Positions 1-64,000 of a stretch of 64,000 bases of DNA are shown piece after piece. Where the stretch lies: NCBI GenBank assembly GCA_018093385.1, contig GCA_018093385.1_4808.1; one strand, written 5' to 3'. Positions within the stretch are counted from its first letter, which is position 1. Every line of letters starts with the position of its first letter. The DNA comes from a phage. The translations under genes were made by a program, and so were the position numbers. The notes under the pieces were generated by a model, which was not told the DNA's origin, searched no databases, and saw nothing but the letters and a program-made list of their open reading frames with translations.

Positions 1-83
1 AAAAAAACAATTAACTCCATTTTGAATTAATTTAAATTAATTTTTTTCTACATCCTCATACTTATACTAAACTTATATTTATA

Positions 84-140
84 CGTATCATCCGTAAGAT
101 ATAAGTAAAAACAAAGACTTGCGGCAATACGGATGATACG
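84..140. repeat. 13-bp perfect inverted repeat CGTATCATCCGTA (84-96) / TACGGATGATACG (128-140) with 31-bp spacer, preceded by an AT-rich tract (1-83); copy A of an iteron-like element
   Basis: Read directly; same arms and spacing recur at 16034-16089. Confidence 0.8.
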
Positions 141-315
141 TCACGATACGCTTCAACCAGCCAGCAGCGGCTAAGTCATTGATTTGCATAACAAGCGGCA
201 AAAGGGATGGATTTCTTTTATACGTATCAAACAGTACACCACGCACCACGGTCCGCAATTCTATTTGCACTATGATTTGTGTATGTTTATAGCCATAATG
301 AACATCAATCTGCAC

Positions 316-344
316 TTGAATATAATGTCCATCCATTGTATAAT
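316..344 (+). promoter_or_regulatory. sigma70-like promoter TTGAAT-N17-TATAAT upstream of TerS-like gene
   Basis: Consensus hexamers with 17-bp spacer; first 14-bp repeat sits near predicted +1. Confidence 0.5.
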
Positions 345-364
345 TCACACTATTAATTTGCACT

Positions 365-853
365 ATGGGATTTTGCACTATGAGTCAAGATTATGTAGCG
401 ATGCCTGAAGACTTTGAAGACCCGCGATTCGCAGAGCACAATCAGGCTTTATTCGATGAGTTCATTGACCTTGTTATTCAGGGCCATGACATGCGCGCAG
501 CTTTTGCACTAGTATTTGGAATGGAAGTTGCAACGGATAACTACACTGGCCAGCGAATCCTTTGCGCGCAACGCAATCCATACTACAAAATGCGCTTCAA
601 AAAGCGTATGGAAGAGATGCCACTCAAGGATTTGTGGAGCGTAAAAGGCGCAATTCACAATTTGGTTAAGCTTGTGCGTGATCCAGAAGTCGCGGCGTCA
701 GCCAAGCTTAATGCGATTCGTGAACTGAATATCATCTACGGCATCACGATGATTGACGAAAACGGTAACAGCAAGATGGGCCGTTCTATGGACGATTTCT
801 ACAAGGATTTTGGAGAGGCGGCCAAAGAAGGAGAGCAATTCTCCCGCCACTAG
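365..853 (+). CDS. Terminase small subunit-like DNA-binding protein (putative); start may be ATG 380
   Basis: HTH-like N-region and C-terminal AASAKLNAIRELNIIYGI resembling the conserved TerS segment; embedded in repeat array. Confidence 0.45.
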   Translation: MGFCTMSQDYVAMPEDFEDPRFAEHNQALFDEFIDLVIQGHDMRAAFALVFGMEVATDNYTGQRILCAQRNPYYKMRFKKRMEEMPLKDLWSVKGAIHNLVKLVRDPEVAASAKLNAIRELNIIYGITMIDENGNSKMGRSMDDFYKDFGEAAKEGEQFSRH

Positions 854-967
854 CCAATTTGCACTATGAAACGGCCCTAGAACACATTGCCTCCACTTCT
901 AGGGCCATCGGTAATACGACGGGGAAGGTTGCAACCGTAAACGCGTTAGAAAGTGTATTATTATAAG

Positions 968-1231
968 TCATCTTTTAGTCACCTTACGTAACAATTTACG
1001 ACCTTCAACCGTCCAATCGAACGATTCCACCAGCAGATTCGCACTATAACCTAAGACGATGCGCCCTTTCTCGTTATCGACCCGCCAACAAGTCTCGAAT
1101 AGCATTCGATTTGCACTATTAACTATTGCCGCAACTCGCGTAGGATAAGCGCAATTTGCACTATGGTCGTAAAGGGATAAGGTGCGACCACTTCCGATGG
1201 ACAACGTAGCGATGAGAATGAGCGTGTTCAT
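968..1231 (-). CDS. Hypothetical protein (weak; overlaps repeat array)
   Basis: 87-aa ORF, modest SD. Confidence 0.3.
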   Translation of the reverse strand: MNTLILIATLSIGSGRTLSLYDHSANCAYPTRVAAIVNSANRMLFETCWRVDNEKGRIVLGYSANLLVESFDWTVEGRKLLRKVTKR

Positions 1232-1281
1232 AAGCCACCAATTTGCACTATGAAAAGCGACCCCGAAGGGCCGCCATTCGA

Positions 1282-1908
1282 TTAGATAATCTGGAAGGTG
1301 TAGGACTTGTTGCCGAACTCGAAGTTCAAGCGTCCAGCTTCTTTAAGCTTCATGCGGAAGCGAATATGCTTGCTATCCGGTAAGCCCAGCGCGGCGAACG
1401 CTACGCGGACCGATTTGAACTCTCCTACACCCTCGACCATAACGCCGTTACGGGTGAGACGCTTTTGCGCCACTTCCTTATTATCCCAACTTTTTGCAAT
1501 ACCTTCGCTATTCGAACGGCGATGGGAAGGAGTGCCATTTTGCACTACGCAATTTGCACTATCGTTCAGGCCGCTTTTAACGAAGGCTTCATACTCTTCG
1601 TCGGTCATCGCATCGAGTTCTTCCTGAGTCGGCTCGGCCTTTTTAACGACCGCACGCGCCTTATGCGTTTTTACATCGCTGGACACTTCCTCGCGCGGCT
1701 TCGCGTCGGGAATGGGCGATTCGTTGGACGGCTCATCGAGCGCGTTTAAGGACTCGATTAACGCGATTACGCGAGTCTCGGCGGTCCGGCGGTCCGCAAA
1801 CTTCTTAATCGGTTTTGAGCCGGAATTTGCATTATAGAATGCAACGAGGTCGACGGTCTTAGTTGCGATAACGTCGCCGCTAGTCGAGAAACGATTTAAG
1901 CTAACCAT
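1282..1908 (-). CDS. Hypothetical protein
   Basis: 208-aa ORF with AGGAG SD 6 bp upstream of ATG. Confidence 0.55.
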   Translation of the reverse strand: MVSLNRFSTSGDVIATKTVDLVAFYNANSGSKPIKKFADRRTAETRVIALIESLNALDEPSNESPIPDAKPREEVSSDVKTHKARAVVKKAEPTQEELDAMTDEEYEAFVKSGLNDSANCVVQNGTPSHRRSNSEGIAKSWDNKEVAQKRLTRNGVMVEGVGEFKSVRVAFAALGLPDSKHIRFRMKLKEAGRLNFEFGNKSYTFQII

Positions 1909-1988
1909 AATAAACTCCTATTTGTTAGGGCGCTAGGCGCGAAAGAATTTTATTAAAGCGCCGCGCACGACGCTCTAAAAATCCTCTC

Positions 1989-2273
1989 TTACGCTTCGAC
2001 GAGGGAGAAGGTCTCAAATTCTTCTTCGCCCATAACGAGTAAGATATTACCGATTTCGACCGCTTCGAAGAAATATCCGTTAACGTTTACTTCGAAGGCT
2101 TCGCGGTCCGATTCCGGTAACGCCGCGTAAAGTTTAAAAGCCTCGGCGACCGTTACCCCACCAGCCTCGATAGTTTGGTCTACGTTCGCGGCGTAGACTT
2201 CGGATAAAATTTGTTTTACGCCGTAGTTCTCGACGATAGCGTTACGGATAGAAGAAACGTTAAGAATAGCCAT
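1989..2273 (-). CDS. Small hypothetical protein, paralog family member 1 of 3
   Basis: 94 aa, AGGAG SD; related to 2499-2801 and 2909-3199 products. Confidence 0.55.
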   Translation of the reverse strand: MAILNVSSIRNAIVENYGVKQILSEVYAANVDQTIEAGGVTVAEAFKLYAALPESDREAFEVNVNGYFFEAVEIGNILLVMGEEEFETFSLVEA

Positions 2274-2342
2274 TTTAAACTCCTAGTTCTCGACGGGCGT
2301 TAACGACCTATTCGTTAACTCATCCCGTCCCGATATGAGTAC

Positions 2343-2370
2343 ATTATAATATAGTGTAGAAAAAAGTAAA
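2343..2370 (-). promoter_or_regulatory. Promoter TTTACT-N16-TATAAT driving 1989-2273
   Basis: Shares core aaaagtgctttact...tacact...tataatgt with the promoter at 2813-2841. Confidence 0.5.
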
Positions 2371-2414
2371 GCACTTTTTCGATAAAAATGAGATAAATTA
2401 TTTTATCTTTTTTC

Positions 2415-2442
2415 TTTACTTCTTCATACACTCGCGTATACT
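2415..2442 (+). promoter_or_regulatory. Promoter TTTACT-N16-TATACT driving 2499-2801
   Basis: Same promoter family as 2343-2370 and 2813-2841. Confidence 0.5.
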
Positions 2443-2498
2443 TGTTTATATCGAGACGGGCGATGGCCCTTCCTTCTACTAGCATCGGGAGTTTTATT

Positions 2499-2801
2499 AT
2501 GACCACTTTAATCTCTTCTATCCTTACTTACGACGAAGACCGTTTAACCGTTCGCTCTCTTATCGCCGCCGTTAACGCGGAACTAGAATCCACCATTATT
2601 AAGGTCCGCGCGGTCGCTTTCGTCGGCCTTTCCTTCGACGATATTAAGTACGCCGAACGTAGCGCCATCCGCTTCGCGAAGACCGACGACGAAGCCGTTA
2701 CCCTTATCGAGACGGTTACGCCGCGCGGCGAAGCGTTAATTATCGTCGAGTATATCGACGTAGAAGGCGATAAGGCTTATAAATATTTTATTGCAGAATA
2801 A
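2499..2801 (+). CDS. Small hypothetical protein, paralog family member 2
   Basis: 100 aa from internal ATG with GGGAG SD; ORF track gives a longer 2442 start. Confidence 0.5.
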   Translation: MTTLISSILTYDEDRLTVRSLIAAVNAELESTIIKVRAVAFVGLSFDDIKYAERSAIRFAKTDDEAVTLIETVTPRGEALIIVEYIDVEGDKAYKYFIAE

Positions 2802-2812
2802 CGAAAAAGTGC

Positions 2813-2841
2813 TTTACTTCTTCGTACACTAAGACTATAAT
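2813..2841 (+). promoter_or_regulatory. Promoter TTTACT-N17-TATAAT driving 2909-3199
   Basis: Consensus hexamers; third member of repeated promoter family. Confidence 0.55.
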
Positions 2842-2908
2842 GTTTTATATCGAGAGGGGATGAGGTAGCGAATAGGTCGCTACCCGCCCGACCAACTAGG
2901 AGATTATT

Positions 2909-3199
2909 ATGATTACTTTAGCCGCTATCCGTTCCGCTCGCGTCGAGACTTCCGAAAACTCTAACGTATTTGGCGAAACCTTAGAGAGCGTTTATCTCTC
3001 TAACGTAGACGCAACTATCGAACCTATTTATGAGCCGATCAACTTCCTCGACCTTTACAAGTATCGCGACGAGGACATCGTATCATCCCGCGTAACGATT
3101 AACGGCTTCGTCTATACGATTACCGAAATCGGCGGCGAATATCTCGCTGTACCGCAACTCGGCGGCGAAGTAACTTATTTTAAAATTGTCTCCTTATAA
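2909..3199 (+). CDS. Small hypothetical protein, paralog family member 3
   Basis: 96 aa, AGGAG SD. Confidence 0.55.
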   Translation: MITLAAIRSARVETSENSNVFGETLESVYLSNVDATIEPIYEPINFLDLYKYRDEDIVSSRVTINGFVYTITEIGGEYLAVPQLGGEVTYFKIVSL

Positions 3200-3219
3200 T
3201 ATCCTTCCGTTACTAATAG

Positions 3220-3244
3220 GCCGCGCTTAGTCGCGGCTTTTCTT
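3220..3244 (+). terminator. Rho-independent terminator (GCCGCG-loop-CGCGGC followed by TTTTCTT)
   Basis: GC stem plus T-run directly after stop of 2909-3199. Confidence 0.6.
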
Positions 3245-3895
3245 CGTCCCTATCTCGATGCGCTTCTCCGCGAAAACTCCTTTATCCTTCCCTTCGTCGT
3301 CGCATAATCTTCGTCGAGATGCTCCTTAGTTCGCATAACAGGTATTACGTTAAATGGAGAACATCGCGTAAGTCCTTGTTTTATATAGACACCTATATCG
3401 GACCGTTAAGGCGGGTCGCGTAAGTCGTTGTTTTATAAAGGTGCAAAACTTTCCCTTCGTTCCGAACTAAAACGAGAAATATGCCGACCCTTCGCCCGAA
3501 AATAGTACGCATGCGAAATTACACGCATCTAGAATAATCCCCACCGATATTATACTACACGCAATCATTCGCTTTCGAATCATTATGCTTCATATTATTG
3601 TGTATCGAATCATTCGCTTTCGAATTGTAACGCTGGAAACTGTAACGGCGATTGATTATTGCGTTCGTGTGGTTTTTATGGCATGGGTCTTTTGGTGCGT
3701 TTTGGTACTTGATGAAATTTGCAGTACACTAATCAAAATACGACACATTTGGTCCACTAACTTTTCAAGAAAAAGTCCTGGACAGTACCGTACTATTTTG
3801 TGCCCACAGTAAATTTGCAGTACACTCCTGCGCGGCAGGCAAAAGAAAGGGCCGCCACAGCGACCCACGATTCACGGTTAAATCAGCAACACCCA

Positions 3896-4291
3896 CTATT
3901 CGCTCTTATGGGCATCACCAAAGCCATCCGCAATCTGGCTGATCAATGATTCAATGGACACAGTTTTACCAATTGATCGAGCGGTAATAGCAAGCATATT
4001 ATCAATCAAACCATGATTGGATGCATATGGTCCAGGTTTTGAATCATCTTCAGGACAACCAAAAAGCTGGTCGCGCAAACTTTCGAGAGAACGCTCAATA
4101 TTTTCCAGCTTCTCTTCTAAATCAGATTGGCGACGTAAAACCCATGTTAAGTCTCGGTTGCCGACTTCCAACCCATCAGAATCGCAAGCTGGAACGTCAA
4201 TTTTGATGCTGCCACCAAAGGCCATTCCGCTGCCTTTAGTATATGTGTTGTGAATAGAATCATTCTTATTTGACATATCATTACCTTTCAT
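3896..4291 (-). CDS. Hypothetical protein (start may be second ATG at 4276)
   Basis: 131-aa ORF. Confidence 0.45.
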   Translation of the reverse strand: MKGNDMSNKNDSIHNTYTKGSGMAFGGSIKIDVPACDSDGLEVGNRDLTWVLRRQSDLEEKLENIERSLESLRDQLFGCPEDDSKPGPYASNHGLIDNMLAITARSIGKTVSIESLISQIADGFGDAHKSE

Positions 4292-4349
4292 GAGGGTGAT
4301 TAACTTGAATTATAATAAAGCCGCATGGCGCGGCATTCAAATCGATTTA

Positions 4350-4598
4350 TTAATTGTGACGATTTGATTCATCAATCGATACCAATTGTGCAGGGTCGCC
4401 GGATACCGTTGCGCCGACGATACCCATCTGAGAGAAAAATTCTGAATAGACTTCTTTCCAGTACTTGCGCGCTGCTTCCTGGGCTTGACCTTTGCGCTTG
4501 AAGCTTTTGCCTTGAAAGATGAAACGGTCACTTGTCGCGCGATACTCCACCACGCCTTCCAGCCATTGTAAGAATGCTACTGATTCATTTTGATTCAT
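4350..4598 (-). CDS. Hypothetical protein
   Basis: Internal ATG with GAGGT SD; longer ORF-track version overlaps upstream gene. Confidence 0.4.
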   Translation of the reverse strand: MNQNESVAFLQWLEGVVEYRATSDRFIFQGKSFKRKGQAQEAARKYWKEVYSEFFSQMGIVGATVSGDPAQLVSIDESNRHN

Positions 4599-4605
4599 GT
4601 TAACC

Positions 4606-4998
4606 TCAAAGGTCCAAGAAAAATTTAAGCCAGCTTTCCGCAATCTCGCGGCCAGTAGCCAATCGGTCTGTCTTTTCCATAGGTCTGCACACGCCACAGG
4701 GTAATCCTTTCTGTAGGCGTGTACTATTGCCAATTTTTACCCAAACTTGGCCAGCTTGGTCGACATAAGCTTGGCAACCCATGATTTCGAGTCGTTGTAG
4801 ACACTGGCGAATCGTTTTCAGCTTCTCACCGGACCGGATAGAGCGCGGTCGCGACCGCTGACCGTTTTTATTCACTGTACGCTTGGCGACCGGAATATCA
4901 TTGGTGCGCTGCGGCTTGGGTCGGTAATAAGCCTCTTCGCCAGGAGTCGCACCTGGCGTCAGTTCACGCTTAAGCGCCTTTTCAATGTCTATGATCAT
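4606..4998 (-). CDS. Hypothetical basic protein
   Basis: 130-aa ORF, Arg/Lys-rich N-half. Confidence 0.45.
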   Translation of the reverse strand: MIIDIEKALKRELTPGATPGEEAYYRPKPQRTNDIPVAKRTVNKNGQRSRPRSIRSGEKLKTIRQCLQRLEIMGCQAYVDQAGQVWVKIGNSTRLQKGLPCGVCRPMEKTDRLATGREIAESWLKFFLDL

Positions 4999-5092
4999 AA
5001 TTTATGCCGCAGCAGCATGAATTATTGCGTAAACAATTCCTAACAGGGCGACAACGCAAATCGTGCCCCAAAATGCAAAGCGCCGTGCCTCT

Positions 5093-5299
5093 TTATCCAT
5101 TGTCCACTGCTCCAATATCCGTTAAGAACTCGTGCAAAGCACCTTTCTTGTTGAGTTTTTGCATAGTCTTGATATCATCAAGTGATATACTTTGATCGCT
5201 TTGCTGTTTATCAATGCAAACAAGACTGCCTTTGGCCTTGATGGTCATGCCTTTGGCTTCGATACTTTTTACAAAATCTGACAACACTTTAATTTCCAT
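5093..5299 (-). CDS. Hypothetical protein
   Basis: 68 aa, GGAGAAGG SD. Confidence 0.45.
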   Translation of the reverse strand: MEIKVLSDFVKSIEAKGMTIKAKGSLVCIDKQQSDQSISLDDIKTMQKLNKKGALHEFLTDIGAVDNG

Positions 5300-5579
5300 T
5301 AGAGCCTTCTCCGCTGTTAATGTTGTCCAGAATCAAGGTCGGAATTTCATCTTGAGTCCTGACTTTGTAATGAGAAGGCATCTTGCTTTCTAACAATGCC
5401 TGTTCGGCTTCTCCCTTTGTCTCAAAGAGCGGGATGCACCAATCAACTGCGTTGCCATGTTCATTGCCTGTAACGGCTTTCAAAAAGACAAGGCGTTTGT
5501 CTGCAGGGTCGATGCCGCAAATTAAGTATTTTGGAAGAGCCTTTGCTTTCTGAGCCTTATCAACATCTTCAAATTTCAT
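5289..5579 (-). CDS. Hypothetical protein
   Basis: 96 aa, GAGGTG SD. Confidence 0.5.
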   Translation of the reverse strand: MKFEDVDKAQKAKALPKYLICGIDPADKRLVFLKAVTGNEHGNAVDWCIPLFETKGEAEQALLESKMPSHYKVRTQDEIPTLILDNINSGEGSNGN

Positions 5580-5660
5580 AAATCACCTCACTTGTTAACG
5601 TATAATGAGTATAACTTAATTGCGCATAAAGTAAAGGCGCTTTTCAGCGCCTTGAGTGAA

Positions 5661-7994
5661 TTATTTCGCTGATTTCAGCGCGGCTATCTCTGCCTCTAGT
5701 GATTCAACCTTTTTCATCAACTCCTGCACCACGTGCATCGTGTCAAGAAGCATTGGAGTTGTGTCTAGTTGTTTTTGTTCAACCTCTACGCCTTCGCTCG
5801 GATAGAATTTCACCGTTTTTACATACAACGGGTCAATAATCTCTGCTTGTTGAGCGATGACACCCCTTCTTACCCTTTCCTTTTCATCATTGTTGTAAAT
5901 AAATGTCACATATTCCAACGATGAAAGGTTGCTCCATGCTTTTTCAACCGTTCCTGGCTGTATGTCATGCTTCAAATTCTCATCAGAGATGGCATTCTTT
6001 TGAAGAGTATAAAAGCTATCTGATCCAAGAATTGATACAGAGAAAAACACATCATGAGAGTTAGGCTGTATGTTCATCCTTGTCTGGTACTGCGCATTAT
6101 CATCTCCAACGACGAGCCAAGTGCCCTGCGCAAAACTTCCGTTATTGTTGTGGATCAAACCGTGGTGAAGCGTTGTGGCATAACCTGTATCAACCTGTTG
6201 ACCGCCGCTAAAAAGACTGTTGAAAGCATAGTTTTGACCCATTGACTGTCTCACCGTTGCATAGGTGCCGATTCTTGTTCCAGTCTCACTCCAAGACATT
6301 AAGCTTCCATATCTCGCGGCGAATCTGTCGCTGCTAAGAGTTCCTGCATCATCAAATGCAAGGTCTTTAGTCACCCCTTTTGTTTTATTGTACACAGACA
6401 GTATTGCATAATAAAATCCATCCATGTATGCATCGCATCGCAATCCGGCATCAGCTTCAACAACAGTACCAATTTTGTATTGTGCCCTTACTTGCCCTGA
6501 AGACCCCTTAACCCCAGAGCCTGGTCGAACAGAATCCGCATTGATAACTGACCATTGCGTATTCGCGGCAACAAAGCCACCAGATGCACGAATCACCCAA
6601 ACACCGACAAAGTTGCGCGGCACGATTTCAGCCGCTGATCTTCCGTATACAGGGCTTGATCGAGAAGCGTCAAAGTTTGTTTGTATGAATCTTGAACCAG
6701 AACCTGCTGCTGCTGGAGAGTCCCCAGAAGTGATCGACTGAAAAGCGCCATTAGTCGCCACCTGACTTGGCGCAGAAGCCAACGTGACCATTGTGCGCGG
6801 CGCGGAGTAAGTTATATTTGGTGCACCTGACTCAGAAACGACTCCATTTGATGATGGATTGCCTCCATCACCTCGACCGAACAGGGCCTGAATAGAACCC
6901 GTCTGCACGCCGTTTCGGTCCGGCACACGAAATGTTGTCGTTCCGTTACCTAAAGAGTATTTACCGCGTTTCGCTGGGTCCGCTAACCAATCTGCATCTG
7001 CAATAGGTGAAAGCATTTGCGCATACGCCCAAAGTTCAGGCCAGTCAGCGCGGTTTAACAACTGCCCATCAGCAACGACTTCATACGGTTGAATATAAGC
7101 ACGGCTGTCGCGTAAGTGGAAGTCACCGACGCCATAGTTCATAACGCCGTTCATACTTGGTCCAACGGTGCCTGTGTTTACTAAGTTCTCAACCCAACGC
7201 TTGGTCGCGGCATCATGATCGTTTACTGGGTCACCAGCAAGCGGTGTTGCACCTTGTGGACGAATATTCAACCATGCTTGCGCATTGTCGGCTGACCCTG
7301 TGCCGCCCATAGAAGTCGGAACGATGTTTTGATCAGCGACTGTGCCAAATCCAAAAGCGGACTTCATACCCTGAATGGTAGTTTGGCCTGTGCCGCCGTT
7401 GGCGACTGGGATTATGCTTGACTCGGAATAAATCATGACCCAAGGAGACCACGTGCTATTTTGAGCGTTGAATCTTCTTTGGTAAGTATTGTTAATGGAA
7501 TATGATGTGTATTTTTGAATGCAACTTTCGGTCGATACTCCTGTTTGCAACACCTCTAAGACTCCTGCTTGTTCAACAGGATAGTTCAATCCAAAAGAGG
7601 CGGCGCCATCAGAGTTCTGATAATATTGCCCAAACCAGCTGCCGGTAAGAGCATTAAGATTCATGCCGGAAGGAACAGTGCCAAAATTTCGCAAGGTATT
7701 GGTCAAAGTCGCAGCAGTTGTTCGAATGGAAAGCATGTCACCAGCCGCCCATGCACGCGCTGCAGTTCCTTCCTGCGCACGCTGCACGGTTAGCACGTTT
7801 CCAACTACGGCTGTTACTGTGACGATTTCAAATTGGAGGCCTGTTGCAGCGTCGACGATTGTCGCCACTACACGCTCGTTCGCGGCCAAGGTCGGAAAGC
7901 CCGACCCTGAGCGGATTGTGATTGTGGTGTCTGAAGTCGTCGTTGGCTGGGCAAGCGCGACCTCAAAGTTGTTTTTGAATATTAGCCTTGGCAT
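5661..7994 (-). CDS. Tail fibre/tailspike protein with C-terminal intramolecular chaperone (peptidase S74-like) domain
   Basis: C-terminus LKHDIQP...GVIAQQAEIIDP...coiled-coil tail matches the self-cleaving chaperone module; Gly/Ser/Thr-rich body. Confidence 0.7.
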   Translation of the reverse strand: MPRLIFKNNFEVALAQPTTTSDTTITIRSGSGFPTLAANERVVATIVDAATGLQFEIVTVTAVVGNVLTVQRAQEGTAARAWAAGDMLSIRTTAATLTNTLRNFGTVPSGMNLNALTGSWFGQYYQNSDGAASFGLNYPVEQAGVLEVLQTGVSTESCIQKYTSYSINNTYQRRFNAQNSTWSPWVMIYSESSIIPVANGGTGQTTIQGMKSAFGFGTVADQNIVPTSMGGTGSADNAQAWLNIRPQGATPLAGDPVNDHDAATKRWVENLVNTGTVGPSMNGVMNYGVGDFHLRDSRAYIQPYEVVADGQLLNRADWPELWAYAQMLSPIADADWLADPAKRGKYSLGNGTTTFRVPDRNGVQTGSIQALFGRGDGGNPSSNGVVSESGAPNITYSAPRTMVTLASAPSQVATNGAFQSITSGDSPAAAGSGSRFIQTNFDASRSSPVYGRSAAEIVPRNFVGVWVIRASGGFVAANTQWSVINADSVRPGSGVKGSSGQVRAQYKIGTVVEADAGLRCDAYMDGFYYAILSVYNKTKGVTKDLAFDDAGTLSSDRFAARYGSLMSWSETGTRIGTYATVRQSMGQNYAFNSLFSGGQQVDTGYATTLHHGLIHNNNGSFAQGTWLVVGDDNAQYQTRMNIQPNSHDVFFSVSILGSDSFYTLQKNAISDENLKHDIQPGTVEKAWSNLSSLEYVTFIYNNDEKERVRRGVIAQQAEIIDPLYVKTVKFYPSEGVEVEQKQLDTTPMLLDTMHVVQELMKKVESLEAEIAALKSAK

Positions 7995-8032
7995 TTTACG
8001 GTCCTCGTTTTGTCGACAACCGTATTATAACC

Positions 8033-8374
8033 TTAATTTCTTTTGAGAGGAATATGACGGTGGCTGCCATTATTTGGTTTAATAATGAGCATAAAAACGA
8101 TTAGAAAGATGATGGCTGATATACTTAATTCAATCAGCGCGGCTTGAGATATAGATTGATCTTCATGATACTGCTTTTGCATTTCTGCTTTCTTCTGAGC
8201 GCAAACTTCAGGTGATATGTAATCGCCTTTTGAGTTGCCATAATAAATTTCGCCATTCTCAGAAATAAGCCTGCCGCAAATATCCGTTTCAGCCTGTGCG
8301 CTTGACATCATAATAACAGTTCCGATGATAGCGGCGATAGTCCAGATTAACAGTTGTGATAAAGTGTTGTTCAT
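8033..8374 (-). CDS. Secreted/membrane-anchored small protein
   Basis: Start MNNTLSQLLIWTIAAIIGTVIMMSSAQA with AGAGG SD; C-terminal hydrophobic segment. Confidence 0.5.
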   Translation of the reverse strand: MNNTLSQLLIWTIAAIIGTVIMMSSAQAETDICGRLISENGEIYYGNSKGDYISPEVCAQKKAEMQKQYHEDQSISQAALIELSISAIIFLIVFMLIIKPNNGSHRHIPLKRN

Positions 8375-8570
8375 AATAACCTCTTTAAATTCCCTTCCCA
8401 TTTCGGGAAGGGTGATAATTATTTTACGCGAAAGAATAGGCGCGTGCCACACAGCGAGTCCCAACGGCCCTCACCATCCCATATCGACCCAACACCAGCA
8501 GCGATTGGGCCAGCAGAATTGGCGGAATTGGCCCAGGCAAGACGTTTCAACTTCCAACTGCACCATCGAT

Positions 8571-8804
8571 TCACAGTTCATCTCCAGATTGCAAAATAAG
8601 ACCCGCATAGAGGATTGCCAAAGCCAAAGGTGCACCACCACCAGCCTCTCTATTCTCTTTGATTTGAAGAGTATCCTTAAGGAATTGCAACTGAACGTTG
8701 AATTCATTTTCAATTCCAAGAACTCCAGCCAATTCTTTTACAGAATCTGCATATGCCTTGTCTAGCAATTCTTTTGGTACTGTTAAAGTCAATTCATTTG
8801 CCAT
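8571..8804 (-). CDS. Hypothetical protein
   Basis: Internal ATG with GGAG SD. Confidence 0.4.
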   Translation of the reverse strand: MANELTLTVPKELLDKAYADSVKELAGVLGIENEFNVQLQFLKDTLQIKENREAGGGAPLALAILYAGLILQSGDEL

Positions 8805-9015
8805 TTTCTTTCCACTCCACAAATGTGCTGCCGCTTGTTTCTCTATTTAGCAGGTATCTGCCGCGCATTCCATGAAGGCTGAATTCAACCGTCGATGGAT
8901 TAGATTTTGAAAGCCATATAGGCTGCCCGTCGAATGGACCGCCTACGCATGTATATTTCGCTTTTGGCTCACTCCTTTTGGGCTGTTTTGCCCGCTCTTT
9001 TATTGATAGTCTCAT
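8794..9015 (-). CDS. Hypothetical protein
   Basis: 73 aa, AGGTG SD. Confidence 0.45.
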   Translation of the reverse strand: MRLSIKERAKQPKRSEPKAKYTCVGGPFDGQPIWLSKSNPSTVEFSLHGMRGRYLLNRETSGSTFVEWKENGK

Positions 9016-9230
9016 CAGTCTTCACCTTGAGATTCCAGACAAGTAAGGACAAGCCACGTCATCGGAAGAATCAAAACCAGAGAAATGAGGGACCAGATAG
9101 ACCAGCACAAGATGACAGACTTGAATGTGTGAACGTCGCCAAACGCAGCAGTAAAACAGAATCCCATTACAAATGCAATAGCTGTGGAATGGTTATCTAT
9201 GGCTTTGATGGCACGGTCGATGAGTTTCAT
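9015..9230 (-). CDS. Small two-TM membrane protein (holin-like topology, function unproven)
   Basis: 71 aa, GGAGGT SD, two hydrophobic helices. Confidence 0.5.
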   Translation of the reverse strand: MKLIDRAIKAIDNHSTAIAFVMGFCFTAAFGDVHTFKSVILCWSIWSLISLVLILPMTWLVLTCLESQGED

Positions 9231-9256
9231 ATTACCTCCGGTTTTGAGTTAATATG

Positions 9257-9285
9257 ATTATAACGCAGACTTTCAGAAAGGCAAA
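9257..9285 (-). promoter_or_regulatory. Promoter TTTGCC-N17-TATAAT for the 9230-to-3896 minus-strand gene set
   Basis: Hexamers with 17-bp spacer in divergent intergenic region. Confidence 0.5.
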
Positions 9286-9377
9286 CTTTTTGTGAATTTT
9301 AATCAAAAAAATGGCCAGAAAAAATCTGGCCGAAAGATCACCCTTTATCCACTACTAAGCTGGAATCATAATTTTAC

Positions 9378-9407
9378 TTGATATAGCTTGTACAAGCAAA
9401 CTATAAT
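9378..9407 (+). promoter_or_regulatory. Promoter TTGATA-N18-TATAAT upstream of large terminase
   Basis: Near-consensus hexamers; implies terminase start may be ATG 9441. Confidence 0.45.
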
Positions 9408-10868
9408 ATGAATAAAATATTAACACATAATTGGAAATTCATGTACCAGTTGAATCCTGCTTTAAAAGAAGTCTGGAAGACAAAAGCGCGATACAAAGTG
9501 ATATACGGCGGTCGTGCATCTTCCAAATCGCACGATGCCGCTGGTTTTGCTATTTATTTGGCGGCAAACTTCAAATTAAAATTCCTTTGCGTTCGACAAT
9601 TCCAGAACAAGATTTCTGAATCTGTATATACTCTATTAAAAGACAAAATAGAGATTTCTGATTTTAAAGATGAGTTCAATTTATTAAAGAACTCTATCGA
9701 ACACAAAAGAACTAAATCTGAATTTCTATTTTATGGTATCGCACGTAACGTTGATGAAATCAAATCAACAGAAGGCGTTGATGTTCTTTGGCTGGAAGAA
9801 GCGCACGCGCTTACTGAAGAACAGTGGGACATTATTGAGCCGACAATACGTAAAGAAGGGTCCGAAATATGGATCATCTTTAACCCTGATGAAGAGGCCG
9901 ATTTCGTATATCAAAACTTTGTTATGCGACCGCCGAAGAATGCCATTGTTAAAAAGATAAACTGGCAAGACAATCCATTTTTGTCGCAAACGATGCTGGA
10001 CGTTATTGCAGGCATGTACGAGCGTGACCCGAAAAAGGCAGAGCACGTTTATGGCGGCGTGCCGAAGACTGGCGGCGACAAATCTGTAATCAACCGCGCA
10101 TTCGTTAAGGCCGCGCTTAATCTACACAAGCACCCCACGCTGGGCTGGAGTTTGTCAGGGTCTAACCGTATAGGCTTTGACGTAGCGGACGATGGCGACG
10201 ACCTTAACGCCACTGCATTCGTCACAGGAAACGTATTGCGCGGCATCAAGACGTGGGAAGGCCTGGAAGATGAATTGTTGAAATCGGCAAGCGGAGTTTG
10301 GAAAGATGCGCTTACATTCGGCGCTTCCATAACTTATGACGCCATCGGTGTCGGCGCTTTTGCTGGTTCAAAATTTGATGAACTAAACGAGTATGCAATA
10401 CATGAAAATCCATCATTTCCAAGAATCGAATTTAATGCGTTCAACGCGCAAGGGTCTGTTGATGATCCTGATGACGTTTTTCTTGAATTACCACACGTTG
10501 AAATACTCAATAAAGACCATTTCGCAAACATAAAAGCGCAAAAATGGACTGAAATTGCAGAGAGATTCAGAAAGACATACGAATATGCAACTGGGCAAGC
10601 CGTATATCCGACTGATGAATTGATTTCAATCGACACCGATGGTATACCGGAACTTGGGATTCCAGCTTGGACTACTGAAGAGATTGAGACGTTTCTTTTT
10701 GAGATGTCAGCGCCGCGCAAGGATACATCTGTTCTTGGTAAGTTCAAAGTTGAATCTAAAAAGGACATGGCAAAGCGCGGAGTCAAATCACCTAACAAAG
10801 CGGACGCAGCAATCATGGCATTGATGAAACCAATCGTTGCAGCATCCGGCTTCTTCTCTAACCTTTAA
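9408..10868 (+). CDS. terL: Terminase large subunit
   Basis: Walker A-like YGGRASSKS, Walker B VLWLEEAH, nuclease-type C-half; canonical position before portal. Confidence 0.85.
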   Translation: MNKILTHNWKFMYQLNPALKEVWKTKARYKVIYGGRASSKSHDAAGFAIYLAANFKLKFLCVRQFQNKISESVYTLLKDKIEISDFKDEFNLLKNSIEHKRTKSEFLFYGIARNVDEIKSTEGVDVLWLEEAHALTEEQWDIIEPTIRKEGSEIWIIFNPDEEADFVYQNFVMRPPKNAIVKKINWQDNPFLSQTMLDVIAGMYERDPKKAEHVYGGVPKTGGDKSVINRAFVKAALNLHKHPTLGWSLSGSNRIGFDVADDGDDLNATAFVTGNVLRGIKTWEGLEDELLKSASGVWKDALTFGASITYDAIGVGAFAGSKFDELNEYAIHENPSFPRIEFNAFNAQGSVDDPDDVFLELPHVEILNKDHFANIKAQKWTEIAERFRKTYEYATGQAVYPTDELISIDTDGIPELGIPAWTTEEIETFLFEMSAPRKDTSVLGKFKVESKKDMAKRGVKSPNKADAAIMALMKPIVAASGFFSNL

Positions 10869-10871
10869 CAA

Positions 10872-11111
10872 TTAAAGCATTCCGTGCTGAAGGTCTAGTT
10901 TTCTTGCAGCAAATGACCTGGCACGGAATCGCTTACCCGCTCTTACTGCCTGCCGAATCTTCTTTTGCATACACTTACGGTCAAAATCGTTGCGGTCAAC
11001 GGCTTCGAGCAAATCCCGACGCAAAGCACCTAGTGTCGCCTTTTCGGATACTTCTATGCCCAGCGCGGCTGCAACGTCTTTCAAAACATCGAGTTCGGTT
11101 AATGTTCTCAT
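10872..11111 (-). CDS. Small hypothetical protein, basic C-terminus; second gene of inserted 2-gene unit
   Basis: 79 aa, AGGGG SD, ATGA overlap with upstream gene. Confidence 0.5.
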   Translation of the reverse strand: MRTLTELDVLKDVAAALGIEVSEKATLGALRRDLLEAVDRNDFDRKCMQKKIRQAVRAGKRFRARSFAARKLDLQHGML

Positions 11112-11524
11112 TTGATAATCCCCTTGATGTCTGATTCAGCCATAAAAATGGGAGTGCCGTTTCCAGGAACGATTGAGCGGGTAATTTTGTCAAACAGATC
11201 GCCTTCCTCGACATGAATCTTGTAAAAGAGATTCTTGGAGTTCGAAGGGCACAAACCGATGAATTTGCCGATGCCGCGCACGCATTCATCTTCAAAGTAT
11301 ACCGTTTCACCTTCGAGAGATTCGATGCTCTGGACAGGGTATACTTTACGACCCATAAGCCATTCGTCAAGCGTCGCCTGCAACACGTTTCGCGAATCTA
11401 AAATCCATGGGTCAATTTTCGCATCAGGGTATCGCGCGGCTGTCGCCTTTGCCAATTCTTCATATTCGCAGACGTTGACAACTTCGCCTTCGTGGATAAC
11501 TACAAATACAATTGTTGTGCTCAT
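11108..11524 (-). CDS. Hypothetical protein; first gene of inserted 2-gene unit
   Basis: 138 aa, strong AAAGGAG SD. Confidence 0.55.
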   Translation of the reverse strand: MSTTIVFVVIHEGEVVNVCEYEELAKATAARYPDAKIDPWILDSRNVLQATLDEWLMGRKVYPVQSIESLEGETVYFEDECVRGIGKFIGLCPSNSKNLFYKIHVEEGDLFDKITRSIVPGNGTPIFMAESDIKGIIK

Positions 11525-11552
11525 TTCAATCTCCTTTCATTTGGTTAAATAA

Positions 11553-11580
11553 AATATAACTCAAAATGATACAAAAGCAA
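11553..11580 (-). promoter_or_regulatory. Promoter TTGCTT-N16-TATATT for the inserted unit
   Basis: Read on minus strand in AT-rich intergenic region. Confidence 0.45.
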
Positions 11581-11619
11581 AATATTTTATGAACTATTTA
11601 TGATAACCATACATATCAT

Positions 11620-11648
11620 TTGCTTACAAACACATGAATATTTATAAT
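11620..11648 (+). promoter_or_regulatory. Promoter TTGCTT-N17-TATAAT upstream of portal
   Basis: Hexamers with 17-bp spacer, followed by AGGTGG SD. Confidence 0.5.
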
Positions 11649-11685
11649 ATAGATTGATTCCCTTTCACTGTCAGGTGGCGTTACA

Positions 11686-14061
11686 ATGAAAATTCTTGGC
11701 ATAAAACTCTGGGAGAAGACGCAACCAGAAGCCGAACCAGCGGAGATGCCGCCAGGCGACCCATTGGCACCGTTTGAACGCCTTGAAAGGCGCGGCAGCG
11801 GTCAACGCTGGGAAAAGACTGAAAGCAATCGACCGACCTTTAAAACGGTTGATGACTTCCCTTTATATGAGCCTGATATCAACGGGGACGGCGTTGCAAT
11901 CATCAAAGGTCGCTCAGTAGATTCAGCAACCGTATCCAAAAAAGTTATGGATAATGCCTTAAAGAACATCAGTTCAGAAGGGCAGGTGAATCCATACACA
12001 GTGCCTATTCAGTTGCAAAACTGGTACTTGTCGCAGTCATTCATCGGCTATCAAGCTTGCGCCATCATCGCGCAGCACTGGCTGGTGAACAAGGCTTGTT
12101 CCATGGTAGGTCGCGATGCGGTCCGTAAAGGCTGGGAAGTCAAATCCAGTTCTGAGTCGGAATTGTCAGTACAGGCCAGCGAACGCCTAAAGCAAATTGA
12201 TAAAGAATTTAATATCAAAGAGCACTTAGTTGAAGCCGAACGATTCAAGAATATTTTTGGCATCCGCGTCATCATATTTGATGTGCGCAGTGATGACCCA
12301 GAATATTATAGTAAACCTTTTAACATCGATGGTGTGACAAAAGGGTCTTATAAGGGAATCATTCAGGTTGACCCTTATTGGATGATGCCATTCTTGACGT
12401 CTGAAAACACTGCAGACCCTGCGTCACAGCATTTCTATGATCCAGAATACTGGGTTATCAGCGGACAGCGTTATCATCGCAGCCACCTAATCATCTTGCG
12501 CAACGATGAGCCAGCTGATATTCTCAAGCCGACTTATATCTACGGCGGCATTCCTCTGACTCAGCAGATTTATGAACGTATCTATGCCGCTGAACGTACC
12601 GCTAACGAAGCGCCATTGCTGGCGATGTCTAAGCGTACAACCACGCTGCGGACCGACGTTGACAAGGCGATTGCCAATGAGCGGTCGTTTGCCGAACGTC
12701 TGATGATGTGGATTAAGTACCGCGACAACTATGCGGTAAAAGTGCTTGGTCAGAAAGAAGAGATGGACCAGTTTGACATCAACTTGTCAGACTTCGACAG
12801 CATCATCATGAACCAGTACCAGCTGGTGGCTGCAATCGCAAAAGTGCCGTCGACGAAGCTATTAGGGACGTCACCTAAAGGCTTTAACGCCACTGGTGAG
12901 TTCGAGATGGTCAGCTATCACGAAGAATTGGAAACTTGTCAGCAGCACGATTTGACGAAGATTCTGGACCGTCACTATAAAATCCTTTTGAAATCTGAAG
13001 GTGTTGAAGTCGACGTTAAAGTGGCATGGGAGCCAGTTGGTTCACTTACTGCTACTCAGCTTGCAGAGATTAACGACAAACGAGCGAATACTGGTAAGAC
13101 TCTCATTGATGCTGGCGTCATCTCCCCTGATGAAGAGCGCGACCGCATCAAGGACGACAAAAACAGCGGCTACAACCGTTTGCCAGAAGATACAGCAGAA
13201 GAAACCCCAGGGATGTCTCCAGAGAATATGGCATTGCTTGGCAAGTCTGCTGGTGAAGTTCTGCAAGGTAAAGCCGATATTGAACAGGCCAAAGCTGATG
13301 TCGTCAAGATGGGCGGCCAGTTCTATAGTGAGACTGGTATCATGCCGGAAGGTGCCGCGCGCGGTGAGTTGGCAGAAAACCCTGACAGGGCGCCAGTTGA
13401 GATCAACATGGATGATACCGATGACGAATCAAGCCATCAGGTTGATGTCCTAACGCAACTGAAAGAAGGTCTGGAGGGTATTGCTGACTATTACCTTAAA
13501 GAAGGTCAGGATGTGGATTTTGACCCTCAAAAAGACGCAAGGTCTGTGCAGCCGTCTACCCTTCCAAGCGTAAAAGGCAATGTAGTCAACTTGCGCCACA
13601 ATGTAGGGAAGATGGATGCCTCATCGCTGCCTAAGATGAAGTTGCACGGGATGATTCTTGGTATTGAGAATCCTCGCAACAGCATTCGCAGGGGCAACAG
13701 CCTTGATGGTGAATGGGCAGTTAAGATGCCGCACCATTACGGATTTATCAAAGGCACCAAGGGCGCTGATGGTGATGAAGTCGACTGCTTTGTTGGACCA
13801 AATATGAAGTCGCCTAAAGTATTCATCATTAACCAAAATGATAATTATTCTGGCGAATTTGATGAACACAAGTGTATGCTTGGATTTGATTCAGCAGAAG
13901 AAGCGAAAGAAGCTTATCAAGCATCATTTGGTAACGGTTGGAATGGATTTGACTCAATCCACGAATTGGATGTAAACTCATTCAAGGAGTGGTTGAAGGG
14001 TGATTGCTCTCAAGCATATGGAGCACTCAATAATCCTACTAATTCACCGAAGCAAGGTTGA
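11686..14061 (+). CDS. Portal protein with C-terminal inorganic-pyrophosphatase-like segment
   Basis: 791 aa between terL and Mu-F-like gene; C-terminus has HYGFIKGT...DGDEVDC...AEEAKEAYQASF. Confidence 0.65.
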   Translation: MKILGIKLWEKTQPEAEPAEMPPGDPLAPFERLERRGSGQRWEKTESNRPTFKTVDDFPLYEPDINGDGVAIIKGRSVDSATVSKKVMDNALKNISSEGQVNPYTVPIQLQNWYLSQSFIGYQACAIIAQHWLVNKACSMVGRDAVRKGWEVKSSSESELSVQASERLKQIDKEFNIKEHLVEAERFKNIFGIRVIIFDVRSDDPEYYSKPFNIDGVTKGSYKGIIQVDPYWMMPFLTSENTADPASQHFYDPEYWVISGQRYHRSHLIILRNDEPADILKPTYIYGGIPLTQQIYERIYAAERTANEAPLLAMSKRTTTLRTDVDKAIANERSFAERLMMWIKYRDNYAVKVLGQKEEMDQFDINLSDFDSIIMNQYQLVAAIAKVPSTKLLGTSPKGFNATGEFEMVSYHEELETCQQHDLTKILDRHYKILLKSEGVEVDVKVAWEPVGSLTATQLAEINDKRANTGKTLIDAGVISPDEERDRIKDDKNSGYNRLPEDTAEETPGMSPENMALLGKSAGEVLQGKADIEQAKADVVKMGGQFYSETGIMPEGAARGELAENPDRAPVEINMDDTDDESSHQVDVLTQLKEGLEGIADYYLKEGQDVDFDPQKDARSVQPSTLPSVKGNVVNLRHNVGKMDASSLPKMKLHGMILGIENPRNSIRRGNSLDGEWAVKMPHHYGFIKGTKGADGDEVDCFVGPNMKSPKVFIINQNDNYSGEFDEHKCMLGFDSAEEAKEAYQASFGNGWNGFDSIHELDVNSFKEWLKGDCSQAYGALNNPTNSPKQG

Positions 14062-14062
14062 T

Positions 14063-14914
14063 ATGGCTTTTAAAGCTTCGAAAAAACGTGAACGTCGCTC
14101 GCCCGATAGAATCGGGCGCGGCAGTCCGATAATCCCATCCAACGCTATTGCGATGGCCTATCGTCGTGAGATGAAAGGTCTTTGCTATGCGATGATTGAC
14201 GACTATCAAGCAGGAATTGCTGAGTGGCTTGAAAAGAAGCAGGTTAAAAAGTTCTTTGCGCAAGACTCTGCTGATTCAACTTTTCAGACCTTGATGAAGC
14301 GACTGCAACTGAAATGGGCAAAAGCTTTCGCCCGTGTCGGGTCAAAGATTGCCGCAGATTTCATCAAGTCAGTTGAAAAGGGTGCCACTTCTGCTACATT
14401 TGCAAGTCTTAAATCTGCAGGAATAGAAGCGCCAAAAGCCACATATAATAAATTCGTTGAGAACACTCTTAAAACAAGCGAGACGTTCAACACGACTTTA
14501 GTGACTAAGGTTGGCGAAGATATTCACAACAGGGTGTACGAAGCGGTGATGCTTTCGCTTACTTCGCCAGACCCAGCGCAACAAGGCACGTCCGGCATTC
14601 AGGCGGCATTAAGGAATGTAAAACACTTCTCTGCAAAACGCGTAGACCTTATTGCAAAAGACCAAACAAGCAAACTTTATTGCGTATTAAGTGATGAAAG
14701 GATGCGACAGAATGGCGTTGAGGAATTTGAGTGGGCGCATTCAGGAGCAGGAAAAGAGCCGCGAATATCGCATGAGCACGTCGACGGAATGAGATTTAAA
14801 CTTGATGACAAGCGCCTATGGGAAGTTGGCGGCGAATTGAAGTTCAAAAAGGGTGACATCGGTCCTCCTGGATGGGCGATACACTGCAAGTGCAGAAAAA
14901 TACCAATTATCTGA
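14063..14914 (+). CDS. Head morphogenesis protein (Mu gpF / SPP1 gp7-like)
   Basis: Position after portal; Cys/His-containing C-terminal region. Confidence 0.5.
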   Translation: MAFKASKKRERRSPDRIGRGSPIIPSNAIAMAYRREMKGLCYAMIDDYQAGIAEWLEKKQVKKFFAQDSADSTFQTLMKRLQLKWAKAFARVGSKIAADFIKSVEKGATSATFASLKSAGIEAPKATYNKFVENTLKTSETFNTTLVTKVGEDIHNRVYEAVMLSLTSPDPAQQGTSGIQAALRNVKHFSAKRVDLIAKDQTSKLYCVLSDERMRQNGVEEFEWAHSGAGKEPRISHEHVDGMRFKLDDKRLWEVGGELKFKKGDIGPPGWAIHCKCRKIPII

Positions 14915-14921
14915 GGTCATT

Positions 14922-15842
14922 ATGACGATACCAATCAACACATTCCCTCTATCTGGACAAACTCCAGTCTTGCCTGCGGTGTATGCTAATGGCTTGGCAA
15001 TTGTCTCAGAATTCACTTCTGATAAAAACTTGATTGTTCCACTGAGCCCGCCGCTTGCATCAGGGTATAACTCAGTAGGCCAATTCTTTATGATTGGCAA
15101 TGATGGCGATTCGACCAGCAAGCCTAATCTGACATTGTCTGTACCTAAGATGGACATCACAGACGTTCAAACTGGCTTGACTGCATCAACAATCACCATT
15201 GCTTTTGGAGAAGCGGTGATTATAGGAATGGAGTCTGGAGGGTCCAAGAATGCTGTCGCCGTTAAGGTAGTCAAATCCAGCGACAACCAATACACGTTAC
15301 CAGCTGCGACGGCTTCCGTTCTCGGCGGCGTCAAAATAGGAAGCGGAATAAGCGTCGCAGGTGACGGTACAATTAGCGTCACTCAATACTCATTGCCGAT
15401 TGCGTCAGCATCTACTTTAGGCGGCGTAAAGGTCGGTACAACTCTATCAATTGATGGTTCCGGTGTGCTTAACGCAGCGGAAAGCACCGTCCAGAATGCC
15501 ACGAACAGTGTTAGCAATCCTCCAACCACTTTGGTTAATCTGGCAACCTTAAACCTTCCTGCAGGAAAGTGGCTTGTGACGGCAAGTCAGTTGACTGTCG
15601 CGACAGCAGGAATTCAAGCGAACACCGGAATTACAGCCAAATTGTCAACAAGCGATTCAGATATTACGGATGATGCATTTACGATGTCAGCTGGCATTCG
15701 GGCTGCAGGTCGTTTCGGCGGCAATATTCCAACAAAGATAATTACTCTTGCCGCGCCTGGCGATGTGTATCTAAACTATCAATGCACAGATGCGTTGACA
15801 TCTACCGTTTACGGACAGATCACCGCAATCAAGCTGAACTAA
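14922..15842 (+). CDS. Structural protein with internal tandem Gly-rich repeat
   Basis: GAGGT SD; repeated LGGVK(I/V)G...(D)G(T/S)(I/G)...segments. Confidence 0.5.
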   Translation: MTIPINTFPLSGQTPVLPAVYANGLAIVSEFTSDKNLIVPLSPPLASGYNSVGQFFMIGNDGDSTSKPNLTLSVPKMDITDVQTGLTASTITIAFGEAVIIGMESGGSKNAVAVKVVKSSDNQYTLPAATASVLGGVKIGSGISVAGDGTISVTQYSLPIASASTLGGVKVGTTLSIDGSGVLNAAESTVQNATNSVSNPPTTLVNLATLNLPAGKWLVTASQLTVATAGIQANTGITAKLSTSDSDITDDAFTMSAGIRAAGRFGGNIPTKIITLAAPGDVYLNYQCTDALTSTVYGQITAIKLN

Positions 15843-15852
15843 AGAGGAAGTT

Positions 15853-15990
15853 ATGCAAAAGATTATTCAGTCACGTTATGTTAAAGTGCGAAATATTAAT
15901 TGCAACTCTTTGCTTTCTTGGAAATGGGCTGTTTACGACTCGATGTTAATTGGCGTTTTAGTTGCAGGAGTGCTATTTAATATTCACTGA
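15853..15990 (+). CDS. Small membrane peptide (45 aa, one TM)
   Basis: Strong AAGAGGA SD 6 bp before ATG; below ORF-track length cutoff. Confidence 0.4.
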   Translation: MQKIIQSRYVKVRNINCNSLLSWKWAVYDSMLIGVLVAGVLFNIH

Positions 15991-16020
15991 ATTCATCGGC
16001 AAAGGATTGCCGCGAGTTTT

Positions 16021-16300
16021 ATACGTATAATGACGTATCATCCGTATCAAGTAAGTTGTTGTTTTCAAAAGAATCTTACGGATGATACGGATGATACGCA
16101 TTGCCGCCGTACTATATAGGAATTCAAATAAATTAATTTAAAATTATATATCTAATTTAATTTTATTTTTTTATAAACTCTTATATATGAAAAGTATCCG
16201 TATCATCCGTATCATCCGTAGCACACCAGTGATAGCGCGGCTTATACACCGATACGGATAAAAATACGCCTCATTTTATCCGTATCATCCGTATCACACT
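16021..16300. repeat. Iteron-like element copy B: inverted repeat CGTATCATCCGTA (16034-16046) / TACGGATGATACG (16077-16089), AT-rich core (16100-16190), direct ATCCGTATC repeats (16195-16221, 16278-16295)
   Basis: Read directly; identical arms and spacing to 84-140. Confidence 0.8.
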
Positions 16301-16352
16301 AATAAAGGCGCGGCTATATCGGTCGTTATACATATTCAAACCATAATTATTG

Positions 16353-16382
16353 TTTGCCTAAGTTTTTTTCATTAGATATAAT
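16353..16382 (+). promoter_or_regulatory. Promoter TTTGCC-N18-TATAAT upstream of scaffold/capsid genes
   Basis: Hexamers followed by GAGGGTGG SD. Confidence 0.45.
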
Positions 16383-16411
16383 ACACAATACTTATTTGAG
16401 GGTGGATGCGA

Positions 16412-17824
16412 ATGCAAACGGCACGCGAAATTGACAAAAATGGATTCTTGACGATTATGGGTTGTCCAATTTCGTCATTTGGCATTTTTGATTATTCTGC
16501 TGGTCAAGTTGGTCTTGATGGTGATCCGAATCGCATCGTAAAAGTCTATCGCCCTGAGTCAGCGGTGAAAGACCCCGAAGCGATAGATTCATTCAAAAAT
16601 ATCCCTTTCATCGACAATCACGAAATGCTTTCTGGATTTGAAGGTGATGAGGATAACACAGCACCCGAAGAGTATGGAGTTGATGGCGTTCTGACTGGCA
16701 ATGTTTATTATGACAAGCCATGGATGCGCGGCGACCTTAAAGTGTTTAGCCGTCGTCTGAAGAAGGCCATTGATTCTGGAAAGGTTGACTTGTCTTTGGG
16801 CTATGACTGTGAATTCATCATACAGTCTGGAGAGTTTGACGGGCAGCCGTATGAAGTGGTGCAGACAACTCTTCGCGGCAACCACATTGCTCTCGTGGAC
16901 GTTGGTCGAGTACCAGGTGCACGGGTGCTGGATGGTCGTTGCTTTGACCATCTTTGTTTGACGACTGTAACACCATCCAACGAGGATTTAGACATGCCAA
17001 AACCGTTAAAAGGTAAAGCGCGTGATAATGCTGTTGAACAGCTGAAATCACTGATCCCTGCGCTCGAACAATTTCTGAATGAAGAGAGTACTGAAGCTGC
17101 TCATCAGGACGAAGTTGAAGTGAAAGCAGAAGAGAAGGACTCAACCGAAAATCGTGAAGAAGTAATGGTTGATCCAGAAGTCAAGGCAGAAGCAGAAGAA
17201 ACCCCAGAAGGTGAAGAGAAGTTTGAAGTTGAAACTGAATCTCACGCCAGCGGCGAACTTCCGCAATTGATCAGCCAAATCGAAGCACTTATTGCAAAAC
17301 TGAAAGGTGGCGCGGTAGGTGATGAAGAAGAAGTTGAAGCCGAAGTCAAAGACGAAGAAGTTGAAGTCAAGGCTGAAGATGTATCACCTTGCGACAAAGC
17401 TGAAGATGTGGTTAGCGGCCTGCAAAACAGCAACGTAAAGGGGGCTTCGGTCGAAAAAGATGACAAACCGACAAAAGCGGCGAAAGCGTCGCCAGGTCCA
17501 GCAAAAGGGGAACACTCAATGGCATCTGATTCAGCAGTTGCTGCTTTCTACGCTGATTCTGCTCGTAAGAATAGCCTCTACCAGCGCCTGTCTAAAGTTG
17601 TTGGTGCCTTTGATCATGCAACTATGGACTCCAAGTCCGTAGCGAAATATGGCGCTAAAAAGTTAGGCTTGAAGTGCGTTGATGGTGCTGAGTTTGACGT
17701 GGTGGATAATTATCTGCGCGGCGTTGAGCACGGTCAGAAACAGCGTGTAGTCGCAAAACAAAAGGCCGCTGCGGATTCTGCAGCAACTGACGAAGCATTT
17801 GAAGCTTGGTTGAAAGGGGAATAA
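16412..17824 (+). CDS. Scaffolding/prohead maturation protein (acidic repeat-rich)
   Basis: Glu-rich EVEAEVKDEEVEVKAE repeats; immediately upstream of capsid gene; ORF-track start 16406. Confidence 0.55.
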   Translation: MQTAREIDKNGFLTIMGCPISSFGIFDYSAGQVGLDGDPNRIVKVYRPESAVKDPEAIDSFKNIPFIDNHEMLSGFEGDEDNTAPEEYGVDGVLTGNVYYDKPWMRGDLKVFSRRLKKAIDSGKVDLSLGYDCEFIIQSGEFDGQPYEVVQTTLRGNHIALVDVGRVPGARVLDGRCFDHLCLTTVTPSNEDLDMPKPLKGKARDNAVEQLKSLIPALEQFLNEESTEAAHQDEVEVKAEEKDSTENREEVMVDPEVKAEAEETPEGEEKFEVETESHASGELPQLISQIEALIAKLKGGAVGDEEEVEAEVKDEEVEVKAEDVSPCDKAEDVVSGLQNSNVKGASVEKDDKPTKAAKASPGPAKGEHSMASDSAVAAFYADSARKNSLYQRLSKVVGAFDHATMDSKSVAKYGAKKLGLKCVDGAEFDVVDNYLRGVEHGQKQRVVAKQKAAADSAATDEAFEAWLKGE

Positions 17825-17826
17825 AC

Positions 17827-18444
17827 ATGACTTTCCAAACTAGTGTAGGCCGTCAATATACAACTGGCTTTCCTGGCGACATCGTTCGCGACGGCCCACA
17901 GCGTGGGAAGCCAGGCCGAATCGTTAGCGCCAACGACGGTGCAAACGTAAACGCCATCAGCCGTGTGTTTGGTTTTAAAGCTGACGTATCATTAATGGGT
18001 ACTGGCCAAACCAAAACCTTGGGCGCGCAGGACTTTGAAGTTGAACTGGGCGGCACCAATTACTATGGCATCCTTGGCAACAGCAAGCGTTACGCTCTGT
18101 ATGGCAACTCTACTGGTCCTTTGGGCGCCAGCATGGTTCTGCCTCAATATAGCGAAGGCGAGTTCTACGATATGTGCACGGGCCTCGTAGTTGAAGTATT
18201 CAACCCAAGCACCAGTCCGCAGACGCTGAACTACGGCGACCTGCTCGCTTATGTACCTAAAGGCATTTCCAGCGGTAACAACCCGAACAACTTGCCTATC
18301 GGTGCAATTATCGCCTACACTGGCTCACTGCCAACTGGCATGGTTGCCATTCCAGGCGGTATCGTGATTGACCCGACTGCTATTGCCCTTTCCGGCCCAA
18401 GCGTCCAGTCTTCCACTTATACCATTGTACAATTGACTCGTTAA
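17827..18444 (+). CDS. Head structural protein (Gly-rich; decoration or capsid-associated)
   Basis: Internal ATG with AAGGGG SD. Confidence 0.45.
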   Translation: MTFQTSVGRQYTTGFPGDIVRDGPQRGKPGRIVSANDGANVNAISRVFGFKADVSLMGTGQTKTLGAQDFEVELGGTNYYGILGNSKRYALYGNSTGPLGASMVLPQYSEGEFYDMCTGLVVEVFNPSTSPQTLNYGDLLAYVPKGISSGNNPNNLPIGAIIAYTGSLPTGMVAIPGGIVIDPTAIALSGPSVQSSTYTIVQLTR

Positions 18445-18458
18445 TAGGCAGGTGAATA

Positions 18459-19598
18459 ATGACTCGCATTAGCCAAACACACTCTCGCCTCCCAGCGAGC
18501 AAGGTGCGCCCTTTTGATATGCAATCCGTCACTGACGCGGCTGTTTCCCAGCTTGCTCGTATCGGTATTGTGTTTGATTCCGCGATTGTGCGTGATCAAA
18601 TTGAGCACTTAAACCGTGCAGGCGCTTTTCGCGTAGGTGACGCCGCGTTTACTGCGCCGCAGACTACTCCGTCAATCCCGACCCCGTTGCAATTCCTGCA
18701 GCAATGGCTGCCTGGCTTCGTCAAAATCATGACCGCTGCTCGTAAAATCGACGAGCTGGTTGGTATTGATACCGTTGGTCAGTGGGAAGATGCGGAAATC
18801 GTTCAGGGTATCGTTGAACCAGCTGGCACCGCAGTTGAATATGGTGATTTCACCTCTATTCCTCTGGCAAGCTGGAACGTAAACTTTGAACGTCGTTCTA
18901 TCGTTCGTGGCGAAATGGGCATGGCAGTTGGTATGCTGGAAGAAGGCCGCGCGTCTGCTATGCGTCTGAACTCCGCAGAAACCAAGCGCCAGCAGGCTGC
19001 TGTATCTCTGGAAATCATGCGTAACGCAATCGGCTTCTATGGTTGGTACAACGGGAACAACCGCACATTCGGCTTCCTGAATGATCCAAACCTGCCAGCA
19101 GCGATGACTTCCCACACCACTTCCGGCTGGGCTACTGCGACTTTCCAACAGGTAACTGCAGACATCCGTTTGATGGTTCGTCAAATTCGTGTGAACTCTC
19201 AGGACCAGATTGATCCAGAGAAAGTTGACATGACTCTGGCGCTGCCGACTAACTCTATCGATTGGCTGTCCAACACCACTGACTTCGGTATTTCTGTACG
19301 TGACTGGATCACCCAGACTTATCCGAAGATGAAGATCAAATCTGCACCGGAACTCAACGGCGCACTTGGCAGTGACCCGACTTTCTTGAACGTGGCATAC
19401 CTGTACGCTGATCACATCGATTCCTCAATTGATGGTTCAAGCGATGATGGTTCCGTATTCAGTCAGCTGGTTCAAACCAAGTTCATGACTCTGGGCGTTG
19501 AAAAGCGTGCTAAGAGCTACGTTGAAGACTACGCAAACGCAACAGCAGGCGTTCTGCTCAAGCGTCCGTTCGCAGTCGTCCGTATGACTGGTATTTAA
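18459..19598 (+). CDS. Major capsid protein (putative)
   Basis: 379 aa, AGGTGA SD, follows scaffold, followed by hairpin. Confidence 0.6.
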
Positions 19599-19623
19599 TT
19601 GCTGTGATTACACAGTAAAACAC

Positions 19624-19653
19624 ATGGGGCGTGGTCGAAAGGCTTCGCCCCAT
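19624..19653 (+). terminator. Terminator-like hairpin after capsid gene (ATGGGGCG-loop-CGCCCCAT), no clear T-run
   Basis: 8-bp GC-rich stem. Confidence 0.4.
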
Positions 19654-19713
19654 ATCAATAGACCTCAAGGGCTGTAGGGGCTTATCTGAGGCTTATATAA
19701 ATAGGACTACAAA

Positions 19714-20178
19714 ATGTCAAAATACATCGTTTCAACTATGTCTATGTCAGTTAACTACACTTTCTATACGGAAGTGAAAGAAAACCCGAATGCAAAAGCT
19801 GGTTCAGGCGCTCTTCCAAATATTCGCAAACAGATTCTAATCAAAGGCGGCGCTGGTCTTACTTCAGCAACTTCCGGCTTTGGTGAAATGGCAAAAGGCG
19901 CTGACGGTGCACCTTTGTGGACTCCTGAAGGAATCGTCACCGTTGTAAGCGATGCAGATTTTGAGCATCTGAAAGATCATCACGTGTTTAAGCAGCATCT
20001 TGAAAAAGGTTTGGTGAAAGTCGTAAATCACGACATTGTTGGCAATCACAAAGCCGTCGCCAAAGAAGTTCGCAGCATGTCAGACGACCCGTTTGCGCCT
20101 ATGACGCGCGAAACTGCTGACAAGCGCATCAAGGTAAAATTGAGCGGCGACCAAGAAGATGATTTATTCCGCGTTTAA
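19714..20178 (+). CDS. Hypothetical head/neck structural protein
   Basis: 154 aa in structural block. Confidence 0.45.
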   Translation: MSKYIVSTMSMSVNYTFYTEVKENPNAKAGSGALPNIRKQILIKGGAGLTSATSGFGEMAKGADGAPLWTPEGIVTVVSDADFEHLKDHHVFKQHLEKGLVKVVNHDIVGNHKAVAKEVRSMSDDPFAPMTRETADKRIKVKLSGDQEDDLFRV

Positions 20179-20183
20179 ATAAG

Positions 20184-20648
20184 GTGAATGCCATGTCATT
20201 AGATTACGAAAAGTTCAGAATTAAATTTCCACAGTTTGCTGATCAGGTTAAATTCCCTGACACAACACTTCAAGTATTCTATGACATGGCATGTGAATTT
20301 ATTGAATCACAAGACAGTCCTTGTCGTGTTTTAAATGGCAGTAAATTGGAGCTGGCATTGGAATATATGACGGCTCATCTTTTATGCATAGCCGCAGACC
20401 AACAAGTGTCTGTGTCTTCTGGTGACGGAGTTGAACAAGGCGGCTTCGTGACTGGCGCAACAATTGGTGACATCACAGTGAACAAAGTCGCGCCGCCTGC
20501 GAGTGATGGCTGGGAATACTGGTTATCAAGCACTCCATATGGCATGGCGCTGTGGGCGCTTCTTCAAGCACTGGCCGTTGGCGGCTTGTCATTCGGCGGT
20601 CTTCCAGAGCGTGAAGGATTCCGTAAAATTGGTGGGGTATTCTGGTGA
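20184..20648 (+). CDS. Head-tail connector/adaptor-like protein (putative)
   Basis: Position; AGGTG SD. Confidence 0.4.
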   Translation: MNAMSLDYEKFRIKFPQFADQVKFPDTTLQVFYDMACEFIESQDSPCRVLNGSKLELALEYMTAHLLCIAADQQVSVSSGDGVEQGGFVTGATIGDITVNKVAPPASDGWEYWLSSTPYGMALWALLQALAVGGLSFGGLPEREGFRKIGGVFW

Positions 20649-21031
20649 GGATTCCTGGCGTAAACTTATATCGAGTTGCGACAAAGGTTATCGGTCGCCA
20701 ACCGATTCAATATTACATGTACAAGGGGCGCACCCTTGATAAGATGCGCAACTATGTCACTACATATGAAGAACCAATCACCTTACTTGCTTCGGTGCAG
20801 GCTGTACTTCGAAACCAATACGTTGAGCTTGGTTTAGAGCTTCAAAAGAACTATGTCAAAATCTGGGTGGACAAAGACATTGTTGACCTTGACCGCGACG
20901 CTTCCGGCGACTATTTTGTGTTTGGTGGCAAAACGTACAAGATGGAAGATGAAACGACATGGTTTGACCAAGATGGTTGGACGTCTTGCCTTGCCGTGGA
21001 AGTAAAACAAAGCTTTCCAGTGTCTACTTGA
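20645..21031 (+). CDS. Hypothetical structural protein (GTG start)
   Basis: Overlaps previous stop. Confidence 0.4.
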   Translation: MRIPGVNLYRVATKVIGRQPIQYYMYKGRTLDKMRNYVTTYEEPITLLASVQAVLRNQYVELGLELQKNYVKIWVDKDIVDLDRDASGDYFVFGGKTYKMEDETTWFDQDGWTSCLAVEVKQSFPVST

Positions 21032-21038
21032 GGTGTAT

Positions 21039-21614
21039 ATGACAGATGTCGACCTGATTGACATGCTGGCAACGCGAATTGAAGAAGGTCTGTCGGCGTA
21101 TAGTCGTGCAGACCTTTCTGCTGTTCCGGTCCAGAAAAAATACCAACCGACTCAACAGGGAATTCCGACTGGTGATCAGATTTGGTTTAACCTTTTATTC
21201 TCAGTCCCATTCGGTTGGTCAATGAGAAAGAATGAATTTGTCAATGATGAATCTCAATTCGTTAATGGCAAATTTAAAGATATTGAAGATCAGATATACG
21301 CAACACGTTTTCAAATTAGCGGCTTATTCCCAGAAGTCCCTGGCAATCCAGAAAAGCCTACGGCTAATGACGTTTTGACTTATTTGGCAAGATTCATAAC
21401 CCACAAGGCTAATTTAAGGGATTGGTTTAAAAAGCATCAGGCTTCAGTATATAGAGTCGACATGAACAACAATGAAAAGTTCTATGACGACATGTCGCAG
21501 TTTGAATCATTCCCTTCTTTTGATTTGGTAATCCTTCACAGAAACGCAATTTCAATTGACACGCCTGCTGTTGCAAGAGCTGTTAATAACGATTTAGGCG
21601 ATATTCCGGTGTGA
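21039..21614 (+). CDS. Hypothetical neck/tail completion protein
   Basis: GAGGTG SD; alternative GTG start 21033. Confidence 0.45.
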   Translation: MTDVDLIDMLATRIEEGLSAYSRADLSAVPVQKKYQPTQQGIPTGDQIWFNLLFSVPFGWSMRKNEFVNDESQFVNGKFKDIEDQIYATRFQISGLFPEVPGNPEKPTANDVLTYLARFITHKANLRDWFKKHQASVYRVDMNNNEKFYDDMSQFESFPSFDLVILHRNAISIDTPAVARAVNNDLGDIPV

Positions 21615-21615
21615 T

Positions 21616-22101
21616 ATGACAAAATCAAAAATGATAGAAAAACAGATAAAGGCGCTTCAATCAATGAAGGGTCTTACTGTTGAGGCAGGATGGTTCGACT
21701 CTACCAGATACCCTTCAGAAACTGGTGGAGAAGGTATTCTGGTGTCAGAAGTTGCGCGGCTTAATGAGTTTGGTCACATAGCCGTTTTGAACTTTGGACA
21801 AGGACCAGTCAGGGTAGAAGTTCCACCCAGACCATTCATGAGATACGCCTATGAATTATTCGTTAGTGAGCGCAGTGAAATAGAGAATAAAATTGCTAAA
21901 AAGATTTTTTCCGGTAAAATAGACGCTAGACAGGCATTGGGTCAAATTGGGCTTGCGATGGAAGCAAAGATTGTCGAATCAATTAAAAACGGACCGTGGC
22001 AGCCAAACGCCAGATATACTGTACGTGTGAAGGGATTCGACAAACCTTTGATTCACACCAGCCTCATGTGGCAATCTGTCAGCAGCCAAGTCATTAAATA
22101 A
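21616..22101 (+). CDS. Hypothetical tail completion protein
   Basis: 161 aa, coupled start. Confidence 0.45.
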   Translation: MTKSKMIEKQIKALQSMKGLTVEAGWFDSTRYPSETGGEGILVSEVARLNEFGHIAVLNFGQGPVRVEVPPRPFMRYAYELFVSERSEIENKIAKKIFSGKIDARQALGQIGLAMEAKIVESIKNGPWQPNARYTVRVKGFDKPLIHTSLMWQSVSSQVIK

Positions 22102-22113
22102 GAGGACACCGAC

Positions 22114-23652
22114 GTGATCAGTCAATCTCGTTATATTAAAATTGTATCAGGGGTCGGAGCAGGCGCGGCTGTTGCAGTTCGCAAACTGTCGCTTCGCATC
22201 ATGACTTCCAATACAGTTCTGCCGCCAGGCATTGTAGCAGAATTTTCAACTGCTGATGCCGTTGGATCATATTTTGGTTTTTCTTCCGAAGAATACAAGC
22301 GCGCAGCACTGTATTTTGGATTCATCAGCAAGCAAATCAACTCGCCTGATTCAATCAGCTTTTCTCGCGTTGTATCCACGGCGATTCCTGCAATGGTTAT
22401 CGGCGACACTGAGCCTAAAACGCTTGCTACTTTCCAGGCATTCACTGGCGCTATCTTAAGCATCACTTATGACGGCACAGACTACCTGACTGACGCCATC
22501 AACCTTTCAGCGGCAACAAGTCTTGCCAACGTAGCGGAACTCTTGGAAACGGCAATCAACACCAAGTTTGCAGCAGAAGGTGGCACGTCGGTGCCTGCAC
22601 TTGCTGATGCGGAAGTGTATTGGAATGCCAACACCCAGCAGTTCACTTTGGAAGCCGCTCCGTCGACCGCTGGTGCTGGAAACCTTTCGATTAACGTCAC
22701 AGGTCAACCGACAGACCCATCTCAGGCGCTTGGTTGGACGACTACTGGCACCGTTACGGTTGCTGGACAGGGTGTAGCAAGTCCGGTAGAAGCCATCGCG
22801 GCATCTGTGGAGATTTCCAACAACTTTGGCTCATTCCTTTTCGCTGGAGCAGACCGAACGCTGGAAGAAATCACAGCCGTTGCAGCTTGGACTCACTCGC
22901 AGAACAACATGTACATGTATCTGTTCTCGACTGCATTCGCCAACATCGGCTCATACTATACCGCGTTGAAAGGTTACTCAGGCGTTGGTATGATGATCCG
23001 TGCAACTAACCTCGCGAATGATTACATCGACCAGGCACCTGCTGAAATTCTTGCGGCGACAAACTATAACACTGTAAATGCAACTCAAAACTATATGTAT
23101 TATCAGTTTGAAACGCGAAATGTAACCGTATCGACTGATTCACGCGCAGATACTGCTGATCAAAACCGTGCAAACTATATCGGTGCGACTCAGCAAGCTG
23201 GTCAAACTCTCGCGTTCTTCCAGCGTGGTGTTCTGATGGGCGGGTCTACCGCAGCAGTTGACATGAACACTTATGCCAACGAGATGTGGCTTAAATCTGC
23301 TATCACTTCTCAGCTGTTCAGCATGTTCTTGAATCTTGGTCGCGTGCCTGCAAACGAAGAAGGCAAAGCGACTGTCCAAGCCATGATTCAAGTTGCTGTT
23401 GACAATGCGAAGGTTAACGGCACCATCTCTGTCGGTAAGGCGCTGACGGAAATTCAGAAACAGTACATCACGCAAACCTCCGGTGACAACACTGCTTGGC
23501 GGCAGGTTGAGACTATCGGTTATTGGTTGACTGTCGATTTTGACACTGAAACCACTTCCGATAACCGCACCGAATACTATGCAACATACACGCTAATCTA
23601 CTCTAAAGATGATGCTGTGCGTCGCGTTGAAGGTCGTGACGTTCTTATTTAA
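22114..23652 (+). CDS. Tail sheath-like protein (putative; GTG start)
   Basis: 512 aa, AGAGGA SD, directly upstream of tube-like gene. Confidence 0.45.
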   Translation: MISQSRYIKIVSGVGAGAAVAVRKLSLRIMTSNTVLPPGIVAEFSTADAVGSYFGFSSEEYKRAALYFGFISKQINSPDSISFSRVVSTAIPAMVIGDTEPKTLATFQAFTGAILSITYDGTDYLTDAINLSAATSLANVAELLETAINTKFAAEGGTSVPALADAEVYWNANTQQFTLEAAPSTAGAGNLSINVTGQPTDPSQALGWTTTGTVTVAGQGVASPVEAIAASVEISNNFGSFLFAGADRTLEEITAVAAWTHSQNNMYMYLFSTAFANIGSYYTALKGYSGVGMMIRATNLANDYIDQAPAEILAATNYNTVNATQNYMYYQFETRNVTVSTDSRADTADQNRANYIGATQQAGQTLAFFQRGVLMGGSTAAVDMNTYANEMWLKSAITSQLFSMFLNLGRVPANEEGKATVQAMIQVAVDNAKVNGTISVGKALTEIQKQYITQTSGDNTAWRQVETIGYWLTVDFDTETTSDNRTEYYATYTLIYSKDDAVRRVEGRDVLI

Positions 23653-23699
23653 ATAATTGCCGCCGTAACTGGCGGCCATCTCTCTGAGAGGAATCTGTA

Positions 23700-24167
23700 A
23701 TGATTAACGTTTCCGGTTTTGGCGCTTCGATTCGTTTGGTAGCATCAAACACTTTTCCTAATGGTGTGACACTTTCTGATTTTGCAGATGATGCTGATCC
23801 GATTGACGCGCCGGACCTGCAAATCTCTGAGGCTGCAATGGGCCTTAACGGTGACTTAGTAGTGTGGAACCGTGCAAACCCGCTTGAAGTAGGTGTGAAC
23901 ATCATCCCTACTTCTGAAAGTGATGTCAACTTGGACGTTCTTGCAGCTGCAAACCGCGTAGGCAAGCGCAAGAACTCCGCAAAAGATGTGATCACACTTG
24001 TGCTGACTTATCCTTCTGGAATGGTTATCACGCTAAACAAAGGCACCTTGACAACTGGTTCCGTAATTCCTGGCATCCAGTCTCAAGGTCGTGTGAAAAC
24101 ACGTCAATATCGCTTCAAGTTTGAGAACGTAGTCAAAACTGGCGTGAGCAACCAAGAGATTTTATAA
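23700..24167 (+). CDS. Tail tube-like protein, paralog 1
   Basis: Homologous to 25118-25615 product (MINVSGFGASIRLVA vs MVNISGFGTSIRIVAL; shared LITYPxG). Confidence 0.5.
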   Translation: MINVSGFGASIRLVASNTFPNGVTLSDFADDADPIDAPDLQISEAAMGLNGDLVVWNRANPLEVGVNIIPTSESDVNLDVLAAANRVGKRKNSAKDVITLVLTYPSGMVITLNKGTLTTGSVIPGIQSQGRVKTRQYRFKFENVVKTGVSNQEIL

Positions 24168-24496
24168 TGTATCAAATACCACTTGACAGCGTACCTAACC
24201 AGAATATCAGCTTTAACGTTGACGGTGCATATTGGCAGTTGCACATTTTTGCCGCTATCGAGCACATGTGTGCCGACGTATATCGCAATGGTGAACTTTT
24301 GATTCAAGGGGTGCGCTGTTTTGGTGGTATCCCAATGGTGCCTTATAAGTATCTCATGATTGGGTACGGTAATTTCATTTTCGACAGCGTACCTGATTAT
24401 GAAAGTTTTAACTCTGGCGGCTGTAATCTATATTACATGTCAGAATCTGAGTTGGCTGAATTCCAGGCCACTGCTGAAGCGGAGTTTGCAATTTGA
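24167..24496 (+). CDS. Hypothetical tail protein
   Basis: 109 aa. Confidence 0.4.
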   Translation: MYQIPLDSVPNQNISFNVDGAYWQLHIFAAIEHMCADVYRNGELLIQGVRCFGGIPMVPYKYLMIGYGNFIFDSVPDYESFNSGGCNLYYMSESELAEFQATAEAEFAI

Positions 24497-24849
24497 CAAC
24501 TCTAACCATTGAAGTGAACGAAAATAATGACCTTTTTCTACCTGATGGAAGAAACTTAAATATTCTTTCAGGAGAAAAAGCGATGGTGCAAGTAATCAAG
24601 GCCGCGCATCAGATGCGACTTGGTGAAGACTTGTACGATATAGAAAACGGGGTCGATTATTTGGGGACCGTTTTCAAGTCGCCCGTTGACGAAGACGGTG
24701 CGCGAAAGTCGATTGCAGATGCTATTCTGAAGAAAGCAGACGTTGCCGGAATCGACTCATTGACTGTCACCATCCAAAACGGTATCCTTGGATTCACTGC
24801 AGAAGTGGTGACTATTTATGGCGAACGTATAAAGGTGAGTAATCAATAA
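24493..24849 (+). CDS. Hypothetical tail protein (TTG start)
   Basis: 118 aa. Confidence 0.35.
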   Translation: MTTLTIEVNENNDLFLPDGRNLNILSGEKAMVQVIKAAHQMRLGEDLYDIENGVDYLGTVFKSPVDEDGARKSIADAILKKADVAGIDSLTVTIQNGILGFTAEVVTIYGERIKVSNQ

Positions 24850-25115
24850 TGGCACAAGTAATTCATTTTGCAAATGGCGTCATGAAATTTGGCGAAAAAT
24901 TTGAAGACGCATCAGAGCTGTTTAATAAGAAGGTTGAGCCTGTTACAGAAATCAAAGAGCAGGTCGAAGAAAAGTCCGTTGAACAAAAACTCGATTTTGA
25001 TTCCATGAGCGTTTCAGAATTGAAGTCTTACGCCAAAGAAAATGGCATCGACATCAAGGGTCTTTCTTATAAGGATGAAATTCTTGCTGCAGTTAAATCT
25101 GCATCTGCGGAGTAA
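24849..25115 (+). CDS. Small protein with C-terminal HeH/Rho-N-like motif
   Basis: MSVSELKSYAKENGIDIKGLSYKDEILAAV. Confidence 0.45.
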   Translation: MAQVIHFANGVMKFGEKFEDASELFNKKVEPVTEIKEQVEEKSVEQKLDFDSMSVSELKSYAKENGIDIKGLSYKDEILAAVKSASAE

Positions 25116-25117
25116 AC

Positions 25118-25615
25118 ATGGTCAATATTAGTGGATTTGGCACAAGCATTAGAATTGTCGCTCTTCAATCTTTTCCTGTTGGGCTGAATATCAGTTCTTT
25201 GTCTGATGACCAGGATTCGCTAATTATTGAGGAAGTTGAATCAGTAGGTTATCAACTTACTTATGACGGCGGCATTTGCATATACGACAAAGCCGCCGTC
25301 GTTCGCGTATCCATTGCGGTCATTCCAAACACTGAAGATGACATAAATCTTAAGCTTTTATTATCTGCCCGTAAAGGTGGATTCAAGTGGTTGCCAATTC
25401 AGGATGTGACATCGATGCTCATTACATATCCTGACGGTGGAAGGGTGGCATTCTCTAACGGAACGATAATCAGCGGTCCGCTTGGTGACTCCATAGAGCA
25501 ATCAGGCCGTCGCAAGACAAACCGATACACATTTGTGTTTGCCAGCTACGGTGGCGCACAGAGCACGTCTCAAGTTGCCAAGGGCGTGGTGCAGAGCATA
25601 TTGGGGTCCATTTAA
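25118..25615 (+). CDS. Tail tube-like protein, paralog 2
   Basis: Homologous to 23700-24167 product. Confidence 0.5.
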   Translation: MVNISGFGTSIRIVALQSFPVGLNISSLSDDQDSLIIEEVESVGYQLTYDGGICIYDKAAVVRVSIAVIPNTEDDINLKLLLSARKGGFKWLPIQDVTSMLITYPDGGRVAFSNGTIISGPLGDSIEQSGRRKTNRYTFVFASYGGAQSTSQVAKGVVQSILGSI

Positions 25616-26148
25616 TGGCTATCGATTTACTGTCATATAGTCTATCAAACAGAAGCTTCACGATAAAGAGCTTCAACCTTGGAGAAGTATCCACGCTTGG
25701 ATGGGCCATAGTCAACGTCAAAATAAGACTCCAAGCGAAGATATTCAAAAACCAAAGGGAAGACGGCAGCTATATTGTCGATGGCAGAGTAAAGATGCCG
25801 CGAATACTCACTGTCACCGTGATAGCTCAGACGAAAAGCGCATCAGATGCAATAGCTAAGATGTTGCAAAACAGGTCGACTATATACACAATTAATTCCC
25901 GTGGTTTAATATTCGAACGTATGGTGCTGCAAAATAACAACTTCAGCCAGGACGCTGACAATATAACGTCTCAGCCCATACAATTGGTCTTCCATGAGAT
26001 ATTAACACAGCAGGATGTGTCTATTCAAACAGCGCAGGCAGGCGACTCAACAGTAATAGAGCGCGGCATTGCATACATAAAAGAAACTTCTGCCAGCGTC
26101 ACTGGCGTCGCTACAAAGGTGATGAATGGTATCAAGGGGATGTTCTGA
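25615..26148 (+). CDS. Hypothetical tail protein
   Basis: 177 aa. Confidence 0.4.
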   Translation: MAIDLLSYSLSNRSFTIKSFNLGEVSTLGWAIVNVKIRLQAKIFKNQREDGSYIVDGRVKMPRILTVTVIAQTKSASDAIAKMLQNRSTIYTINSRGLIFERMVLQNNNFSQDADNITSQPIQLVFHEILTQQDVSIQTAQAGDSTVIERGIAYIKETSASVTGVATKVMNGIKGMF

Positions 26149-26708
26149 TGGACTTCGTTTCGATTCTGCTTTCTGGTCAATCTTTGACCATAACGAATGA
26201 GTCAACAGGTCTTCCTGTCTGGACAAGGCTTTCACCTGTTTCTGCAGAAATAACATCCCCAGCAGAAACAACTCAATTCCCTCTTGCTGGTACAGCCATG
26301 CAGGTTGTCGAAGTATCAAGCACGTCATCAGTAAGCAATTTACAGGCTGCAAAGGTTGTAATGCCAGCCCATATGGCGTTAAACGTAATTTGCAATGACC
26401 AGTCTACAATTGAAAATATCATAAATTCATTTGATGATGACGAAGTCACATTTTCAATAACTTCACGAAGCATCATTGCCAGTAAAATGTCGATGTCCGA
26501 CGTTGAAATAACCCAGTCAGAAGAAAACTTGAATGGAGTCTCAATAGTAATAACCTTCGAGCAAACGTCATTTAGCATTCAAGGAAGCTTCGACCCTAAA
26601 CAATCTGCAGACGAATCATCAAATGGTGTTGCTATTAAAGAACCAGTCAGTTTGACTACAACTGTGAGTTCGTTATATAATAAAATAAAATCAACAGTAG
26701 GAATATAA
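26148..26708 (+). CDS. Hypothetical tail protein
   Basis: 186 aa. Confidence 0.4.
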   Translation: MDFVSILLSGQSLTITNESTGLPVWTRLSPVSAEITSPAETTQFPLAGTAMQVVEVSSTSSVSNLQAAKVVMPAHMALNVICNDQSTIENIINSFDDDEVTFSITSRSIIASKMSMSDVEITQSEENLNGVSIVITFEQTSFSIQGSFDPKQSADESSNGVAIKEPVSLTTTVSSLYNKIKSTVGI

Positions 26709-26709
26709 A

Positions 26710-27126
26710 ATGAAGATCACCAACAAACAAACTGGTCGTACAGTAGAAATTAAAATCAGCAAAATGACTGCGATGGAAGGATGGAATATTCAGCGTCGCT
26801 TTGTCGAATTTGCAATGTCGAAAGACCCTGCGTTCCGTTCAGAGTATACGATGGAAGTGTTGAGCTTCGCAAAAGTCGAGCTTGATGTGGGCCAAGAAAT
26901 CCCATTAAGCACTGGTGCACTAATTGACAACCATCTTGGTGACTGGGAAAACCTTAAAGAAGTCTTCGAAGCAGTCCTCATGGAGAACGGTATAAACCCA
27001 GATACTCACGCCGAGCGTGAAGGCTACTGGGAACAAGCTGGCGGCGAAATGGCTGCAGCATTCATCGGCGAATCGATGCGATTAATCGCGCCATTCCTCA
27101 GCGGCGAGACTCCAAACAAGGGGTAA
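26710..27126 (+). CDS. Tail assembly chaperone (putative, by position)
   Basis: 138 aa directly upstream of tape measure gene. Confidence 0.4.
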   Translation: MKITNKQTGRTVEIKISKMTAMEGWNIQRRFVEFAMSKDPAFRSEYTMEVLSFAKVELDVGQEIPLSTGALIDNHLGDWENLKEVFEAVLMENGINPDTHAEREGYWEQAGGEMAAAFIGESMRLIAPFLSGETPNKG

Positions 27127-27129
27127 ACT

Positions 27130-29310
27130 GTGTCTGACTCATTAGAAAAATTTGTGCTTCAATATACGGTGGACTTGAAAGAGTCCATCAATCGTCTTGA
27201 GCAATTGCAAGATAAAGTTGATCAGACAAACAAAAAGGCGAAATCCGCTGGAAAAGATTTCTCTGGAGCATTCAAAGATGTTTTTGGCGAGCTAAAGCCG
27301 CTTACTGGTGAGCTAGGGTCAATTGACGGAATACTTGCGCGGCTGACATATCGTTTTGCCGCGCTTGTTCCTGTGGTAGCAGGATTGGCTGTCGTCGTCA
27401 AATCCATCGTTGATGTTCGAAAAGAATACGAAGCGCAAAGAAAGCTTGGTTTTGAAGCCGGACTGTCTCCAATGGGTGTCGAACAACTACAACGACAGTT
27501 GAATGAAAGTTCAGGTGGCATCCTTGGCGCACAGGGGTCGCGCGATTTAATCAGCAAAGCTTCTAATCTGGCATTCAATGCATACACCAACCCCGATGTG
27601 ATGAACAAGGACAACTTGTTGTTGAACAAGATGGGGACAAGTCCTTTCAACAGTAACGGCGGCATCAAAGACACGAATCAGCTGCTTGATGAAATTGGAA
27701 CAAAGCTGAGAAGTGTTAATGAGCAAACCGCTCGTGCCATTGGTGCTTTGGCAGGATTCACGGCTGATGAAGTCCGCGCCCTTCGTGAGCGCAACCAGTC
27801 TGTGAAAGAAAGCACCCGTATAAGCGACGAAGAAACCGCGAAGCTGCAAAGACAGCAAGCTGCTCTTGAGACTATACGAAATAGTATGGGGCAAATTCAA
27901 GAAGATTGGCGGCGTATTGAGTTGGTAATTGGTGAAAATGTCATGCCTGCATTCTCGACTCTTGTCAGCAAAACTGCTGATACAGTCGAAGGATTCCAGA
28001 TGATGTTTCAGAGAATGTCTGACGGATGGAGCGAATTTGTCGACAACTTCATCGCTGACTTGAAACATCCGTTTGACAAGCAGGCCGCTGTCAACGAACG
28101 TCACGAAAGAGCGGTTGACCGATGGATCACCCAAATGGCTGATGGCGATGTTAAACGCCAAAGGAATCAAGAACAGAACGCTGCTGAACAACGTTCTGCA
28201 CAGGCTCTTTTTACTCGTGATATAAATCTTTTTTCAAGTGCTGTGTCAACCTTTGCTGGCGTGATTGATGAGCGTCAAGCTTGGGCGGCATGGGCAGGTG
28301 AAATCGGGCGCAGCGCAGGGCAATCCGCGATGCCTGGAACACCAGCATTGAATACTGGCGCGACCGTAGGGAATAATCTTGGGTCAGGGAATCCGACAGC
28401 ATATGACTCAATATATGAGGAAGCTTCAAAACGCTATGGCATACCTGTAGCGATGATGAAGGCTGTAACTGAAGTCGAATCTGGATTCAATCCAAATGCT
28501 GTGAGCGGAGCAGGCGCGACTGGTTTGATGCAAATCATGCCTTCTAACTTCAAGGGTCTTGGAATAACAGATGGTAATGATCCTCGACAAAACATTATGG
28601 GCGGCGCTCAACTTTTGAAAGAGTATCTTAACGCCGCCAACGGCGATTGGAATCTTGCGCTGACGATGTATCACGGCGGCTACGACCGAAGCGGCTGGGG
28701 CAAGAACACACGCGCGTATCCTGGAAAGGTGATGGCCGCTCTCGACCGACAATCCAATGGCGAGTATGCCACGGCAGCGCCGCAAGGTGCACCAGTTACT
28801 CCAGTACTTAGCGGTAGCGGAGCGGAAGCGCCAAAGGGCCGTTATGCACCAGTACAAGGTCAATCGCGCCAAACGGTGCAATACAGGCAATTGCAAGAAG
28901 CCATTGCAGGATACCTGAACGTACCAGTTGAGCAGTTGATGCAGGGACAAGTCAACAAAGGTGATATTGACTTTGCTCAAACTTACCTTAAGCTTGGCAC
29001 GCAAAGGGATTATATTAAAAACATGCAACTGGCTTCAACTCCAGGTGTAAGACCGAACATTCAAGCCGAAGCTATGAAAAACGCTCGTCTTGCTGCATTC
29101 CAACTTGAAGCATTTCAGAAATACGGCGGCGACCTTTCCGCGAATAGTCGACCTGGTGGGCGTGATATTACTATGGGTCAGAAAAACGTTGTCATCAACG
29201 TCAACGGCGCTCAAGACCCACGCAGCACGGCATTCGAAACGAAACGAGTGCTTGAACAAGATGATATAAACGACATAAACAACCTTACTGCTACACCTTT
29301 GAAGTGGTGA
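27130..29310 (+). CDS. Tail tape measure protein with lytic transglycosylase (SLT) domain (GTG start)
   Basis: Coiled-coil-rich N-half; SLT motif TEVESGFNPNAVSGAGATGLMQIMPSNF. Confidence 0.75.
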   Translation: MSDSLEKFVLQYTVDLKESINRLEQLQDKVDQTNKKAKSAGKDFSGAFKDVFGELKPLTGELGSIDGILARLTYRFAALVPVVAGLAVVVKSIVDVRKEYEAQRKLGFEAGLSPMGVEQLQRQLNESSGGILGAQGSRDLISKASNLAFNAYTNPDVMNKDNLLLNKMGTSPFNSNGGIKDTNQLLDEIGTKLRSVNEQTARAIGALAGFTADEVRALRERNQSVKESTRISDEETAKLQRQQAALETIRNSMGQIQEDWRRIELVIGENVMPAFSTLVSKTADTVEGFQMMFQRMSDGWSEFVDNFIADLKHPFDKQAAVNERHERAVDRWITQMADGDVKRQRNQEQNAAEQRSAQALFTRDINLFSSAVSTFAGVIDERQAWAAWAGEIGRSAGQSAMPGTPALNTGATVGNNLGSGNPTAYDSIYEEASKRYGIPVAMMKAVTEVESGFNPNAVSGAGATGLMQIMPSNFKGLGITDGNDPRQNIMGGAQLLKEYLNAANGDWNLALTMYHGGYDRSGWGKNTRAYPGKVMAALDRQSNGEYATAAPQGAPVTPVLSGSGAEAPKGRYAPVQGQSRQTVQYRQLQEAIAGYLNVPVEQLMQGQVNKGDIDFAQTYLKLGTQRDYIKNMQLASTPGVRPNIQAEAMKNARLAAFQLEAFQKYGGDLSANSRPGGRDITMGQKNVVINVNGAQDPRSTAFETKRVLEQDDINDINNLTATPLKW

Positions 29311-29314
29311 TAAT

Positions 29315-30187
29315 TTGAAAAAGAGAATCCTTAAAGTCACCTTATCTATGCCGGATGGCACAAGCCAAGTGCTTGATGAAGGATTGATGCTTAGATGCCG
29401 AATCAAAAAGGCAGCACTTTCCGTGCAAAATAAGGCCACAATCGAAGTCGCAGGATTGACAGGGTACTTGAGAGAGTACCTGCTTTCCAACTTCACCGCA
29501 TTCAACAAACGTCTGCGTGATCAAGGCCAATTGGCGGCGAATTATGTCAACGTAACAATTGAAGCTGGATATAGAGAAGGCAACGTTGTTAGTAGCAACT
29601 TAGTCTACAAGGGGCAAGTCACAACGGTCGAGATAACAGCGCCGCCGCCGAACATCGTCATACGCATCACTTGCTACACCAACCAGATAAACAGGACTAA
29701 GTTTATCACTCAAGCTGCACCGTCAAACCCAACATTCAAAGAGTTTGTGGAGTGGTCGGCAAAGCAAATGGATATTGATACTGTTATATGCGATACTTCG
29801 ATTAACAATCAGCGCCTTGTTAACCCAGGCCGCACAACATATGTTGCAGCCGCCTTGCTGCTTGAGATTCAGAACTATCAAAGGAACTCTATTGCGGCAT
29901 ATATCGATGATGATACGCTCATCGTCAAGGATAAAGACAAAATTCTGAATCCAGAACAGATAACGGTGATTGAGGAATTTGTCGGAATACCGATGTGGAA
30001 CGAGTGGGGCGCTGACTTCACTTGCATGTATAACGCGGATTTGAAGCTTGCCCAAGGTGTGAAATTCAAATCAGTCTTAAACCCAAGCTTGAACGACACC
30101 ACATTTGTCATCATGCAACTTGAATATGATTTAGCAAGTCGTGATGATATATTTACGGTGACGGGCGGCGTTGCACCATCGGCCTGA
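29315..30187 (+). CDS. Distal tail/baseplate hub protein (putative; TTG start)
   Basis: Position after tape measure. Confidence 0.35.
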   Translation: MKKRILKVTLSMPDGTSQVLDEGLMLRCRIKKAALSVQNKATIEVAGLTGYLREYLLSNFTAFNKRLRDQGQLAANYVNVTIEAGYREGNVVSSNLVYKGQVTTVEITAPPPNIVIRITCYTNQINRTKFITQAAPSNPTFKEFVEWSAKQMDIDTVICDTSINNQRLVNPGRTTYVAAALLLEIQNYQRNSIAAYIDDDTLIVKDKDKILNPEQITVIEEFVGIPMWNEWGADFTCMYNADLKLAQGVKFKSVLNPSLNDTTFVIMQLEYDLASRDDIFTVTGGVAPSA

Positions 30188-30189
30188 AT

Positions 30190-30711
30190 ATGAGAAAGAA
30201 TAAAGTAATTGAGCTGTTTGGAGTTACTTATGAAATACACCAATTCAGCGCAATAGACGCGTTTGAAATGGTTGATGCGATAAGCATATTAACTCCACTT
30301 GAATTATTAAGTGAATGTCATGTTATTAAATATGACGGAACTAAAGTCAGATTAAACTCTGAGAAGGCCATCAGTGAAGAAGTGAAAAGTGTGCCAAATC
30401 ACTTGCCGCCCAACCTTGTATTGAAAGTTCTAATGGAAGCGGTAAAGAAGCACAATTTTGGATTCCTCAGTGATTGGAAAGGCACTAAGATTCCAAATAG
30501 ATTCTTGGCTGACGTCCCGACCGTAGAGCCTAATTATCTTGAGCCGATGGTTGCAAGCCTAATAAACAATGGTCTTGCTTCGTTAAAAGAATTGGAAGAA
30601 TATTATTCATTGCGTGATGCATTCGCTATGTTTGATGGACTAATAGCAAAATCACTTAATGAAGCCTACTCAAACGAAGCTGCCATTAAAGAATCAAAGT
30701 CAAATCGCTAA
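30190..30711 (+). CDS. Hypothetical tail protein
   Basis: 173 aa. Confidence 0.4.
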   Translation: MRKNKVIELFGVTYEIHQFSAIDAFEMVDAISILTPLELLSECHVIKYDGTKVRLNSEKAISEEVKSVPNHLPPNLVLKVLMEAVKKHNFGFLSDWKGTKIPNRFLADVPTVEPNYLEPMVASLINNGLASLKELEEYYSLRDAFAMFDGLIAKSLNEAYSNEAAIKESKSNR

Positions 30712-30715
30712 AATA

Positions 30716-30744
30716 TTGCTTATAGACTCCTTATAGATTATAAT
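30716..30744 (+). promoter_or_regulatory. Internal promoter TTGCTT-N17-TATAAT before baseplate genes
   Basis: Hexamers followed by AGGAG SD. Confidence 0.4.
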
Positions 30745-30768
30745 TTGTTGATCAGATATAAGGAGTCT

Positions 30769-31497
30769 ATGATGGCAGAGAAGTTAACTCAACTTACAAG
30801 CCCCAACCAAACTGACAAATCAAGTATGTTTGCCGCGCTGCAGGGAATGCTGGACCGTGGCAAGTATACCACTGACGGCATGATTCCTGCACAAGTAATA
30901 TCTTATGACCGCAAACAGAATTTAGCAGTCATAAAGCCTGTTATTCATTTCGTAAGTCTTGATGATAAACCAGTGGAGCGTCAACCTCTGGTGTCAATTC
31001 CTGTATTGGCAATCGGCGGCGGCGGCTTTGTAATCAACTTTCCTTTGAAAGAAGGTGATTTGGGCTGGATATTCGCTGGCGACCGCGAGTTGTCGACATT
31101 CCTTGAAGAATTGAAGCCGACCGCGCCCACCAATGGTCGCGCGAAAACTTTCGCTGATGGACTGTTCATACCGGATGTATTTCGAAAATACACCATAAGC
31201 GGAGAGGATGCAGGCTCAATGGTAATTCAGTCCCTCAGCGGCGCTGTACGAATTGCATTAAGTGATGACTCGATAAACATAACCGCATCAGCTGGGGTAA
31301 ACGTGAAAACACCAATCACCACTATCGACCAACAACTGATAGTGAATGGAAAGGCAACATTCAATGGTGGTATAGAAGGGAAAGAAGGAACGACGGCAAC
31401 GCTTCCGACTGGCACCACAATCGGCGGCACAAATGTATCCACTCACGGGCACATAGGTAACGGACCTGGAAACAGAACTGGGGATATGATAGAATGA
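30769..31497 (+). CDS. Baseplate spike/assembly protein (gpV-like, putative)
   Basis: OB-fold-like N-region; start at ATG after AGGAG (ORF track 30745). Confidence 0.45.
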   Translation: MMAEKLTQLTSPNQTDKSSMFAALQGMLDRGKYTTDGMIPAQVISYDRKQNLAVIKPVIHFVSLDDKPVERQPLVSIPVLAIGGGGFVINFPLKEGDLGWIFAGDRELSTFLEELKPTAPTNGRAKTFADGLFIPDVFRKYTISGEDAGSMVIQSLSGAVRIALSDDSINITASAGVNVKTPITTIDQQLIVNGKATFNGGIEGKEGTTATLPTGTTIGGTNVSTHGHIGNGPGNRTGDMIE

Positions 31498-32765
31498 GTG
31501 CACAATATTCTTACATAGTAAGCACTGGTGTAATAACCATCGACACAGCCGATTTGCTGGCTGACGTTCAAAGTGAATGGATTGAGTCATTAGGGGTCGG
31601 GCTTGACGTTGATGCATCGACACCGCAAGGCACCCTAATCGCGACAGAGACTTTGGCAAGAACTTCAGTCATGAAGAACAACGCCGAGCTGGGAAGTCTC
31701 ATCAACCCTAATTATTCATATGGCGTATACCTTGATGCCATCGCGGCATTGCTTGGTATTGAGCGAACGAAAAACATCAGCACGATGTTGAAAGGAATTA
31801 CCGCAGAAGGAACGCCGCTGTTGGAAATTCCTGCTGGAAGTTTGCTGACGGATTCAAACGGCACATACTGGTATGTTCTTGAAGACGTTCAAATCACTTC
31901 GACTGGCAAGACAAGCAACATGACTCTTGCATCAAAAGATTATGGCTCATTTACTGTTGCCCCTGATGAAGAGTTTACAGTGGTGCAAGGTTATGACGTC
32001 ATCGGATGGTCAAGAACGTATTCAACATCATCAACGACGACTGTGCCAGGGACGCAATACATGGGCGACGGAGCGTTAAAGGCCGCACGCGTTAAGCGTC
32101 TTTACCAGCAGGGCATTGCATCGCTTGGTGCCATTCGCGCTCGCGCCATGTCTGTCGACGGCGTGGAATCTGTGATGGTCGTGGAGAACGACACGGGATT
32201 GCCTGGAACGGTACGCGGCATCACCTTTTCAACGCCTAACGGTGTTTGGGTGTGCGCAAGCGGAACTTTCGATAAGCAAGTTTTTGCTGAGACCATTTTC
32301 AAAGCGAAAATGGGCGGCCAGCCGTGGGACTTTGGTGCTGACAACCAGGGCAATCCAGTCAACTCTCCTGATGGAATAGAAGTTGTCGACGAAGAATCAC
32401 AACTGTCTTATTTTGTGAAGTTCAACACTGCAGTAATATATGACTTGTATGTCGATATTACTGTTTCAAGAGGCACCGCAACCGCCGATGCGGAATCTAT
32501 TATTGCCGCTGTGTTGAATTACGGCAATGGCAATTTTAACGGTGAGCAAGGGTATACAGTAGGTCAATCTCAATCTTCTTTTGAAATTGCTTCAGCAGTG
32601 TCTTGCGAGTATCCAGGCTTGTATATTAAAGATTGCAAAATTGCAGCAGTTAAAAGCGGACAGGCAGCGCCAAATTATCCATCCGATTACGGCAGCGAGT
32701 GGATTGCAAATCCTTGGGATAAGGCGAATACTATGCGCGGCTTCATCAACGTTAAATTTGTGTGA
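31494..32765 (+). CDS. Baseplate J-like protein (putative)
   Basis: 423 aa, position. Confidence 0.45.
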   Translation: MSAQYSYIVSTGVITIDTADLLADVQSEWIESLGVGLDVDASTPQGTLIATETLARTSVMKNNAELGSLINPNYSYGVYLDAIAALLGIERTKNISTMLKGITAEGTPLLEIPAGSLLTDSNGTYWYVLEDVQITSTGKTSNMTLASKDYGSFTVAPDEEFTVVQGYDVIGWSRTYSTSSTTTVPGTQYMGDGALKAARVKRLYQQGIASLGAIRARAMSVDGVESVMVVENDTGLPGTVRGITFSTPNGVWVCASGTFDKQVFAETIFKAKMGGQPWDFGADNQGNPVNSPDGIEVVDEESQLSYFVKFNTAVIYDLYVDITVSRGTATADAESIIAAVLNYGNGNFNGEQGYTVGQSQSSFEIASAVSCEYPGLYIKDCKIAAVKSGQAAPNYPSDYGSEWIANPWDKANTMRGFINVKFV

Positions 32766-32771
32766 GGAACT

Positions 32772-35510
32772 ATGCAAAAGTTTGACACAAACCTGTTGCA
32801 AAACCTTAAGTGGATGCAGAACAATGCACCAAACATTACGTCTTTGGTGCAAAAGAAAAGTGACTGGTATGAAAGATACCAAGATCAGTTTTGGGCTGAC
32901 TGGTACAATAACATTTTTAACATTGACACTTGTGATGCAATGGGCATTTATATTTGGTGCGACATTCTTTGCATACCAAGAGACTTTGTGGACTTAAGCA
33001 ATTATGAGCACAACTGGGCGTTTGGACCGACGCGCGACAACTTTGAAGGTGCGGACAACATCGGCGGCAACTTCTTTGGTGCTGGCGGGAAGGTTGTCAA
33101 GAATATCGAAGAAGCGCGCATACTTCTTAAGCTTCGTTATCTGACGCTTACAAGTGATGGCCGCATCGAAAGTATCAACCGCATGCTTAAGTGGATTTTC
33201 AACCGTGGAGAGGCTTGGGATTACTCTTCATCACGCTACGCATATGTGACCGACAATACTCAAGGCGCGGTGTCTTCGTCTGAATCAACCAATGGCTCAT
33301 TCCTTCTGTACGACTGGCAAGGGTCAACTGAGATTCAGCATGATTATAAGCAGATACTTTTAAGCCATGGCAACAACGCCGGACTGACCATCAGCGGAGT
33401 GTCAGGCACCGTGTCACGGATGGCGCACCCAGATTGGTACTCATGGGGAAATGGTTCCGGCACAGGGCTTGTCGGCGGCGACACCAGACAGTATGGTGGG
33501 CCTGATTACTATGGGCAGTTGTGTGGTGATTACCCAGGCGAGGCCATAGAGAATTTTGCCAACGCAGTAAGGGTCATCAAGACGGCTTCAAGCGGTGAGC
33601 CTGTGTATTCTTTGGCCAATAATCCAAGTGCCAAATCAATTTCGCTTCCTTCGCAGGCTGGCGTCAACGTTTGCTATAGCTTCTACATAAAGGTGCTTTC
33701 TGAAAACGTCGCTTCTGTTTCTGTTACAGAGAATAGTGATGCATCGAGTAATGGAAAGCTGTTTGACCCCGTCACTGGCCAGTTCAACTTGGACCCGTCA
33801 TTGAGCTATTTCATCAAAGGCAAATTCGATGGAGTAAGAAGGGAATCAAACCGTGGTGGCATAAAAGCAATTGGCGGCGATTGGTATCGAATCTGGATTG
33901 TAGAGCAGACGGCAACCGCTGCTTCTGGAGTAAGTACCAGCTTTTCAATAGAGTTGAAGGCGACTGCCGCTGGATCAACTCAAACTCGTGAATTGCCTGA
34001 AGGGTCTGATGCTCTTTTGTTTGGATACTCGATTTGCGTCTGCGACCCTGTTCAGAATCCAAATGGACCTGAGCCTTATTTTTATGGAACGCAAAACCCT
34101 CCTTCTGACGGAACAGCAATCCTGTCTGTAACGGCGGGAACACTCAATAACATCTCCTGTGCAAACGGACCGCTGACGACAAGAAACGGTGTAGTTGGCG
34201 AGTCATTCATGCAACCTGGCTCATCACTTGCATACTCTGGCTCAATCGGCGGCCACCCGTACCCAGGGAACGCCACGCTGATTGCAGAGACTGATGGAAT
34301 CAGACGCTCATGGAACGTTAGCAGGCTGGATGGAGTACCGCCGCCGCCGACCGCCGACTATTACATGGAATACGTCATCGGACCTTATTTCGCCAACAAC
34401 CTGTCTGACAACTTTAAGACGCTAGTTGGTGACAGGAATGAAGGATTCTTGCCAGCAAATGCCGGAATACGCTGGCAGCTTTACCAAGAAGTCGCAGACT
34501 TATCTGATATTGATTTGACTGTCAGCGACATAACAGACACGCGCGTAGGATTTGAAACGGAAGGTGTTGCGTGGATTAACACTGACGGTATCATCAGAGT
34601 TGGCGGCATCAACGAGTGGCCGCTGAACAACTTCAACGGTGTGATACGCCAGCTTGAATCTTTGAAAGGTGTAAACCAGGTCGTCGACGGCGCGCTTGTC
34701 AACGACTATTCAATCTCAAAAGCATCAAGAGATGACTTTGGTCGTGAAATACCACGCGCGGCAATCACTAACTATTGGCGCTACACACAGCCAAATGACG
34801 GTACATCTTTTGGCAATATCATTGAGGATGGCGCAAACACTGTCACAGCGACGCCAATCAGCGGTGTGCCCAACCAGTTCCCATCATTCAAGCTTTCCGC
34901 TACAATAGGGACTGTGCCAACGTCCGGTTATGCACGCGCTGTACTTGCTACTAAATACACTGGCACCCTGACTGGCCCTTTGTCATTTATCGCAATAGTC
35001 AAAAACAACACGGTTAACGGTCAAAAACTTTTTGTAACTGTACCGGATGGGATGGGTGGCTATATCCCTAAATTCTACAACATAGGCGCAGGTGATTTGC
35101 AACGTATCGAAATTGACCTTGCCGCTGAGATTGTTGAAGGCGCTACCTGGGATGGATCAACAGGCGGCATCAGCATCGGTTTGATATCAGGGAAAGACTT
35201 GCCGACCGAAGTTGGTACGACTCTTGAACTTGATATTTTAAGCTTGATGCTTGTGTCTGGTAGTACGATGAATGCGCTTGCAATTTCAACAAGCGAAGAT
35301 TTCGCAAAGAAAACTGCGACTTCTATATACATCAAAAACCCAGGATCACTTGCCACTGGAGTTCAATTGATTGCTTCTAATGGTGATGTTGTAGCAACAG
35401 TAAACTTTCCGAGAAGTGCTGCTGGCGGTTATGTTTCAAGCATGAACATAACTGACTTAACTGGTGATTGGGCATCGACCCTTTTATCAAAAATTAAATA
35501 CATCGTGTAG
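32772..35510 (+). CDS. Large tail/baseplate protein, putative host-specificity component
   Basis: 912 aa, Gly/Ser/Thr/Asn-rich. Confidence 0.5.
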   Translation: MQKFDTNLLQNLKWMQNNAPNITSLVQKKSDWYERYQDQFWADWYNNIFNIDTCDAMGIYIWCDILCIPRDFVDLSNYEHNWAFGPTRDNFEGADNIGGNFFGAGGKVVKNIEEARILLKLRYLTLTSDGRIESINRMLKWIFNRGEAWDYSSSRYAYVTDNTQGAVSSSESTNGSFLLYDWQGSTEIQHDYKQILLSHGNNAGLTISGVSGTVSRMAHPDWYSWGNGSGTGLVGGDTRQYGGPDYYGQLCGDYPGEAIENFANAVRVIKTASSGEPVYSLANNPSAKSISLPSQAGVNVCYSFYIKVLSENVASVSVTENSDASSNGKLFDPVTGQFNLDPSLSYFIKGKFDGVRRESNRGGIKAIGGDWYRIWIVEQTATAASGVSTSFSIELKATAAGSTQTRELPEGSDALLFGYSICVCDPVQNPNGPEPYFYGTQNPPSDGTAILSVTAGTLNNISCANGPLTTRNGVVGESFMQPGSSLAYSGSIGGHPYPGNATLIAETDGIRRSWNVSRLDGVPPPPTADYYMEYVIGPYFANNLSDNFKTLVGDRNEGFLPANAGIRWQLYQEVADLSDIDLTVSDITDTRVGFETEGVAWINTDGIIRVGGINEWPLNNFNGVIRQLESLKGVNQVVDGALVNDYSISKASRDDFGREIPRAAITNYWRYTQPNDGTSFGNIIEDGANTVTATPISGVPNQFPSFKLSATIGTVPTSGYARAVLATKYTGTLTGPLSFIAIVKNNTVNGQKLFVTVPDGMGGYIPKFYNIGAGDLQRIEIDLAAEIVEGATWDGSTGGISIGLISGKDLPTEVGTTLELDILSLMLVSGSTMNALAISTSEDFAKKTATSIYIKNPGSLATGVQLIASNGDVVATVNFPRSAAGGYVSSMNITDLTGDWASTLLSKIKYIV

Positions 35511-35520
35511 AGGAACGGCA

Positions 35521-37308
35521 ATGCCAACACTTATTAACAGACCTTTCGCGCAAAGCGGTGATGTATCCGTGGTGCCGGATGCAAGTCCAAGCGGTTATGT
35601 GAACTTCCAGCGCGGCTACACCCCTGACTATGCACTTGCGCTAGAAGCCGGAAACGTAGCCGCGAAAGCAGTTGAACGTGAGTCGATGAACTGGTTGCTG
35701 AATCTGATCACCGACAACCTTATGTTCATACAGGACCACGGCGCTCAACAGTATTTCTCGTCTGACTTGAAGCCAGATGGATACCCGAAAAATGCCATCG
35801 TTGTCAGCAACTCTGGCACCCCTTCAGCGCCTGAATGGCGCATTTTCCAGAGTGTGGTAGACGGCAACACCAGCGCAGTCCCAGCTAACGGCGAAACGGA
35901 ATCTTGGCAGGAATTGACGCTGCCTAGCGAAGCGAGAAAATATATTCCTATGCCTGCTGGCGGCGATGCGCAAAACCCGTATTTTGTTCGCGGACTGATT
36001 TCAAACTTTGTGGACTTTGATAATATCACGACTTCCACAACTATTGTCATTCAATCTGATGCCGTTGCCGCTCTCTGCTCTAACATCCCGAATGCGGTTG
36101 GTGCGACGAAGGTTGCAGGACGTCTCCAGGTTTGCGCTTGGCAGGTTGATGCGCAGACTTTCGCCCTGCAACAATACACGTCAATGAACGGATATGTTTT
36201 CACCCGCTCTTATACGTCTGGTGCTTGGAGTGCTTGGATTCAAAATGCAACTGTTCAAGACGTGCAAATCGGCACGCCGAATCTTGCATCAGGTAAAGGC
36301 GCACAAGATATAATCCTTACCGTTCCGGCAGGTTATGCATGGCCGCCGTCAGCAGGTAGTCGCCTGACAATTGTCAATGATGTAACGACTACCGGACCTG
36401 TTACCGTGACCATTGGTGCAAACAAAGTTGCAGTCCTTGGATTCGACGGCGGCGAGCTGCCAGCAGGGTCCATCGTCGGCCTTCTTCCTTTTACTATTAT
36501 TTATGACGGCACCGTTTGGCGTCTTCTTCAAGCATTCGGCGCGGCGCAAATCGGTGTCGATGCTAGTGAGCCGCAACAGTTTGTTACAAAGCGCCAACTC
36601 GATGCTTTGGCCGCGAAGTTGATCACTATGGGTGATGTGTTCGAAGTCGGTGAGACTCGATTCTTGACTAATGGCACCAACCCAAATACTAAACTGGGCG
36701 CTTACGGTCAGGTATGGACCAGATTGCCTGATAACATGGTCATCAGGACGTCTGGCACGGCAAGAAACGGTCTTGACACTGGAGGTGCAGACTCTGTTAC
36801 TCTTACTGCCGCCATGCTTCCTCTGCACAATCACAGCGTTAACATAACTACGCGACAAAGTGGTCCATGGTCCAATACCACTGGAGACGCAGGCAACCAT
36901 AACCACACAGGCGATACCAGTCAAAACGGTGCTCACGTGCACGGAATGGATTCGGCAGGCAACCACCACCATGACAGTAGCTGGGGTGAGGCGAATACGA
37001 ATGATGCGCGGTATGGCGTGTATGATGGGACGCACAACAACTTCGGAAGTCGAAAGGGCGGCGACTGGGACAACTATAAATACAACACCTCAACTAACGG
37101 CAACCACGTTCACAATATTCAATCTTCTGGGTCACACACTCATGGGTTGAATATAAATTACGCTGGCAATCACAGCCATGGATATACCCTCCCCGCTCAC
37201 ACTCACGATGTGGTCGGTAACACTGGCGATGCAGGGCAGTCCGTCCCAACGGCTGTTTCAACTCTGCCGCGATATGTCGTCTTGAACGGCTGGTACAGAA
37301 GCGCATAA
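35521..37308 (+). CDS. Tail fibre protein with C-terminal His-x-His repeat region
   Basis: HNHSV, NHNHTGD, HVHG, NHHHD, HVHN, HTHG, NHSHG, HTHD repeats; start after GAGGAA SD. Confidence 0.65.
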   Translation: MPTLINRPFAQSGDVSVVPDASPSGYVNFQRGYTPDYALALEAGNVAAKAVERESMNWLLNLITDNLMFIQDHGAQQYFSSDLKPDGYPKNAIVVSNSGTPSAPEWRIFQSVVDGNTSAVPANGETESWQELTLPSEARKYIPMPAGGDAQNPYFVRGLISNFVDFDNITTSTTIVIQSDAVAALCSNIPNAVGATKVAGRLQVCAWQVDAQTFALQQYTSMNGYVFTRSYTSGAWSAWIQNATVQDVQIGTPNLASGKGAQDIILTVPAGYAWPPSAGSRLTIVNDVTTTGPVTVTIGANKVAVLGFDGGELPAGSIVGLLPFTIIYDGTVWRLLQAFGAAQIGVDASEPQQFVTKRQLDALAAKLITMGDVFEVGETRFLTNGTNPNTKLGAYGQVWTRLPDNMVIRTSGTARNGLDTGGADSVTLTAAMLPLHNHSVNITTRQSGPWSNTTGDAGNHNHTGDTSQNGAHVHGMDSAGNHHHDSSWGEANTNDARYGVYDGTHNNFGSRKGGDWDNYKYNTSTNGNHVHNIQSSGSHTHGLNINYAGNHSHGYTLPAHTHDVVGNTGDAGQSVPTAVSTLPRYVVLNGWYRSA

Positions 37309-37316
37309 GGTGATTT

Positions 37317-37961
37317 ATGATTAATGCAAACGTAATATCTAAAGGGACCGGATGCAGCATGGATGTTGCTGAAAAATGGGTCGACCCCTTCAAGCAGGCT
37401 TGTGAGCACTACGGAATCAAAAGCAAGAATGCCATCGCGGCGCTGCTTGCAAACGTAGGAGTGGAAACAGGCAGTCTGAAGACCTTTGTGGAAAACCTGA
37501 ATTATTCCGCTCAAGGTCTTGCTAATACGTGGCCTAGCCGTTACAGCGCCAGCGGTCGTTTCGGTGGCGCACCAAACTCCTTGGCATTGTCGATTGCCCG
37601 TAAACCAATGGAAATCGCCAATAATACATATGCAAACCGAATGGGAAATGGTTCGGTAGCATCTGGCGACGGTTGGAAGTACCGTGGCCGTGGTGCCATT
37701 CAGCTGACTGGAAAGGACAACTATGCAGAGTATTCAAAGCAATCAGGGTATGACGCATTGAATAACCCTGACATTTTGACTGAGCCGAAATACATTGCTG
37801 ACAGCGCGGCATGGTTCTTCAAGAACAGCGGTTGCATTCCACTTGCCGATGCGGGCGCATTTGATTCGACCGTGAAGCGGATTAACGGGGCCGCGCCAAA
37901 TACGGCTAACCATGGGGATTTGCGACGGAAGCGTTACAAGGGAGCACTAGCAGTTATGTAA
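37317..37961 (+). CDS. Endolysin, glycoside hydrolase family 19-like
   Basis: GWKYRGRGAIQLTGKDNY resembles the GH19 core; AAGGTGA SD. Confidence 0.65.
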   Translation: MINANVISKGTGCSMDVAEKWVDPFKQACEHYGIKSKNAIAALLANVGVETGSLKTFVENLNYSAQGLANTWPSRYSASGRFGGAPNSLALSIARKPMEIANNTYANRMGNGSVASGDGWKYRGRGAIQLTGKDNYAEYSKQSGYDALNNPDILTEPKYIADSAAWFFKNSGCIPLADAGAFDSTVKRINGAAPNTANHGDLRRKRYKGALAVM

Positions 37962-37962
37962 G

Positions 37963-37993
37963 AAAAAGGCCCATATGGGCCTTTGTTTATTTT
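37963..37993. terminator. Bidirectional rho-independent terminator (AAAGGCCC-ATAT-GGGCCTTT, T-run after)
   Basis: Perfect palindrome between convergent genes. Confidence 0.75.
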
Positions 37994-38217
37994 ACGGCTT
38001 CAACCTGGACGGGCGGCGCGGAACTTGTATCAATGTCTGGCAAGTCGAAGTAATACCCCGCCATGCCAATCACGCCAACAATCGCGGCCCGTGCCACCTT
38101 GTTGCTAATTGACTCCCCAATAAGCTTTACCAACAGGGACAAGATTTGAGACGTCAAAGCCTTTTTCAGCCTTTTGTTTTCTTCCAAATCTTTCTGCATA
38201 ACTACCACCCATGTCAA
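37987..38217 (-). CDS. Small hypothetical protein with short hydrophobic segment
   Basis: 76 aa. Confidence 0.4.
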   Translation of the reverse strand: MTWVVVMQKDLEENKRLKKALTSQILSLLVKLIGESISNKVARAAIVGVIGMAGYYFDLPDIDTSSAPPVQVEAVK

Positions 38218-38756
38218 CGCACATCCTGTGTCTTAACATTACCTGAAGCATCTCTTAAGGGCAGTGGATAGTAGGCCATTTGGTAGTCTGATACGCCTTC
38301 AACATGATAAAACACGATTACGTCTTTGCTGTTGATGAGCATGTTAACGACATCTGATTTATCTTCTGGAGTGAGTATGAGTGCGCCGCCTGTCCTGCTG
38401 TCTACTGCAACAGGGTATGTCTTGTCGACAAGGCCGCTGTCCAATGTATTATACCTGACAACGATTTCAGGGGCATCAACTTTTGCAATTGACATTCCGA
38501 ACACAAACGACACGACTTGGCGACCGCGATCATTCATTACGCACATCTTTTCCTTGTCAAACCTTTCCTTTATCACATCGTATTTGTTCCAGCAAAATTC
38601 GAACGATTGACCGTTGTTAAAATATCTCGTTAACACTTTGGCATTACTATTTGGCGGCGTAAACATACTTTCAGCCGCTGCACTTTTGGTGAAGAACAAA
38701 ACTGTCAGCATAGCCATGATGATGATCAAAACGATCTTTAAATTTTTCGATTTCAT
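38214..38756 (-). CDS. Secreted protein (signal peptide)
   Basis: Lys-rich start then hydrophobic core ending AAA; AAAGGTG SD. Confidence 0.5.
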   Translation of the reverse strand: MKSKNLKIVLIIIMAMLTVLFFTKSAAAESMFTPPNSNAKVLTRYFNNGQSFEFCWNKYDVIKERFDKEKMCVMNDRGRQVVSFVFGMSIAKVDAPEIVVRYNTLDSGLVDKTYPVAVDSRTGGALILTPEDKSDVVNMLINSKDVIVFYHVEGVSDYQMAYYPLPLRDASGNVKTQDVR

Positions 38757-38832
38757 TATAATTCACCTTTTGATTACGAATATTAATAGTATAGGCCGAA
38801 GGTTTTGAAAGTAAATAAGGCGAAAGGTAAAT

Positions 38833-38860
38833 AAAAGAAAAGCCGGAGATTTCCGGCTTT
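38833..38860 (-). terminator. Rho-independent terminator after ligase gene (GCCGGA-GATT-TCCGGC, U-run on minus strand)
   Basis: Stem plus A-run on plus strand. Confidence 0.65.
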
Positions 38861-38932
38861 ATGTATACACTGTATGTTAAATTCTATAAAACGACGCGAT
38901 AGATTATCCGCACCAATTATTTATCTAGTGTC

Positions 38933-39910
38933 TTAAAAATACTCCATATCGGTAATATCACGGAAGCATTTATACAAAGCAGAGCGCGGCACATCAACAA
39001 TGCCAAAGTTAAAGAATTTATACGTTAGATATTTATCGCGATAGTTCTCGCGATTCTCCCAAAGCATTTTTCTCTCTGCCATAGGCATTGAACCAGCGGA
39101 TACGCGGAAAGGAATCATCTCACCTTTTTCATCCACATATTTTGGATTGACGACTACGAATGAGCCAAGGTGTCCTTTCGCAACTAAACCTTCAGCCTCT
39201 TTTGAACGCTTGGTGCGACCCAATTCGTCAATGAATGCTTCGTTGTTGTTCTCCATCATCTCAACGAAGTCTATGATCAATCCTTCTTCATCGGTCCACG
39301 GCTTGTCCTTCCACACATCACGTGACTTCGGCGTCGCGCGGCCATGCTTGTATTTGCCCGTCCAAGACTTGCCATACAAGCCTTCATATCCAAGCTGGTC
39401 TGCTTCGATTTGCATCGCCGCGTACTGTTCCATATTTTCGATGTTTCGATATTCGAGAGCGCGAAGGAATGGGCGTCGACCATGGTTGATGAGATGTTGA
39501 TTAACTTCAGCAACTCTAGCTCGATAGTTTGCATAACGCTTTTCAAAAGGCAGATCAGGTTCGCTAAAGTCATCAAACACCCACCATGTAAAGTTAGTGA
39601 TTGCATCAGTGTTCATGCATGCAGTATAGGCCTGTTGCATGACGTTCTTGTCATTTGGATTGCCGTCGATTAGCTCTCCATCAAGTCCGTGAATTAATTC
39701 ACCCAAGAAGAGGAACTCTTTTTTGATTTGAATGTTGCGCAGCGCCATGCCGGACGTGCCCATTGGCAAGTTGTCATACGCCATTGCGCGTATGCCATCG
39801 ACCTTGAATGACAATCCGCAAGGCAGCGGCACGTCTTCGCCGCGCTCGATTATTTGCTTACGCTGGCAACCCTTCATTGGTTTTAATGCTTTGATTTCTC
39901 CTGCCATCAC
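38933..39910 (-). CDS. ATP-dependent DNA ligase
   Basis: Nucleotidyltransferase motif I KVDGIR; AAGGAG SD. Confidence 0.7.
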   Translation of the reverse strand: MMAGEIKALKPMKGCQRKQIIERGEDVPLPCGLSFKVDGIRAMAYDNLPMGTSGMALRNIQIKKEFLFLGELIHGLDGELIDGNPNDKNVMQQAYTACMNTDAITNFTWWVFDDFSEPDLPFEKRYANYRARVAEVNQHLINHGRRPFLRALEYRNIENMEQYAAMQIEADQLGYEGLYGKSWTGKYKHGRATPKSRDVWKDKPWTDEEGLIIDFVEMMENNNEAFIDELGRTKRSKEAEGLVAKGHLGSFVVVNPKYVDEKGEMIPFRVSAGSMPMAERKMLWENRENYRDKYLTYKFFNFGIVDVPRSALYKCFRDITDMEYF

Positions 39911-40500
39911 TCAAACTCCTTATTCATCACTTGTTCCAGCGCATAGGCGTAAGCCTGATCAGTCGATTTGATAAACGTGCCGTTGTACATGACGCCTTTG
40001 CGGTCTTTGATGTCTTCGTAGGCAGCTTGCGCACAGTCGGATAAGCGAAGGCCATAATCATGAGCTACGCCGGAAAGGTAATCGACTGCGGCCATGATGG
40101 TGACGTCAATATCCATGGTTTGATTCTTGGCAATAGCATCACCAAGTCGTCCAAGGGTCTTTGCCAGGCGAAGGATAAATGAATGAGGGTGAGCGCCTTT
40201 ATCAGCGCAACCGCCGCCATTAATGTTTTCGATTTCAGCACCGTTTTGCGCTGCCAGGATGGTCAACACGACAAGGCAATCGCCAATGTCGTCCTTAATT
40301 GCGGCTTGCAAGTCACAGATGGCCTGCTCTGTATATCCAATTTCGGGGTCGAAGAACACAAGGTCATGGAGTTGATCAACGTGGTCGGTCAACTCCCCAA
40401 ACTCGCTGATAAGCTTCGGGTATTGGTCCTTAAGGTCGCAACCTTGGATGATGTTACGGTCAGAAGCCCACTGGCGAATGTTTGCATAAATCTGGTTCAT
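39907..40500 (-). CDS. MazG-like nucleoside triphosphate pyrophosphohydrolase (putative)
   Basis: EFGELTDHV...DIGDCLVVLTILA and RLAKTLGRLGD segments resemble MazG helices. Confidence 0.45.
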   Translation of the reverse strand: MNQIYANIRQWASDRNIIQGCDLKDQYPKLISEFGELTDHVDQLHDLVFFDPEIGYTEQAICDLQAAIKDDIGDCLVVLTILAAQNGAEIENINGGGCADKGAHPHSFILRLAKTLGRLGDAIAKNQTMDIDVTIMAAVDYLSGVAHDYGLRLSDCAQAAYEDIKDRKGVMYNGTFIKSTDQAYAYALEQVMNKEFE

Positions 40501-41015
40501 TTATTTTCCTTTGATGCATTGAATTGATCGATTTTTATTTTAGCCTGATTATAAGTATCAATCAAGCTATTAACTTTCTCTTTTAATCGGCTTGTTTCTG
40601 CGGCGAACTGAACAAGAAATCTGACATCTCCTTCTGATAGTCCACAGTTTCCTTCTGGGATAGAGAGGCGTCCAGTGGTCGCAGAGTCGGGCATACTCCT
40701 GAGTAACTCACGGGAGCAGCTGAGTTGCGCGCGCAGCTTGATATTCCCAGACTTGTAACGAGCAATAGTGTCATCAGCAACCAGTTGCGCTTCCTGGCGA
40801 CCTTTCTCATATGCCGATGCCGATTCAACCTGTAAAGATGCAATTTGCTCTTCGAGTGCATTTATCTTGTCCTTACGCTCATTCAGCGATGTCAGATATT
40901 GGTTATCCTTGGCCAGTGATGCGTTGGTTTGCTGCAGGTCTTCAACGTATGATCCAGCGGCAAACGCGCCAACAAGGGCCAGAATCTTCAGGAGCGGTAC
41001 AATTCTTTCTATCAT
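40497..41015 (-). CDS. Rz: i-spanin (Rz-like)
   Basis: N-terminal TM, coiled-coil body, C-terminal resemblance to lambda Rz. Confidence 0.6.
   Translation of the reverse strand: MIERIVPLLKILALVGAFAAGSYVEDLQQTNASLAKDNQYLTSLNERKDKINALEEQIASLQVESASAYEKGRQEAQLVADDTIARYKSGNIKLRAQLSCSRELLRSMPDSATTGRLSIPEGNCGLSEGDVRFLVQFAAETSRLKEKVNSLIDTYNQAKIKIDQFNASKENK
40583..40861 (-). CDS. Rz1: o-spanin (Rz1-like lipoprotein) embedded in +1 frame inside Rz; start uncertain (40861, 40810 or 40774)
   Basis: Basic n-region, hydrophobic LLMTLLLVTSLGI, lipobox-like ISSC, Pro-containing mature part with second Cys. Confidence 0.5.
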   Translation of the reverse strand: MHSKSKLHLYRLNRHRHMRKVARKRNWLLMTLLLVTSLGISSCARNSAAPVSYSGVCPTLRPLDASLSQKETVDYQKEMSDFLFSSPQKQAD

Positions 41016-41024
41016 GATGCACCA

Positions 41025-41056
41025 GATAAATAAAAGGCCGCCAATCGGCAGCCTTG
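41025..41056 (-). terminator. Rho-independent terminator (imperfect GC stem plus U-run on minus strand)
   Basis: AAGGCTGCC-loop-GGCGGCCTT then TTTATTTAT on minus strand. Confidence 0.5.
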
Positions 41057-41072
41057 TTGATTTGATTGTCGA

Positions 41073-41933
41073 TTAAAACTCTTCTGCGTCGGCAGGAGTT
41101 TCATTGACAGGACCAGCGGCACCGCTTGCTTCTTCCTGCTTGCTGCGGTCGATGTTAACGTTGCCGCCCACTACGTCATTGTGGAATGCCTTGGCGACTT
41201 CGTACAGACCTTTGTCCTGCACCAGACCTTCCAGCTCAAACTTCAGAACGGACCAGGTGTTGCCGTCTTTGGACTGGGATGCAGTACCCATGCGAACGAT
41301 GTTCATAAAGGTCGGCGGCGTTTTCAAACCTTGCGGAGTTTGAACTTTCTTCTGCTGCAGCGCGGTCATCAGCATACGAGACGGCTTGATCATCGAAGAA
41401 GTCAAAGACAGCATGGCGCTGCCAAATTCACCCGTTTCTTCGTTCAACAGAATCACGAAGTGGTTACGTGTATCTGCATAGTAAGGAGATTTCTTCTCGT
41501 GCACTTTGCCGTTTTCGTCCGGCACAAATACCTTACCGTTGATCTCAACAGCGCGGCCTGCCGCGACTTCTGCATCAACGTGCTCTTTGGTGAATTCACC
41601 TTTAAAGCCTTTGTCGTCGGACTCGCGACCGCCCCAAAGAATGAAGGTACGTTTGAATGCGCAAGGGATGATCTGCACGCCTTTCTTACCGTCATACAAC
41701 TCACCAGTAACGGTGTTGTAAAGCATGCCAGCTTTTGCGCCAGGAACGTGTTTTGGATCATCTTCGTCGACCATAGGAGACATCTTCTGCAGTACGACGA
41801 TAAAAGGAATGGCATATGCATCGGCATCGGCACCTTCAAAACCAGCGCCAAAATCGGTCATGTCGACAAAATCAGCCATAGCGGACATCTGGGTGTTTTT
41901 CACTGCAACTTCGGTAGTTTCTTTCTTAGACAT
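41073..41933 (-). CDS. Putative ssDNA-binding/recombination protein with acidic C-terminal tail
   Basis: C-terminus ETPADAEEF (acidic, terminal Phe, as in SSB and T7 gp2.5 tails); replication-module context. Confidence 0.35.
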   Translation of the reverse strand: MSKKETTEVAVKNTQMSAMADFVDMTDFGAGFEGADADAYAIPFIVVLQKMSPMVDEDDPKHVPGAKAGMLYNTVTGELYDGKKGVQIIPCAFKRTFILWGGRESDDKGFKGEFTKEHVDAEVAAGRAVEINGKVFVPDENGKVHEKKSPYYADTRNHFVILLNEETGEFGSAMLSLTSSMIKPSRMLMTALQQKKVQTPQGLKTPPTFMNIVRMGTASQSKDGNTWSVLKFELEGLVQDKGLYEVAKAFHNDVVGGNVNIDRSKQEEASGAAGPVNETPADAEEF

Positions 41934-41992
41934 TTGATATTTTCCTATAGTATCAAGTTTCGTGGCAACCTGATTTCAAGATAAAGGTTAAA

Positions 41993-42550
41993 TTACTTTT
42001 TGCTTTTAGGCAAGGTTATTTTAGCTTCTTTGTATTCAAAAACGCTAATATCTTCACTAACTGGATTGCCTGCTTCCAGCTGTTCTTTTACAAATGACTT
42101 CAGTGTAGCAGAATGAACGCCTTGTTTCAATGTGGCTTCAACACCATCTTCACGCAGCGCGGCAACAATCTCTTGCGCCTGTTCGATTTCTTCGCGACCG
42201 AACTCAGCCGTGACGCTGGACTTGATCAGGCCGCCGTAACCGTTGTTGACAAGCCAATCGAAAACTTTTAATTCGTTTTCTTTCTTGATCGAAGCATTCA
42301 CCTTGGACTCGACCTTGATTTTGGTCTTGTCCTCAAGCTTGATCTCAGACACGCCAAGCTCATCCATAACGCCAGGAAGCAGAACAGTTTTGATTTCACT
42401 GATTCGCTGCTTTTGCATATCAGCTTCATCTTCAAGCTCTGTCAAAGCTTCTTGGCGTTCTGCCAGTTCAGATACTAAGCGCGCAAGGCGCTCTTGAATG
42501 CTCTCAGGAGCGACCTGCGGCAAATCATCTTCCCAATTAATATTGCTCAT
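41993..42550 (-). CDS. Hypothetical coiled-coil protein
   Basis: 185 aa, GAAGG SD. Confidence 0.45.
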   Translation of the reverse strand: MSNINWEDDLPQVAPESIQERLARLVSELAERQEALTELEDEADMQKQRISEIKTVLLPGVMDELGVSEIKLEDKTKIKVESKVNASIKKENELKVFDWLVNNGYGGLIKSSVTAEFGREEIEQAQEIVAALREDGVEATLKQGVHSATLKSFVKEQLEAGNPVSEDISVFEYKEAKITLPKSKK

Positions 42551-42810
42551 ATTTTACCTTCTTGCATTAGCCCTTCAACACGGGTCATTTGATAACGTTC
42601 AGGTTTCCAAGCCGCCAAAGCCTTCTCAGCGCCTTTCAAGGTTTTATATGCCTTGATGCCAGGCATAATAACGGTATTCACCCCAGCACCGTTGCCATAA
42701 TCAAACTCTTTAACAACGCGGAACATCCCGTCAATTTCTTTGACCAAAAGACGTTTGAAAGCGATTGCGCCAGTAGCTTCATTTTTGTAACGTTCAAGGA
42801 TGCGTACCAT
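42547..42810 (-). CDS. Hypothetical protein
   Basis: 87 aa, GAGGA SD. Confidence 0.45.
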   Translation of the reverse strand: MVRILERYKNEATGAIAFKRLLVKEIDGMFRVVKEFDYGNGAGVNTVIMPGIKAYKTLKGAEKALAAWKPERYQMTRVEGLMQEGKI

Positions 42811-42842
42811 TTTGTATTCCTCTGTTTCGTTTCGATGAAGTA

Positions 42843-42871
42843 ATTATGACTCATCTTCCGTGACAAGTCAA
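42843..42871 (-). promoter_or_regulatory. Promoter TTGACT-N17-CATAAT; shares about 30 bp with the promoter at 49676-49704
   Basis: ttcgtttcgatga(a/g)gtaa(t/a)tat(g/a)actcatc present at both sites. Confidence 0.45.
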
Positions 42872-42884
42872 ATTATTTTTGATA

Positions 42885-44408
42885 TTAATTCATCTTTTTG
42901 CCGTCGAGGATGTGATCAGCAAGCATAGATTTCATGCTCAGTGAACGCTGAATTTCTTCGTCGATGGTATCAACACCAATAAAATCAACATACAGCACGC
43001 TTGATTTGGTGCCGATGCGGTGATTTCGGTCTTCGGATTGTTTGCGCAACTCGTTGTCATAGTTGCAAGAATAATAGATTGCCAAGTCGGCGGCGGTAAG
43101 CGTGATTCCGATGCCTGCCGCTGCAGCGTGACAAACCAAGACTTGCGTTCCACCGTTCTCGACTGTGTTTTTCTGGAAGTCATCAATCAAGAACTCGCGC
43201 TGCTCTTTTGATGTTTCACCGTTGTACACACCAGTGACCACGCCTTCAGACTCAAGCCAATCCTTAATCTGGTTCATCTCTTCCTTAAAGATGGCCCACA
43301 CAATGAATTTGCGCTCTGGGTCGTCTTCCAGCACCCCTTCCACATAGTCCTTAAAGGCCGTGAATCGTGGGTTGTCTTCCATGTAGACCATCTCATCATA
43401 CACCTTAACAAAGCCTGATGTCACCTGCTTCATCTTAGTGCGAGATGCGATCATCTCAAACTTAACGTTTTCTTCTTCGCCTTTGTACTCCATCAGATAG
43501 TTGTACTCATTCTTGAGTTCATCGTAAACATCGCGTTGTTTAGGCGACAACTCGAAGTCAATAAACTTGTACACCTTCTCTGGAAGGTCCGGCAAGTATT
43601 CCGCTTTTGTCGCACGAAAATAGTGCGGTTCCATCAGCCGGATAAGCTTGTCAAGGTTCTTGTACATCGGTCGGCCAAACTGGTCTTTGCGCGGCACTTG
43701 CGGAATCCCATAGCCATTGCCGCCGATTTTCTTGAGAATGGCCTGCATCTCTGGGTCGTGCGCTTCAAGTAGCACTGTGAATTCAGAGTTGAATGCACGG
43801 AACGATTTGGTGCCAAGCAAGCCAGCTTCAAGGAAGTGGTATTGCATGTAAATATCAGCAGGCGAGCGTGGCAGCGGCGTACCAGAAAGGATTCGACGGG
43901 CCTTTGCCAGCCGTCCCAATTCCACAACCTTGATGGAGCGTTTGGCTGTGTTATTTTTGATACGCGTCGATTCATCAATGATCATCAAACAGCGGTATTT
44001 CTTCAAGACCGACTCAATGTGTTGATAACCGACTGGTGTGTTGACGGTGTCAATGTTGAATGAGAAGATGCGCGCAGGCACTTCGCCTTCAGGGTAGTGA
44101 TCAGCAAACATCTTCTCCCAAAGCGCCTTGCCCTTTTTAGTCTTCATCTTGTCATTGCCGCGCCAGTAATGACCAATCCATTTAATGGAAAGGTGCTCTG
44201 GTGCTTCACGACGAATCCAGTTTGAGTGTACACCGTTAGGAGCGATTACAACCATGGCATCAAACGCGCCAGCAGTGAAATGCTTTTCAAACTCTGCCAA
44301 AGCAGTCCAGGTTTTGCCAAGACCCTGTTCCATGAAATAGGCAAAGTATTTTCTGCGGCCTGCTTTATCAAGCGCCAATAATTGGTGGCGCATTCCTTGT
44401 GTTTTCAT
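42885..44408 (-). CDS. SNF2-family helicase
   Basis: GLGKT Walker A, DEST Walker B-like, helicase C-region. Confidence 0.8.
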   Translation of the reverse strand: MKTQGMRHQLLALDKAGRRKYFAYFMEQGLGKTWTALAEFEKHFTAGAFDAMVVIAPNGVHSNWIRREAPEHLSIKWIGHYWRGNDKMKTKKGKALWEKMFADHYPEGEVPARIFSFNIDTVNTPVGYQHIESVLKKYRCLMIIDESTRIKNNTAKRSIKVVELGRLAKARRILSGTPLPRSPADIYMQYHFLEAGLLGTKSFRAFNSEFTVLLEAHDPEMQAILKKIGGNGYGIPQVPRKDQFGRPMYKNLDKLIRLMEPHYFRATKAEYLPDLPEKVYKFIDFELSPKQRDVYDELKNEYNYLMEYKGEEENVKFEMIASRTKMKQVTSGFVKVYDEMVYMEDNPRFTAFKDYVEGVLEDDPERKFIVWAIFKEEMNQIKDWLESEGVVTGVYNGETSKEQREFLIDDFQKNTVENGGTQVLVCHAAAAGIGITLTAADLAIYYSCNYDNELRKQSEDRNHRIGTKSSVLYVDFIGVDTIDEEIQRSLSMKSMLADHILDGKKMN

Positions 44409-44827
44409 TACAATTCCTCTAAATACTTGATGATGTGATGAATAGTTCCCTTCACGATTATCTCACGTTGAACGTCTGCAGTATTATAACGCTTTAATTC
44501 AATAGAAGGGTGGACTAAATAAAACATCTTCTCAGAATCAACCTTAAGCAGAACAAATGATGGGTATTTCCAATCATTCCACGAAGAAAGAAAGCTGCAT
44601 TGGCCTTTCTCAAATGCATTTCTGAAAGGTGCAGTGGTGGCCCTTGCAGGCCACGATTCAAAGAACTTCATTTCAAGCCAAAAGCCGCGCCCTTTCCGGT
44701 TGGTGCCGATTACGTCCGGCACGCCATCGCCCGTCATTGACTCGATTCGTTGAAGCTTCAATACCGATTCTGAATGCTTCTTCAAAGGCACGAATATGTA
44801 TTTCTGCTCACGGTTATTTGTTGCCAT
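44408..44827 (-). CDS. VRR-NUC domain nuclease
   Basis: GVPD...LEMK PD-(D/E)xK-type motif; adjacent to SNF2 helicase. Confidence 0.6.
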   Translation of the reverse strand: MATNNREQKYIFVPLKKHSESVLKLQRIESMTGDGVPDVIGTNRKGRGFWLEMKFFESWPARATTAPFRNAFEKGQCSFLSSWNDWKYPSFVLLKVDSEKMFYLVHPSIELKRYNTADVQREIIVKGTIHHIIKYLEEL

Positions 44828-47711
44828 CTGGATACACCTGTTTGATCACGTCAACGATGAACATATCAATGCCTTCAAGCTTGCGACCTTTCATCAGGAA
44901 GAATGCGCCGTTCCCGACGTTTTCAGCGATGTACTTCCCGTACTTCTGGAACTTCTCTGGACGAATCCTGAAGCGCATTGGCGAGTCGGTCGAGTCGTCT
45001 TTGCACATAAGGTCGATGAACTGAGTCTCAAGCTTGTTCCCGTACTGGTCAAACTCTGCGTAGCGGCCATCAGCTTGAAGACCCTTTTTAAGCTTGCCGT
45101 GCTTTGTATAGATGCCGCGCTCAAGTCGTTTACGGATGCGTGTTGCTTCGTTCTCGTCCGCAAGCACTTTCTTTGTCAACTTGCCGATTACTATTGCGCG
45201 CTCGTCATCACCGACTTCCTTCATCTGGCGTATTGAAGCGCCGGACGTCACACCAATCAGATACGGGTCATTATACGCCCAGCCGAACTTTGTGTGCATC
45301 TCTGTAAGGTCGCCGTATTTTACTTCAGCATTGGCCAATGCGTCCTTTTGCTTCTGCGTTAAGGTTCCGGCTTCACGCGCTTCGATATACTTCATCGCTT
45401 TCACCATGCCGTACCCTTTCGCATTCATGATGCCGCCGATTAGCTTTCCGTTCGCGATGGTCCAGTTCATTGAAGAGTGATCAGGGTCGATTGGCACATA
45501 ATCCACACCTTCCTTCGCAAGTTCACGTAATATCGCAATCGTCTGGTCTTCGTCCTTAGCAGCGCGTAAGCAGGCTGCGGCAAATTCCAACGGGTAGTGT
45601 CGCTTAAGCCACAAGGTCCAGTAGGTCACGACCGCGTATGACACGGAGTGTGACTTGTTAAAGCCCCATGACCCGAACGTGGCCATCGCTTGCCAAAGCT
45701 TTCTTGCATCCGCTTCCGGTACGCCGTTATTGATTGCGCCTGCAACAAAGTCCTCGCCAAGCTTGTTAAAGTATTCTTCACCCTTACGGCCTGACATCGC
45801 CTTACGCACAGCTGACGTTTTCGCCCAGTCAAATGAACCAATCTCTTTAACCACGGCCATGATTTGCTCTTGGTAAAGAAACACGCCGTAAGTCTCTTTC
45901 AAGTACGGCTCAAGCTGCGGCACGTCGTACTCAATCGGCGCACGTCCTGCCGCGCGTTCAATGTATTTCTGGGCCATACCGGATGACAACGGGCCAGGTC
46001 GACCCAAAGCTGTCAGGTTGTCGATTTTGTTAAAGTTGTCGACGTGCACAAAGTTTGTTACTGAGCGTACAGCATCACCTTCAAACTGGAAGATGCCTGA
46101 CATCTTGTTTTCGTTAAGAATGTCAAGGACGCTTTGATCATCAAGTTTGATTCCGTAGAGCGTTTCAGCATCAATAACGCCTGTATCAGAAATAATGCCG
46201 AGAGTACGAAGGCCCAGCGCATCAAGCTTCAAAAGGTTGAGGTATTCACTGTCAGGCTTATCGATTTGCGCAATCCCTTCTGCAGTTACAGTACAGTAAT
46301 CAGAGATTGGGTCATTACACACAATGATGCCCGCTGCGTGAACACCTGTGTGAGACGGGTGAATCTCAAGGTCACCCATGCAACGCGCGGCGTCAGGATA
46401 TTTCGCCACGAACTCTTGGCCCGTGGTCGTTGTTGCAAAGGTATCCTCCAGGCCGTGACCATAACGGGCGTCACCGGATGAGTATTCAAGCAATGCGTTT
46501 TTAATGTTGGCCGTTTCGTGGTATCCAATGTTGAACTTCTTACCAACCTGCGCCATTACTGAGTTGGCCTTAAGAGTGTTGATGTTGCCAAGCTTCGCAA
46601 CGTTCATTTCGCCGTATTTCTCTTTAAGATAATCAAACACCATATAGCGTTTGGTATCTTCAAAGTCGATGTCGATGTCAGGAAGGTCGGCGCGGCTTAC
46701 GTCGATGAATCGGGCAAACAGCAGCTTATACGGGATTGGGTCCACTTCCGTGATGCCGAGGCAATAGCAAACAAGTGAACCGGCCGATGAGCCGCGAGCA
46801 GGACCGACGAGCATTTTTGTTTTTGCGAATCGTACAAGGTCCGCTACTACCAGAAAGTATGAGTCGAAATCTTTCAGCTGAATCTGGTGAATTTCTTCGT
46901 TGAAGCGGTCCTCGTATTCCTGAGTCCATTCTTTGATGTGACCTGCTTTTAGACGGTACTCCATGCCCTCGCGAGCAAGCTTTACCATGTCACCAGCAAG
47001 TTGAATAATCGGTGCCTTACGCAATTTCAGGTCAAGTCCGACTATGCCGTTTGCTATGTCAACAGCATTGGCCGTTGCCTGATTGAGCTCGTCTTCAGTC
47101 AAGATGCCTTTAAGCTGTTTGCGCAAGTCTTCCGAGTCAACGATGCAGTGCGGCTTGACCGTGTCGCGCACTTCCCAAGCATAAGCGAAGTCAACGTGCT
47201 CAGGAGAAGGCATGTGATTGTATCCGGTTAAAACCAGCGGCCTTCCGTTGCTGCGGTGAGCCAACACCTGGCGCTTAGCCAAAAGGAACGACGATGGGTT
47301 GACGTCTATATAGTCGTAGTCCTCTGGCCGCAGCAGCTCCACGGCACCGCCACAGAATTTAACGACGCCATCAAGCGCACCGAACTCTGCACGGGTAAGC
47401 CCACCGCGCTGCGTTGAAAGTGTTGTAGCGTTGTAAAAAGATTTTAAGTCAAGGGCCAATATCCAAGCCTTCGGTTTGAATCCCTTTTTAGGGTCCGCAT
47501 CAGGGTCGATGATTGGAATCTCCATTCCAAACATAGGCTTAATATCATTTTTCTGGCATTCCTTTTCCCAGCGAACGTGACCCCATGTGTTGTTATCAAC
47601 TAATGCCGCGACTTCGCAGCCCAACTCTTTGAGCCGTGCTATAATTTCAGGATGCCGTCCATAAACTTCTTTGAACGTGTAACCGCTGCGAACTCTCAAT
47701 TGTGGAAACAT
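44814..47711 (-). CDS. dnaE: DNA polymerase III alpha subunit-like replicative polymerase (DnaE-like, PHP domain)
   Basis: 965 aa; PHP-like N-terminus, DIDIDFED segment, polymerase core. Confidence 0.75.
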   Translation of the reverse strand: MFPQLRVRSGYTFKEVYGRHPEIIARLKELGCEVAALVDNNTWGHVRWEKECQKNDIKPMFGMEIPIIDPDADPKKGFKPKAWILALDLKSFYNATTLSTQRGGLTRAEFGALDGVVKFCGGAVELLRPEDYDYIDVNPSSFLLAKRQVLAHRSNGRPLVLTGYNHMPSPEHVDFAYAWEVRDTVKPHCIVDSEDLRKQLKGILTEDELNQATANAVDIANGIVGLDLKLRKAPIIQLAGDMVKLAREGMEYRLKAGHIKEWTQEYEDRFNEEIHQIQLKDFDSYFLVVADLVRFAKTKMLVGPARGSSAGSLVCYCLGITEVDPIPYKLLFARFIDVSRADLPDIDIDFEDTKRYMVFDYLKEKYGEMNVAKLGNINTLKANSVMAQVGKKFNIGYHETANIKNALLEYSSGDARYGHGLEDTFATTTTGQEFVAKYPDAARCMGDLEIHPSHTGVHAAGIIVCNDPISDYCTVTAEGIAQIDKPDSEYLNLLKLDALGLRTLGIISDTGVIDAETLYGIKLDDQSVLDILNENKMSGIFQFEGDAVRSVTNFVHVDNFNKIDNLTALGRPGPLSSGMAQKYIERAAGRAPIEYDVPQLEPYLKETYGVFLYQEQIMAVVKEIGSFDWAKTSAVRKAMSGRKGEEYFNKLGEDFVAGAINNGVPEADARKLWQAMATFGSWGFNKSHSVSYAVVTYWTLWLKRHYPLEFAAACLRAAKDEDQTIAILRELAKEGVDYVPIDPDHSSMNWTIANGKLIGGIMNAKGYGMVKAMKYIEAREAGTLTQKQKDALANAEVKYGDLTEMHTKFGWAYNDPYLIGVTSGASIRQMKEVGDDERAIVIGKLTKKVLADENEATRIRKRLERGIYTKHGKLKKGLQADGRYAEFDQYGNKLETQFIDLMCKDDSTDSPMRFRIRPEKFQKYGKYIAENVGNGAFFLMKGRKLEGIDMFIVDVIKQVYPDGNK

Positions 47712-48253
47712 TATTTACTCCAGATGTCATATACGCCAATTTGTTGGCAGACTTTGTGCAGTAATATTACGTCGTCTAATGCACGGTGCTTCTGTTCATA
47801 TTTTCCGAAATATAATTCATACAGCTCTTGAAGCTTAACTCTTCGGCCAAAAATAGGCAAGGTTTGCTCAACTGTACATATGTTTATTTCTGGAAAATTA
47901 ACATCATCAAGCGTAAGTCCTTCGCGCTGTAGTGCATAATCAAGAATGTTTTTATCGAACGCATGGTTGTGCGCGATAGTTGCATCAGTCTTCTTGAAGA
48001 TTTCTTTTAGCTGCGGGACGAAATTGATGAACGGTGGATTGCACTCAAGGTCTTCATTTGTTAATCCGGTAATCTTTGTGATGATTTCTTCGATCACGAT
48101 TTCAGGATTAATTATGAATTCAAACGTTTCAAGAATCTCTTTGCCGTCTGTCAGCAAGCCTGCAAATTCAATAGGGCGCGGCTGCATTCCAAGCGGCGCT
48201 TTCGGGTGCACGGTTAATCCGGTTGTTTCGAAGTCATAAGGGAGAAATAACAC
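47711..48253 (-). CDS. DnaQ-like 3'-5' proofreading exonuclease (GTG start)
   Basis: Exo motifs YDFETTGL, HNHAFD, HRALDD; AGGAGG SD. Confidence 0.75.
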   Translation of the reverse strand: MLFLPYDFETTGLTVHPKAPLGMQPRPIEFAGLLTDGKEILETFEFIINPEIVIEEIITKITGLTNEDLECNPPFINFVPQLKEIFKKTDATIAHNHAFDKNILDYALQREGLTLDDVNFPEINICTVEQTLPIFGRRVKLQELYELYFGKYEQKHRALDDVILLHKVCQQIGVYDIWSK

Positions 48254-48263
48254 ATTGGCCTCC

Positions 48264-48292
48264 TACAAAAAGGCCGCCCATTAGGACGGCCA
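48264..48292 (-). terminator. Rho-independent terminator between the enzyme island and the exonuclease gene
   Basis: GGCCGTCC-loop-GGGCGGCC followed by TTTTTG on minus strand. Confidence 0.55.
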
Positions 48293-48307
48293 CAGATTCA
48301 CGATTCG

Positions 48308-48859
48308 TTATACAGTGTACGGAGTACCGTCTTGATTTAAGCGCACGATAAACTTCAAATCAACGCCGATGATTTCACGCGTATCAAAGATCACATAGTT
48401 GTAACGACGTTGACCAGCAATGTTCGGGTTGGTATGAGAGTCAGTTACAACTTCCTGTGCAACCTGAATACCTTCTTCGCTAAAGAACTTACGCCATTCA
48501 GCAAGTTCAGCGGCAGTCACGTGCATACCAAGGTGGCTGACCTGATTGTCATGCGCATCGATATATTCGATGTTTTCGTTAATCCAGTTGCAGCCCATTG
48601 TGTAGTCAAGGATTTCAAGCTCAAGAGGCTTACCAGCGCCGCCATCAGTACCGTTGCCAGCCTGATAGTTGAAGCGCAAGTCAGCTTCATTGGTGCAATC
48701 GTCGCGACGACCTTTAAAGTCATCAGCTTCAAATACGCGACCAGTAGCAACAACATGATCATGGAACCATTCTGTCAGGCCGATTTTAGCCAAGAAATCC
48801 TGTGCGCGCTGAGCATCTGGAATTGACAGGGCGATTTGTTCAATTTTAAAATGTGGCAT
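48308..48859 (-). CDS. VOC-fold (glyoxalase/dioxygenase-like) protein, putative
   Basis: Two beta-alpha-beta-like modules; weak motif-level call. Confidence 0.35.
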   Translation of the reverse strand: MPHFKIEQIALSIPDAQRAQDFLAKIGLTEWFHDHVVATGRVFEADDFKGRRDDCTNEADLRFNYQAGNGTDGGAGKPLELEILDYTMGCNWINENIEYIDAHDNQVSHLGMHVTAAELAEWRKFFSEEGIQVAQEVVTDSHTNPNIAGQRRYNYVIFDTREIIGVDLKFIVRLNQDGTPYTV

Positions 48860-48955
48860 TTTGTTTCCTTAATTAAATATTATTGATTAATTACTGTGTT
48901 GTCTTCGTCCTGTTTCTTTTCAGGAGCGGGTGTGACAACTTCAAATGTTCGTGAT

Positions 48956-49639
48956 TTATTTACCAAATGGAATATCAGTACCAGACATAAAGCGCCATGC
49001 GCCTGTAATTAAGATATGGCGAATGAAGTCAGCAATTACTTGCGGCTCAGTCTCCAATCCATTCATCAATGCCTTTTTCTGGTATTCAGCGGCGTATTCA
49101 GGAGTCCAGCCGCGAGTCGCGCAAACTGCATCTTCAATCTGTTTAGACATGCCAGTGCCGCGCAACTTGTTAGGACTAATAGAGAATACCGTGATGCCGT
49201 ACTTAGGCGTAAGTTCGTGAGCCATCTGCTTGCTGATCATAAGCGCAGCGGCCTTGGATGCATTATAACACAAGCTGGACGTCATAGGAATATGCGCAGC
49301 GTTGGAAACGATGTTGATCACAAAGCCTTTGTTGTCGATAAGACTTTTCAGCGCAGCCTGAGTCGTGTTAACGAAAGAGAATGCGTTGGTGTGCATAACG
49401 CGGTTAAACTCTTCATAGTTTACATCTTCAAACCAATTGTTAGAGTTGACACCAGCACAGTTGATCAAGCCTTCAACATCATATGGGCTTAAAATTTCTT
49501 TCATCTGTTTAGCATCGCGGACGTCATATCCGTATGCTGAATCGATGCCAAGCACGTTATGACCGTAAGCGCCAAGGGTGTCAAAAATAGATTTACCAAG
49601 ACCGGAATTGGAACCTGTTACAACAATTACTTTTTTCAT
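48956..49639 (-). CDS. Short-chain dehydrogenase/reductase (classical SDR)
   Basis: TGSNSGLG, NCAG, YNASK motifs. Confidence 0.7.
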   Translation of the reverse strand: MKKVIVVTGSNSGLGKSIFDTLGAYGHNVLGIDSAYGYDVRDAKQMKEILSPYDVEGLINCAGVNSNNWFEDVNYEEFNRVMHTNAFSFVNTTQAALKSLIDNKGFVINIVSNAAHIPMTSSLCYNASKAAALMISKQMAHELTPKYGITVFSISPNKLRGTGMSKQIEDAVCATRGWTPEYAAEYQKKALMNGLETEPQVIADFIRHILITGAWRFMSGTDIPFGK

Positions 49640-49660
49640 TTATTTATCCTTTTTGGACTT

Positions 49661-49704
49661 CGTTTCGATGAGGTAAATATAACTCATCGAAACGCACAAG
49701 TAAA
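49661..49704 (-). promoter_or_regulatory. Promoter TTTACT-N17-TATATT with 12-bp perfect inverted repeat (49661-49672 / 49683-49694) centred on the -10
   Basis: Read directly on minus strand upstream of SDR gene. Confidence 0.5.
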
Positions 49705-50580
49705 CTATTTATTGAAATTAATATTATGGGTGTTTACAAGACGTTCACACATGGCGCTATAAACACCATCGTCGTGTATTGAGTCTTCGTGCTTCAGGCC
49801 GCTGATTGCGAAGCGTGTAAGCTTGACAATCTTAAGCTCGAACAGATGCCACATGTGGTAGTCTTCCGGTGTTTTCAGCGTCACGCCATTAGGGAACAGT
49901 ACCTGCATAACCTGACCTACCATCACAGCGTTATCGCCATAGACAGCGTTGCGCTCACGGAAGGTCGCGGCCATCGCATCAAGAATATCGGCGGCGGTTG
50001 CTGGGCCTTGTGGTTCAACTTCAACAACTTTAGTCTCTTCTTTCCCTGTTGCGCTTGGATCAACTGCTAATTGCTGCACCATTTCACCTGCCTTGCAAAG
50101 ATTAAATGTAAAAGCGATTTTATTTTGAGCAACGGAATTATAATACAAGGCTTCATCTTGCATCGCCGCGAGTACGTCTTGTCGGTCGTCGAATACATTA
50201 ATGATTCGATAATCGCCGTGCCGCAAAGCGTGCGATAGCCATCCAGATTTCATAATAGTTGATGGACGTTTGTCGCCAGAGTCTCTCATCTTGATTGTAA
50301 ATTCATCAAAAGGGAAAACATTGTCCAGACGTTCAAAAGTCACTTGTCTGTATTTTTCTGGCCTTGCAGTCCAATATTCAACCGCCTCACCGCGAAGAGA
50401 TGCCGACTCTACTGCTGATGCAATGTGAGGATAGAACTGATCATAACCAATACCGCTGTGATAGTCATCATAGTCTGACAACGGACCTGCCACCTTGATG
50501 CGGTCTAAGCGCCAACGGTCATCAAACAGCGTTCCGTCAAGGTCGAATACGTTTAAGATTTCGCTGTTTTTAATGCTCAT
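49705..50580 (-). CDS. HAD-superfamily phosphatase-like protein with uncharacterised C-terminal domain
   Basis: HAD motif I DLDGTL near N-terminus. Confidence 0.5.
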   Translation of the reverse strand: MSIKNSEILNVFDLDGTLFDDRWRLDRIKVAGPLSDYDDYHSGIGYDQFYPHIASAVESASLRGEAVEYWTARPEKYRQVTFERLDNVFPFDEFTIKMRDSGDKRPSTIMKSGWLSHALRHGDYRIINVFDDRQDVLAAMQDEALYYNSVAQNKIAFTFNLCKAGEMVQQLAVDPSATGKEETKVVEVEPQGPATAADILDAMAATFRERNAVYGDNAVMVGQVMQVLFPNGVTLKTPEDYHMWHLFELKIVKLTRFAISGLKHEDSIHDDGVYSAMCERLVNTHNINFNK

Positions 50581-51380
50581 CCTTTTGATACTCCATCTTT
50601 AGCAACTGGATTGTTGGTGATTGGCATTGCACTCCAAAACTGGATGCGCAACTCTTCTTGCTGTGCCGTGGTATCCATCCAATCACGATACCAAGGGCAA
50701 TGGGCTTTGCCATGACGAGGAAACGCGCACTTACCCATACCGATGCACTGGGGCTGTAGTAAAGGATTGGCCCACGGGTGCACCTTAAGGACTTCCGCAA
50801 CCATTGCACGGAATACTTCTTGATACTCGCCTTGAGTACGCGTGCACAAGCGGTTAGAGGCCATTTGTTGCAGAGTGCGCAAGTTGAACTTTGCCATGAT
50901 ATGCGTTTGCATATTAGAAGGCAACACGGCACGTGCATCTTGAATCTCTGCGCCAGCCGCGCGAAGTTCTTGGTATAGGGCGTCAATGGTTGCCATTGCA
51001 TCATCCCATTTCTCTGCCAGTTCAGCAGCCTTCTCGTCATGACGAGTCCATCCCTTTGGATCATCCTCTGGGTAAGTAAATTTGGCAGGACGAATCGCAT
51101 CAAATGCTGACGACTCCTGAGCGCGGCTTGTGCGTTCTTGATATGCACCTGTGCGTGTGCGCACCATCTGATGAGTCATATTCTTTGATACATCAGTGAT
51201 GTCAAAGATATAGTCCACAAAGTCAAAAGGCGACTTGATTGTATCAAGCATGTAGCGCCAGTGCTCTTGCTTCTCTGATTCTGTCATCTCAGAGACTGGC
51301 TTACCAGTCATGCGCGTGTTCTTTGTTTCCAGCAAAAGGTCAAGTGCATCTTGGGTGTATCGAATTAATTCAACTTTCAT
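50577..51380 (-). CDS. thyX: Flavin-dependent thymidylate synthase (ThyX-like)
   Basis: VRTRTGAYQERTSR resembles the ThyX RHR...S...R signature. Confidence 0.55.
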   Translation of the reverse strand: MKVELIRYTQDALDLLLETKNTRMTGKPVSEMTESEKQEHWRYMLDTIKSPFDFVDYIFDITDVSKNMTHQMVRTRTGAYQERTSRAQESSAFDAIRPAKFTYPEDDPKGWTRHDEKAAELAEKWDDAMATIDALYQELRAAGAEIQDARAVLPSNMQTHIMAKFNLRTLQQMASNRLCTRTQGEYQEVFRAMVAEVLKVHPWANPLLQPQCIGMGKCAFPRHGKAHCPWYRDWMDTTAQQEELRIQFWSAMPITNNPVAKDGVSKG

Positions 51381-51393
51381 TTTAATTATCCTA

Positions 51394-51840
51394 TTAACGG
51401 TAATTCACTAGTTGCTGATCACCAGAGAAGGTGCAATGATAAACGAATTGTGCGTTATAAAGCAACTGAAAACTTTTCTTTGGTTCATTATTAGAACTCA
51501 TTGATGTAAAGATTTCTGCACCAGAACGGTTTTCACCAATCAGGTTAATAAAGCCGCCAGTTGAACGAGGCTGAACGAAAGTGAAACGCTGCATCCACGG
51601 AGTCCGGTTGGCACCTTTTCCGGTGAATCCCTGAATCTGAATATTCAGACCTTCTTGCTCGTTCACACCGATGTAAGTGGTAATTGTTGCGCCAGTCGTC
51701 GCTGCGGTCTTGCCGTCCATCGCTTCGCAATCGTAAACAGCGATTGAATCGGAAGTACGGACAGCGGCTTCAGTCGCTTCCATATACATGGTTCCGAGAA
51801 TAGCAGTCGCGGCAAGCGCGATTCCAGTGATGCGTTTCAT
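51394..51840 (-). CDS. Secreted protein of unknown function
   Basis: Signal peptide MKRITGIALAATAILGTMYMEATEAA; AGAGGAAA SD. Confidence 0.5.
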   Translation of the reverse strand: MKRITGIALAATAILGTMYMEATEAAVRTSDSIAVYDCEAMDGKTAATTGATITTYIGVNEQEGLNIQIQGFTGKGANRTPWMQRFTFVQPRSTGGFINLIGENRSGAEIFTSMSSNNEPKKSFQLLYNAQFVYHCTFSGDQQLVNYR

Positions 51841-51858
51841 TTTCGTTTCCTCTATGAG

Positions 51859-51905
51859 TTCTGCTTCAATGATTAAAGTATACGCCCATTGAAGCAGAAA
51901 GCAAA
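51859..51905 (-). promoter_or_regulatory. Promoter TTTGCT-N17-TATACT with 13-bp perfect inverted repeat (51859-51871 / 51887-51899) flanking the -10
   Basis: Read directly; same architecture as 49661-49704. Confidence 0.5.
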
Positions 51906-52901
51906 TTATTTATTAGCAATATAAGCAAATTTTTGATAGTTATTTGCTTTGATGAGTTTTTCAACTTCAGCAAGGTCATGAGCGACGTCATCAAGCAAAA
52001 TGTTTCGCCAAGTAGCGAATCGACCGACACTAAATACGTTCAAATCCATAGTCAACTGGAGCAGTAAGGCGTGGCGCAAGTCTTTCGGAATGTCGACAAT
52101 TTTGCCATACTTCTGGTCAACCTTTTCAACTTCTTCCAAAGAGATGTCATTCCATGAAAGACCAAAAGCGGTAAGAACTTCATCCACTTCTGCACGCAGC
52201 TTCATGTCGCGATAACGGGTAATGCCGCCAGCGGCTTCAACTGCTGCCGCGCTGACGCTTACCAATGGAATTGTTTCAATGATCAGCGTGTCACCAGTGA
52301 TTGATGCGCGGTAAGTCCTTACAGAATAGTCAGGGAAGTAAATTGTTTGATAAAGTTCACACTTGCGCTTAATCTTAAAACGATAAACGCGAATATTTGC
52401 CTTATCAAACGAGAAGTCGAGCTTTTGATCAATACCAGCAAGCTTCATCATGACTGGCAGCGGCGATGTGTTGATGATTGGCGTCTCGCTATAGCCGCAA
52501 AGCGTGTCGACCGGAGTATTAAAGAATATACGGTCACCCAGTTTATCGACAAGTTGATCATAAAAGTCATCCGGCGCTATGTAGCGCGTAGCAGTTTGAA
52601 GCTTCATGATTGAGCGGCTGCCAAACTGGTTGGTGACTTTCATAGAGTACATATTGGCAAGGTTAATCGGGCAGTGGCCGTGATAGTAGTTGCCACGAAA
52701 ATACACAGCCTTATCGACTGTCACGGCCTTAAAGGGGATTCCGGTAATACGGCTTACTTCTTCGCCGCGAAATCGTAGCAGCGCCTTGTGCTGCGCGACG
52801 CGTTCGCCTGCTTCGTACACAATAGAGTTCGGAAAGTGACAAGCCGTGATAAGTCCTGCCAGTCCGCCGCCGATAATCATTACAGGTTGTTTCATGTTCA
52901 T
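51906..52901 (-). CDS. FAD/NAD(P)-binding oxidoreductase (UDP-galactopyranose mutase / amine-oxidase-like fold, putative)
   Basis: N-terminal Rossmann IIGGGLAGL; C-terminal GRFATWRNILLDDV resembles the family tail. Confidence 0.5.
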   Translation of the reverse strand: MNMKQPVMIIGGGLAGLITACHFPNSIVYEAGERVAQHKALLRFRGEEVSRITGIPFKAVTVDKAVYFRGNYYHGHCPINLANMYSMKVTNQFGSRSIMKLQTATRYIAPDDFYDQLVDKLGDRIFFNTPVDTLCGYSETPIINTSPLPVMMKLAGIDQKLDFSFDKANIRVYRFKIKRKCELYQTIYFPDYSVRTYRASITGDTLIIETIPLVSVSAAAVEAAGGITRYRDMKLRAEVDEVLTAFGLSWNDISLEEVEKVDQKYGKIVDIPKDLRHALLLQLTMDLNVFSVGRFATWRNILLDDVAHDLAEVEKLIKANNYQKFAYIANK

Positions 52902-52978
52902 TTGTCCTTTGTGGGTGATATGATAAGTATAATAGCTAAATTATCTTACAGCAACAAGTCATTTTATTTAGTACAGAC

Positions 52979-53006
52979 GAAAAAAGACCCACAACTAGTG
53001 TGGGTC
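52979..53006 (-). terminator. Rho-independent terminator (GACCCACA-loop-TGTGGGTC, U6 on minus strand)
   Basis: Perfect 8-bp stem and AAAAAA on plus strand. Confidence 0.7.
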
Positions 53007-53034
53007 AATTACCGCTACATAACCGTCCTAGAGG

Positions 53035-53877
53035 TTATTCTGCTTGATCGTCGTGCTCTTCGGCATCTGCTTCGGATTCAACATCGATGAACTCGATGTG
53101 GCCCATCTCTTCCAGTTTGCTCAGGTAAGAGCGAACTGAAGCGCCAAACAGCTGATCTTTAACTTTTTCACCCAGCTCGTCGATAGACTGCGGCTGACCG
53201 ATTTCACCTTCTTTGATCGCAGCCAGTACGCGACCACGGGTGGAATGTTCTTGCGGCTGGCTCAGGCCGTTTCCGGTGTAAACAAAGTGAGTTGCTTTAG
53301 CGCGACGCTGACCATTAGCTTTCTTGGCGGCTTTACGCTCTGCAATCGCTTTGCGACGCTCTTCAGCTTCTTTCTTACGCTGTTCTTTCTGTTGTTCTGC
53401 AGCTTCTTTCGCCGCGATCTTAGCAGCTTCACGCTCTGCCTTGCGTTTCGCTTTCGCTTCTTCTTTAGCCTTTTCTTTTTCGGCTTTCGCTTCTGCACGG
53501 GCCTGATCACGTTCAGCCTTTTTCGCCGCAGCTTGTTCAGCTTTCAGGCGCTTGGCTTCTTCTTTCGCCTTTGCCTTTTCAATTTCTTTAGCGGCTTTAG
53601 CGGCTTCACGCTCTGCCTTCTTAGCAGCAGCCTTTTCAGCACGCTCTGCAGCCTTCTTAGCGGCTTCTTCAGCACGCTTCTGAGCCTTCTCGTCAGCAGC
53701 CTGCTTGCGTTTCAGCGCAGCTTCTTCACGCTTGGCTTGTTTTTCCTGCTCACGCTTCTGGCGTTTTTCTTCGGCTTCTTTCTTTTTAGCCAGGCGTTTT
53801 TCTTCAGCCACGCGACGACGTTCTGCTGCGGCTGCTTGTTTTTCTTCTTTAGATAATACTTTGATTGCTTCGGCCAT
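53035..53877 (-). CDS. Lys/Ala/Glu-rich low-complexity protein with globular C-terminal domain
   Basis: About 190 aa of KAE repeats then about 85 aa of normal composition; ATG 53877 has AAGGA SD (ORF track 53883 is GTG). Confidence 0.5.
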   Translation of the reverse strand: MAEAIKVLSKEEKQAAAAERRRVAEEKRLAKKKEAEEKRQKREQEKQAKREEAALKRKQAADEKAQKRAEEAAKKAAERAEKAAAKKAEREAAKAAKEIEKAKAKEEAKRLKAEQAAAKKAERDQARAEAKAEKEKAKEEAKAKRKAEREAAKIAAKEAAEQQKEQRKKEAEERRKAIAERKAAKKANGQRRAKATHFVYTGNGLSQPQEHSTRGRVLAAIKEGEIGQPQSIDELGEKVKDQLFGASVRSYLSKLEEMGHIEFIDVESEADAEEHDDQAE

Positions 53878-54036
53878 ATTCACAGTCCTTAAATAAATTA
53901 GTTTATTTTATATTCCCCGTTTGGGATAACTTAATTATGCCTTCAGTCGCCGCCAGTAGCAACTAAAAACTATGGCGGCAATGCCACTTTAATTAAACTG
54001 ATTTTCAGTTTTATTTTTCGTAAATTTACGTCAACA

Positions 54037-55221
54037 TTAACGCGCTTTCAAATCACGGTACACGGTCAGATTCTTCTTAGCACGGGTGATAGCGGTGTAC
54101 ATCATCTTGGAGTACGGAACGCCGCGCAAGATTTCTTCCAGCACGCACACATTGTCCCACTCGCTGCCTTGCGATTTGTGCACCGTGATGACATAGCCAT
54201 AATCCATCCCGCCAACAGCGCGTTGGGCCTCTTTGCGCACTTCCTGATCAGTAGAGAAGGAAAGAGGATTAATCTTAACCTTTATATCTTTGCCATCGGT
54301 AAGCGAGCGCAAATTGACATACATGATTTCATTGGACTCGTCTTCGTCCCTTTCAAAGTCCGGCACTGGCTCATAGCTAATAACAATCCCTTGCTCGCCA
54401 TTACAGAATCCTGGCCCGTGCTGGTTGAAGGTGCAAATAACTTTCTCGCCGATTCCTGGCATTGGCGTTATACGTCCGCTCACTTGCCGTAATAATGAAT
54501 TCCATTTATCTTTGGTGCTATTATAGGAGCAAATAATTTGATCATCTTCGCCCATGAATTTCTTCAATGCAGTAACGCGCGGCGATTCTGCCAATACTTT
54601 GACGTCATCGTATTCACGCGGAGGAAGGCGGTTGCCTTGGCGCACGAAGAAGGAGGCGCGGATTATATTGGACTCTTTCCCTTGCCGCATGATTTCTGTT
54701 AACAGTACGTCAACGGCTTCTTCGGTAAAGTAGGCGGCGGCTTTTACCGGAGGGACTTGTCCAATGTCGCCTAATGCCAGCACAGGGATGCGGTGATCAA
54801 GAAGGCGCTCTGTGTCCCACTCGCCAACCATCGACGCTTCATCGAGTACAACAAGGTGCGGCCTTTCGTCCAGTTTTGACTTTCTCGAAAAGATTGGCTC
54901 ATTGTCGTCATTTACGCCGCGCACGTTATAGATGAACTGGTGAAGGGTCTTAGCGCCACGACAGCCTTTTTGCTTTAATCGGCTTGCAGCCTTTCCGGTC
55001 GGCGCAATATAGATAGCGCCGTACTCACCGACACAGCGGCGCACAATCTCGCGAGCAATAGAGGTTTTACCAGTCCCTGCATAGCCAGCGATGAAAAACA
55101 CGCGCTTCGTCGTTTTACCGTCCTGCAATCGCTTGTACCATGCAACGGCTTTCTCGATGGCGTCGATTTGTTGCGCGTTAAACTGAATCACTGGCTCATC
55201 ATTAAATTCTGGAATGTTCAT
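54037..55221 (-). CDS. SF1B helicase (Dda/RecD-like)
   Basis: Walker A GYAGTGKT, Walker B VVLDEASM, GDIGQVPP, TVHKSQGSEWD. Confidence 0.8.
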   Translation of the reverse strand: MNIPEFNDEPVIQFNAQQIDAIEKAVAWYKRLQDGKTTKRVFFIAGYAGTGKTSIAREIVRRCVGEYGAIYIAPTGKAASRLKQKGCRGAKTLHQFIYNVRGVNDDNEPIFSRKSKLDERPHLVVLDEASMVGEWDTERLLDHRIPVLALGDIGQVPPVKAAAYFTEEAVDVLLTEIMRQGKESNIIRASFFVRQGNRLPPREYDDVKVLAESPRVTALKKFMGEDDQIICSYNSTKDKWNSLLRQVSGRITPMPGIGEKVICTFNQHGPGFCNGEQGIVISYEPVPDFERDEDESNEIMYVNLRSLTDGKDIKVKINPLSFSTDQEVRKEAQRAVGGMDYGYVITVHKSQGSEWDNVCVLEEILRGVPYSKMMYTAITRAKKNLTVYRDLKAR

Positions 55222-55547
55222 TATAACTCCACTACGCTTTCAAGGTCCAGATATACTGGAATAAAATGGCAATCTTCTTTTCGTTCAAACATCTCACCAT
55301 CAACATGGCTGAAGAAAACAGTTGTGTTTGGTATCTTCCATCCTTTCTCGTCGCGCACTAAGTACGCCATGGATTCAACAGGGATGTACAGCGATACCGG
55401 ATTTGCGGCAAAAATAAATTTGATTCTGTCTGGTTGACCCAGGAATCGCATGATTGTCAGGCTTGAATTCAATCTTGTATTAAGGAAGGACTCAACGATT
55501 CCGACGTGTGTTGCACGTTCGCGTTGCTTCGTCTCTTTTTCGTTCAT
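55221..55547 (-). CDS. Hypothetical protein
   Basis: 108 aa, ATGA-coupled to helicase. Confidence 0.45.
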   Translation of the reverse strand: MNEKETKQRERATHVGIVESFLNTRLNSSLTIMRFLGQPDRIKFIFAANPVSLYIPVESMAYLVRDEKGWKIPNTTVFFSHVDGEMFERKEDCHFIPVYLDLESVVEL

Positions 55548-55585
55548 TTCAGGCGACCTTTGTTAGTGCGGAAATATTTTCTGAT

Positions 55586-55614
55586 AGTATAATTGCAGAT
55601 ATAGTATAAAGCAA
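55586..55614 (-). promoter_or_regulatory. Promoter TTGCTT-N17-TATACT
   Basis: Divergent intergenic region. Confidence 0.45.
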
Positions 55615-55650
55615 AGTAAATCGAAATTGTGAACTAAATGGTAAATATTG

Positions 55651-55678
55651 TTGACTTTGTATCACTCAATATTATACT
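55651..55678 (+). promoter_or_regulatory. Promoter TTGACT-N16-TATACT upstream of primase-polymerase gene
   Basis: Hexamers followed by AAGGAAAG SD. Confidence 0.5.
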
Positions 55679-55707
55679 GCAGGTATTGATCACCGAAGGA
55701 AAGAAAG

Positions 55708-56790
55708 ATGGCTAGTTTAAGAGAAGAAGCAAAAATAATTGAAGAGTTTTTAACAGAACTCCAAAGAGGCATCCCAGAAGATGAGCGCGTCATGACGGTG
55801 TTTGCTCCTGAAGCAACGGTGCAGACTGATGAGCGCGGCAAGAAGATCAACAGCAGCTTCTGGCCTAAGCCTTGGAAGTTGGGCAAGCCGCTCATGCAGC
55901 ACCAAAACGGCTATGCGTGCATCAGTTCAATGCGTAAGGCTCCCAACCCAAAGACGGGTGAGATGCGATACTGGCGTACAGAGTCAGCCTTTGGTCACGG
56001 CATGGCGATGATGGTCGACGACATCGGTCACGGTAAAGGGTCCAAAGGCGATTTAGATTTGGAATTCTTTTTTGAGCGACTGAAGCCGACTGTCATCGTC
56101 GAGACTTCACCGAACAATCACCAGCTTTGGTACTTCTTTAAAGAACCGATTGACCATCTTATTCAGTTCAAAGCGTTCCTTGGGTCTTTCGTTAACATGG
56201 TACTCAAGAAGGGCGGCGACAACACGATTAAAGACGTAACGCGCGTGGGTCGTGTTCCTGGGTGCATCAACAACAAGCGTGTGACTCACGACGGCCCCTA
56301 TAAATATGTCGATGAGAACGGCGACCCGTTCCGCTGCCGACTTGTCCATGCAGACTACTCATTGCGCTACACCATCGAAGACATTTGTCAGGCATTTGGC
56401 TTTCACGTCGTCATGCCGCAAAAGCGTGAAATTCAAATTGACGTTGATGAATACAAATACGACGCTGTTTGGTATAAGATAGCCCAGCAAATCCTTGCGC
56501 GCAATAAGATGGGCGAGGGGTCTGATGGCGATGTTGTTGAAAACATGTCGGGCAAGTGCCGCATCATCTGTCCTTGGGGTGAAGAGCATACCAACGGCGA
56601 CCCGTATGGCGCTTACTTTCGCGGCCCTATCCCTGGTGCAGAACATGAGTTTGTGTTCGGTTGCGCTCACGACTGTCACCGGAAAGGGGAAGGCAAGAAA
56701 GGTTGGACTGCTTTTGTTGAAGCAATCGTCATGCCTTATATTGAGAATCAACTTGACATGATAAATCGTCGTGCAGGTGGCATAAAATAG
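55708..56790 (+). CDS. Primase-polymerase (archaeo-eukaryotic primase-like) with Cys/His-rich C-terminal region
   Basis: Motifs MVDDIG, SPNNHQLWYFF, RVPGCINNK; C-terminal CPWGEEH...CAHDCH. Confidence 0.6.
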   Translation: MASLREEAKIIEEFLTELQRGIPEDERVMTVFAPEATVQTDERGKKINSSFWPKPWKLGKPLMQHQNGYACISSMRKAPNPKTGEMRYWRTESAFGHGMAMMVDDIGHGKGSKGDLDLEFFFERLKPTVIVETSPNNHQLWYFFKEPIDHLIQFKAFLGSFVNMVLKKGGDNTIKDVTRVGRVPGCINNKRVTHDGPYKYVDENGDPFRCRLVHADYSLRYTIEDICQAFGFHVVMPQKREIQIDVDEYKYDAVWYKIAQQILARNKMGEGSDGDVVENMSGKCRIICPWGEEHTNGDPYGAYFRGPIPGAEHEFVFGCAHDCHRKGEGKKGWTAFVEAIVMPYIENQLDMINRRAGGIK

Positions 56791-56848
56791 TTTGCTTTTA
56801 TTTTCATAGCAACTATAATCATTTTATGAACTGAAGCAGAGGTGATTC

Positions 56849-56995
56849 ATGCAAAGCGAAGAATTGAACATCGAGGTTGAATGTCTGTTAAAGTCGTTAG
56901 AACCTAAACCAGCAGAGCTTCCGACCCTTCAAGGCGTCATGGCTCACCATCAAGCGGCTGCGGCCAAACACTACTCTGAATTTGTTAAGGAATAA
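56849..56995 (+). CDS. Small hypothetical protein (48 aa)
   Basis: GAGGTG SD; below ORF-track cutoff. Confidence 0.35.
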   Translation: MQSEELNIEVECLLKSLEPKPAELPTLQGVMAHHQAAAAKHYSEFVKE

Positions 56996-56998
56996 AAG

Positions 56999-57289
56999 AT
57001 GAACGAACCAAAAATGATGACCGTTGAAGAAGCGCAAAAGCTTCGTGTTGAAAACGAGCTTAAGCTTGTCAACCAGATTCTCCCCTTGTTTGCAGGATAC
57101 GCAGTGGAGGAAGTTGTTGGTGCAATCCTTAACGTATCCACGCATGTAGCTATGAATCTTCAGGCCGAGCGATTCAACACGCTGCTGACTATTAAAGACC
57201 TTACAGTCAGTGCAACGTTCACAGTTGAGCCAGTCAATTTTGACGAAGCTTCAGCCGCGATTCAACAGCAAAGAGATCAAGAGGTGTAG
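56999..57289 (+). CDS. Hypothetical protein
   Basis: 96 aa, AAGGA SD. Confidence 0.5.
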   Translation: MNEPKMMTVEEAQKLRVENELKLVNQILPLFAGYAVEEVVGAILNVSTHVAMNLQAERFNTLLTIKDLTVSATFTVEPVNFDEASAAIQQQRDQEV

Positions 57290-57290
57290 C

Positions 57291-57554
57291 ATGGGTGCTT
57301 TCCGTAACGAGTTCATCTGGAACGTTACCAGCAATCTCTCGACTTGTCCTAACTGTGCGAGCGATGTTATCAAGGTGCGGCAGCATCGCAACGCGGAGGA
57401 AGGTGCCTGGGAAGATGGCGACCTTGTAGAGTGCCAGTGCTGCTCTCATGAAGGTGTTGTGGAACTTCACGCTGGCGAAGGTTGTCCACCAGCAGAACGT
57501 ACAGCACGCGTTGAATGGGATGCAACAGACTCCATTGGTGATCCTCAACAGTAA
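57291..57554 (+). CDS. Small zinc-ribbon protein
   Basis: CPNC ... CQCC pairs; AGAGGTG SD. Confidence 0.45.
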   Translation: MGAFRNEFIWNVTSNLSTCPNCASDVIKVRQHRNAEEGAWEDGDLVECQCCSHEGVVELHAGEGCPPAERTARVEWDATDSIGDPQQ

Positions 57555-57673
57555 ATTTAGGTATAGATACTTATGAAAGCCGTAAAGAAATACACATTAA
57601 TCATTTCCCTTGTCATCATCCTGGGGCTATTATATGTATTGGATATGGCATATTATTTGGCAGGGGTGAGTGG

Positions 57674-57964
57674 ATGAATATTGTAATTCTTTATGGTGAA
57701 AATATCAGCGATGACGACATCGAAGTTGCCGTTGATGTTTACGGTATCGATGAGGTGAAACGTGTTGAAGAAATTAGTGGCGCAAATCTCAATGAGATTG
57801 TCAAAGAGGCTGGCTGTCCTTCGGAAGAGATTCTGGTGGTTACTAACGATGACCTGTCTTCTATGGATCATTTGCGCCGCATCTTCACCGATTGCCAATA
57901 CCTTCATGCTGTTCAATCAGTAAACAAATTGAGAAAGGCATACGCCAACCAATTTCCTTGCTGA
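57674..57964 (+). CDS. Hypothetical protein
   Basis: 96 aa. Confidence 0.45.
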   Translation: MNIVILYGENISDDDIEVAVDVYGIDEVKRVEEISGANLNEIVKEAGCPSEEILVVTNDDLSSMDHLRRIFTDCQYLHAVQSVNKLRKAYANQFPC

Positions 57965-58015
57965 TAGTTCACCAGTTATATTGCTTTAAATTGAGTTTTA
58001 CTATATTAATATACA

Positions 58016-58040
58016 ACGCCAGATTTCTGGCGTTTATTTA
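58016..58040 (+). terminator. Rho-independent terminator (ACGCCAG-ATTT-CTGGCGT, T-rich tail)
   Basis: 7-bp stem plus TTTATTT. Confidence 0.6.
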
Positions 58041-58100
58041 CCGCACCCTGAAAGGATATATCCATGCAACAATATAACAAAGCCGTATCAGGAGGATTAA

Positions 58101-59771
58101 ATGTCAATTAATAATGACAATCTTCCAGAGGATACAGGTGATGAATTTGGTGCAATCTTTGACGAAATTCAAGATGCAGGCGTTTCGGAAGAAATGCAGG
58201 CAGCAGAGCAGCAAGGCACCAGAGCTAAAATCAGCCTTCAACATAAAGCTGTTGAAAAAGATTCAGAGCGCATGGAATGCTACGGTGAAGAAGACTTGGT
58301 TGAAAGAGCACGCTTGCTCGCCTCACTTCAGGTAATCAAGTTCCCTCACTACAAGCCTACCAAAGATGACTTCGTTCTACAGGCAGACCGGACGAGTGAC
58401 ATGAACCGTTATGCGGTGTTCGACGCGTTGTTTGATAAGGGAAGTGGCGTCGTTCCATTCCCTCACAAAGATACTTTTCGTGGGCGCTTAGTCGACCATC
58501 GCGGCGAAACATTCACCGACCGTACTTTGGAAGTCACAGAGATAGTTGCCGCTGTCGACGCAGCAGGATTGTCCAACCCAAACTCACGTCAGGTCGCTCA
58601 ATCCTATAAGGAATGGGCCATGCGTTATCAGCGCGACGACCTGATGGACTTCTTCTACAAGAAGCTGCCTGAATGGGACGGTACTGCGCGCATCGAGAAA
58701 TACCTTATCGAGCTATTCCGACCGTTCGATACAGAGTTAAACCGACAAATCGGTGTGTATTTTTGGCTATCGCTCTACAACCGCCTGACCAACCCTGGCT
58801 GTCAAGCGCCAATCTCCATCGCGCTCATCGGCGGCCAGAATGCAGGGAAGAGTTATTTTAGCAAGCTGCTTTGCGAAGCTATTATGAACGACCGCCACGC
58901 AACACCGATTCCGTTGAACTTAGCCGCGCAAAACTTCAACCCGTTCTTGCGAGCTATTACGGGTCGCTCAATTATCGCGAACGTTGGCGAGATGACAGGC
59001 TTTAAAAAGGCCGACATCGAAAACATGAAAGCATTCCTGACTAAGACGGAAGATGACCTGGACTTCAAATTTGAAGATACGCAGGTTAAACCACGCCAGT
59101 GGATTGCTATCATGGACGGCAACGAATACGCAGGCATGCAGCGTGATGACACGGGCAACCGTCGTGTGTACCCTATCTTTGTTGGCCAACTCGCCGACAA
59201 GGACGGGCAACCGAACTGGTCGAAAGATTTCCAAGCTGACCTTTCCACTTTGAAAGAAGACGTTTGGCAGTTGATGGCTGAGTGCGCTGCATGGATGGAG
59301 AAGCACGGCGAAGCAGGTTACAATGCATTTGTTGGTGAAACATCTCGCATGCTTACTGAGTTTAGTAAGAACGAAATGGAACGTGCGCGCGGCGTTATTC
59401 GTGATGAGATGGTGGACAACGACCTTGTTGAAGTCGTCATCACCGCGCCTTATGACCGACATCACAGCGGACGCTGGCACATCACCAGTGGTGCTATTGC
59501 TATGGGATTCAGAGCGAAGTGTGGCAAGTCGCCTTTCTCTCGTACCCTTGCGCCGCACATGTCGAAGCTTGGTTTTGAGCCTGCAACCTATCGCAACCAG
59601 CGCGGGTACTTTACGCCGCTGATTAAGAATGAAGCAGGAGAATACATTTCTGATTTGATGACCATCTTAGCGTATCTTATCCGCGATGAGTCTGACCCTG
59701 AAGATATTGAATTCTTGAAGAAGGTTATTGAGCGTAAACGTTCTTTGGGAAGAGATAAGGATGAATTCTGA
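58101..59771 (+). CDS. VirE-like P-loop NTPase (primase-associated helicase-like)
   Basis: Walker A LIGGQNAGKS; GGAGG SD; follows primase-polymerase gene. Confidence 0.55.
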   Translation: MSINNDNLPEDTGDEFGAIFDEIQDAGVSEEMQAAEQQGTRAKISLQHKAVEKDSERMECYGEEDLVERARLLASLQVIKFPHYKPTKDDFVLQADRTSDMNRYAVFDALFDKGSGVVPFPHKDTFRGRLVDHRGETFTDRTLEVTEIVAAVDAAGLSNPNSRQVAQSYKEWAMRYQRDDLMDFFYKKLPEWDGTARIEKYLIELFRPFDTELNRQIGVYFWLSLYNRLTNPGCQAPISIALIGGQNAGKSYFSKLLCEAIMNDRHATPIPLNLAAQNFNPFLRAITGRSIIANVGEMTGFKKADIENMKAFLTKTEDDLDFKFEDTQVKPRQWIAIMDGNEYAGMQRDDTGNRRVYPIFVGQLADKDGQPNWSKDFQADLSTLKEDVWQLMAECAAWMEKHGEAGYNAFVGETSRMLTEFSKNEMERARGVIRDEMVDNDLVEVVITAPYDRHHSGRWHITSGAIAMGFRAKCGKSPFSRTLAPHMSKLGFEPATYRNQRGYFTPLIKNEAGEYISDLMTILAYLIRDESDPEDIEFLKKVIERKRSLGRDKDEF

Positions 59772-60418
59772 TGAATAAAGCAATCAACATCGCTAAATTC
59801 TTTCAACATCTTGGTGAACTGAACAAAGAAAGTGACGTTCACGGCGAAGAAATGAACCGAATGATCTCAACCGTGTTGCGCGGCTTTGGTTATGATAAGG
59901 ACTCAATCACTTGCAAGCGCACAAAGCTTGTCGATGAGTCTTATCTTTACTACGTAGAGCTGCGCATTGGGAAAGATGTGATGATCATTGACCCTAAACT
60001 GGAAGGGGCGCACTGTTTTGGCGCTCACCCTCGTGCGAGTGAATTCAAGGGTCGCGGTCGCAACCGAATCCAGAAGCTTGATGATGCAGGCGACTTGAAC
60101 ATTGCAATGTTCCTCAAAGAGTTCCTTGCTCTTCCAAAGGTTGCATCATCCACGGGCCGCGATGACCCTTGCAAGATTGGCTTCAGAACTAAAGATTTGC
60201 GCAATGCGCTACGCAAGAAGGGATTTGTGCCTTCTTATGACAACGTCGCCGCGCTGATGGCTTCAATGGAGGAAGCTGAAGCGATGGACAAGGTGCGCGG
60301 CTATTTCCTGAATACAGGCTTCACCATGTATGAATGGCACACGAAGGGATTGACTGTCGCCGACTTCATCTATTCATTAGAGCAGAAGTATGTACGCAAT
60401 ATGCAGGCCACAGGATAA
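59771..60418 (+). CDS. Hypothetical protein
   Basis: 215 aa, overlapping start. Confidence 0.5.
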   Translation: MNKAINIAKFFQHLGELNKESDVHGEEMNRMISTVLRGFGYDKDSITCKRTKLVDESYLYYVELRIGKDVMIIDPKLEGAHCFGAHPRASEFKGRGRNRIQKLDDAGDLNIAMFLKEFLALPKVASSTGRDDPCKIGFRTKDLRNALRKKGFVPSYDNVAALMASMEEAEAMDKVRGYFLNTGFTMYEWHTKGLTVADFIYSLEQKYVRNMQATG

Positions 60419-60457
60419 TCATCATCAAAATATTTGCTTTTCTGACGAGGTGATATT

Positions 60458-60682
60458 ATGATTAATTTAGACAGGATTGAGTTAGCACTTAGTACCTTAA
60501 TCAAATATTACCAGTTTGCTTTTAAGGCTAGTTTGTTCGGCTTGTTCAATCCTCATCAAGCAGCAAAGGCGCGAAGCAATGCTAACCGCCTGCGCTGTAC
60601 TGGTATAGTTATCCACGACCGGATATTGACAGAGGGTAGATTCAGCCATGAATACACAAGGGAGAATAACAAAGCAACGTAG
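60458..60682 (+). CDS. Hypothetical protein
   Basis: 74 aa, GAGGTG SD. Confidence 0.45.
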   Translation: MINLDRIELALSTLIKYYQFAFKASLFGLFNPHQAAKARSNANRLRCTGIVIHDRILTEGRFSHEYTRENNKAT

Positions 60683-60857
60683 GGCTTTACAAGTCCTCAT
60701 CCACTACCTGTCACGCCTTTATCCAACGGCGCACGAGCAGAATCCATCAACGGGTCACCTGTTTAAGCGCCGTAACCTTTCATTGAAGACATTCGCTTTA
60801 ATCCAATACGACCGCTACCTGGACGGGCGCTACTGCGGCCCGAAGGACTCGCTATGA
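60648..60857 (+). CDS. Hypothetical basic protein (weak)
   Basis: 69 aa, overlaps upstream gene by 35 nt. Confidence 0.3.
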   Translation: MNTQGRITKQRRALQVLIHYLSRLYPTAHEQNPSTGHLFKRRNLSLKTFALIQYDRYLDGRYCGPKDSL

Positions 60858-61132
60858 TTACTACATACAAAGTGTTCTTTGTCAAGTGCACATCATCTAT
60901 TGATGACCAATTTACTGCTGGTAAAAACTATTGCGTGATTTCCAATCCAAATATCGATATAATCTTGAACGATTATGACATCTATGAACCTATGCCAGCG
61001 ACTGCGTTTGAGGTCGTCGGTCATGTGCGACTCAAGACCAATGTCGAAAATATGCACGACCCGTTGTTTAAGAAGCACATTAAGAATGCCATGCAAGACT
61101 TCTGCGCGGCAATGTTTAAATATTATAAGTGA
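60854..61132 (+). CDS. Hypothetical protein
   Basis: 92 aa, AAGGA SD. Confidence 0.45.
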   Translation: MITTYKVFFVKCTSSIDDQFTAGKNYCVISNPNIDIILNDYDIYEPMPATAFEVVGHVRLKTNVENMHDPLFKKHIKNAMQDFCAAMFKYYK

Positions 61133-61140
61133 GTTGAAGA

Positions 61141-61361
61141 TGAGCAAGAAAACCCTTAAGGCTGGCGACCGTATCCGTTGGGTGTCAGGACAGCACATGC
61201 GTGCGGGCACCATCCTTGAGCTGGATGAATACCTTACCGATTCTCGCGGTCGCAATCATTACCGTGTAAGAATCGATACAGTAAAAGAAGATGACAAGTC
61301 AATGGTTGGTGAAGTGGTCATCGTTACTCCACGTCAAATTAAGGCGGCTTGTGAAGCATGA
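61141..61361 (+). CDS. Hypothetical protein
   Basis: Internal ATG of ORF 60975-61361. Confidence 0.4.
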
Positions 61362-61513
61362 ATAAATATCAATTTAGCGATAATAAAATCAGTAAGGCGG
61401 ATGCAATCAAGCAGCTTCGTCGCGTACTTGAAGCCAGCGGCCATACGAAAGAGCGTGCACGCGTCCTAGCCAAAGAACATTATAAACGTTTTGTGTCACA
61501 AATCAGAGGTTAA
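61358..61513 (+). CDS. Small hypothetical protein (51 aa)
   Basis: ATGA-coupled; below ORF-track cutoff. Confidence 0.35.
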   Translation: MNKYQFSDNKISKADAIKQLRRVLEASGHTKERARVLAKEHYKRFVSQIRG

Positions 61514-61515
61514 TT

Positions 61516-62010
61516 ATGATCATCCATCGCCCTTTAATGTTAAAGAAAGAAGAAGCTAAAGAAATTTTACACGCATTGAGACGTGCAGAAGCAGATGTTA
61601 AACTTCGCGTAAAGGTAAGAGGCTTCATTATGAAGCAGTTCGAAAGTGATGATGTTGACTATGCCATTGATGAATTGCTGAAGCGCAACGTCAAGGGTGC
61701 AACAAGACCTATTTACCATCAATCTCGTTGCGTACAAGCTCCTATCAAGACTTATGTTGATAAAAAGCCGCGCCTTAAGCCTGTTCCGGCTGATAAAATA
61801 GAAGTCGGTGATGTTATCGTCTGCGTCTATTACGGCAGTCAGATTTTCAATGCTGTTGTAGTAAGACGATACAGTATAAACGGCTGCCAATACATGGAAG
61901 TGACAAACGCAAAGAAAGAACCTGGCAGCTTGAACGTGGCTTACGCATTAAGGGAATTCAACAGTCCTTCTTGCACTCTTTATAAGGTACTCGACCATGG
62001 CTCATGTTAA
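61516..62010 (+). CDS. Hypothetical protein
   Basis: 164 aa. Confidence 0.5.
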   Translation: MIIHRPLMLKKEEAKEILHALRRAEADVKLRVKVRGFIMKQFESDDVDYAIDELLKRNVKGATRPIYHQSRCVQAPIKTYVDKKPRLKPVPADKIEVGDVIVCVYYGSQIFNAVVVRRYSINGCQYMEVTNAKKEPGSLNVAYALREFNSPSCTLYKVLDHGSC

Positions 62011-62344
62011 AGACGAAGTGTTGTTTGGCGCAGAGATTAAGAAACGTGTCAGAGAAATGGCAGGAGAAGAAAGAGTGAAGTCGCTGCGAAAAGGTTTTGA
62101 TCACATCAACGGCGTATCCGGCACGAAGGAGATGGGCGTGTTGGTAAAAGACATTCGCATTGGCGATGTCATGGTCATCGACCGACAAGCGCGCGTCGTT
62201 ATCCAGGTACAACCGAACGATGATGAAGGATGTGTCCTATTGAAGCTGAAGAAACTTTCATCCAGCCCAGCGAAAGCCGTGATCAAGAAGGTATGGCCCG
62301 AAGGATTACGCAAACTCATCCGTCGACCCGTGGAGAATGTATGA
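61997..62344 (+). CDS. Hypothetical protein
   Basis: 115 aa. Confidence 0.45.
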   Translation: MAHVKDEVLFGAEIKKRVREMAGEERVKSLRKGFDHINGVSGTKEMGVLVKDIRIGDVMVIDRQARVVIQVQPNDDEGCVLLKLKKLSSSPAKAVIKKVWPEGLRKLIRRPVENV

Positions 62345-62580
62345 TGGAAGATTATATCAACGCTATGTATATGGCATTCTATGTCGTGCAACTTCCGAAT
62401 GGCGCGGTATTCTATGGCGAGTATACCTTTGACGTTCAATATGACGTTTCAGAGCGTACAGTGTTAACAAGGGAGTTGATTTCTGACCTTAAGGACGACA
62501 TCAAACGCGTCGCGCGGCAGCAGTTCAATTTGGATGACACCGTCATCGTTCGAATTACCGGAATAACAGAGGTGCAGTGA
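62341..62580 (+). CDS. Hypothetical protein
   Basis: ATGA-coupled internal start of ORF 62230-62580. Confidence 0.4.
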   Translation: MMEDYINAMYMAFYVVQLPNGAVFYGEYTFDVQYDVSERTVLTRELISDLKDDIKRVARQQFNLDDTVIVRITGITEVQ

Positions 62581-62909
62581 TGACCCGTGATCAGATACTC
62601 GCCGCGCATGAGCGTGGATTAATAAAAGAAGTGTGGAAGAAGGCCAATGCTTTTGCTGATTCTTATTACTTCTTAAAGAAGTGCATAAAAGAAAATGCAA
62701 GAATGGGCAACACAGTATTGACTTTTAATCTTCTGTCTTATGGCGAAAAGCTTAATGCAATATATGCTTGTCGACTAGCCAGCATGAAGTTCGATAGAGG
62801 AAATTACGGAGAGTTGACCATCTATCGATTCTCTCACCGGACGGGTGATACAAAGATAACAAGGACGCGTGACCAGATAGAGATTGACCTACTCCACTAT
62901 GTAAAATGA
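62577..62909 (+). CDS. Hypothetical protein
   Basis: 110 aa, ATGA-coupled. Confidence 0.45.
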   Translation: MMTRDQILAAHERGLIKEVWKKANAFADSYYFLKKCIKENARMGNTVLTFNLLSYGEKLNAIYACRLASMKFDRGNYGELTIYRFSHRTGDTKITRTRDQIEIDLLHYVK

Positions 62910-62994
62910 ATATCAAAAAGGTGAGCTAAATGCTTGCCTTTTCTTTTATCAATACTTATACTCTTTTCATCAAGACTAACAAGTGAGGTGAATT

Positions 62995-63312
62995 ATGATT
63001 TACTTAGGAATGGACGAGGGTGCTTACAAAGACCTTTCAAGGGTGCCAAACGTTAAGTTGGACACAGCTGTACACATCAAGCCTTGGCCAATCGCCCACC
63101 CAGACGTTGTTGTCCCAGTCGCTCCTGGCACGCGTTACGTGGCCATTGATGACGACGGAGTCATTCACTGTTATTCGGAAAAACCAAAGTATATAGAGCA
63201 ATATCACGGTTGGTTTTTGGACGAGCGTGCAATGGCGCGTTACTGCGGCGAAGTCGGTCTGGAAGGCTGGAGCTTCGAGGCTAGTGAATCGTGTGTCGAG
63301 GTGCAATTATGA
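62995..63312 (+). CDS. Hypothetical protein
   Basis: 105 aa, GAGGTG SD. Confidence 0.5.
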   Translation: MIYLGMDEGAYKDLSRVPNVKLDTAVHIKPWPIAHPDVVVPVAPGTRYVAIDDDGVIHCYSEKPKYIEQYHGWFLDERAMARYCGEVGLEGWSFEASESCVEVQL

Positions 63313-63527
63313 ACGCCGCGCTGGGTAAGTTGCCATTCAATAAGCGTAATGAGTTGCGCATGGTATCGCGCTTTCAACAAACGCATTTATCACTAATCAA
63401 GATTGCAAACAAGGCATACTCTCTAAATTGTCCTGAAGAAGAATGGAAAGAATTGAATGAGCGTCGTAAACAATTACAACATGCTGCATTCAAGCTGCAG
63501 CAATATGCTATGGAGTATGCAAAATGA
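63309..63527 (+). CDS. Hypothetical protein
   Basis: Internal ATG with GAGGTG SD. Confidence 0.4.
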   Translation: MNAALGKLPFNKRNELRMVSRFQQTHLSLIKIANKAYSLNCPEEEWKELNERRKQLQHAAFKLQQYAMEYAK

Positions 63528-63808
63528 AGATGCAAAGATGTCCCCATTGCTTGTCCACGATGCGGCTTACTGCTGAAGAATATTTACATCACGTTAACGT
63601 TTGTGATGCTAATCCTGAAAACTCGACACGTTACTATTATCATTATCATGCGGAAGCAGAAGACGGCTCAGGCGCAACAGGCATCGTCACTACGAAAGAA
63701 ATGGTGATCACAAAAAAGGCGTATGAAAGCCTGCTGGATACAATCAAGGAAGTGTCTGGCAAAGAAATAGTCTGCATTAAATCTTTATCTTTCTTGCACG
63801 AGGTGTGA
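63524..63808 (+). CDS. Small Cys/His zinc-binding-like protein, paralog 1
   Basis: N-terminus MKMQRCPHC...HHVNVCDANPENS. Confidence 0.45.
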   Translation: MKMQRCPHCLSTMRLTAEEYLHHVNVCDANPENSTRYYYHYHAEAEDGSGATGIVTTKEMVITKKAYESLLDTIKEVSGKEIVCIKSLSFLHEV

Positions 63809-63809
63809 A

Positions 63810-64000
63810 ATGAGAATGAAGCGTTGCCCTTACTGCCACGATGTGATGCACCTTCCACACGAAGAGTTTGTGCAGCACATGACTAACTGTGATAAGAATC
63901 CTAATAGCGAAAGCCAACTTGAAGAAAGAATGTTCTTGGTGTCATTCAAAGCTTCTGCTTATGAAGTGCAACGTTCTTACGGCGCACCAAGTACGATTTA
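63810..64000 (+). CDS. Small Cys/His zinc-binding-like protein, paralog 2 (3' partial at window edge)
   Basis: N-terminus MRMKRCPYC...QHMTNCDKNPNSE parallels previous gene; GAGGTG SD. Confidence 0.4.
   Translation, partial: MRMKRCPYCHDVMHLPHEEFVQHMTNCDKNPNSESQLEERMFLVSFKASAYEVQRSYGAPSTI

Follow-up and report, generated by a model that had tools for sequence, protein, structure and literature searches.

A conserved Wifcevirus tail fibre combining, by homology, a Pbunavirus-type proximal part with a T4 gp37-type and probably metal-stapled tip

Positions 35,521 to 37,308 of a phage contig (GCA_018093385.1_4808.1, assembly GCA_018093385.1; the whole stretch of 64,000 nucleotides is referred to here as the window) encode a protein whose C-terminal end is crowded with His-x-His (HxH) motifs. 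The question raised by this locus is what such a fibre contributes to a phage which also carries another fibre, encoded at 5661-7994. The first-pass annotation had proposed a T4 gp37-type tip and two different receptor-binding proteins. The present analysis points with good confidence to a genus-conserved, baseplate-anchored tail fibre of Wifcevirus, a chimera of two known modules with a probable role in secondary-receptor binding.

The gene is placed between a baseplate wedge gene and an endolysin gene:
32772..35510, plus strand: baseplate wedge protein (912 aa; Pfam DUF2612), directly upstream of the fibre
35510..35514, plus strand: Shine-Dalgarno sequence GAGGA, 6 nt 5′ of the ATG, read from the sequence
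35521..37308, plus strand: CDS (ORF, 595 aa plus stop) of the conserved Wifcevirus tail fibre, very probably of the baseplate
37317-37961: endolysin gene, upstream of the terminator
37965..37984, plus strand: putative hairpin terminator closing the late operon (8-bp stem with 5 GC pairs, then a T-run; consensus match only)

The frame extends from the ATG at 35521 to the last base of its stop codon at 37308, and the GAGGA shares one base with the stop codon of the wedge gene, namely its last base. The same ATG is the start in all annotated orthologues. A longer form beginning at the GTG at 35464 was rejected, as its first 47 nt fall within the wedge gene and no orthologue supports it, while a good Shine-Dalgarno sequence precedes the ATG. 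An antisense ORF at 36349-37035 (228 aa) was not accepted as a gene either, since no annotation of it exists in the relatives that were examined in this respect.

The gene has full-length matches in 29 phage records (100% coverage, 87-99.3% identity), all 29 of which belong to Escherichia or Shigella phages, named Wifcevirus isolates among them. The identity to Bas100_0031, annotated as 'tail protein', is 99.3% at the nucleotide level, and the remaining 0.7% of differences cause no amino-acid change. The order wedge, fibre, endolysin is the same in the orthologues and in the window, whose source is a Wifcevirus myovirus of E. coli. At the protein level, PHROG 5717 'tail protein' is matched with E=6e-174, and a search of the full-length protein against Pfam gives zero matches. 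The orthologue in the literature, Bas99_0031/Bas100_0031 (Gp32 of ManiWeber/Bas99, PMC11990801), is 91-99% identical in nucleotides, equal in length and position, and has eight HxH motifs as well, so that the Wifcevirus Gp32 shows no difference in kind from the window fibre. Gp32 can be equated with the latter because the window fibre is the sole HxH-rich frame in the window, where none of the other stop-to-stop frames of at least 100 codons contains three or more HxH. The number Gp32 used in PMC11990801 and the GenBank tag 0031 do not agree with each other. By identity, length and synteny, the gene belongs to the conserved fibre of Wifcevirus.

The attachment of the fibre to the particle is suggested by its N-terminal part, which is divided as follows:
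35521..35910, plus strand (aa 1-130): baseplate-binding domain ('bead I'), from the Pa193 gp47 alignment, boundary approximate
35911..36636, plus strand (aa 131-372): proximal shaft (beads II and III), from the same alignment

Residues 2-372 align with the Pbunavirus fibre Pa193 gp47 (PDB 9b45, E=8.5e-32), and the alignment stops at aa 372. The fibre-wedge interface of Pa193 is defined in PMC11456595, and both sides of it can be recognized here. Leu39 and Leu41 of the fibre correspond to Ile41 and Leu43 of the Pa193 docking loop, which means that the hydrophobic docking residues are retained. On the side of the wedge, residues 4-185 match Pa193 gp46 and E217 gp45 (E~1e-41), and W82, F84, F91 and F101 stand in place of the attachment-loop residues W84, F86, F93 and F112, with all four aromatic contacts kept. 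The N-terminal loops of the fibre (Leu39/Leu41) would therefore be expected to dock onto the attachment loop of the wedge (W82/F84/F91/F101). The N-terminal region with the docking loop and the gene position directly after the triplex wedge are both those of a Pbunavirus-type fibre, and by homology aa 1-372 can be assigned as its proximal part. The likeness to the fibres of Pa193 (gp47) and E217 thus covers 372 residues, the docking residues and the gene following a homologous wedge gene. The distal parts differ: Pa193 gp47 is a protein of 962 aa with an unrelated distal region of ~600 residues, whereas the window fibre ends in a 223-aa gp37-type tip which has no significant match in Pa193 gp47. 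Pbunaviruses are also described with one fibre type and Wifcevirus with two.

The distal part contains the HxH motifs. The first-pass annotation counted at least eight within the C-terminal ~150 residues, and the count is exactly eight within the last 160: HNH436, HNH460, HVH472, HHH482, HVH529, HTH539, HSH551 and HTH560. The motifs span aa 436-562 (nt 36826-37206) and form two blocks of four with 44 residues between them; six of the eight have the G-x-H-x-H form known from T4 gp37. As 18 of the 19 histidines of the protein are found in its last 195 residues (aa 401-595), it can be asked if the motifs arose by chance in a tail that is rich in His, Gly and Asn, of low complexity or disordered, and without a defined fold. 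Across 20,000 composition-preserving shuffles, the whole protein yielded 0.58 HxH on average, and shuffling of the His-rich C-terminus alone raised the mean to 1.55 with a maximum of 7. Eight were never attained in either set (p < 5e-5). All eight motifs, with their 16 histidines, are kept without change across the seven Wifcevirus orthologues in the comparison despite a dS of ~0.6-0.7, and the regular spacing of the G-x-H-x-H motifs resembles that of T4.

The homology of this region to a crystal structure also speaks against a chance origin. A profile combining the C-terminal module with seven relatives finds the receptor-binding tip of T4 gp37 (PDB 2xgf) at E=6e-14 and with the HxH motifs aligned, and hhalign gives the pair a probability of 98%. 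The same profile matches the fibre of cyanophage A-1(L) (8kec, E=5.7e-5) and the C-domain of T4 gp10 (2fkk, E=2.2e-4), the latter in two pieces flanking the needle. The module can be divided accordingly:
36637..36825, plus strand (aa 373-435): collar domain, N-terminal half (gp10/gp11-type fold)
36826..36972, plus strand (aa 436-484): descending needle strand with HxH 436, 460, 472 and 482 (motifs, profile match, hhalign)
36973..37104, plus strand (aa 485-528): distal head and chain turn between the HxH blocks, as in the gp37 head; putative receptor-contact surface
37105..37206, plus strand (aa 529-562): ascending needle strand with HxH 529, 539, 551 and 560 (motifs, profile match, hhalign)
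37207..37305, plus strand (aa 563-595): collar domain, C-terminal half, with the terminal GWYRSA family signature (T4 gp10 profile match)

For the second half of the collar, the match is to the C-terminal strand of T4 gp10 (2fkk 177-206), and W, R and A of GWYRSA are invariant in the aligned relatives. Pfam Gp10_C is carried by more than 2,500 relatives. The two HxH blocks around a head, the homology to a solved tip and the split collar of the gp10/gp11/gp12 fold together agree with the arrangement of collar, needle and head that PMC12609058 gives for gp37-type tips. By homology, residues 373-595 can be regarded as a receptor-binding tip of the T4 gp37 type, in which a gp10/gp11-type collar is interrupted by a long hairpin excursion, and the gp37 likeness proposed earlier is borne out. 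This relationship is visible through the profile only, as aa 371-595 used as a single sequence find nothing in the PDB. Against Pfam (E up to 10), the same residues give only a sub-threshold match to S_tail_recep_bd (PF14928; E=0.69, 10.7 bits, cut-off 23.8). Membership in the T4 gp12 short tail fibres was considered and rejected, with Pfam Collar (PF07484) not reported and PF14928 below the gathering threshold.

Structure prediction had been proposed in the first-pass annotation as a check, with a disordered HxH region counting against the reading. The AlphaFold2 monomer (122-sequence alignment, mean pLDDT 57.8) does return the needle, aa 436-562, as low-confidence coil without secondary structure (pLDDT 43-55), which is also the one point in favor of a disordered tail; the last ~15 residues reach pLDDT 72-87. 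In Foldseek, there is no significant match to the PDB. The monomer is not accepted as a valid test of the needle fold, however, since this needle would be an obligate trimer of interdigitated chains. For the Bas99 orthologue, a published trimer prediction shows an elongated tip (PMC11990801). By the shuffles, the profile homology and the invariance of the histidines, a chance or low-complexity origin is effectively already refuted, and its probability is practically negligible.

The comparison with known tips defines what is shared. With T4 gp37 (residues ~811-1026), the tip has in common the order of collar, needle and head, the chain that doubles back and the two G-x-H-x-H blocks. T4 gp37 has seven HxH (3+4) instead of eight (4+4) and a head of ~34 residues instead of 44, without detectable sequence similarity between the heads. 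The window fibre is a single 595-aa protein on the wedge, whereas T4 gp37 is the distal part of a four-protein fibre. The long and short tail fibres of Felixounavirus (Bas63 gp27/gp26; Felix O1 p44) are likewise single-protein and baseplate-bound, with a gp37-type tip of 6-7 HxH (PMC12609058), and for the Mansfield orthologue the annotation notes a similarity to Felix O1 p44. Their N-terminal and shaft parts differ from those of the window fibre, and in Bas63 both fibres carry a gp37-type tip, as compared with one in the window phage. The closest relatives of the tip itself are short Gp10_C/HxH proteins of enterobacterial prophages, named 'tail fiber' or 'phage baseplate' (E=1e-21, BLASTP identity of 36% over 99% of the query, 41-45% in multiple alignments). 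An example is P0001 of Xenorhabdus bovienii, whose head sequence (WGEA...ARYGVYD...DWDNYKYNTST) is similar and which likewise ends in GWYRSA. Such prophage proteins have a length of 270-360 aa and unrelated N-termini, Phage_fiber_2 repeats are present in some of them, and the usual number of HxH is 5, 7 or 9. Among 122 family members, the number of HxH ranges from 3 to 17, and the length of the needle is modular across the family.

By analogy with T4, the tip is probably a metal-stapled needle. In the proposed homotrimer, the descending and ascending strands of each chain would form a six-stranded needle, and the six histidines of each HxH level, two from every chain, would surround one metal ion in octahedral geometry. 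A fibre may hold as many as eight ions in this way, acting as internal staples that give the thin needle its rigidity. The metal in the T4 gp37 tip is Fe2+, and in the T4 crystal structure the ions are hidden inside the trimer, along its axis. Such burial counts against the 'Ferrojan horse' reading, in which HxH-bound iron serves as bait by mimicking a siderophore complex for an iron-uptake receptor. The idea is discussed for the HxH fibres of marine phages (PMC11705849), while nothing at the present locus supports it and the phages require O-antigen, which makes it very improbable here.

The contribution of the tip to host recognition has to be considered together with the second fibre:
5661..7994, minus strand: variable, mosaic T5-like ('T-shaped') fibre, 777 aa, with a C-terminal S74 intramolecular chaperone (PMC11990801)

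The first-pass annotation is corrected here with regard to the strand, which is minus. The protein matches Pfam Peptidase_S74 (E=6e-10) and the 'L-shaped tail fiber assembly' of PDB 8hqz (E=9e-141), and the presence of two different receptor-binding proteins, as claimed earlier, agrees with this match and with the statement in PMC11990801. Domains of gp12-like and T5-like character are found in it. The gene is covered to at least 80% in only 3 of the 60 matching records, by which it is mosaic, and the T-shaped fibre is probably O-antigen-specific. The reverse assignment, with the HxH fibre as the primary O-antigen binder, would account for the full dependence of Wifcevirus isolates on the O16 O-antigen, and Pbunavirus relatives with a homologous fibre target LPS (both PMC11990801). 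It is nevertheless improbable, since the same fibre (87-99% nt) is present in phages from O157:H7, K-12 O16 and Shigella flexneri hosts, among which a specific binder should differ, and the mosaic T-shaped fibre is better suited to variable glycan recognition.

A conserved secondary target is likely for the HxH fibre because of its conservation, in contrast to the mosaic T-shaped one, and of the O-antigen dependence of the phages. After the T-shaped fibre engages the O-antigen, the HxH fibre would most likely bind a conserved structure, for example the LPS core or an outer-membrane protein, through its head of 44 residues where the chain turns (aa 485-528), and would then relay the signal to the wedge and the baseplate.

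The pattern of variation bears directly on this role. Among the seven Wifcevirus orthologues, the distal head accounts for 14 of 42 variable columns, an eight-fold concentration (Fisher p=2e-7), and in three of five orthologue comparisons the dN of the head is ~ten-fold that of the rest of the gene. In bead I, four of the five comparisons show zero non-synonymous changes next to 35-40 synonymous ones, dN/dS is 0.02-0.05 in the proximal shaft, and the value for the whole fibre is 0.02-0.06. The fibre is therefore under strong purifying selection overall, with the variation focused in the head. The head occurs as two diverged alleles, one of the window/Bas100 type and the other of the Bas99/WFH type, and similarity patterns are incongruent between the proximal half of the gene and the distal one; the alleles have apparently been exchanged by recombination. 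The alleles do not track the O-antigen of the host, as O157 and K-12 O16 isolates are present in each allele group in this small sample. 

A rival reading is a purely mechanical or structural role, in which the fibre has the structure described above but serves baseplate spacing or trigger transmission, the head makes no receptor contact and all specificity resides in the T-shaped fibre. A 'more mechanical' function is favored over receptor recognition by the BASEL authors (PMC11990801), and it would suit a genus-conserved fibre next to a mosaic one, the low overall dN/dS and the independence of the head alleles from the O-antigen type in the small set of isolation hosts. For a pure strut, on the other hand, head-focused variation, two diverged alleles and signs of recombination are unexpected, and the homologous head of T4 gp37 touches its receptor directly (PMC12609058). 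The mechanical role is accordingly considered rather unlikely, and receptor contact by the head is the preferred reading.

The assembly of the needle raises a further point. T4 gp37 requires helpers such as gp38 and gp57A. In Bas100, the closest genome, no gp38, gp57A, Tfa-type chaperone or tail-fibre-assembly genes are annotated, and the gene directly downstream of the fibre is the endolysin. A more specific proposal is put forward tentatively, at somewhat less than an even chance: the HxH fibre may be a true second receptor-binding protein with at least two recombining head alleles and a conserved receptor other than the O-antigen, and its needle may fold without a dedicated phage chaperone.

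The T4-gp37-like HxH tip and the two-fibre arrangement of Wifcevirus are already reported in the BASEL phage paper (PLoS Biol 2025, PMC11990801), and the current understanding is unchanged. The sole addition to that work is the concentration of variation in the head, with two alleles apparently recombining. The docking of the conserved fibre to the wedge resembles that of therapeutic Pbunavirus relatives. For host-range engineering, the T-shaped fibre would be the first target because it is mosaic and probably O-antigen-specific, followed by the small variable head of its conserved counterpart as a candidate for a second determinant. The main value of the finding is correct annotation: in GenBank relatives, the gene is mostly labelled 'hypothetical protein' or 'tail protein', and the label may be changed to that of a baseplate tail fibre whose gp37-type tip is probably metal-stapled.

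The phage in the window is an Escherichia coli myovirus of the Wifcevirus type, identical to no deposited record, and the window covers the greater part of its genome. Two of its genes encode tail fibres of different types: one with repeated His-x-His motifs (the HxH fibre, studied here) and one referred to as the T-shaped fibre.

Tail fibre genes of the window
35521–37308, plus strand, HxH fibre, ATG at 35521, stop ending at 37308, 595 aa
5661–7994, minus strand, T-shaped fibre, 777 aa

The HxH fibre gene is preceded by a Shine-Dalgarno sequence, GAGGA, 6 nt 5′ of the ATG, and shares 99.3% identity with Bas100_0031 ('tail protein') of Escherichia phage HansTraber_Bas100. Full-length matches (87–99% identity) are present in 29 phage records, all 29 from Escherichia or Shigella phages and including named Wifcevirus isolates. 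The gene order is wedge subunit, 912-aa 'hypothetical protein', HxH fibre and endolysin. A GTG start at 35464, proposed by the mechanical ORF list, was rejected, as it overlaps the preceding gene and is used by no annotated orthologue. The antisense frame at 36349–37035 (minus strand, 228 aa), which lies within the fibre gene and has no entry in the annotated relatives inspected, is probably spurious. At 37965–37984 (plus strand), in the gap that separates the endolysin gene from the convergent minus-strand genes, lies AAAGGCCCATATGGGCCTTT, a perfect palindromic hairpin with a T-run after it; it looks like a bidirectional terminator ending the late operon.

The first-pass annotation had noticed at least eight HxH motifs near the C-terminus of the fibre, and the count is exactly eight: the motifs lie at residues 436, 460, 472 and 482 and at 529, 539, 551 and 560, and 18 of the 19 histidines fall within the last 195 residues. 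In 20,000 shuffles of the whole protein the mean was 0.58 motifs, and in 20,000 shuffles of the His-rich C-terminus alone it was 1.55 with a maximum of 7, so that eight were reached in neither set. No other reading frame of at least 100 codons in the window contains three or more HxH motifs. Six of the eight follow the G-x-H-x-H pattern of T4 gp37, with a within-block spacing of 9–24 residues, and all eight are invariant among the seven Wifcevirus orthologues compared, despite synonymous divergence of up to about 0.6–0.7.

As a single sequence, residues 371–595 gave no hit in Pfam or the PDB sequences. A search of a large protein collection returned seven relatives, short proteins of prophages labelled 'tail fiber' or 'baseplate', all with Pfam Gp10_C (PF21939). 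The profile built from these eight sequences matched the receptor-binding tip of T4 gp37 in the PDB (2xgf, E=6e-14), its HxH motifs aligning with those of gp37, and hhalign gave 98% for the same pair, which upholds the gp37-type tip proposed earlier. Further matches were the cyanophage A-1(L) tail fibre (8kec, E=5.7e-5) and the C-terminal domain of T4 gp10 (2fkk, E=2.2e-4), the latter in two pieces, profile positions 1–64 before the needle and 171–199 after it. In gp37, the chain leaves a collar domain, forms a needle, turns at a small head and returns to the collar (PMC12609058), and the split match is what this architecture would predict. The profile matches and the gp37 architecture together lead to the following assignment.

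Predicted domains of the HxH fibre tip
Residues 373–435 and 563–595, collar
Residues 436–484, descending needle with four HxH motifs
Residues 485–528, head
Residues 529–562, ascending needle with four HxH motifs

The tip family is large (more than 2,500 hits), and its needle length is modular. In a set of 122 members, HxH counts run from 3 to 17 and peak at 5, 7 and 9; within this set the 4+4 arrangement occurs only in the HxH fibre. Tips of this kind are also found on Felixounavirus fibres (PMC12609058), and the annotation of the Mansfield orthologue notes a similarity to Felix O1 p44.

An AlphaFold2 monomer model, built with the 122-sequence alignment, reached good confidence in the collar segments alone (pLDDT 79–87 at the N-terminal end, 72–87 at the C-terminal end). 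The needle and head were modelled as coil (pLDDT 43–55). Formally, this is the predicted disorder that the first-pass annotation had named as evidence against its reading. It is not accepted as a refutation because the gp37 needle forms only from three interdigitated chains, with metal ions along the axis holding them together, an assembly beyond the reach of a monomer prediction. Foldseek found no significant match to the model in the PDB, the top entries being 8kec and T4 gp10. These modelling results point weakly in the expected direction.

The proximal part of the fibre has a different relationship. Residues 2–372 align to residues 4–368 of gp47, the tail fibre protein of Pseudomonas phage Pa193 (PDB 9b45, E=8.5e-32), and no further; the HxH fibre is a chimera that joins a proximal fibre of the Pbunavirus type to a tip of the T4 gp37 type. 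The best PHROG profile, PHROG 5717, has 1,150 positions, of which the 595-aa fibre aligns to 588–1150 only; therefore, some members are about twice as long, and may be fusions or longer fibres. In Pa193, the gp47 loops 38–52 (Ile41, Leu43) pack on wedge protein gp46 at its 'tail fibre attachment loop' (Trp84, Phe86, Phe93, Phe112) (PMC11456595). The equivalent fibre positions are Leu39 and Leu41. The 912-aa protein encoded directly upstream (32772–35510, plus strand) matches Pa193 gp46 and E217 gp45 over its first 185 residues (E~1e-41) and keeps all four aromatics (W82, F84, F91, F101). The first 130 fibre residues are identical in all seven phages compared, against 35–40 synonymous changes in four of five comparisons. 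As both sides of the interface are kept and this segment is unchanged, homology indicates Pbunavirus-like docking of the fibre on the baseplate wedge.

The wedge protein, labelled 'hypothetical protein' in every annotation, has 912 aa against 504 in Pa193 gp46, and the gp46 alignment covers only aa 4–185. The remaining ~700 residues have no match in Pfam or the PDB and are kept at 89–99% nucleotide identity in all 29 records holding the gene. They could be the attachment site of the T-shaped fibre or an extra host-contact module.

Variation in the HxH fibre is concentrated in the head, which holds 14 of 42 variable columns in 44 of 595 residues (Fisher p=2e-7) and in three of five comparisons shows dN of 0.145–0.157, against 0–0.07 elsewhere in the gene. 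Two head alleles are present, one in the window phage, Bas100, Mansfield and Ro157lw and the other in Bas99, WFH and ECML-117. Although slight, this variation argues against a purely mechanical fibre, the 'more mechanical role' suggested by the authors of the BASEL study of Wifcevirus phages (PMC11990801). The gene is also mosaic, with incongruent similarity patterns among orthologue loci L002–L006. Relative to the window, Bas99 is 95–100% identical over the first ~900 nt and 75–87% over the last ~900 (nt 901–1650), while Mansfield and Ro157lw show the opposite trend (81–95% over nt 1–1350, 87–93% at the tip, nt 1351–1650). This suggests that recombination swaps the distal tip between two Wifcevirus subgroups.

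The proposal of two different fibres was likewise confirmed. The T-shaped fibre ends in a Peptidase_S74 intramolecular chaperone (E=6e-10) and matches PDB 8hqz ('L-shaped tail fiber assembly', E=9e-141). At least 80% of its gene is covered in only 3 of 60 matching records, and its best identity, to Bas100, is 88%, compared with 99.3% for the HxH fibre, which is full length with its wedge partner in 29 of 29 records. The gene is mosaic, with segments shared with T5-like Escherichia and Salmonella phages; fp01 is one T5-like phage that parts of it match. A 306-aa protein of the head-gene module (14922–15842, plus strand), labelled 'tail fiber protein' in its Bas100 orthologue (Bas100_0006), matches Pfam Phage_head_fibr (PF11133, E=6.9e-7, over the curated cut-off) and has two copies of the motif A(T/S)ASxLGGVK(I/V)G; it probably serves as a fibre or decoration protein of the head rather than as a third tail fibre.

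The HxH fibre finding is real and was correctly interpreted, and it is already known: a 2025 publication on Wifcevirus reported the HxH tip, its analogy to gp37 and the presence of two fibres (PMC11990801). The minor additions are the domain map in window coordinates, the docking residues conserved on both fibre and wedge, the profile-level homology of the tip to 2xgf and 2fkk, the head-concentrated variation with signs of recombination, and the lack of an annotated fibre chaperone, as seen in the annotation of Bas100, the closest genome.

Homology shows the HxH fibre to be anchored on the wedge and to end in a collar, needle and head of the gp37 type. In the trimer, the six histidines of an HxH level would form one octahedral metal site, giving up to eight predicted metal ions that would rigidify the needle, with the head contacting the host. 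In the needle of T4 gp37 the metal is Fe2+. The same HxH fibre occurs in phages whose isolation hosts were O157:H7, K-12 O16 or Shigella. Wifcevirus isolates are fully dependent on the O16 O-antigen (PMC11990801), and this dependence, together with the range of hosts, points to a conserved secondary structure that the HxH fibre would bind once the T-shaped fibre has engaged the O-antigen.

Follow-up and report, generated by a model that had tools for sequence, protein, structure and literature searches.

The lysis genes of this phage are best explained, with a probability that we put at about 75%, as the end of a Wifcevirus late operon in which a soluble GH19 endolysin is encoded and to which both the spanins and the holin are unlinked. 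The window, i.e. the whole stretch of 64,000 nucleotides that was analysed, derives from a Wifcevirus coliphage; it is 98% identical to HermannAdler/Bas98 and colinear in gene order with Mansfield, whose accessory ORFs 020 and 067 it lacks with essentially no other difference, apart from a small extra ORF with a transmembrane domain (TMD) at 5002-5115. The endolysin region is 90-98% identical to 29 Wifcevirus genomes, and the lysis genes of HermannAdler/Bas98 (PQ850608), Mansfield (MK903282), ECML-117, FEC19 and WFC are the same in order and orientation, at 92-98% nucleotide identity. According to this explanation, the endolysin would build up in the cytoplasm and would reach the murein only once another phage protein permeabilises the inner membrane, a dependence that we infer from its membership of the GH19 family and its missing signal. 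The outer membrane would then be breached by an embedded Rz/Rz1 spanin, recognised by homology and encoded in a leftward operon 2.5 kb away. The features on which this analysis is based are collected in Table 1.

Table 1. Lysis genes, holin candidates and neighbouring regulatory elements in the window
Feature	Position	Strand	Basis and context
113-aa membrane protein	8033..8374	-	TM scans; directly upstream of tail-fibre gene 5661-7994
71-aa protein, two hydrophobic segments	9015..9230	-	First gene of leftward operon ending in tail-fibre gene
45-aa tail-anchored peptide	15853..15990	+	Head-gene module; basic N-terminus
GH19 endolysin, SPN1S/KTN6-type, soluble, 214 aa (activity predicted)	37317..37961	+	Pfam, PHROG and PDB matches
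Bidirectional intrinsic terminator	37965..37984	both	GC-rich palindromic hairpin, T-runs on both strands; terminator scan
70-aa LRP-family two-helix protein (phrog_5165)	37987..38199	-	phrog_5165, E=1.9e-8
180-aa secreted or signal-anchored protein	38214..38756	-	N-terminal hydrophobic segment, then AAA/ES
Sigma-70-like promoter TTTACT-N16-TATACT (putative)	38788..38815	-	Consensus match only
Terminator	38839..38860		Promoter 38788-38815 lies just downstream of it
Rz-like i-spanin	40497..41015	-	phrog_1327 'Rz-like spanin', E=4.1e-25; TMD ~5-23; periplasmic coiled coil
Rz1-like o-spanin lipoprotein	40583..40861	-	Inside i-spanin gene, other frame; lipobox ISSC after signal sequence
34-aa single-TMD peptide	57573..57677	+	Early-gene block

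The GH19 endolysin and its distant spanins

The rightward structural operon ends with a gene, directly following that for the tail fibre, whose product is, as judged from its sequence, a globular GH19 muramidase-type endolysin with predicted activity. It matches Pfam Glyco_hydro_19 (PF00182) with 30.6 bits for a cut-off of 25.5, the PHROG endolysin family phrog_181 (E=4.7e-69), PDB entry 8P8E over residues 3-212 (E=2.5e-72) and the SPN1S structure 4OK7 (E=2e-28). The putative catalytic pair E50/E59 (VETG...VENLNYS) aligns to E51/E60 of 8P8E; Glu51 and Glu60 were proposed as the likely catalytic residues in a study where muralytic activity was demonstrated for the KTN6 homologue only (PMC11861027). 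Since the highest 19-residue Kyte-Doolittle mean is just 0.34 (first ~48 residues), the enzyme displays neither a signal peptide nor a SAR anchor, in agreement with the first-pass annotation, which had described a GH19-like endolysin devoid of an N-terminal signal-anchor. Compared with Mansfield, the endolysin gene has accumulated 57 synonymous and 14 non-synonymous codon changes, and the facing 70-aa ORF 6 synonymous and none that is non-synonymous; both are real genes.

The spanin pair begins 2,536 bp past the endolysin stop codon on the opposite strand, as had been claimed. The outer gene product resembles i-spanins by family and by its layout, with a TMD at the N-terminus and a periplasmic coiled coil, and the embedded gene specifies, in another frame, a small lipoprotein with a lipobox cysteine. 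For the latter, M18 at 40810 seems a more plausible start. Both proteins are annotated in Mansfield and Bas98 (i-spanin or Rz-like spanin, and o-spanin), and ECML-117 has been listed with an embedded two-component spanin (PMC6139136). With a soluble endolysin lacking a recognisable holin as neighbour and spanins 2.5 kb away, the endolysin and spanin loci are therefore unlinked and on opposite strands, and the lysis genes are indeed dispersed as first described. Every one of the 29 sequenced Wifcevirus genomes shares this arrangement, which their annotations already cover, the records naming the endolysin, i-spanin and o-spanin and leaving the 70-aa and 180-aa genes as 'hypothetical protein'.

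Small membrane proteins as holin candidates

The Wifcevirus holin is not identifiable by homology. The complete records of Mansfield (CPT-annotated) and Bas98 list no holin, none of the small hydrophobic ORFs matches a holin family in Pfam, PHROGs or NCBIfam, and the ORFs adjoining the endolysin contain no full-length TMD. The ~4 kb of the Mansfield and Bas98 genomes that fall outside the window encode no conserved TMD protein, just tiny accessory ORFs. In the related phage MTx, holin and spanin were likewise not identified according to the CPT authors. The candidates that had been proposed initially (9015-9230, 15853-15990, 57573-57677 and the ORF ending at 37987) all proved to be real, conserved genes whose products contain hydrophobic segments, the first three matching annotated genes of relatives, but that list had missed the 113-aa protein. 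We tentatively rank the LRP-family protein first, as a non-canonical permeabiliser or helper, followed with less confidence by the 113-aa two-TMD protein; the 71-aa protein, the 45-aa peptide and something else again each seem improbable.

A possibility that we hold at somewhat below even odds is that a membrane protein specific to the genus acts as holin, namely the 113-aa or the 71-aa product of the leftward operon running from 9230 to 5661. It would have been gained when Wifcevirus phages parted with the multi-TMD proteins of their PB1-like relatives and acquired Rz/Rz1, and the LRP-family protein would be unrelated to lysis or just a modulator. By its physicochemical features, the 113-aa protein is the most canonical holin candidate. 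Its N-terminal segment, a TMD or a cleavable signal, is followed by an acidic periplasmic loop of ~52 aa with two cysteines and by a very hydrophobic second TMD (-0.5 and -3.0 for the two strong segments on a Hessa-type sum), and the C-terminal tail KPNNGSHRHIPLKRN carries a net charge of +4. Size, TMDs and charged tail are thus those of a holin, but the gene lies 29 kb from the endolysin and its product matches neither a known holin nor any Pfam, PHROG or NCBIfam family. Moreover, the first segment resembles a cleavable Sec signal peptide (AQA/E, or AKA/D in Mansfield), and the two-cysteine loop together with the neighbouring receptor-binding fibre would equally fit a superinfection-exclusion or immunity protein. 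The 71-aa protein follows a class-II-like plan with two TMDs, of which TMD1 is weak and rich in Gly/Ala/Phe and TMD2 is strong, but it too is without a family match, its C-terminus is acidic (-3) and not basic as is typical of holins, and a pinholin-like protein could not release a soluble enzyme of 23 kDa. Both genes lie upstream of the tail-fibre gene in the same orientation, are preceded by a good promoter-like site (TTGCCT-N16-TATAAT at 9284-9257, ahead of the 71-aa gene) and are located 28-30 kb from the endolysin.

The distribution of these two proteins speaks in favour of their candidacy. Among phages, tblastn matches to both proteins come from Wifcevirus alone and from each of its 29 records, the 113-aa product being always labelled 'hypothetical protein'. 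A search of a 5.8-billion-protein index returned only relatives at no less than 93% identity, and HMMER over 1.84 billion representatives added no distant homologue of either; both genes are also missing from the IMG/VR loci around the terminase gene of relatives that are 75-78% identical. This specificity mirrors the absence from Wifcevirus of the PB1-like multi-TMD proteins, namely the gp68-like 3-TMD protein (329 records, 0 from Escherichia or Shigella phages) and the gp34-like protein that adjoins the Pbunavirus u-spanin. Assignment of the Pbunavirus gp68-like protein to GTA_holin_3TM was discarded, as it relied on one sub-threshold match (E=0.018) which could not be repeated with Bbp1 or MTx gp064. 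Promoter class was also abandoned as a discriminator between early and late genes: sigma-70-like promoters are found on all operons and timing therefore cannot separate the holin candidates. The genes around the closest foreign Rz homologue (Pantoea LIET2) were uninformative.

Concerning the shorter peptides, the 45-aa product displays a conserved K/D pair within its hydrophobic segment, is 100% identical to that of Mansfield despite 6 synonymous changes, and has a counterpart in Pbunavirus by position and sequence pattern (Epa13 gp22, 46 aa). The 34-aa peptide is a weak holin candidate.

The LRP-family gene facing the endolysin

The 70-aa gene is convergent with the endolysin gene at a distance of 25 bp, the two being separated by a hairpin at whose equivalent position in Mansfield terminators are annotated on both strands. 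The first-pass annotation had drawn this ORF as 37987-38217. The gene is real and strongly conserved, but its relatives in GenBank start at ATG 38199, preceded by the ribosome-binding site GGTGG; TTG 38217 is a possible alternative start that would yield 76 aa and overlap the stop codon of the upstream gene (TTGA). That co-operonic upstream gene encodes the 180-aa protein, with homologues at the same position in Kylevirus PA1 (35% identity, E=7e-37) and Serratia MTx (gp059) and a version at 62% identity on the 72.5-kb Logan contig SRR26188688_3650; its AF2 model was dropped before any fold search (pLDDT 44.6). Together, the two genes form their own promoter-to-terminator unit, which would be served by the putative promoter at 38788-38815 found by consensus scan. 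An antisense 64-aa hydrophobic ORF at 38614-38808 (+) was considered spurious for lack of conservation in the divergent relative L012.

The LRP-family protein consists of a basic N-terminus, an amphipathic helix, a short Gly/Ala-rich hydrophobic helix and an acidic tail, and AF2 models it as two helices (2-30 and 34-50, pLDDT 74). Matches were obtained by tblastn in 326 phage records (Wifcevirus, Pbunavirus, Pantoea), with 52% identity to PA1-LRP over 52 aa (E=2e-9) and the shared core L..IL.LLV+LIGE....+.AR..I.G..G..GYY. The hydrophobic helix offers 14-16 uncharged residues between R37 and D52, and its best 19-residue window scores 6.99 on a crude Hessa-type sum as compared with 1.0-5.3 for known holins, thus ranking worse on this scale than the TMDs of lambda S105, S21 and T7 gp17.5. 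Without a hydrophobic stretch long enough to cross the membrane, the 70-aa protein does not qualify as a canonical holin.

Its homologue from Pantoea phage PA1, the one member of the family whose activity has been measured, was reported to be toxic, to cause leakage of beta-galactosidase from E. coli and to raise killing by the endolysin (PMC11538084). These assays are weak: toxicity was slow and low, with ~25% dead cells at 24 h, the readouts were taken at 24 h mostly on fusion proteins, and an unrelated TMD fused to the endolysin acted similarly (PMC11538084). The 70-aa protein may act on the membrane as a lysis helper or serve as a non-canonical holin. This bears on the earlier statement that no clear holin lies beside the endolysin, which stands insofar as the adjoining ORFs lack a full-length TMD; since one of them belongs to the phrog_5165/PA1-LRP family with its weak evidence for assisting an endolysin, the absence of an adjacent partner is not proven.

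A less probable proposal than a leftward-operon holin is that the LRP-family gene encodes the true holin-equivalent of all PB1-like phages, a helical hairpin without TMD whose oligomers in or on the inner membrane would let any soluble endolysin through. Four PB1-like genera (Wifcevirus, Pbunavirus, Kylevirus and Myosmarvirus) have the gene adjacent to that of the endolysin, with an equal position in Pa193, MTx, PA1 and L012, and in L012 it is kept next to a non-homologous, lambda-R-like endolysin; overall genome synteny can nevertheless account for the adjacency. The codon changes relative to Mansfield point to strong purifying selection, helix 2 keeps small residues on one face (G-x-x-G/S-x-x-G/S), and the toxicity, leakage and boosted killing seen with PA1-LRP go in the same direction. 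Against these observations stand the missing membrane-spanning stretch, the hydrophilic but acidic C-terminal tail (net -3), the slow and weak effect in PA1 that an unrelated TMD fusion could imitate, and the existence of better multi-TMD candidates in other PB1-like phages. Structural comparison by Foldseek against BFVD was uninformative, with no significant match besides family members (Pbunavirus SPM-1, Xanthomonas XcP1). Burkholderia phage Maja gp035, which occupies the equivalent position in an operon with the spanins, was rejected as a homologue on account of an hhalign probability of 0.5% and is therefore a positional analogue only. The still stronger claim that phrog_5165/LRP forms a new class of holin-equivalents, kept beside the endolysin in PB1-like phages of Escherichia, Pseudomonas, Pantoea and Serratia, serving both GH19 and lambda-R-like soluble endolysins and acting as sole inner-membrane permeabiliser in Wifcevirus, is doubtful.

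Finally, it is highly improbable that the GH19 enzyme is a virion-associated or holin-independent lysin instead of, or besides, a lysis endolysin: its gene closes the structural operon and mass spectrometry of vB_Eco4M-7 and ECML-117 preparations revealed a 'lytic enzyme' with a coverage of up to 69%, but those preparations also contained helicase, glyoxalase and reductase and therefore included lysate contaminants, an SLT entry lysin is already present on the tape-measure protein, close homologues are characterised as endolysins, and the enzyme has no signal or SAR domain.

Relation to other lysis systems and significance

The preferred explanation of a soluble endolysin with unlinked partners shares its functional logic with lambda S-R-Rz/Rz1, in which a soluble endolysin needs a membrane lesion and the spanin is of the embedded Rz/Rz1 type. 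However, the lambda genes are clustered and include the S holin and the R transglycosylase, whereas those of Wifcevirus are unclustered, specify a GH19 enzyme and show no S-like holin. Their layout is that of T4-type virulent phages and not of a lambda-style cassette. The genes of T4, a virulent myovirus, for endolysin, holin and spanins (e, t, rI, pseT.3/pseT.2) are scattered over the genome, the holin gene being located beside tail-fibre genes and the endolysin being a GH24 lysozyme. By sequence, the genes described here do not resemble T4 T, RI or the spanins of T4.

Closer resemblances are found among PB1-like phages. In Pbunavirus, a GH19 endolysin (54% identity; 8P8E) also ends the tail-fibre operon and faces a convergent phrog_5165 gene, followed in the same order by ligase and MazG. 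Unlike here, a multi-TMD protein of 145 aa is encoded in Pbunavirus between terminase and portal, with a u-spanin bearing an AWAC lipobox next to it, and a 3-TMD protein of 201 aa is encoded upstream of MazG; all three are missing from Wifcevirus, where the embedded Rz/Rz1 pair is found instead. In L012, the endolysin slot is occupied by the lambda-R-like enzyme. Similarly, the Kylevirus Pantoea phage PA1 (PMC11538084) possesses a homologous endolysin (PA1-Lys, 58% identity), the convergent LRP gene (52% identity over the core) and homologues of the 180-aa secreted protein, ligase and MazG in equal order, but has the 3-TMD gp68-like PA1-LVP at the place of Rz/Rz1.

The dispersed lysis arrangement of Wifcevirus is neither peculiar nor new; it is an ordinary one whose genes and annotations are on record for ~29 near-identical phages, and lysis genes spread over the genome are well known in T4-like phages. 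The value of this work lies in a short ranked list of holin candidates, composed of the LRP-family, 113-aa, 71-aa and 45-aa products. As Wifcevirus infection is reportedly complete in ~10 min (PMC7048862; PMC11990801) and phages of this genus now infect an engineered K-12 strain (BASEL Bas98-101; for Bas98, delta-9CP with restored O16), the search for the holin is experimentally tractable. If the TMD-less LRP-family protein were the permeabiliser, the definition of holins would have to be widened, with relevance to the Pbunavirus phages in therapeutic use, and its action as sole permeabiliser might contribute to the ~10-min infection cycle of Wifcevirus.

The endolysin and the distant spanins

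A soluble GH19 endolysin terminates the late operon (see table). The enzyme scores above the Pfam GH19 threshold, matches phrog_181 (endolysin, E=4.7e-69) and aligns end to end with 8P8E, a solved Pbunavirus-type enzyme (E=2.5e-72), as well as with the SPN1S structure 4OK7, in agreement with the GH19-like assignment of the first-pass annotation. Its residues E50/E59 align with the Glu51/Glu60 pair of 8P8E, the likely catalytic residues, and muramidase activity is confirmed for the related KTN6 enzyme (PMC11861027). Since the N-terminus is hydrophilic (maximal Kyte-Doolittle mean of 0.34), the protein carries no signal peptide or SAR anchor, as had been proposed. The endolysin has been found by mass spectrometry in phage preparations, as expected of a virion-associated or holin-independent lysin, but replication and metabolic enzymes turned up in the same preparations, and this explanation is unlikely.

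The embedded Rz/Rz1 pair belongs to a leftward operon, at the distance of 2.5 kb and on the opposite strand initially reported; the Wifcevirus ECML-117 is listed with an embedded two-component spanin by Kongari et al. The annotated o-spanin start yields a 42-residue leader ahead of the lipobox Cys. Because an internal methionine (M18, 40810) precedes RKVARKR, a hydrophobic core and ISSC, and this stretch resembles a true lipoprotein signal, the deposited start probably lies upstream of the real one.

In a six-frame scan of all ORFs of at least 25 aa, none beside the endolysin has a full-length hydrophobic segment, and the complete records of Mansfield (whose annotation comes from CPT, Center for Phage Technology) and Bas98 list no holin. 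A soluble endolysin, distant opposite-strand spanins and no holin next door therefore confirm the original observation. In the case of Serratia phage MTx, holin and spanin went unidentified according to its CPT authors.

Coordinates of lysis-related genes and sequence elements in the window and in relatives
Feature	Coordinates	Strand	Description
Endolysin	37317-37961	+	214 aa, GH19
Palindromic hairpin	37965-37984		T-runs on both strands; fills endolysin-LRP gap
LRP	37987-38199	-	70 aa
Signal-peptide proteins	38214-38756 (180 aa, minus strand), 51394-51840		
i-spanin	40497-41015	-	N-terminal TMD; phrog_1327, E=4e-25
o-spanin	40583-40861	-	embedded in i-spanin gene; lipobox ISSC
113-aa protein	8033-8374	-	N-terminal TMD or cleavable signal (AQA|E); very hydrophobic second TMD
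71-aa protein	9015-9230	-	two hydrophobic segments; acidic C-terminus
45-aa peptide	15853-15990	+	tail-anchored; head-gene module
34-aa peptide	57573-57677	+	conserved small membrane protein; early-gene block
ATCCGTATC arrays	16034-49, 16077-16101, 16196-16223, 16251-63, 16272-96		
Promoters with bracketed -10	30712-30771, 42811-42884, 49640-49704, 51841-51905		
Endolysin slot of divergent relative L012	10803-11255		150-aa lambda-R-like transglycosylase replaces GH19 enzyme
Loci compared with window 40497-41015 for the 3-TMD slot	L006 8731-9336, L008 7001-7606, L010 14712-15248		

The convergent LRP gene

Only 25 bp separate the endolysin stop from the convergent LRP ORF, and the hairpin in this gap serves as a bidirectional terminator. 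Compared with Mansfield, LRP displays six synonymous and no non-synonymous codon changes, a pattern indicating that the ORF is a real gene, as the first-pass annotation had assumed for its 37987-38217 product. In relatives, it starts at the ATG at 38199, preceded by a GGTGG ribosome-binding site, while the TTG initially chosen, at 38217, and the upstream gene's stop codon overlap (TTGA). An ATG in frame also occurs at the matching site of a divergent relative, so the longer form may be used. LRP matches phrog_5165, a family of unknown function, and tblastn retrieved homologues in 326 phage records (Wifcevirus, Pbunavirus and Pantoea phages). Homologues occupy the same convergent position beside the endolysin in Pbunavirus Pa193 (gp65), Serratia phage MTx (gp058), Pantoea phage PA1 and the metagenomic relative L012 (Logan contig SRR26188688_3650). 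L012 keeps LRP and the 180-aa gene upstream of it, but has a lambda-R-like transglycosylase, not a GH19 enzyme, in the endolysin slot; the endolysin module has therefore been swapped. The adjacency of LRP and endolysin could reflect genome-wide synteny.

An alignment over five genera shows a basic N-terminus and an amphipathic helix, from which a charged turn (GES.K..AR) leads into a short hydrophobic helix, where small residues are conserved, and on to an acidic tail; the single-sequence AF2 model (pLDDT 74) contains helices at 2-30 and 34-50. The PA1 homologue, PA1-LRP, causes in E. coli a modest growth drop, beta-galactosidase leakage and ∼25% cell death after 24 h, and kills much more strongly when fused to the endolysin (PMC11538084). 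LRP is not a canonical holin, because its hydrophobic helix spans only 14-16 uncharged residues, does worse than the TMDs of lambda S105, S21-68 and T7 gp17.5 on one crude scale applied to all, and is followed by an acidic C-terminal tail. It is at best a non-canonical membrane-active helper, and it is doubtful that this TMD-less family represents a novel type of holin-equivalent.

The 180-aa gene and LRP form a separate promoter-to-terminator unit. The 180-aa protein carries either a signal peptide or a signal anchor, plus two cysteines that are conserved; it gave no family match and a poor AF2 model. Kylevirus PA1 (35% identity) and Serratia MTx (21%) have it in the equivalent place; it is seemingly absent from Pbunavirus Pa193, and is 62% identical in L012, where the order i-spanin, MazG, ligase, 180-aa gene and LRP is conserved.

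Other membrane proteins and PB1-like relatives

The 5-kb stretch around the endolysin matches 29 phage records over its full length (90-98% identity), all Wifcevirus, a genus placed in the PB1-like group of myoviruses (PMC11990801; PMC6753283); Escherichia phage HermannAdler/Bas98 is the top match (98.2%). Gene-by-gene mapping showed the window to be colinear with Mansfield, and all annotated genes were then scanned for hydrophobic segments. Three of the holin candidates listed in the first-pass annotation, among them the two-TM protein at 9015-9230, are indeed conserved small membrane proteins; a fourth such protein, of 113 aa, had been omitted. The latter displays an acidic loop of ∼52 aa with two cysteines and a +4 C-terminal tail, and is encoded directly upstream of the tail-fibre gene (5661-7994). 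The gene of the 71-aa protein opens this leftward operon, with a TTGCCT-N16-TATAAT site in front of it. Both proteins occur in 29/29 Wifcevirus records and nowhere else.

The 45-aa peptide is 100% identical to that of Mansfield despite six synonymous changes, and Pbunavirus encodes a counterpart of equal size and position (Epa13 gp22, L007 16281-16421), which has in common with it an S.K.A..D...IGV pattern, a basic N-terminus and, within the hydrophobic segment, a K...D pair; the peptide thus belongs to the head-gene module and is conserved across genera. From these distributions, the holin would be either a group-wide protein (LRP or 45-aa peptide) or a Wifcevirus-specific membrane protein (113 or 71 aa). 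The ∼4 kb of genome lying beyond the window contain no conserved TMD protein.

In Pbunavirus, Kylevirus, Myosmarvirus and Bcepfunavirus, a Gly-rich 3-TMD protein of ∼200 aa (phrog_1544; Pa193 gp68, PA1-LVP, MTx gp064, Maja gp042) is encoded immediately upstream of MazG, whereas Wifcevirus carries Rz/Rz1 in exactly that slot, as if one had replaced the other non-orthologously at a fixed locus. Of the 329 records with the 3-TMD protein, none comes from an Escherichia or Shigella phage, and the 'spanin-less' Bordetella phage BPP-1 encodes its homologue Bbp1 after the endolysin. Based on its mass, we take the 21-kDa Pbunavirus 'putative holin' (PMC6521218) to be this protein; its membership of the GTA_holin_3TM family could not be substantiated. 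Between its terminase and portal genes, Pbunavirus also encodes a u-spanin whose lipobox is AWAC (Epa13 gp36), adjoining a 145-aa multi-TMD protein, a cluster absent from Wifcevirus, where this region has shrunk to two TMD-less genes.

Several side observations were made. Relative to Mansfield, the window lacks Mansfield_020 (76 aa), retains only a remnant of Mansfield_067 (71 aa, N-terminal TMD) and carries ∼200 extra bp with a 32/37-aa TMD ORF (5002-5115, minus strand; Bas98_0108); these accessory differences lie at 4963-5300, 48860-48955 and between 9231 and 9440. The 415-bp non-coding gap from the 45-aa ORF to the prohead protease gene (15991-16405) contains dense tandem doublets and triplets of the 9-bp unit ATCCGTATC, in both orientations, around an AT-rich core; it looks iteron-like and may be an origin or a protein-binding array. 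Finally, inverted repeats of 10-13 bp, such as TTTCGATGAG...CTCATCGAAA (read by eye), flank the -10 element of several sigma-70-like promoters (TTGCTT or TTTACT, N16-17, TATAAT or TATACT), which suggests operator sites or RNA hairpins at transcript 5' ends.

Proposed lysis pathway

The endolysin would build up in the cytoplasm until a membrane lesion made by another protein released it, and the spanins would then disrupt the outer membrane. LRP is our tentative first choice as permeabiliser (probability of about 0.3). The 113-aa protein is a slightly weaker possibility, while the 71-aa protein, the 45-aa peptide and some further protein are each less likely still.

Dispersed lysis genes are a familiar arrangement, and since the genes are also annotated in ∼29 deposited genomes, the layout is already known and ordinary. 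The identity of the holin is a modest question, made slightly more interesting by an infection reported to be complete in ∼10 min in Wifcevirus (PMC7048862; PMC11990801) and by phages Bas98-101, which make it testable in E. coli K-12.

Follow-up and report, generated by a model that had tools for sequence, protein, structure and literature searches.

A predicted two-component spanin with an embedded o-spanin gene in the replication module of a Wifcevirus Escherichia coli myophage

The Rz-like gene and the frame nested within it

The window, a 64,000-nucleotide stretch of phage DNA (contig GCA_018093385.1_4808.1 of GenBank assembly GCA_018093385.1), is that of a Wifcevirus (ECML-117-like) myophage of Escherichia coli. 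The 3.7-kb stretch around the gene pair described here shares 94-98% nucleotide identity with 29 Wifcevirus myophages of E. coli and Shigella, among them WFC, WFH, FEC19, ECML-117, Mansfield and Bas98-101, and the hosts of the relatives, E. coli or Shigella, bear out the Gram-negative host that the initial annotation, made from the letters alone, had proposed. The same annotation had recognised both members of the pair (Table 1), an Rz-like gene and, in its +1 frame, an ORF for a lipoprotein-like peptide with a lipobox-like ISSC, and both are found as it described them; it gave no strand, and its coordinates 40497-41015 coincide exactly with an ORF on the minus strand.

Table 1. Coordinates of the features at the spanin locus and of the endolysin gene
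Feature	Position	Strand	Remarks
Endolysin (GH19/chitinase-like)	37317..37961	+	phrog_181 endolysin, E=5e-69; annotated as endolysin in relatives
ATGA overlap, Rz stop / MazG-like start	40497..40500	-	MazG-like gene at 39907..40500
i-spanin (Rz-like) gene, 172 aa	40497..41015	-	ATG-to-stop ORF; phrog_1327 'Rz-like spanin'
Single N-terminal transmembrane helix of i-spanin, codons 5-23	40947..41003	-	IVPLLKILALVGAFAAGSY; Kyte-Doolittle
Nested ORF, 92 codons, +1 frame of Rz	40861..40583	-	MHSKSKLHLYRLNRHRH-MRKVARKRNWLL-MTLLLVTSLGISS/CARNSAAPVSYSGVCPTLRPLDASLSQKETVDYQKEMSDFLFSSPQKQAD
AAGGA Shine-Dalgarno-like motif	40870..40874	-	8 nt upstream of ATG 40861
Possible 17-codon N-terminal extension of o-spanin, from ATG 40861	40811..40861	-	longest ORF, 92 aa; annotated start in Mansfield and Bas98-101
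o-spanin (Rz1-like), 75 aa	40583..40810	-	start giving canonical lipoprotein signal; +1 frame
TGC codon of lipid-modified Cys, +1 of mature o-spanin	40733..40735	-	preceded by lipobox I-S-S
Mature o-spanin, 50 aa	40586..40735	-	further Cys (GVCP); motifs CPxLPPLD..ETVDYQ..MSxFLF
Intrinsic-terminator-like hairpin and T-run	41024..41055 (hairpin 41055..41034)	-	between Pam3_Gp34-like gene and Rz start

The outer gene belongs to the Rz-like i-spanin sequence family (PHROG 1327; PY54-type), whose profile it matches nearly end to end (E=4.1e-25), residues 6-160 being aligned to positions 9-156 of the 158 in the profile. A tblastn search with the protein finds Rz of phage PY54 (2e-13) as well as CPT-annotated i-spanins, and the gene is labelled as an i-spanin or Rz-like spanin in Mansfield, Bas98-101 and the RefSeq records of WFC, WFH, FEC19 and ECML-117. 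No spanin or Rz family in Pfam, the lambda-type Rz family included, matches it at E<=0.1, and the sole match, to GvpL_GvpF at E=0.085, was judged to be due to chance. Scans of both spanin proteins against NCBIfam and Pfam gave no relevant model, and a PDB profile search with Rz returned only chance coiled-coil matches (E>0.1) and no relative of solved structure. Kyte-Doolittle hydropathy reaches its 19-residue maximum (1.80) at Rz residues 5-23, the next best value past residue 30 being 0.35, and a second hydrophobic segment is absent, leaving the single N-terminal transmembrane domain (TMD) expected of an i-spanin. An AlphaFold2 model built from six sequences (mean pLDDT 78) consists of a helix at residues 5-106, a linker of lower confidence at 107-127 and a second helix at 128-171; C100 and C124, predicted to be periplasmic, do not vary among six sequences.

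Three ATG codons, at 40861, 40810 and 40774, lie in frame in the nested ORF. From the second of these, the o-spanin spans Rz codons 69-145 of 172 (0.39-0.83 of the length L of the i-spanin gene), and from the upstream one it begins at codon 52. In either case it lies wholly inside the i-spanin gene, which is the classical embedded arrangement claimed at the outset, where the o-spanin gene occupies another frame and typically extends from about 0.4-0.5 L to 0.9-1 L. A hydrophobic stretch in the nested product is followed by the lipobox ISS/C, conforming to the o-spanin pattern [LVI][ASTVI][GAS]C with a residue other than Asp at position +2, here Ala. By the Lol rule a non-Asp +2 residue directs a lipoprotein to the outer membrane, and sorting of the o-spanin to that membrane is therefore expected. 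The lipoprotein signal was assessed with a script implementing PROSITE PS51257, {DERK}(6)-[LIVMFWSTAG](2)-[LIVMFYSTAGCQ]-[AGS]-C, a rule which also demands Cys at position 15-35 and K/R within the first seven residues. The protein read from ATG 40810 passes (MRKVARKRNWLLMTLLLVTSLGISSC, Cys at position 26, K/R in the first 7 residues), so the signal whose absence from every candidate start would have spoken against the annotation is present; that read from ATG 40861 fails on length alone (Cys at position 43), and those read from ATG 40774 or TTG 40780 fail on length and charge (Cys at position 14-16).

The mature region is Pro-containing, as had been noted, only modestly so (4 of 50 residues, 8%), and is not Pro-rich. 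Its GVCP Cys is kept in 7/7 sequences, and both subunits would thus carry periplasmic Cys, a feature of spanins for which intermolecular disulfides are known from lambda. Searched alone, the 75-aa o-spanin gives weak PHROG matches (E 0.025-0.07). The Wifcevirus o-spanin ends four residues earlier (...KQAD*, 40583-40597 (-)) than those of the relatives L008-L011 and of Pantoea phage LIET2 (...KQTGSEIK*, ...GTDSATK*); since the length of the C-terminus differs among o-spanins, its extreme end appears to be dispensable.

Genomic setting of the pair

A lysis cassette is the usual, not the defining, location of spanin genes, and the present pair is not in one: it is placed in a replication/nucleotide-metabolism module, between a Pam3_Gp34-like gene and the MazG-like and ligase genes. 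Two proteins of unknown function are encoded upstream, at 41073-42550 (-): one is Pam3_Gp34-like (PF23977, E=4e-86), the other DUF7307/Pam3 gp33-like (PF23984, E=3e-37). Their synteny is conserved in all relatives. The contigs of four further lineages have the gene order seen here (helicase, DUF7307, Pam3_Gp34-like, Rz, MazG-like, ligase), and a scattered layout, with spanins away from the endolysin, is kept wherever the contig of a relative is long enough to show it. The terminator-like hairpin, which precedes the Rz start codon by only about 10 nt, has a 9-bp stem with 6 GC pairs followed by TTATTT; its position is kept in 5/5 lineages, with some sequence change, and a terminator between the Pam3_Gp34-like gene and Rz is annotated in WFC and Mansfield. 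A scan for sigma-70 promoters from the terminator to the Rz start gave nothing convincing. With a terminator upstream of Rz, expression of the Rz/Rz1-MazG-ligase genes would have to depend either on read-through or on a promoter that escaped recognition. At its other end the Rz gene overlaps the MazG-like gene, and thus the lysis gene pair would be translationally coupled to nucleotide-metabolism genes (a MazG-like pyrophosphatase). The AAATGA junction of the two genes is also found in L008-L011; in WFC-type genomes the junction reads TAGATG instead of the ATGA overlap. An ATP-dependent DNA ligase gene abuts the MazG-like gene on its downstream side.

The presumed lysis partner of the spanin pair is the endolysin, whose gene ends a convergent late operon 2.5 kb from the pair and on the opposite strand. 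The endolysin has no N-terminal hydrophobic segment (neither SAR nor signal segment) and should therefore need a canonical holin; no holin was identified, and the annotations of the relatives list none either. Nearby are two small convergent genes with no assigned function. The first, at 37987-38199 (-), encodes 70 aa with one hydrophobic stretch, AAIVGVIGMAGYYF, and matches phrog_5165, of unknown function; its product is a possible holin candidate. The second, at 38214-38756 (-), encodes 180 aa with an N-terminal signal-like segment and has no family match.

A setting of this kind, within a replication/nucleotide-metabolism operon with translational coupling to MazG through ATGA, behind a conserved terminator, away from the endolysin and with synteny kept in all relatives, would also suit proteins of spanin-like build that serve another envelope function, for example superinfection exclusion or an early change in the envelope. 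We consider such a role very unlikely, because the pair is homologous to Rz/Rz1 of PY54, which sits in a classical holin-endolysin-Rz cassette, because no other spanin candidate is annotated in related genomes and a Gram-negative phage with a soluble endolysin needs one, and because pseT.3/pseT.2 of T4 provide a precedent for spanins apart from the other lysis genes (Kongari 2018). A role of the pair as spanins in lysis is thus the preferred reading.

Coding constraint and start codons of the nested frame

A nested lipoprotein ORF is present in every relative examined, at Rz identities of 97%, 55-66% and about 28-31%. The database search yielded four further lineages with i-spanin identities of 55-66%, and in 4/4 of them the nested ORF has a lipobox (AISGC, AISSC, ATSSC) and a closely similar mature domain. 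More distant homologues with an embedded +1 lipoprotein gene (about 28-45% identity) are PY54, LIET2 and the IMG/VR contig L021, and their o-spanins have in common the motifs CPxxPPxD...ET(V/A)D(Y/F)Q...MSxFLF; the o-spanin of L021 retains MRNFLFDSPQKQ. The mature-domain motifs were taken from an alignment of seven o-spanins including those of PY54 and LIET2. Scans of viral and metagenome contigs, with the single protein as well as with an alignment (A1), revealed no further intermediate lineages and returned only near-identical Wifcevirus contigs plus two distant ones, L021 and L007. The latter, at 31% Rz identity, likewise carries a lipobox in a +1 ORF, although the mature region encoded there looks dissimilar. 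The same nucleotides encode, in two frames, the conserved Rz motif DVxFLVxFAAE and the Rz1 motif MSxFLFxSxQKQ in PY54 (L014), LIET2 (L013) and L021.

In a +1 overlap each third position of Rz is a second position of Rz1. Across five lineages, the third base is invariant in 35 of the 77 Rz codons of the overlap counted from ATG 40810 to the Rz1 stop, with a pairwise third-position divergence of 0.27. In the non-overlapping 5' and 3' flanks of Rz the invariant fraction falls to 8/71 codons and the divergence is 0.60 (5') and 0.48 (3'); overlap and non-overlap differ in third-base invariance with Fisher p=4e-6. The 17 codons from ATG 40861 to ATG 40810 (2 invariant, divergence 0.53) behave as non-overlap (p=1.0 versus non-overlap, p=0.0125 versus overlap). 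Since the synonymous sites of Rz are frozen over the overlap, they carry the mark of purifying selection acting on the nested product, and at the level of sequence these comparisons confirm that the nested ORF is real and under a second coding constraint.

The comparative tests, and not simulation, are the main evidence for this. When the Rz protein was recoded synonymously 5000 times, an alternative-frame ORF passing PS51257 arose in only 2.0% of cases and one of at least 75 aa in 17%, figures that make for a lenient, or moderately stringent, null, because the Rz sequence fixes two thirds of the bases of each Rz1 codon and the Rz protein itself co-evolved with the nested gene. These frequencies, together with the lack of a strong database family for the o-spanin, are what could be said for the nested ORF being a non-functional by-product of Rz, only the Rz-like protein being made, which is the least credible of the alternatives and next to impossible to reconcile with an ORF, a lipobox Cys and mature-domain motifs that persist at only about 28-66% Rz identity and with a freezing of Rz synonymous sites over exactly the nested stretch, for which only a second coding constraint accounts.

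The start of the o-spanin had been called ambiguous, and public annotation is indeed split, between the 75-aa form in SpaninDB and the 92-aa form, with its ribosome binding site, in the GenBank records of Mansfield and Bas98-101. Both ATG 40861 and ATG 40810 are kept in the five lineages on which the start-codon evidence rests. For ATG 40861, AAGGA stands 8 nt upstream in 5/5 lineages, Rz Lys48 is encoded by AAG in 5/5 lineages, as against 46% AAG among the Lys codons of the large genes of the window, and CPT marks the ribosome binding site of Mansfield at this AAGGA. Moreover, the ATG is kept in 5/5 lineages while Rz codon 52 reads AAT, TAT, CAT, GAT and AAT (N, Y, H, D, N): the codon drifts through its first base only, the next codon begins with G, and the AT-G of the +1 ATG is left untouched. 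For ATG 40810 there is the canonical 25-aa lipoprotein signal geometry, the onset at this codon of the protein-level constraint on Rz synonymous sites, and the short signals of PY54 and LIET2, each closely preceded by a stop codon; no Shine-Dalgarno motif is recognisable before this ATG in the five lineages. The peptide between the two ATGs has no conserved sequence, and the stop-free stretch separating them has a chance probability of 0.41-0.87 per lineage and is hence uninformative. A sequence-tolerant extension of the n-region leaves no footprint at synonymous sites, and therefore the evidence for the one ATG does not conflict with that for the other. The starts at ATG 40774 and TTG 40780 were rejected: neither offers a charged n-region or passes PS51257, Cys would stand at position 14-16, and L008 and L009 do not conserve them.

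All starts would lead, after cleavage by signal peptidase II, to the same 50-aa mature lipoprotein, and the choice between ATG 40861 and ATG 40810 is probably inconsequential. A conserved dual start, in which ATG 40861 (with Shine-Dalgarno) gives a long, highly basic signal of 42 residues and ATG 40810 (without one) the canonical signal of 25 residues, strikes us as unlikely. If it did exist, the two precursors could differ in the rate or timing of export and so tune the availability of the outer-membrane subunit, loosely like the dual start of lambda S107/S105, and the extension would have been gained by the Wifcevirus-like lineage, as PY54 and LIET2 are without it.

Proposed role and comparison with known spanins

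Judged by the criteria for spanins of Summer 2007 and Kongari 2018, the gene pair is in all likelihood (a probability of about 0.93) a two-component spanin of embedded, lambda Rz/Rz1-type architecture. The i-spanin would be anchored in the inner membrane by its one N-terminal helix, with a helix, a linker and a second helix in the periplasm, and the nested prolipoprotein, once cleaved and lipidated at its Cys, would be sorted to the outer membrane, where it forms a 50-aa o-spanin. As an analogy with lambda suggests, the C-terminal regions of the two subunits could bind each other across the periplasm; with the peptidoglycan removed by holin and endolysin, the complex would then fuse or disrupt the outer membrane and so release the progeny. 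It is from this analogy that we infer the localisation of the proteins, the formation of the complex and of disulfide-linked dimers, and the role in lysis. We found no experimental report on this phage group in the literature, and lysis genes are not treated in either the Mansfield genome announcement or the BASEL paper.

Beyond correct annotation the pair probably matters little, and it would confirm that the phage possesses the step of outer-membrane disruption to be expected where the host is Gram-negative. In several public Wifcevirus records one or both spanin genes are still labelled 'hypothetical'. What the present analysis adds is small: a quantitative test of dual coding, the homology of the ECML-117 and PY54 'singletons', and a summary of the start-codon evidence. 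Lysis specialists may find some interest in the contrast between the Shine-Dalgarno-backed ATG 40861 and the signal-canonical ATG 40810, and in the conserved placement of the spanins behind a terminator and coupled to MazG in a replication module.

The spanin pair is already known, the same pair in ECML-117 having been catalogued in 2018 as an embedded two-component spanin each of whose subunits forms a singleton family (Kongari et al. 2018, PMC6139136). According to the supplement of that study (PMC6139136), the ECML-117 i-spanin has two periplasmic Cys and 172 aa, of which SpaninDB assigns 24 to the TMD and 148 to the periplasm, and the o-spanin (CDS 45462..45689, 75 aa, relative position 0.395-0.834 L) has the signal MRRVARKRNWLLMTLLLVTSLGISS and a mature part CASNS... 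of 50 aa with one periplasmic Cys. The i-spanin of the window is 97.7% identical to that of ECML-117. For ECML-117, Mansfield and Bas98-101 as a group the i-spanin identity is 97-98%, and the nested ORF, the lipobox GISS/C, the 50-aa mature o-spanin and the neighbourhood are the same; only point substitutions differ, for example mature CARNS here versus CASNS. Both subunits are annotated in the GenBank records of Mansfield (2019) and Bas98-101 (2025).

The Yersinia phage PY54 (Rz/Rz1, ORF63) and the Pantoea phage LIET2 (gp065) have homologous i-spanins, with 29.5% identity over 85% of the query and 45% identity over the overlap region, respectively, and homologous o-spanins in the +1 frame with the motifs CPxxPPxD..ETADYQ..MSxFLF. 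They differ in that their o-spanin signals are short, with Cys preceded by 19 and 14 residues, and lack a long open extension at the N-terminus, and the PY54 pair, unlike that of the window, sits in a holin-endolysin-Rz cassette. Although PY54 and ECML-117 were assigned to separate singleton families (Kongari 2018, PMC6139136), their spanins are clearly homologous in both subunits. The embedded o-spanin carries no annotation in the RefSeq records of PY54 and LIET2.

Rz of lambda is laid out as a TMD, a helical domain, a linker and a second helical domain, and the model of Rz from the window matches this layout. Lambda, too, has Rz1 nested within Rz in the +1 frame, at about 0.4-0.85 of the length of the Rz gene; its o-spanin is likewise a small lipoprotein of the outer membrane, and periplasmic Cys occur in both subunits. 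However, the mature o-spanin has 50 aa and 4 Pro here versus 40 aa and 10 Pro in lambda (Kongari 2018, PMC6139136). Also unlike lambda, Rz of the window has no Pfam-level match to the lambda-type Rz family, and no holin or endolysin gene flanks the pair. In T4, the genes of the two-component spanin, pseT.3/pseT.2, likewise stand apart from the holin and endolysin genes, but they are separate, not embedded, and no sequence similarity was seen between them and the pair of the window.

Follow-up and report, generated by a model that had tools for sequence, protein, structure and literature searches.

A Pam3_Gp34-family protein of a Wifcevirus phage as a candidate single-stranded DNA-binding protein

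In a Wifcevirus myophage of Escherichia coli, the last gene of a leftward replication operon encodes a 286-aa protein of the Pam3_Gp34 family (PF23977), here called the gp34-like protein, which is probably a single-stranded DNA (ssDNA)-binding, SSB-like protein of the phage's own, judging from its predicted fold, its conserved tail and its genomic setting. That it acts specifically as a replicative SSB rather than as a recombination-specific factor is a less secure proposition. Such a protein would bring no conceptual surprise, as SSBs are expected in phages and an OB core with an acidic tail is the classical design; what is new is that the design would belong to a large family, so far unannotated, whose gene has an obligate partner. 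Coordinates refer to the window, meaning the whole 64,000-nt stretch of DNA that was analysed.

The gene, its flanking signals and its family

The window as a whole derives from a Wifcevirus E. coli myophage, with 99% identity to phages ECML-117 and Mansfield. The gp34-like gene is read from the minus strand, and the features of the gene and its product are as follows.

41073..41933, minus strand: coding sequence of the 286-aa Pam3_Gp34-family protein, candidate SSB (stop codon 41073..41075; ORF, PF23977 and PHROG 2402)
41805..41891, minus strand: N-terminal extension, aa 15-43, conserved and acidic/aromatic (conserved columns; mostly low model confidence)
41169..41804, minus strand: folded core, aa 44-255, OB-type beta fold with three helices, predicted ssDNA-binding domain (structure prediction)
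41091..41168, minus strand: low-complexity linker (Gly/Ala/Ser/acidic), aa 256-281, predicted disordered (pLDDT down to 62, then <50; columns variable in homologues)
41076..41090, minus strand: C-terminal tip D-A-E-E-F-COOH, aa 282-286, with the family motif P-x-[DE]-A-[DE]-x-F (homologue conservation)
41940..41946, minus strand: ribosome-binding site AGGAAAA, 6 nt 5' of the ATG (read from the sequence; Mansfield has an annotated ribosome-binding site at this position)
41939..41968, minus strand: weak sigma-70-like promoter match TTGCCA-18-GAAAAT, 9/12, in the 59-nt upstream gap (consensus match only)
41024..41055, minus strand: intrinsic-terminator-like hairpin and T-tract, closing the operon (sequence; also an annotated terminator in Mansfield)

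The initial annotation had described a 286-aa ORF ending in ETPADAEEF, placed in a recombination/replication operon and followed by a terminator, and each of these elements was borne out. ORF calls and translation gave a product that begins with MSKKETTEVAV and ends in ...NETPADAEEF (longer C-terminal stretch, GPVNETPADAEEF), and the gene lies alongside helicase, nuclease and Pol III alpha and epsilon genes. The terminator hairpin (41055..41034, minus strand) starts 18 nt past the stop codon and has a 9-bp stem with 6 G-C pairs and a 4-nt loop, followed by TTATTTAT. Sigma-70-like sites in the region were not clearly more numerous than in shuffled controls.

The protein matched PF23977 with an E value of 4e-86 and a score of 289.1 bits (cut-off 27), its residues 15-259 covering profile positions 3-234 of 235, and PHROG 2402 with an E value of 2.9e-105. 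NCBIfam returned no match for it. At 99.3-99.7% identity, its nearest counterparts are a 'hypothetical protein' in ECML-117, F13 and Mansfield, and 'hypothetical' is the name of the gene in all 37 annotated Wifcevirus and Pbunavirus records among the matches listed. More distant relatives occur in Pbunavirus (about 54% identity), Yuavirus M6 (29%) and the Vibrio podophages J2 and QH (24%), and further ones in Bordetella phage CN2 and cyanophage Pan1. When 1.84 billion cluster representatives (50% identity clusters) were searched with the family profile, at least 4800 members were recovered at E <= 0.001. Members occur in myo-, sipho- and podophages that infect Proteobacteria and cyanobacteria, among them the therapeutic Pbunavirus group. 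A literature search found no published study of PF23977 or of a Pam3 gp34-like protein.

By sequence, the 286-aa protein falls outside every known SSB family compared. The bacterial SSB family (PF00436) was matched neither by the protein itself at E 0.1 nor by 50 diverse PF23977 members at E 0.05, and the T4 gp32 family in Pfam was likewise matched by neither. The T7 gp2.5 families (PF21265 and PF10991) gave no profile match, and hhalign of the family alignment against T7 gp2.5 returned a probability of 0.1%. Similarly, the Gp3-like family (PF18897) matches phiC31 gp3 but neither the 286-aa protein nor the 50 diverse members; hhalign of the PF23977 alignment against a 38-sequence gp3-family alignment gave a probability of 0.5%, and a comparison with the single phiC31 gp3 sequence was also negative. 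Searches of the PDB with the single sequence and then with the family profile retrieved nothing relevant, and no gp32 was among the matches of the profile. All 50 diverse members matched no Pfam family other than PF23977, and among the families compared the 286-aa protein is a bona fide member of PF23977 only.

Predicted core, C-terminal tail and known SSBs

The initial annotation had proposed structure prediction for an OB fold as a check of its SSB-like reading, and this check returned a predicted OB-type core, the fold class of bacterial SSB. The AlphaFold2 model, made with a 51-sequence alignment, has a mean pLDDT of 83.5; residues 44-255 lie mostly at 86-97, and values below 50 are confined to residues 1-13, 31-39 and 272-286. 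The predicted core consists mainly of beta structure, including three long hairpins, and has three helices. Its fold neighbours are genuine ssDNA binders (Rim1, LEF-3, Stn1, RPA70, PriB and many bacterial and mitochondrial SSBs), and a Foldseek search against the PDB gave nothing significant, the top match being RPA, with an E value of 0.015 and a low TM score. At the core, the likeness of the predicted model to known SSBs is structural only, without a sequence link.

Invariant or nearly invariant core positions include the aromatic residues W100, F110, Y151, F209, W227 and F232 and the basic residues K50, K67, R95, R103, K111, K147/148, R156, K183 and K196. The pI of the core is 7.15, which is near neutral, not clearly basic, and counts against the SSB reading. 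Ahead of the core, the N-terminal segment (aa 15-43; pI 4.05) follows the consensus F-x-D-x-x-D-F-G-x-G-F-E-G-A-D-x-D-x-x-A-I-P-F, with conserved columns at F22, D27, G31, F32, E33, G34, D36 and P43.

An acidic tail with a terminal aromatic residue had been taken in the initial annotation as a hallmark of SSB-type proteins, and such a tail is conserved in the homologues. Not one of the 119 full-length close homologues (50-99% identity) lacks the terminal Phe; among them, Ala occupies position -4 in 97%, Glu or Asp position -3 in 96% and Pro position -7 in 77%, while the roughly 15 residues preceding the conserved tip are a variable run of Gly, Ala, Ser and acidic residues. Distant homologues were sampled as the 143 full-length proteins among the best 150 of at least 4800 representatives clustered at 50% identity; the last residue is Phe in 106 of them (74%), Tyr or Trp in 9, and Met, Leu, Ile or Val in 15. 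An ending of the form [DE]-[IVLMA]-P-F, like that of bacterial SSB (e.g. DDDDIPF, ADDIPF and DDEVPF), is present in 17 of the 143. A terminal Phe was also found in the gp34-like proteins of 78 of 79 IMG/VR loci, against a baseline of 5 Phe-terminated ORFs among the 86 in the window. Within the C-terminal 30 residues, the tip is the most conserved portion. The Phe-ended acidic tail is under strong purifying selection, and its conservation is far beyond chance. Together with the operon context and the terminator, this conservation lends computational support to the SSB-like reading.

The comparison with characterised proteins places the tail design closest to gp2.5 and bacterial SSB and, more tentatively for gp32, the predicted fold closest to gp3/gp25 and gp32. 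Among these, phiC31 gp3 and TG1 gp25 (PF18897) are SSBs that double as recombination directionality factors of large serine integrases. The predicted three-dimensional fold of the 286-aa protein is common to this family. Recent work identified the gp3 family as a moonlighting phage SSB, and TG1 gp25 binds ssDNA, not dsDNA, in EMSA (PMC11795197). The predicted structure of TG1 gp25 has the same neighbours as the gp34-like protein, BRCA2 first and then gp32 (PMC11795197). The conserved Cys/His zinc cluster of phiC31 gp3, HHCDG...CGC (invariant H115, H116, C117, C135 and C137), has no equivalent in the gp34-like protein, whose single cysteine, C91, is not an invariant column. Moreover, phiC31 gp3 ends in ...NDAIAD and lacks the acidic, Phe-terminated tail that the gp34-like protein has. 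A directionality-factor role is not expected for the latter, because none of the 54 window proteins scanned against Pfam matched a serine-integrase (resolvase/recombinase) domain. A short 'G-S/T-W' motif aligns residues 223-236 of the gp34-like protein with residues 176-189 of gp3; the alignment is not significant.

T4/RB69 gp32 differs from the gp34-like protein in its Cys3-His zinc site, which the latter does not have, and there is no sequence similarity between the two. Whereas the cooperativity motif of gp32 is basic, the N-terminal extension here is acidic, and in place of the acidic C-domain of gp32, about 50 residues long, there is a short linker and a 5-residue tip. T7 gp2.5 is nearer in tail design, having an acidic tail with an essential Phe (...EEADEDGDF, compared with ...ETPADAEEF here), and the two are phage proteins of 230-290 aa with an OB fold, which for the gp34-like one is a prediction. 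The tail architecture of bacterial SSB, a disordered linker with an acidic tip ending in Phe, is present here as a stretch of pLDDT <50 at residues 272-286 closed by DAEEF. However, the OB domain of PF00436 is about half the size of the gp34-like core, which is predicted to have extra strands and helices, and this clade has A-[DE]-x-F at the tip where E. coli SSB has DDDIPF.

Operon context and alternative readings

The operon runs leftward in the order Pol III epsilon, Pol III alpha, VRR-NUC-like protein, SNF2/UvsW-like helicase, 87-aa ORF, DUF7307 protein and gp34-like protein, and then ends at the terminator.

47711..48253, minus strand: Pol III epsilon-like exonuclease (Mansfield annotation; RNase_T, PHROG 192)
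44814..47711, minus strand: Pol III alpha-like polymerase (Mansfield annotation)
44408..44827, minus strand: VRR-NUC-like/Holliday-junction-resolvase-like protein (PHROG 2165, weak PHROG 843 match; syntenic in PB1-like loci)
42885..44408, minus strand: SNF2-family (UvsW-like) helicase (Pfam SNF2-rel_dom and Helicase_C; Mansfield notes an HHpred match to T4 UvsW)
42547..42810, minus strand: 87-aa ORF (PHROG 27467), at the usual position of the Pam3_gp32-like gene (PF23992), not homologous to PF23992
41993..42550, minus strand: partner gene, 185-aa DUF7307 protein, Pam3 gp33-like (PF23984, E 3e-37; PHROG 2378)
40497..41015: Rz-like spanin gene, next downstream of the gp34-like gene (PHROG scan and Mansfield annotation)

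Past the terminator lie spanins, MazG and an ATP-dependent ligase, and elsewhere in the window a Dda/RecD-like helicase, a RepB-type primase and a VapE/DUF5906 helicase. Around the gp34-like gene of 12 diverse loci that are not PB1-like, DUF5906 helicases were found in 8 and RepB primases in 6, along with family A polymerases (PolA), SNF2 and UvrD-like helicases and RNase_T exonucleases. These neighbours indicate that the gp34-like cassette travels with replication modules built on different polymerases.

The most constant companion is the DUF7307 gene, which stands directly 5' of the gp34-like gene, on the same strand, in 77 of the 79 IMG/VR loci, the remaining two being cut by contig ends. 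The same order occurs in the window and in phages E217, M6, Pan1 and J2, and the pairing is seen in five distinct phage lineages. A PF23992 (Pam3_gp32-like) gene lies 5' of DUF7307 in 51 of the 79 loci. The DUF7307 protein is predicted to have a long N-terminal coiled coil (helix 18-65) and a small alpha/beta domain (AlphaFold2 pLDDT 76), and its predicted fold had no informative structural match. A Mu Gam/Ku-like identity for DUF7307 was considered and is unsupported (hhalign probability 0.8% over a 96-column alignment, though in the expected register). Classical SSB systems have no counterpart of this near-obligate partner, which counts against the SSB reading.

Synteny also favours the strongest alternative, in which the protein would be a recombination-specific ssDNA protein, i.e. 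an annealing or mediator factor of the T7 gp2.5 or BRCA2 kind. It would work jointly with DUF7307 and, in many cases, a Pam3_gp32-like protein; next to the UvsW-like helicase and the VRR-NUC nuclease, this unit would serve fork restart or recombination-dependent replication, leaving the coating of bulk ssDNA to a host or other phage SSB. Besides the fixed DUF7307 partner and the frequent PF23992 gene, the SNF2/UvsW-like helicase is syntenic in PB1-like loci, M6, Pan1 and J2, and the VRR-NUC-like gene is syntenic as well. A separate SSB also adjoins the gene in some phages: in Vibrio phage J2 and in loci L082 and L084, an SSB of PHROG 7364 ending in ...MDFDDDIPF lies immediately 3' of the gp34-like gene, the product of which ends in ...DFPDEM in J2 and ...GAIPF in L082/L084. 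PF23977 is therefore not always the sole SSB-type protein and may have a specialised role.

Against this alternative, no other SSB is recognisable in the phage: none of the 54 non-structural window proteins scanned matched the Pfam SSB, gp32, gp2.5, Enc34 or Gp3-like families, and no SSB is annotated in the Mansfield record within the approximately 29-68 kb examined. Further, the window yielded no recombinase of the RecA/UvsX/Sak4 or Rad52 type with which a mediator could work, and the DUF7307 fold, lacking an informative match, adds nothing in its favour. Codon bias, scored with a list of E. coli optimal codons taken from established knowledge and corrected for amino-acid composition, also speaks for a very abundant protein: the gp34-like gene ranks 3rd of 64 genes with a z of 4.7, equal to the tail sheath (4.7) and compared with 8.3 for the putative major capsid, 5.1 for a KAE-rich protein and 0.7 for DUF7307. 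As soft evidence, these values agree with an abundant protein that coats DNA stoichiometrically and has DUF7307 as a sub-stoichiometric partner. On balance, a recombination-specific function seems less likely, and an SSB-like protein of the phage's own is the preferred reading.

In a second alternative, the OB-like body would not coat DNA at all and the protein would be an SSB mimic or decoy, whose acidic-Phe tip captures host proteins that bind the SSB tip (ExoI, RecQ, RecJ, PriA and the chi subunit, among others) and thereby recruits or disarms them. The exact bacterial tip ...DDIPF of some family members, the tip being the best-conserved part of the C-terminal 30 residues and the co-occurrence with a true SSB in some phages would all agree with this. 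However, members of this clade carry the tip A-[DE]-x-F instead of the host DDDIPF, and the fold neighbours are genuine ssDNA binders. A core of about 210 residues with many invariant aromatic and basic positions, conserved in at least 4800 clusters, is also more than a tether needs, and we regard the decoy as improbable. A lysis or structural role outside nucleic-acid metabolism, to which the name 'putative holin' for a homologue cluster (P0093, in the GenBank record of phage phiLCL12) and the adjoining Rz-like spanin gene would point, is effectively refuted because there is no transmembrane segment (no hydrophobic segment, with a maximum Kyte-Doolittle 19-residue mean of 1.14), so that the holin label was rejected; moreover, the predicted fold is a soluble beta-rich domain, the terminator separates the gene from the spanin genes, and primases and helicases, not lysis genes, lie downstream in other lineages.

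Proposed SSB-like role of the gp34-like protein

As an SSB-like protein, the gp34-like product may serve replication, recombination or both. The OB-type core of about 210 residues would coat ssDNA at forks and on recombination intermediates, holding it by aromatic stacking and basic residues. The N-terminal extension (aa 15-43) could provide contacts between neighbouring molecules, and with them self-association and possibly cooperativity, or it could gate the cleft. The flexible low-complexity linker would join the core to the DAEEF-COOH tip which, by analogy with E. coli SSB, T7 gp2.5 and T4 gp32, may dock onto partners and, at the basic cleft, compete with ssDNA. DUF7307, the SNF2 (UvsW-like) helicase, the alpha and epsilon proteins of Pol III and the VapE-type helicase are candidate partners of the tip; as the clade tip A-[DE]-x-F differs from the host DDDIPF, phage-encoded partners are weakly favoured. 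Since replisomes are known to assemble around SSB-type proteins and their tips as hubs, the conserved tip would be a handle for finding the protein-interaction network of the phage.

If PF23977 is SSB-like, a gap in the replisome of Wifcevirus and Pbunavirus, in whose examined records no SSB is annotated, would be filled, and several thousand clusters would receive a functional label. The assignment would also flag DUF7307 and PF23992, two uncharacterised families that travel with PF23977. A broader and more doubtful possibility, which we put forward tentatively, is that the Pam3 gp32-gp33-gp34 cassette forms a widespread, unrecognised phage module for ssDNA handling, in which a zinc-less gp3/gp32-like OB protein with a tip in the style of bacterial SSB is combined with an obligate coiled-coil DUF7307 partner. 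Such a cassette might constitute a new SSB-plus-loader, SSB-plus-mediator or annealing system, distinct from phage recombination systems of the Rad52, Rad51 and gp2.5 types.

An acidic tail ending in Phe is also carried by the VapE-type helicase (replicative helicase-primase), as ...RDKDEF in this phage and ...ILGEDF in Pseudomonas phage E217; an IMG/VR search with the VapE-like helicase retrieved near-identical phages only. T7 gp4 likewise ends in an acidic-Phe tail. The twin tails of the helicase and the gp34-like protein, found in these two lineages, are suggestive of the T7 gp2.5/gp4 pair.

Genes beside the gp34-like gene

In Vibrio phage J2 and two IMG/VR loci (L082 and L084), a small SSB of PHROG 7364 lies directly downstream of the gp34-like (SSB-like) gene, and two tip-bearing OB-type proteins are thus placed side by side. 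The C-terminal end of this SSB in all three, ...MDFDDDIPF, is the exact bacterial tip, and a Pfam search with the protein returned no SSB match.

10190..10666, Vibrio phage J2 (L005): small SSB, PHROG 7364, gp30
10976..11254, L082: small SSB, PHROG 7364
3318..3596, L084: small SSB, PHROG 7364

The PF23992 gene has been found upstream of the gp33-like (DUF7307) gene in 51 of the 79 loci, and represents the third conserved gene of the cassette, with a product of ~115-120 aa. In the window, an unrelated 87-aa ORF (42547..42810) stands in its place.

10882..11235, phage M6 (L003): PF23992 'Pam3 gp32-like', PHROG 5888, ORF042
10944..11312, phage Pan1 (L004): PF23992 'Pam3 gp32-like', PHROG 5888, gp42

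Alignment of the DUF7307 partner (41993..42550 (-)) with Mu Gam covered 96 columns, in the order coiled coil, strand and helix, the helix carrying the motif '...L..xG...[LF]I[KR]T'. With an hhalign probability of only 0.8%, we take this sequence comparison as a hint that DUF7307 could bind DNA ends in the manner of Gam/Ku.

Acidic-aromatic tails on replication proteins

The VapE/DUF5906-type helicase, named 'DNA primase' in the records of relatives, carries an acidic-Phe tail both in the window and in Pseudomonas phage E217. In other lineages, several primase/helicase ORFs adjoining gp34-like genes end in ...SNEPF, ...KKEDF or ...VEKF.

58101..59771 (+), window: VapE/DUF5906-type helicase, acidic-Phe tail, C-terminal end ...RDKDEF
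837..2576 (-), Pseudomonas phage E217 (L002): VapE/DUF5906-type helicase, C-terminal end ...ILGEDF

The acidic-Phe tails of this helicase and of the gp34-like protein parallel those that T7 gp4 and gp2.5 both carry, an analogy that hints at a docking site common to both. The ligase in the window, too, has an acidic-aromatic C-terminal end (one sequence).

38933..39910 (-): ATP-dependent DNA ligase, C-terminus ...DITDMEYF

Other genes of the window

The product of a PHROG 4765 gene comprises ~200 low-complexity residues rich in Lys, Ala and Glu, resembling histone H1 tails, a short globular C-terminal region that to us looks winged-helix-like, and a closing acidic tail (C-terminal end ...EADAEEHDDQAE). 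Pfam and PDB searches gave no match for it, and the codon bias of its gene is the second-highest in the window (z 5.1, composition-corrected). Possibly the product is made in large amounts and coats or condenses DNA.

53035..53883 (-): 282-aa protein, PHROG 4765, low-complexity with globular C-terminal region

A cluster located between the polymerase and helicase genes encodes a glyoxalase-family protein, a short-chain dehydrogenase, a HAD/PNKP-type phosphatase, ThyX and UDP-galactopyranose mutase; in unrelated loci, ThyX, HAD_PNKP and adh_short genes are again close to the gp34 cassette. Wifcevirus phages resisted all restriction systems tested, without known genome protection (BASEL study, PMC11990801), and the cluster is a candidate DNA-modification pathway.

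48308..52901 (-): five-gene cluster

Spanin genes are located inside the replication gene block, flanked on one side by the terminator of the SSB-like gene and on the other by MazG/ligase, and the endolysin gene is far from them.

40497..41015 (-): Rz-like i-spanin gene
40583..40861 (-): o-spanin gene, ORF embedded within the i-spanin gene
37317..37961 (+): endolysin gene
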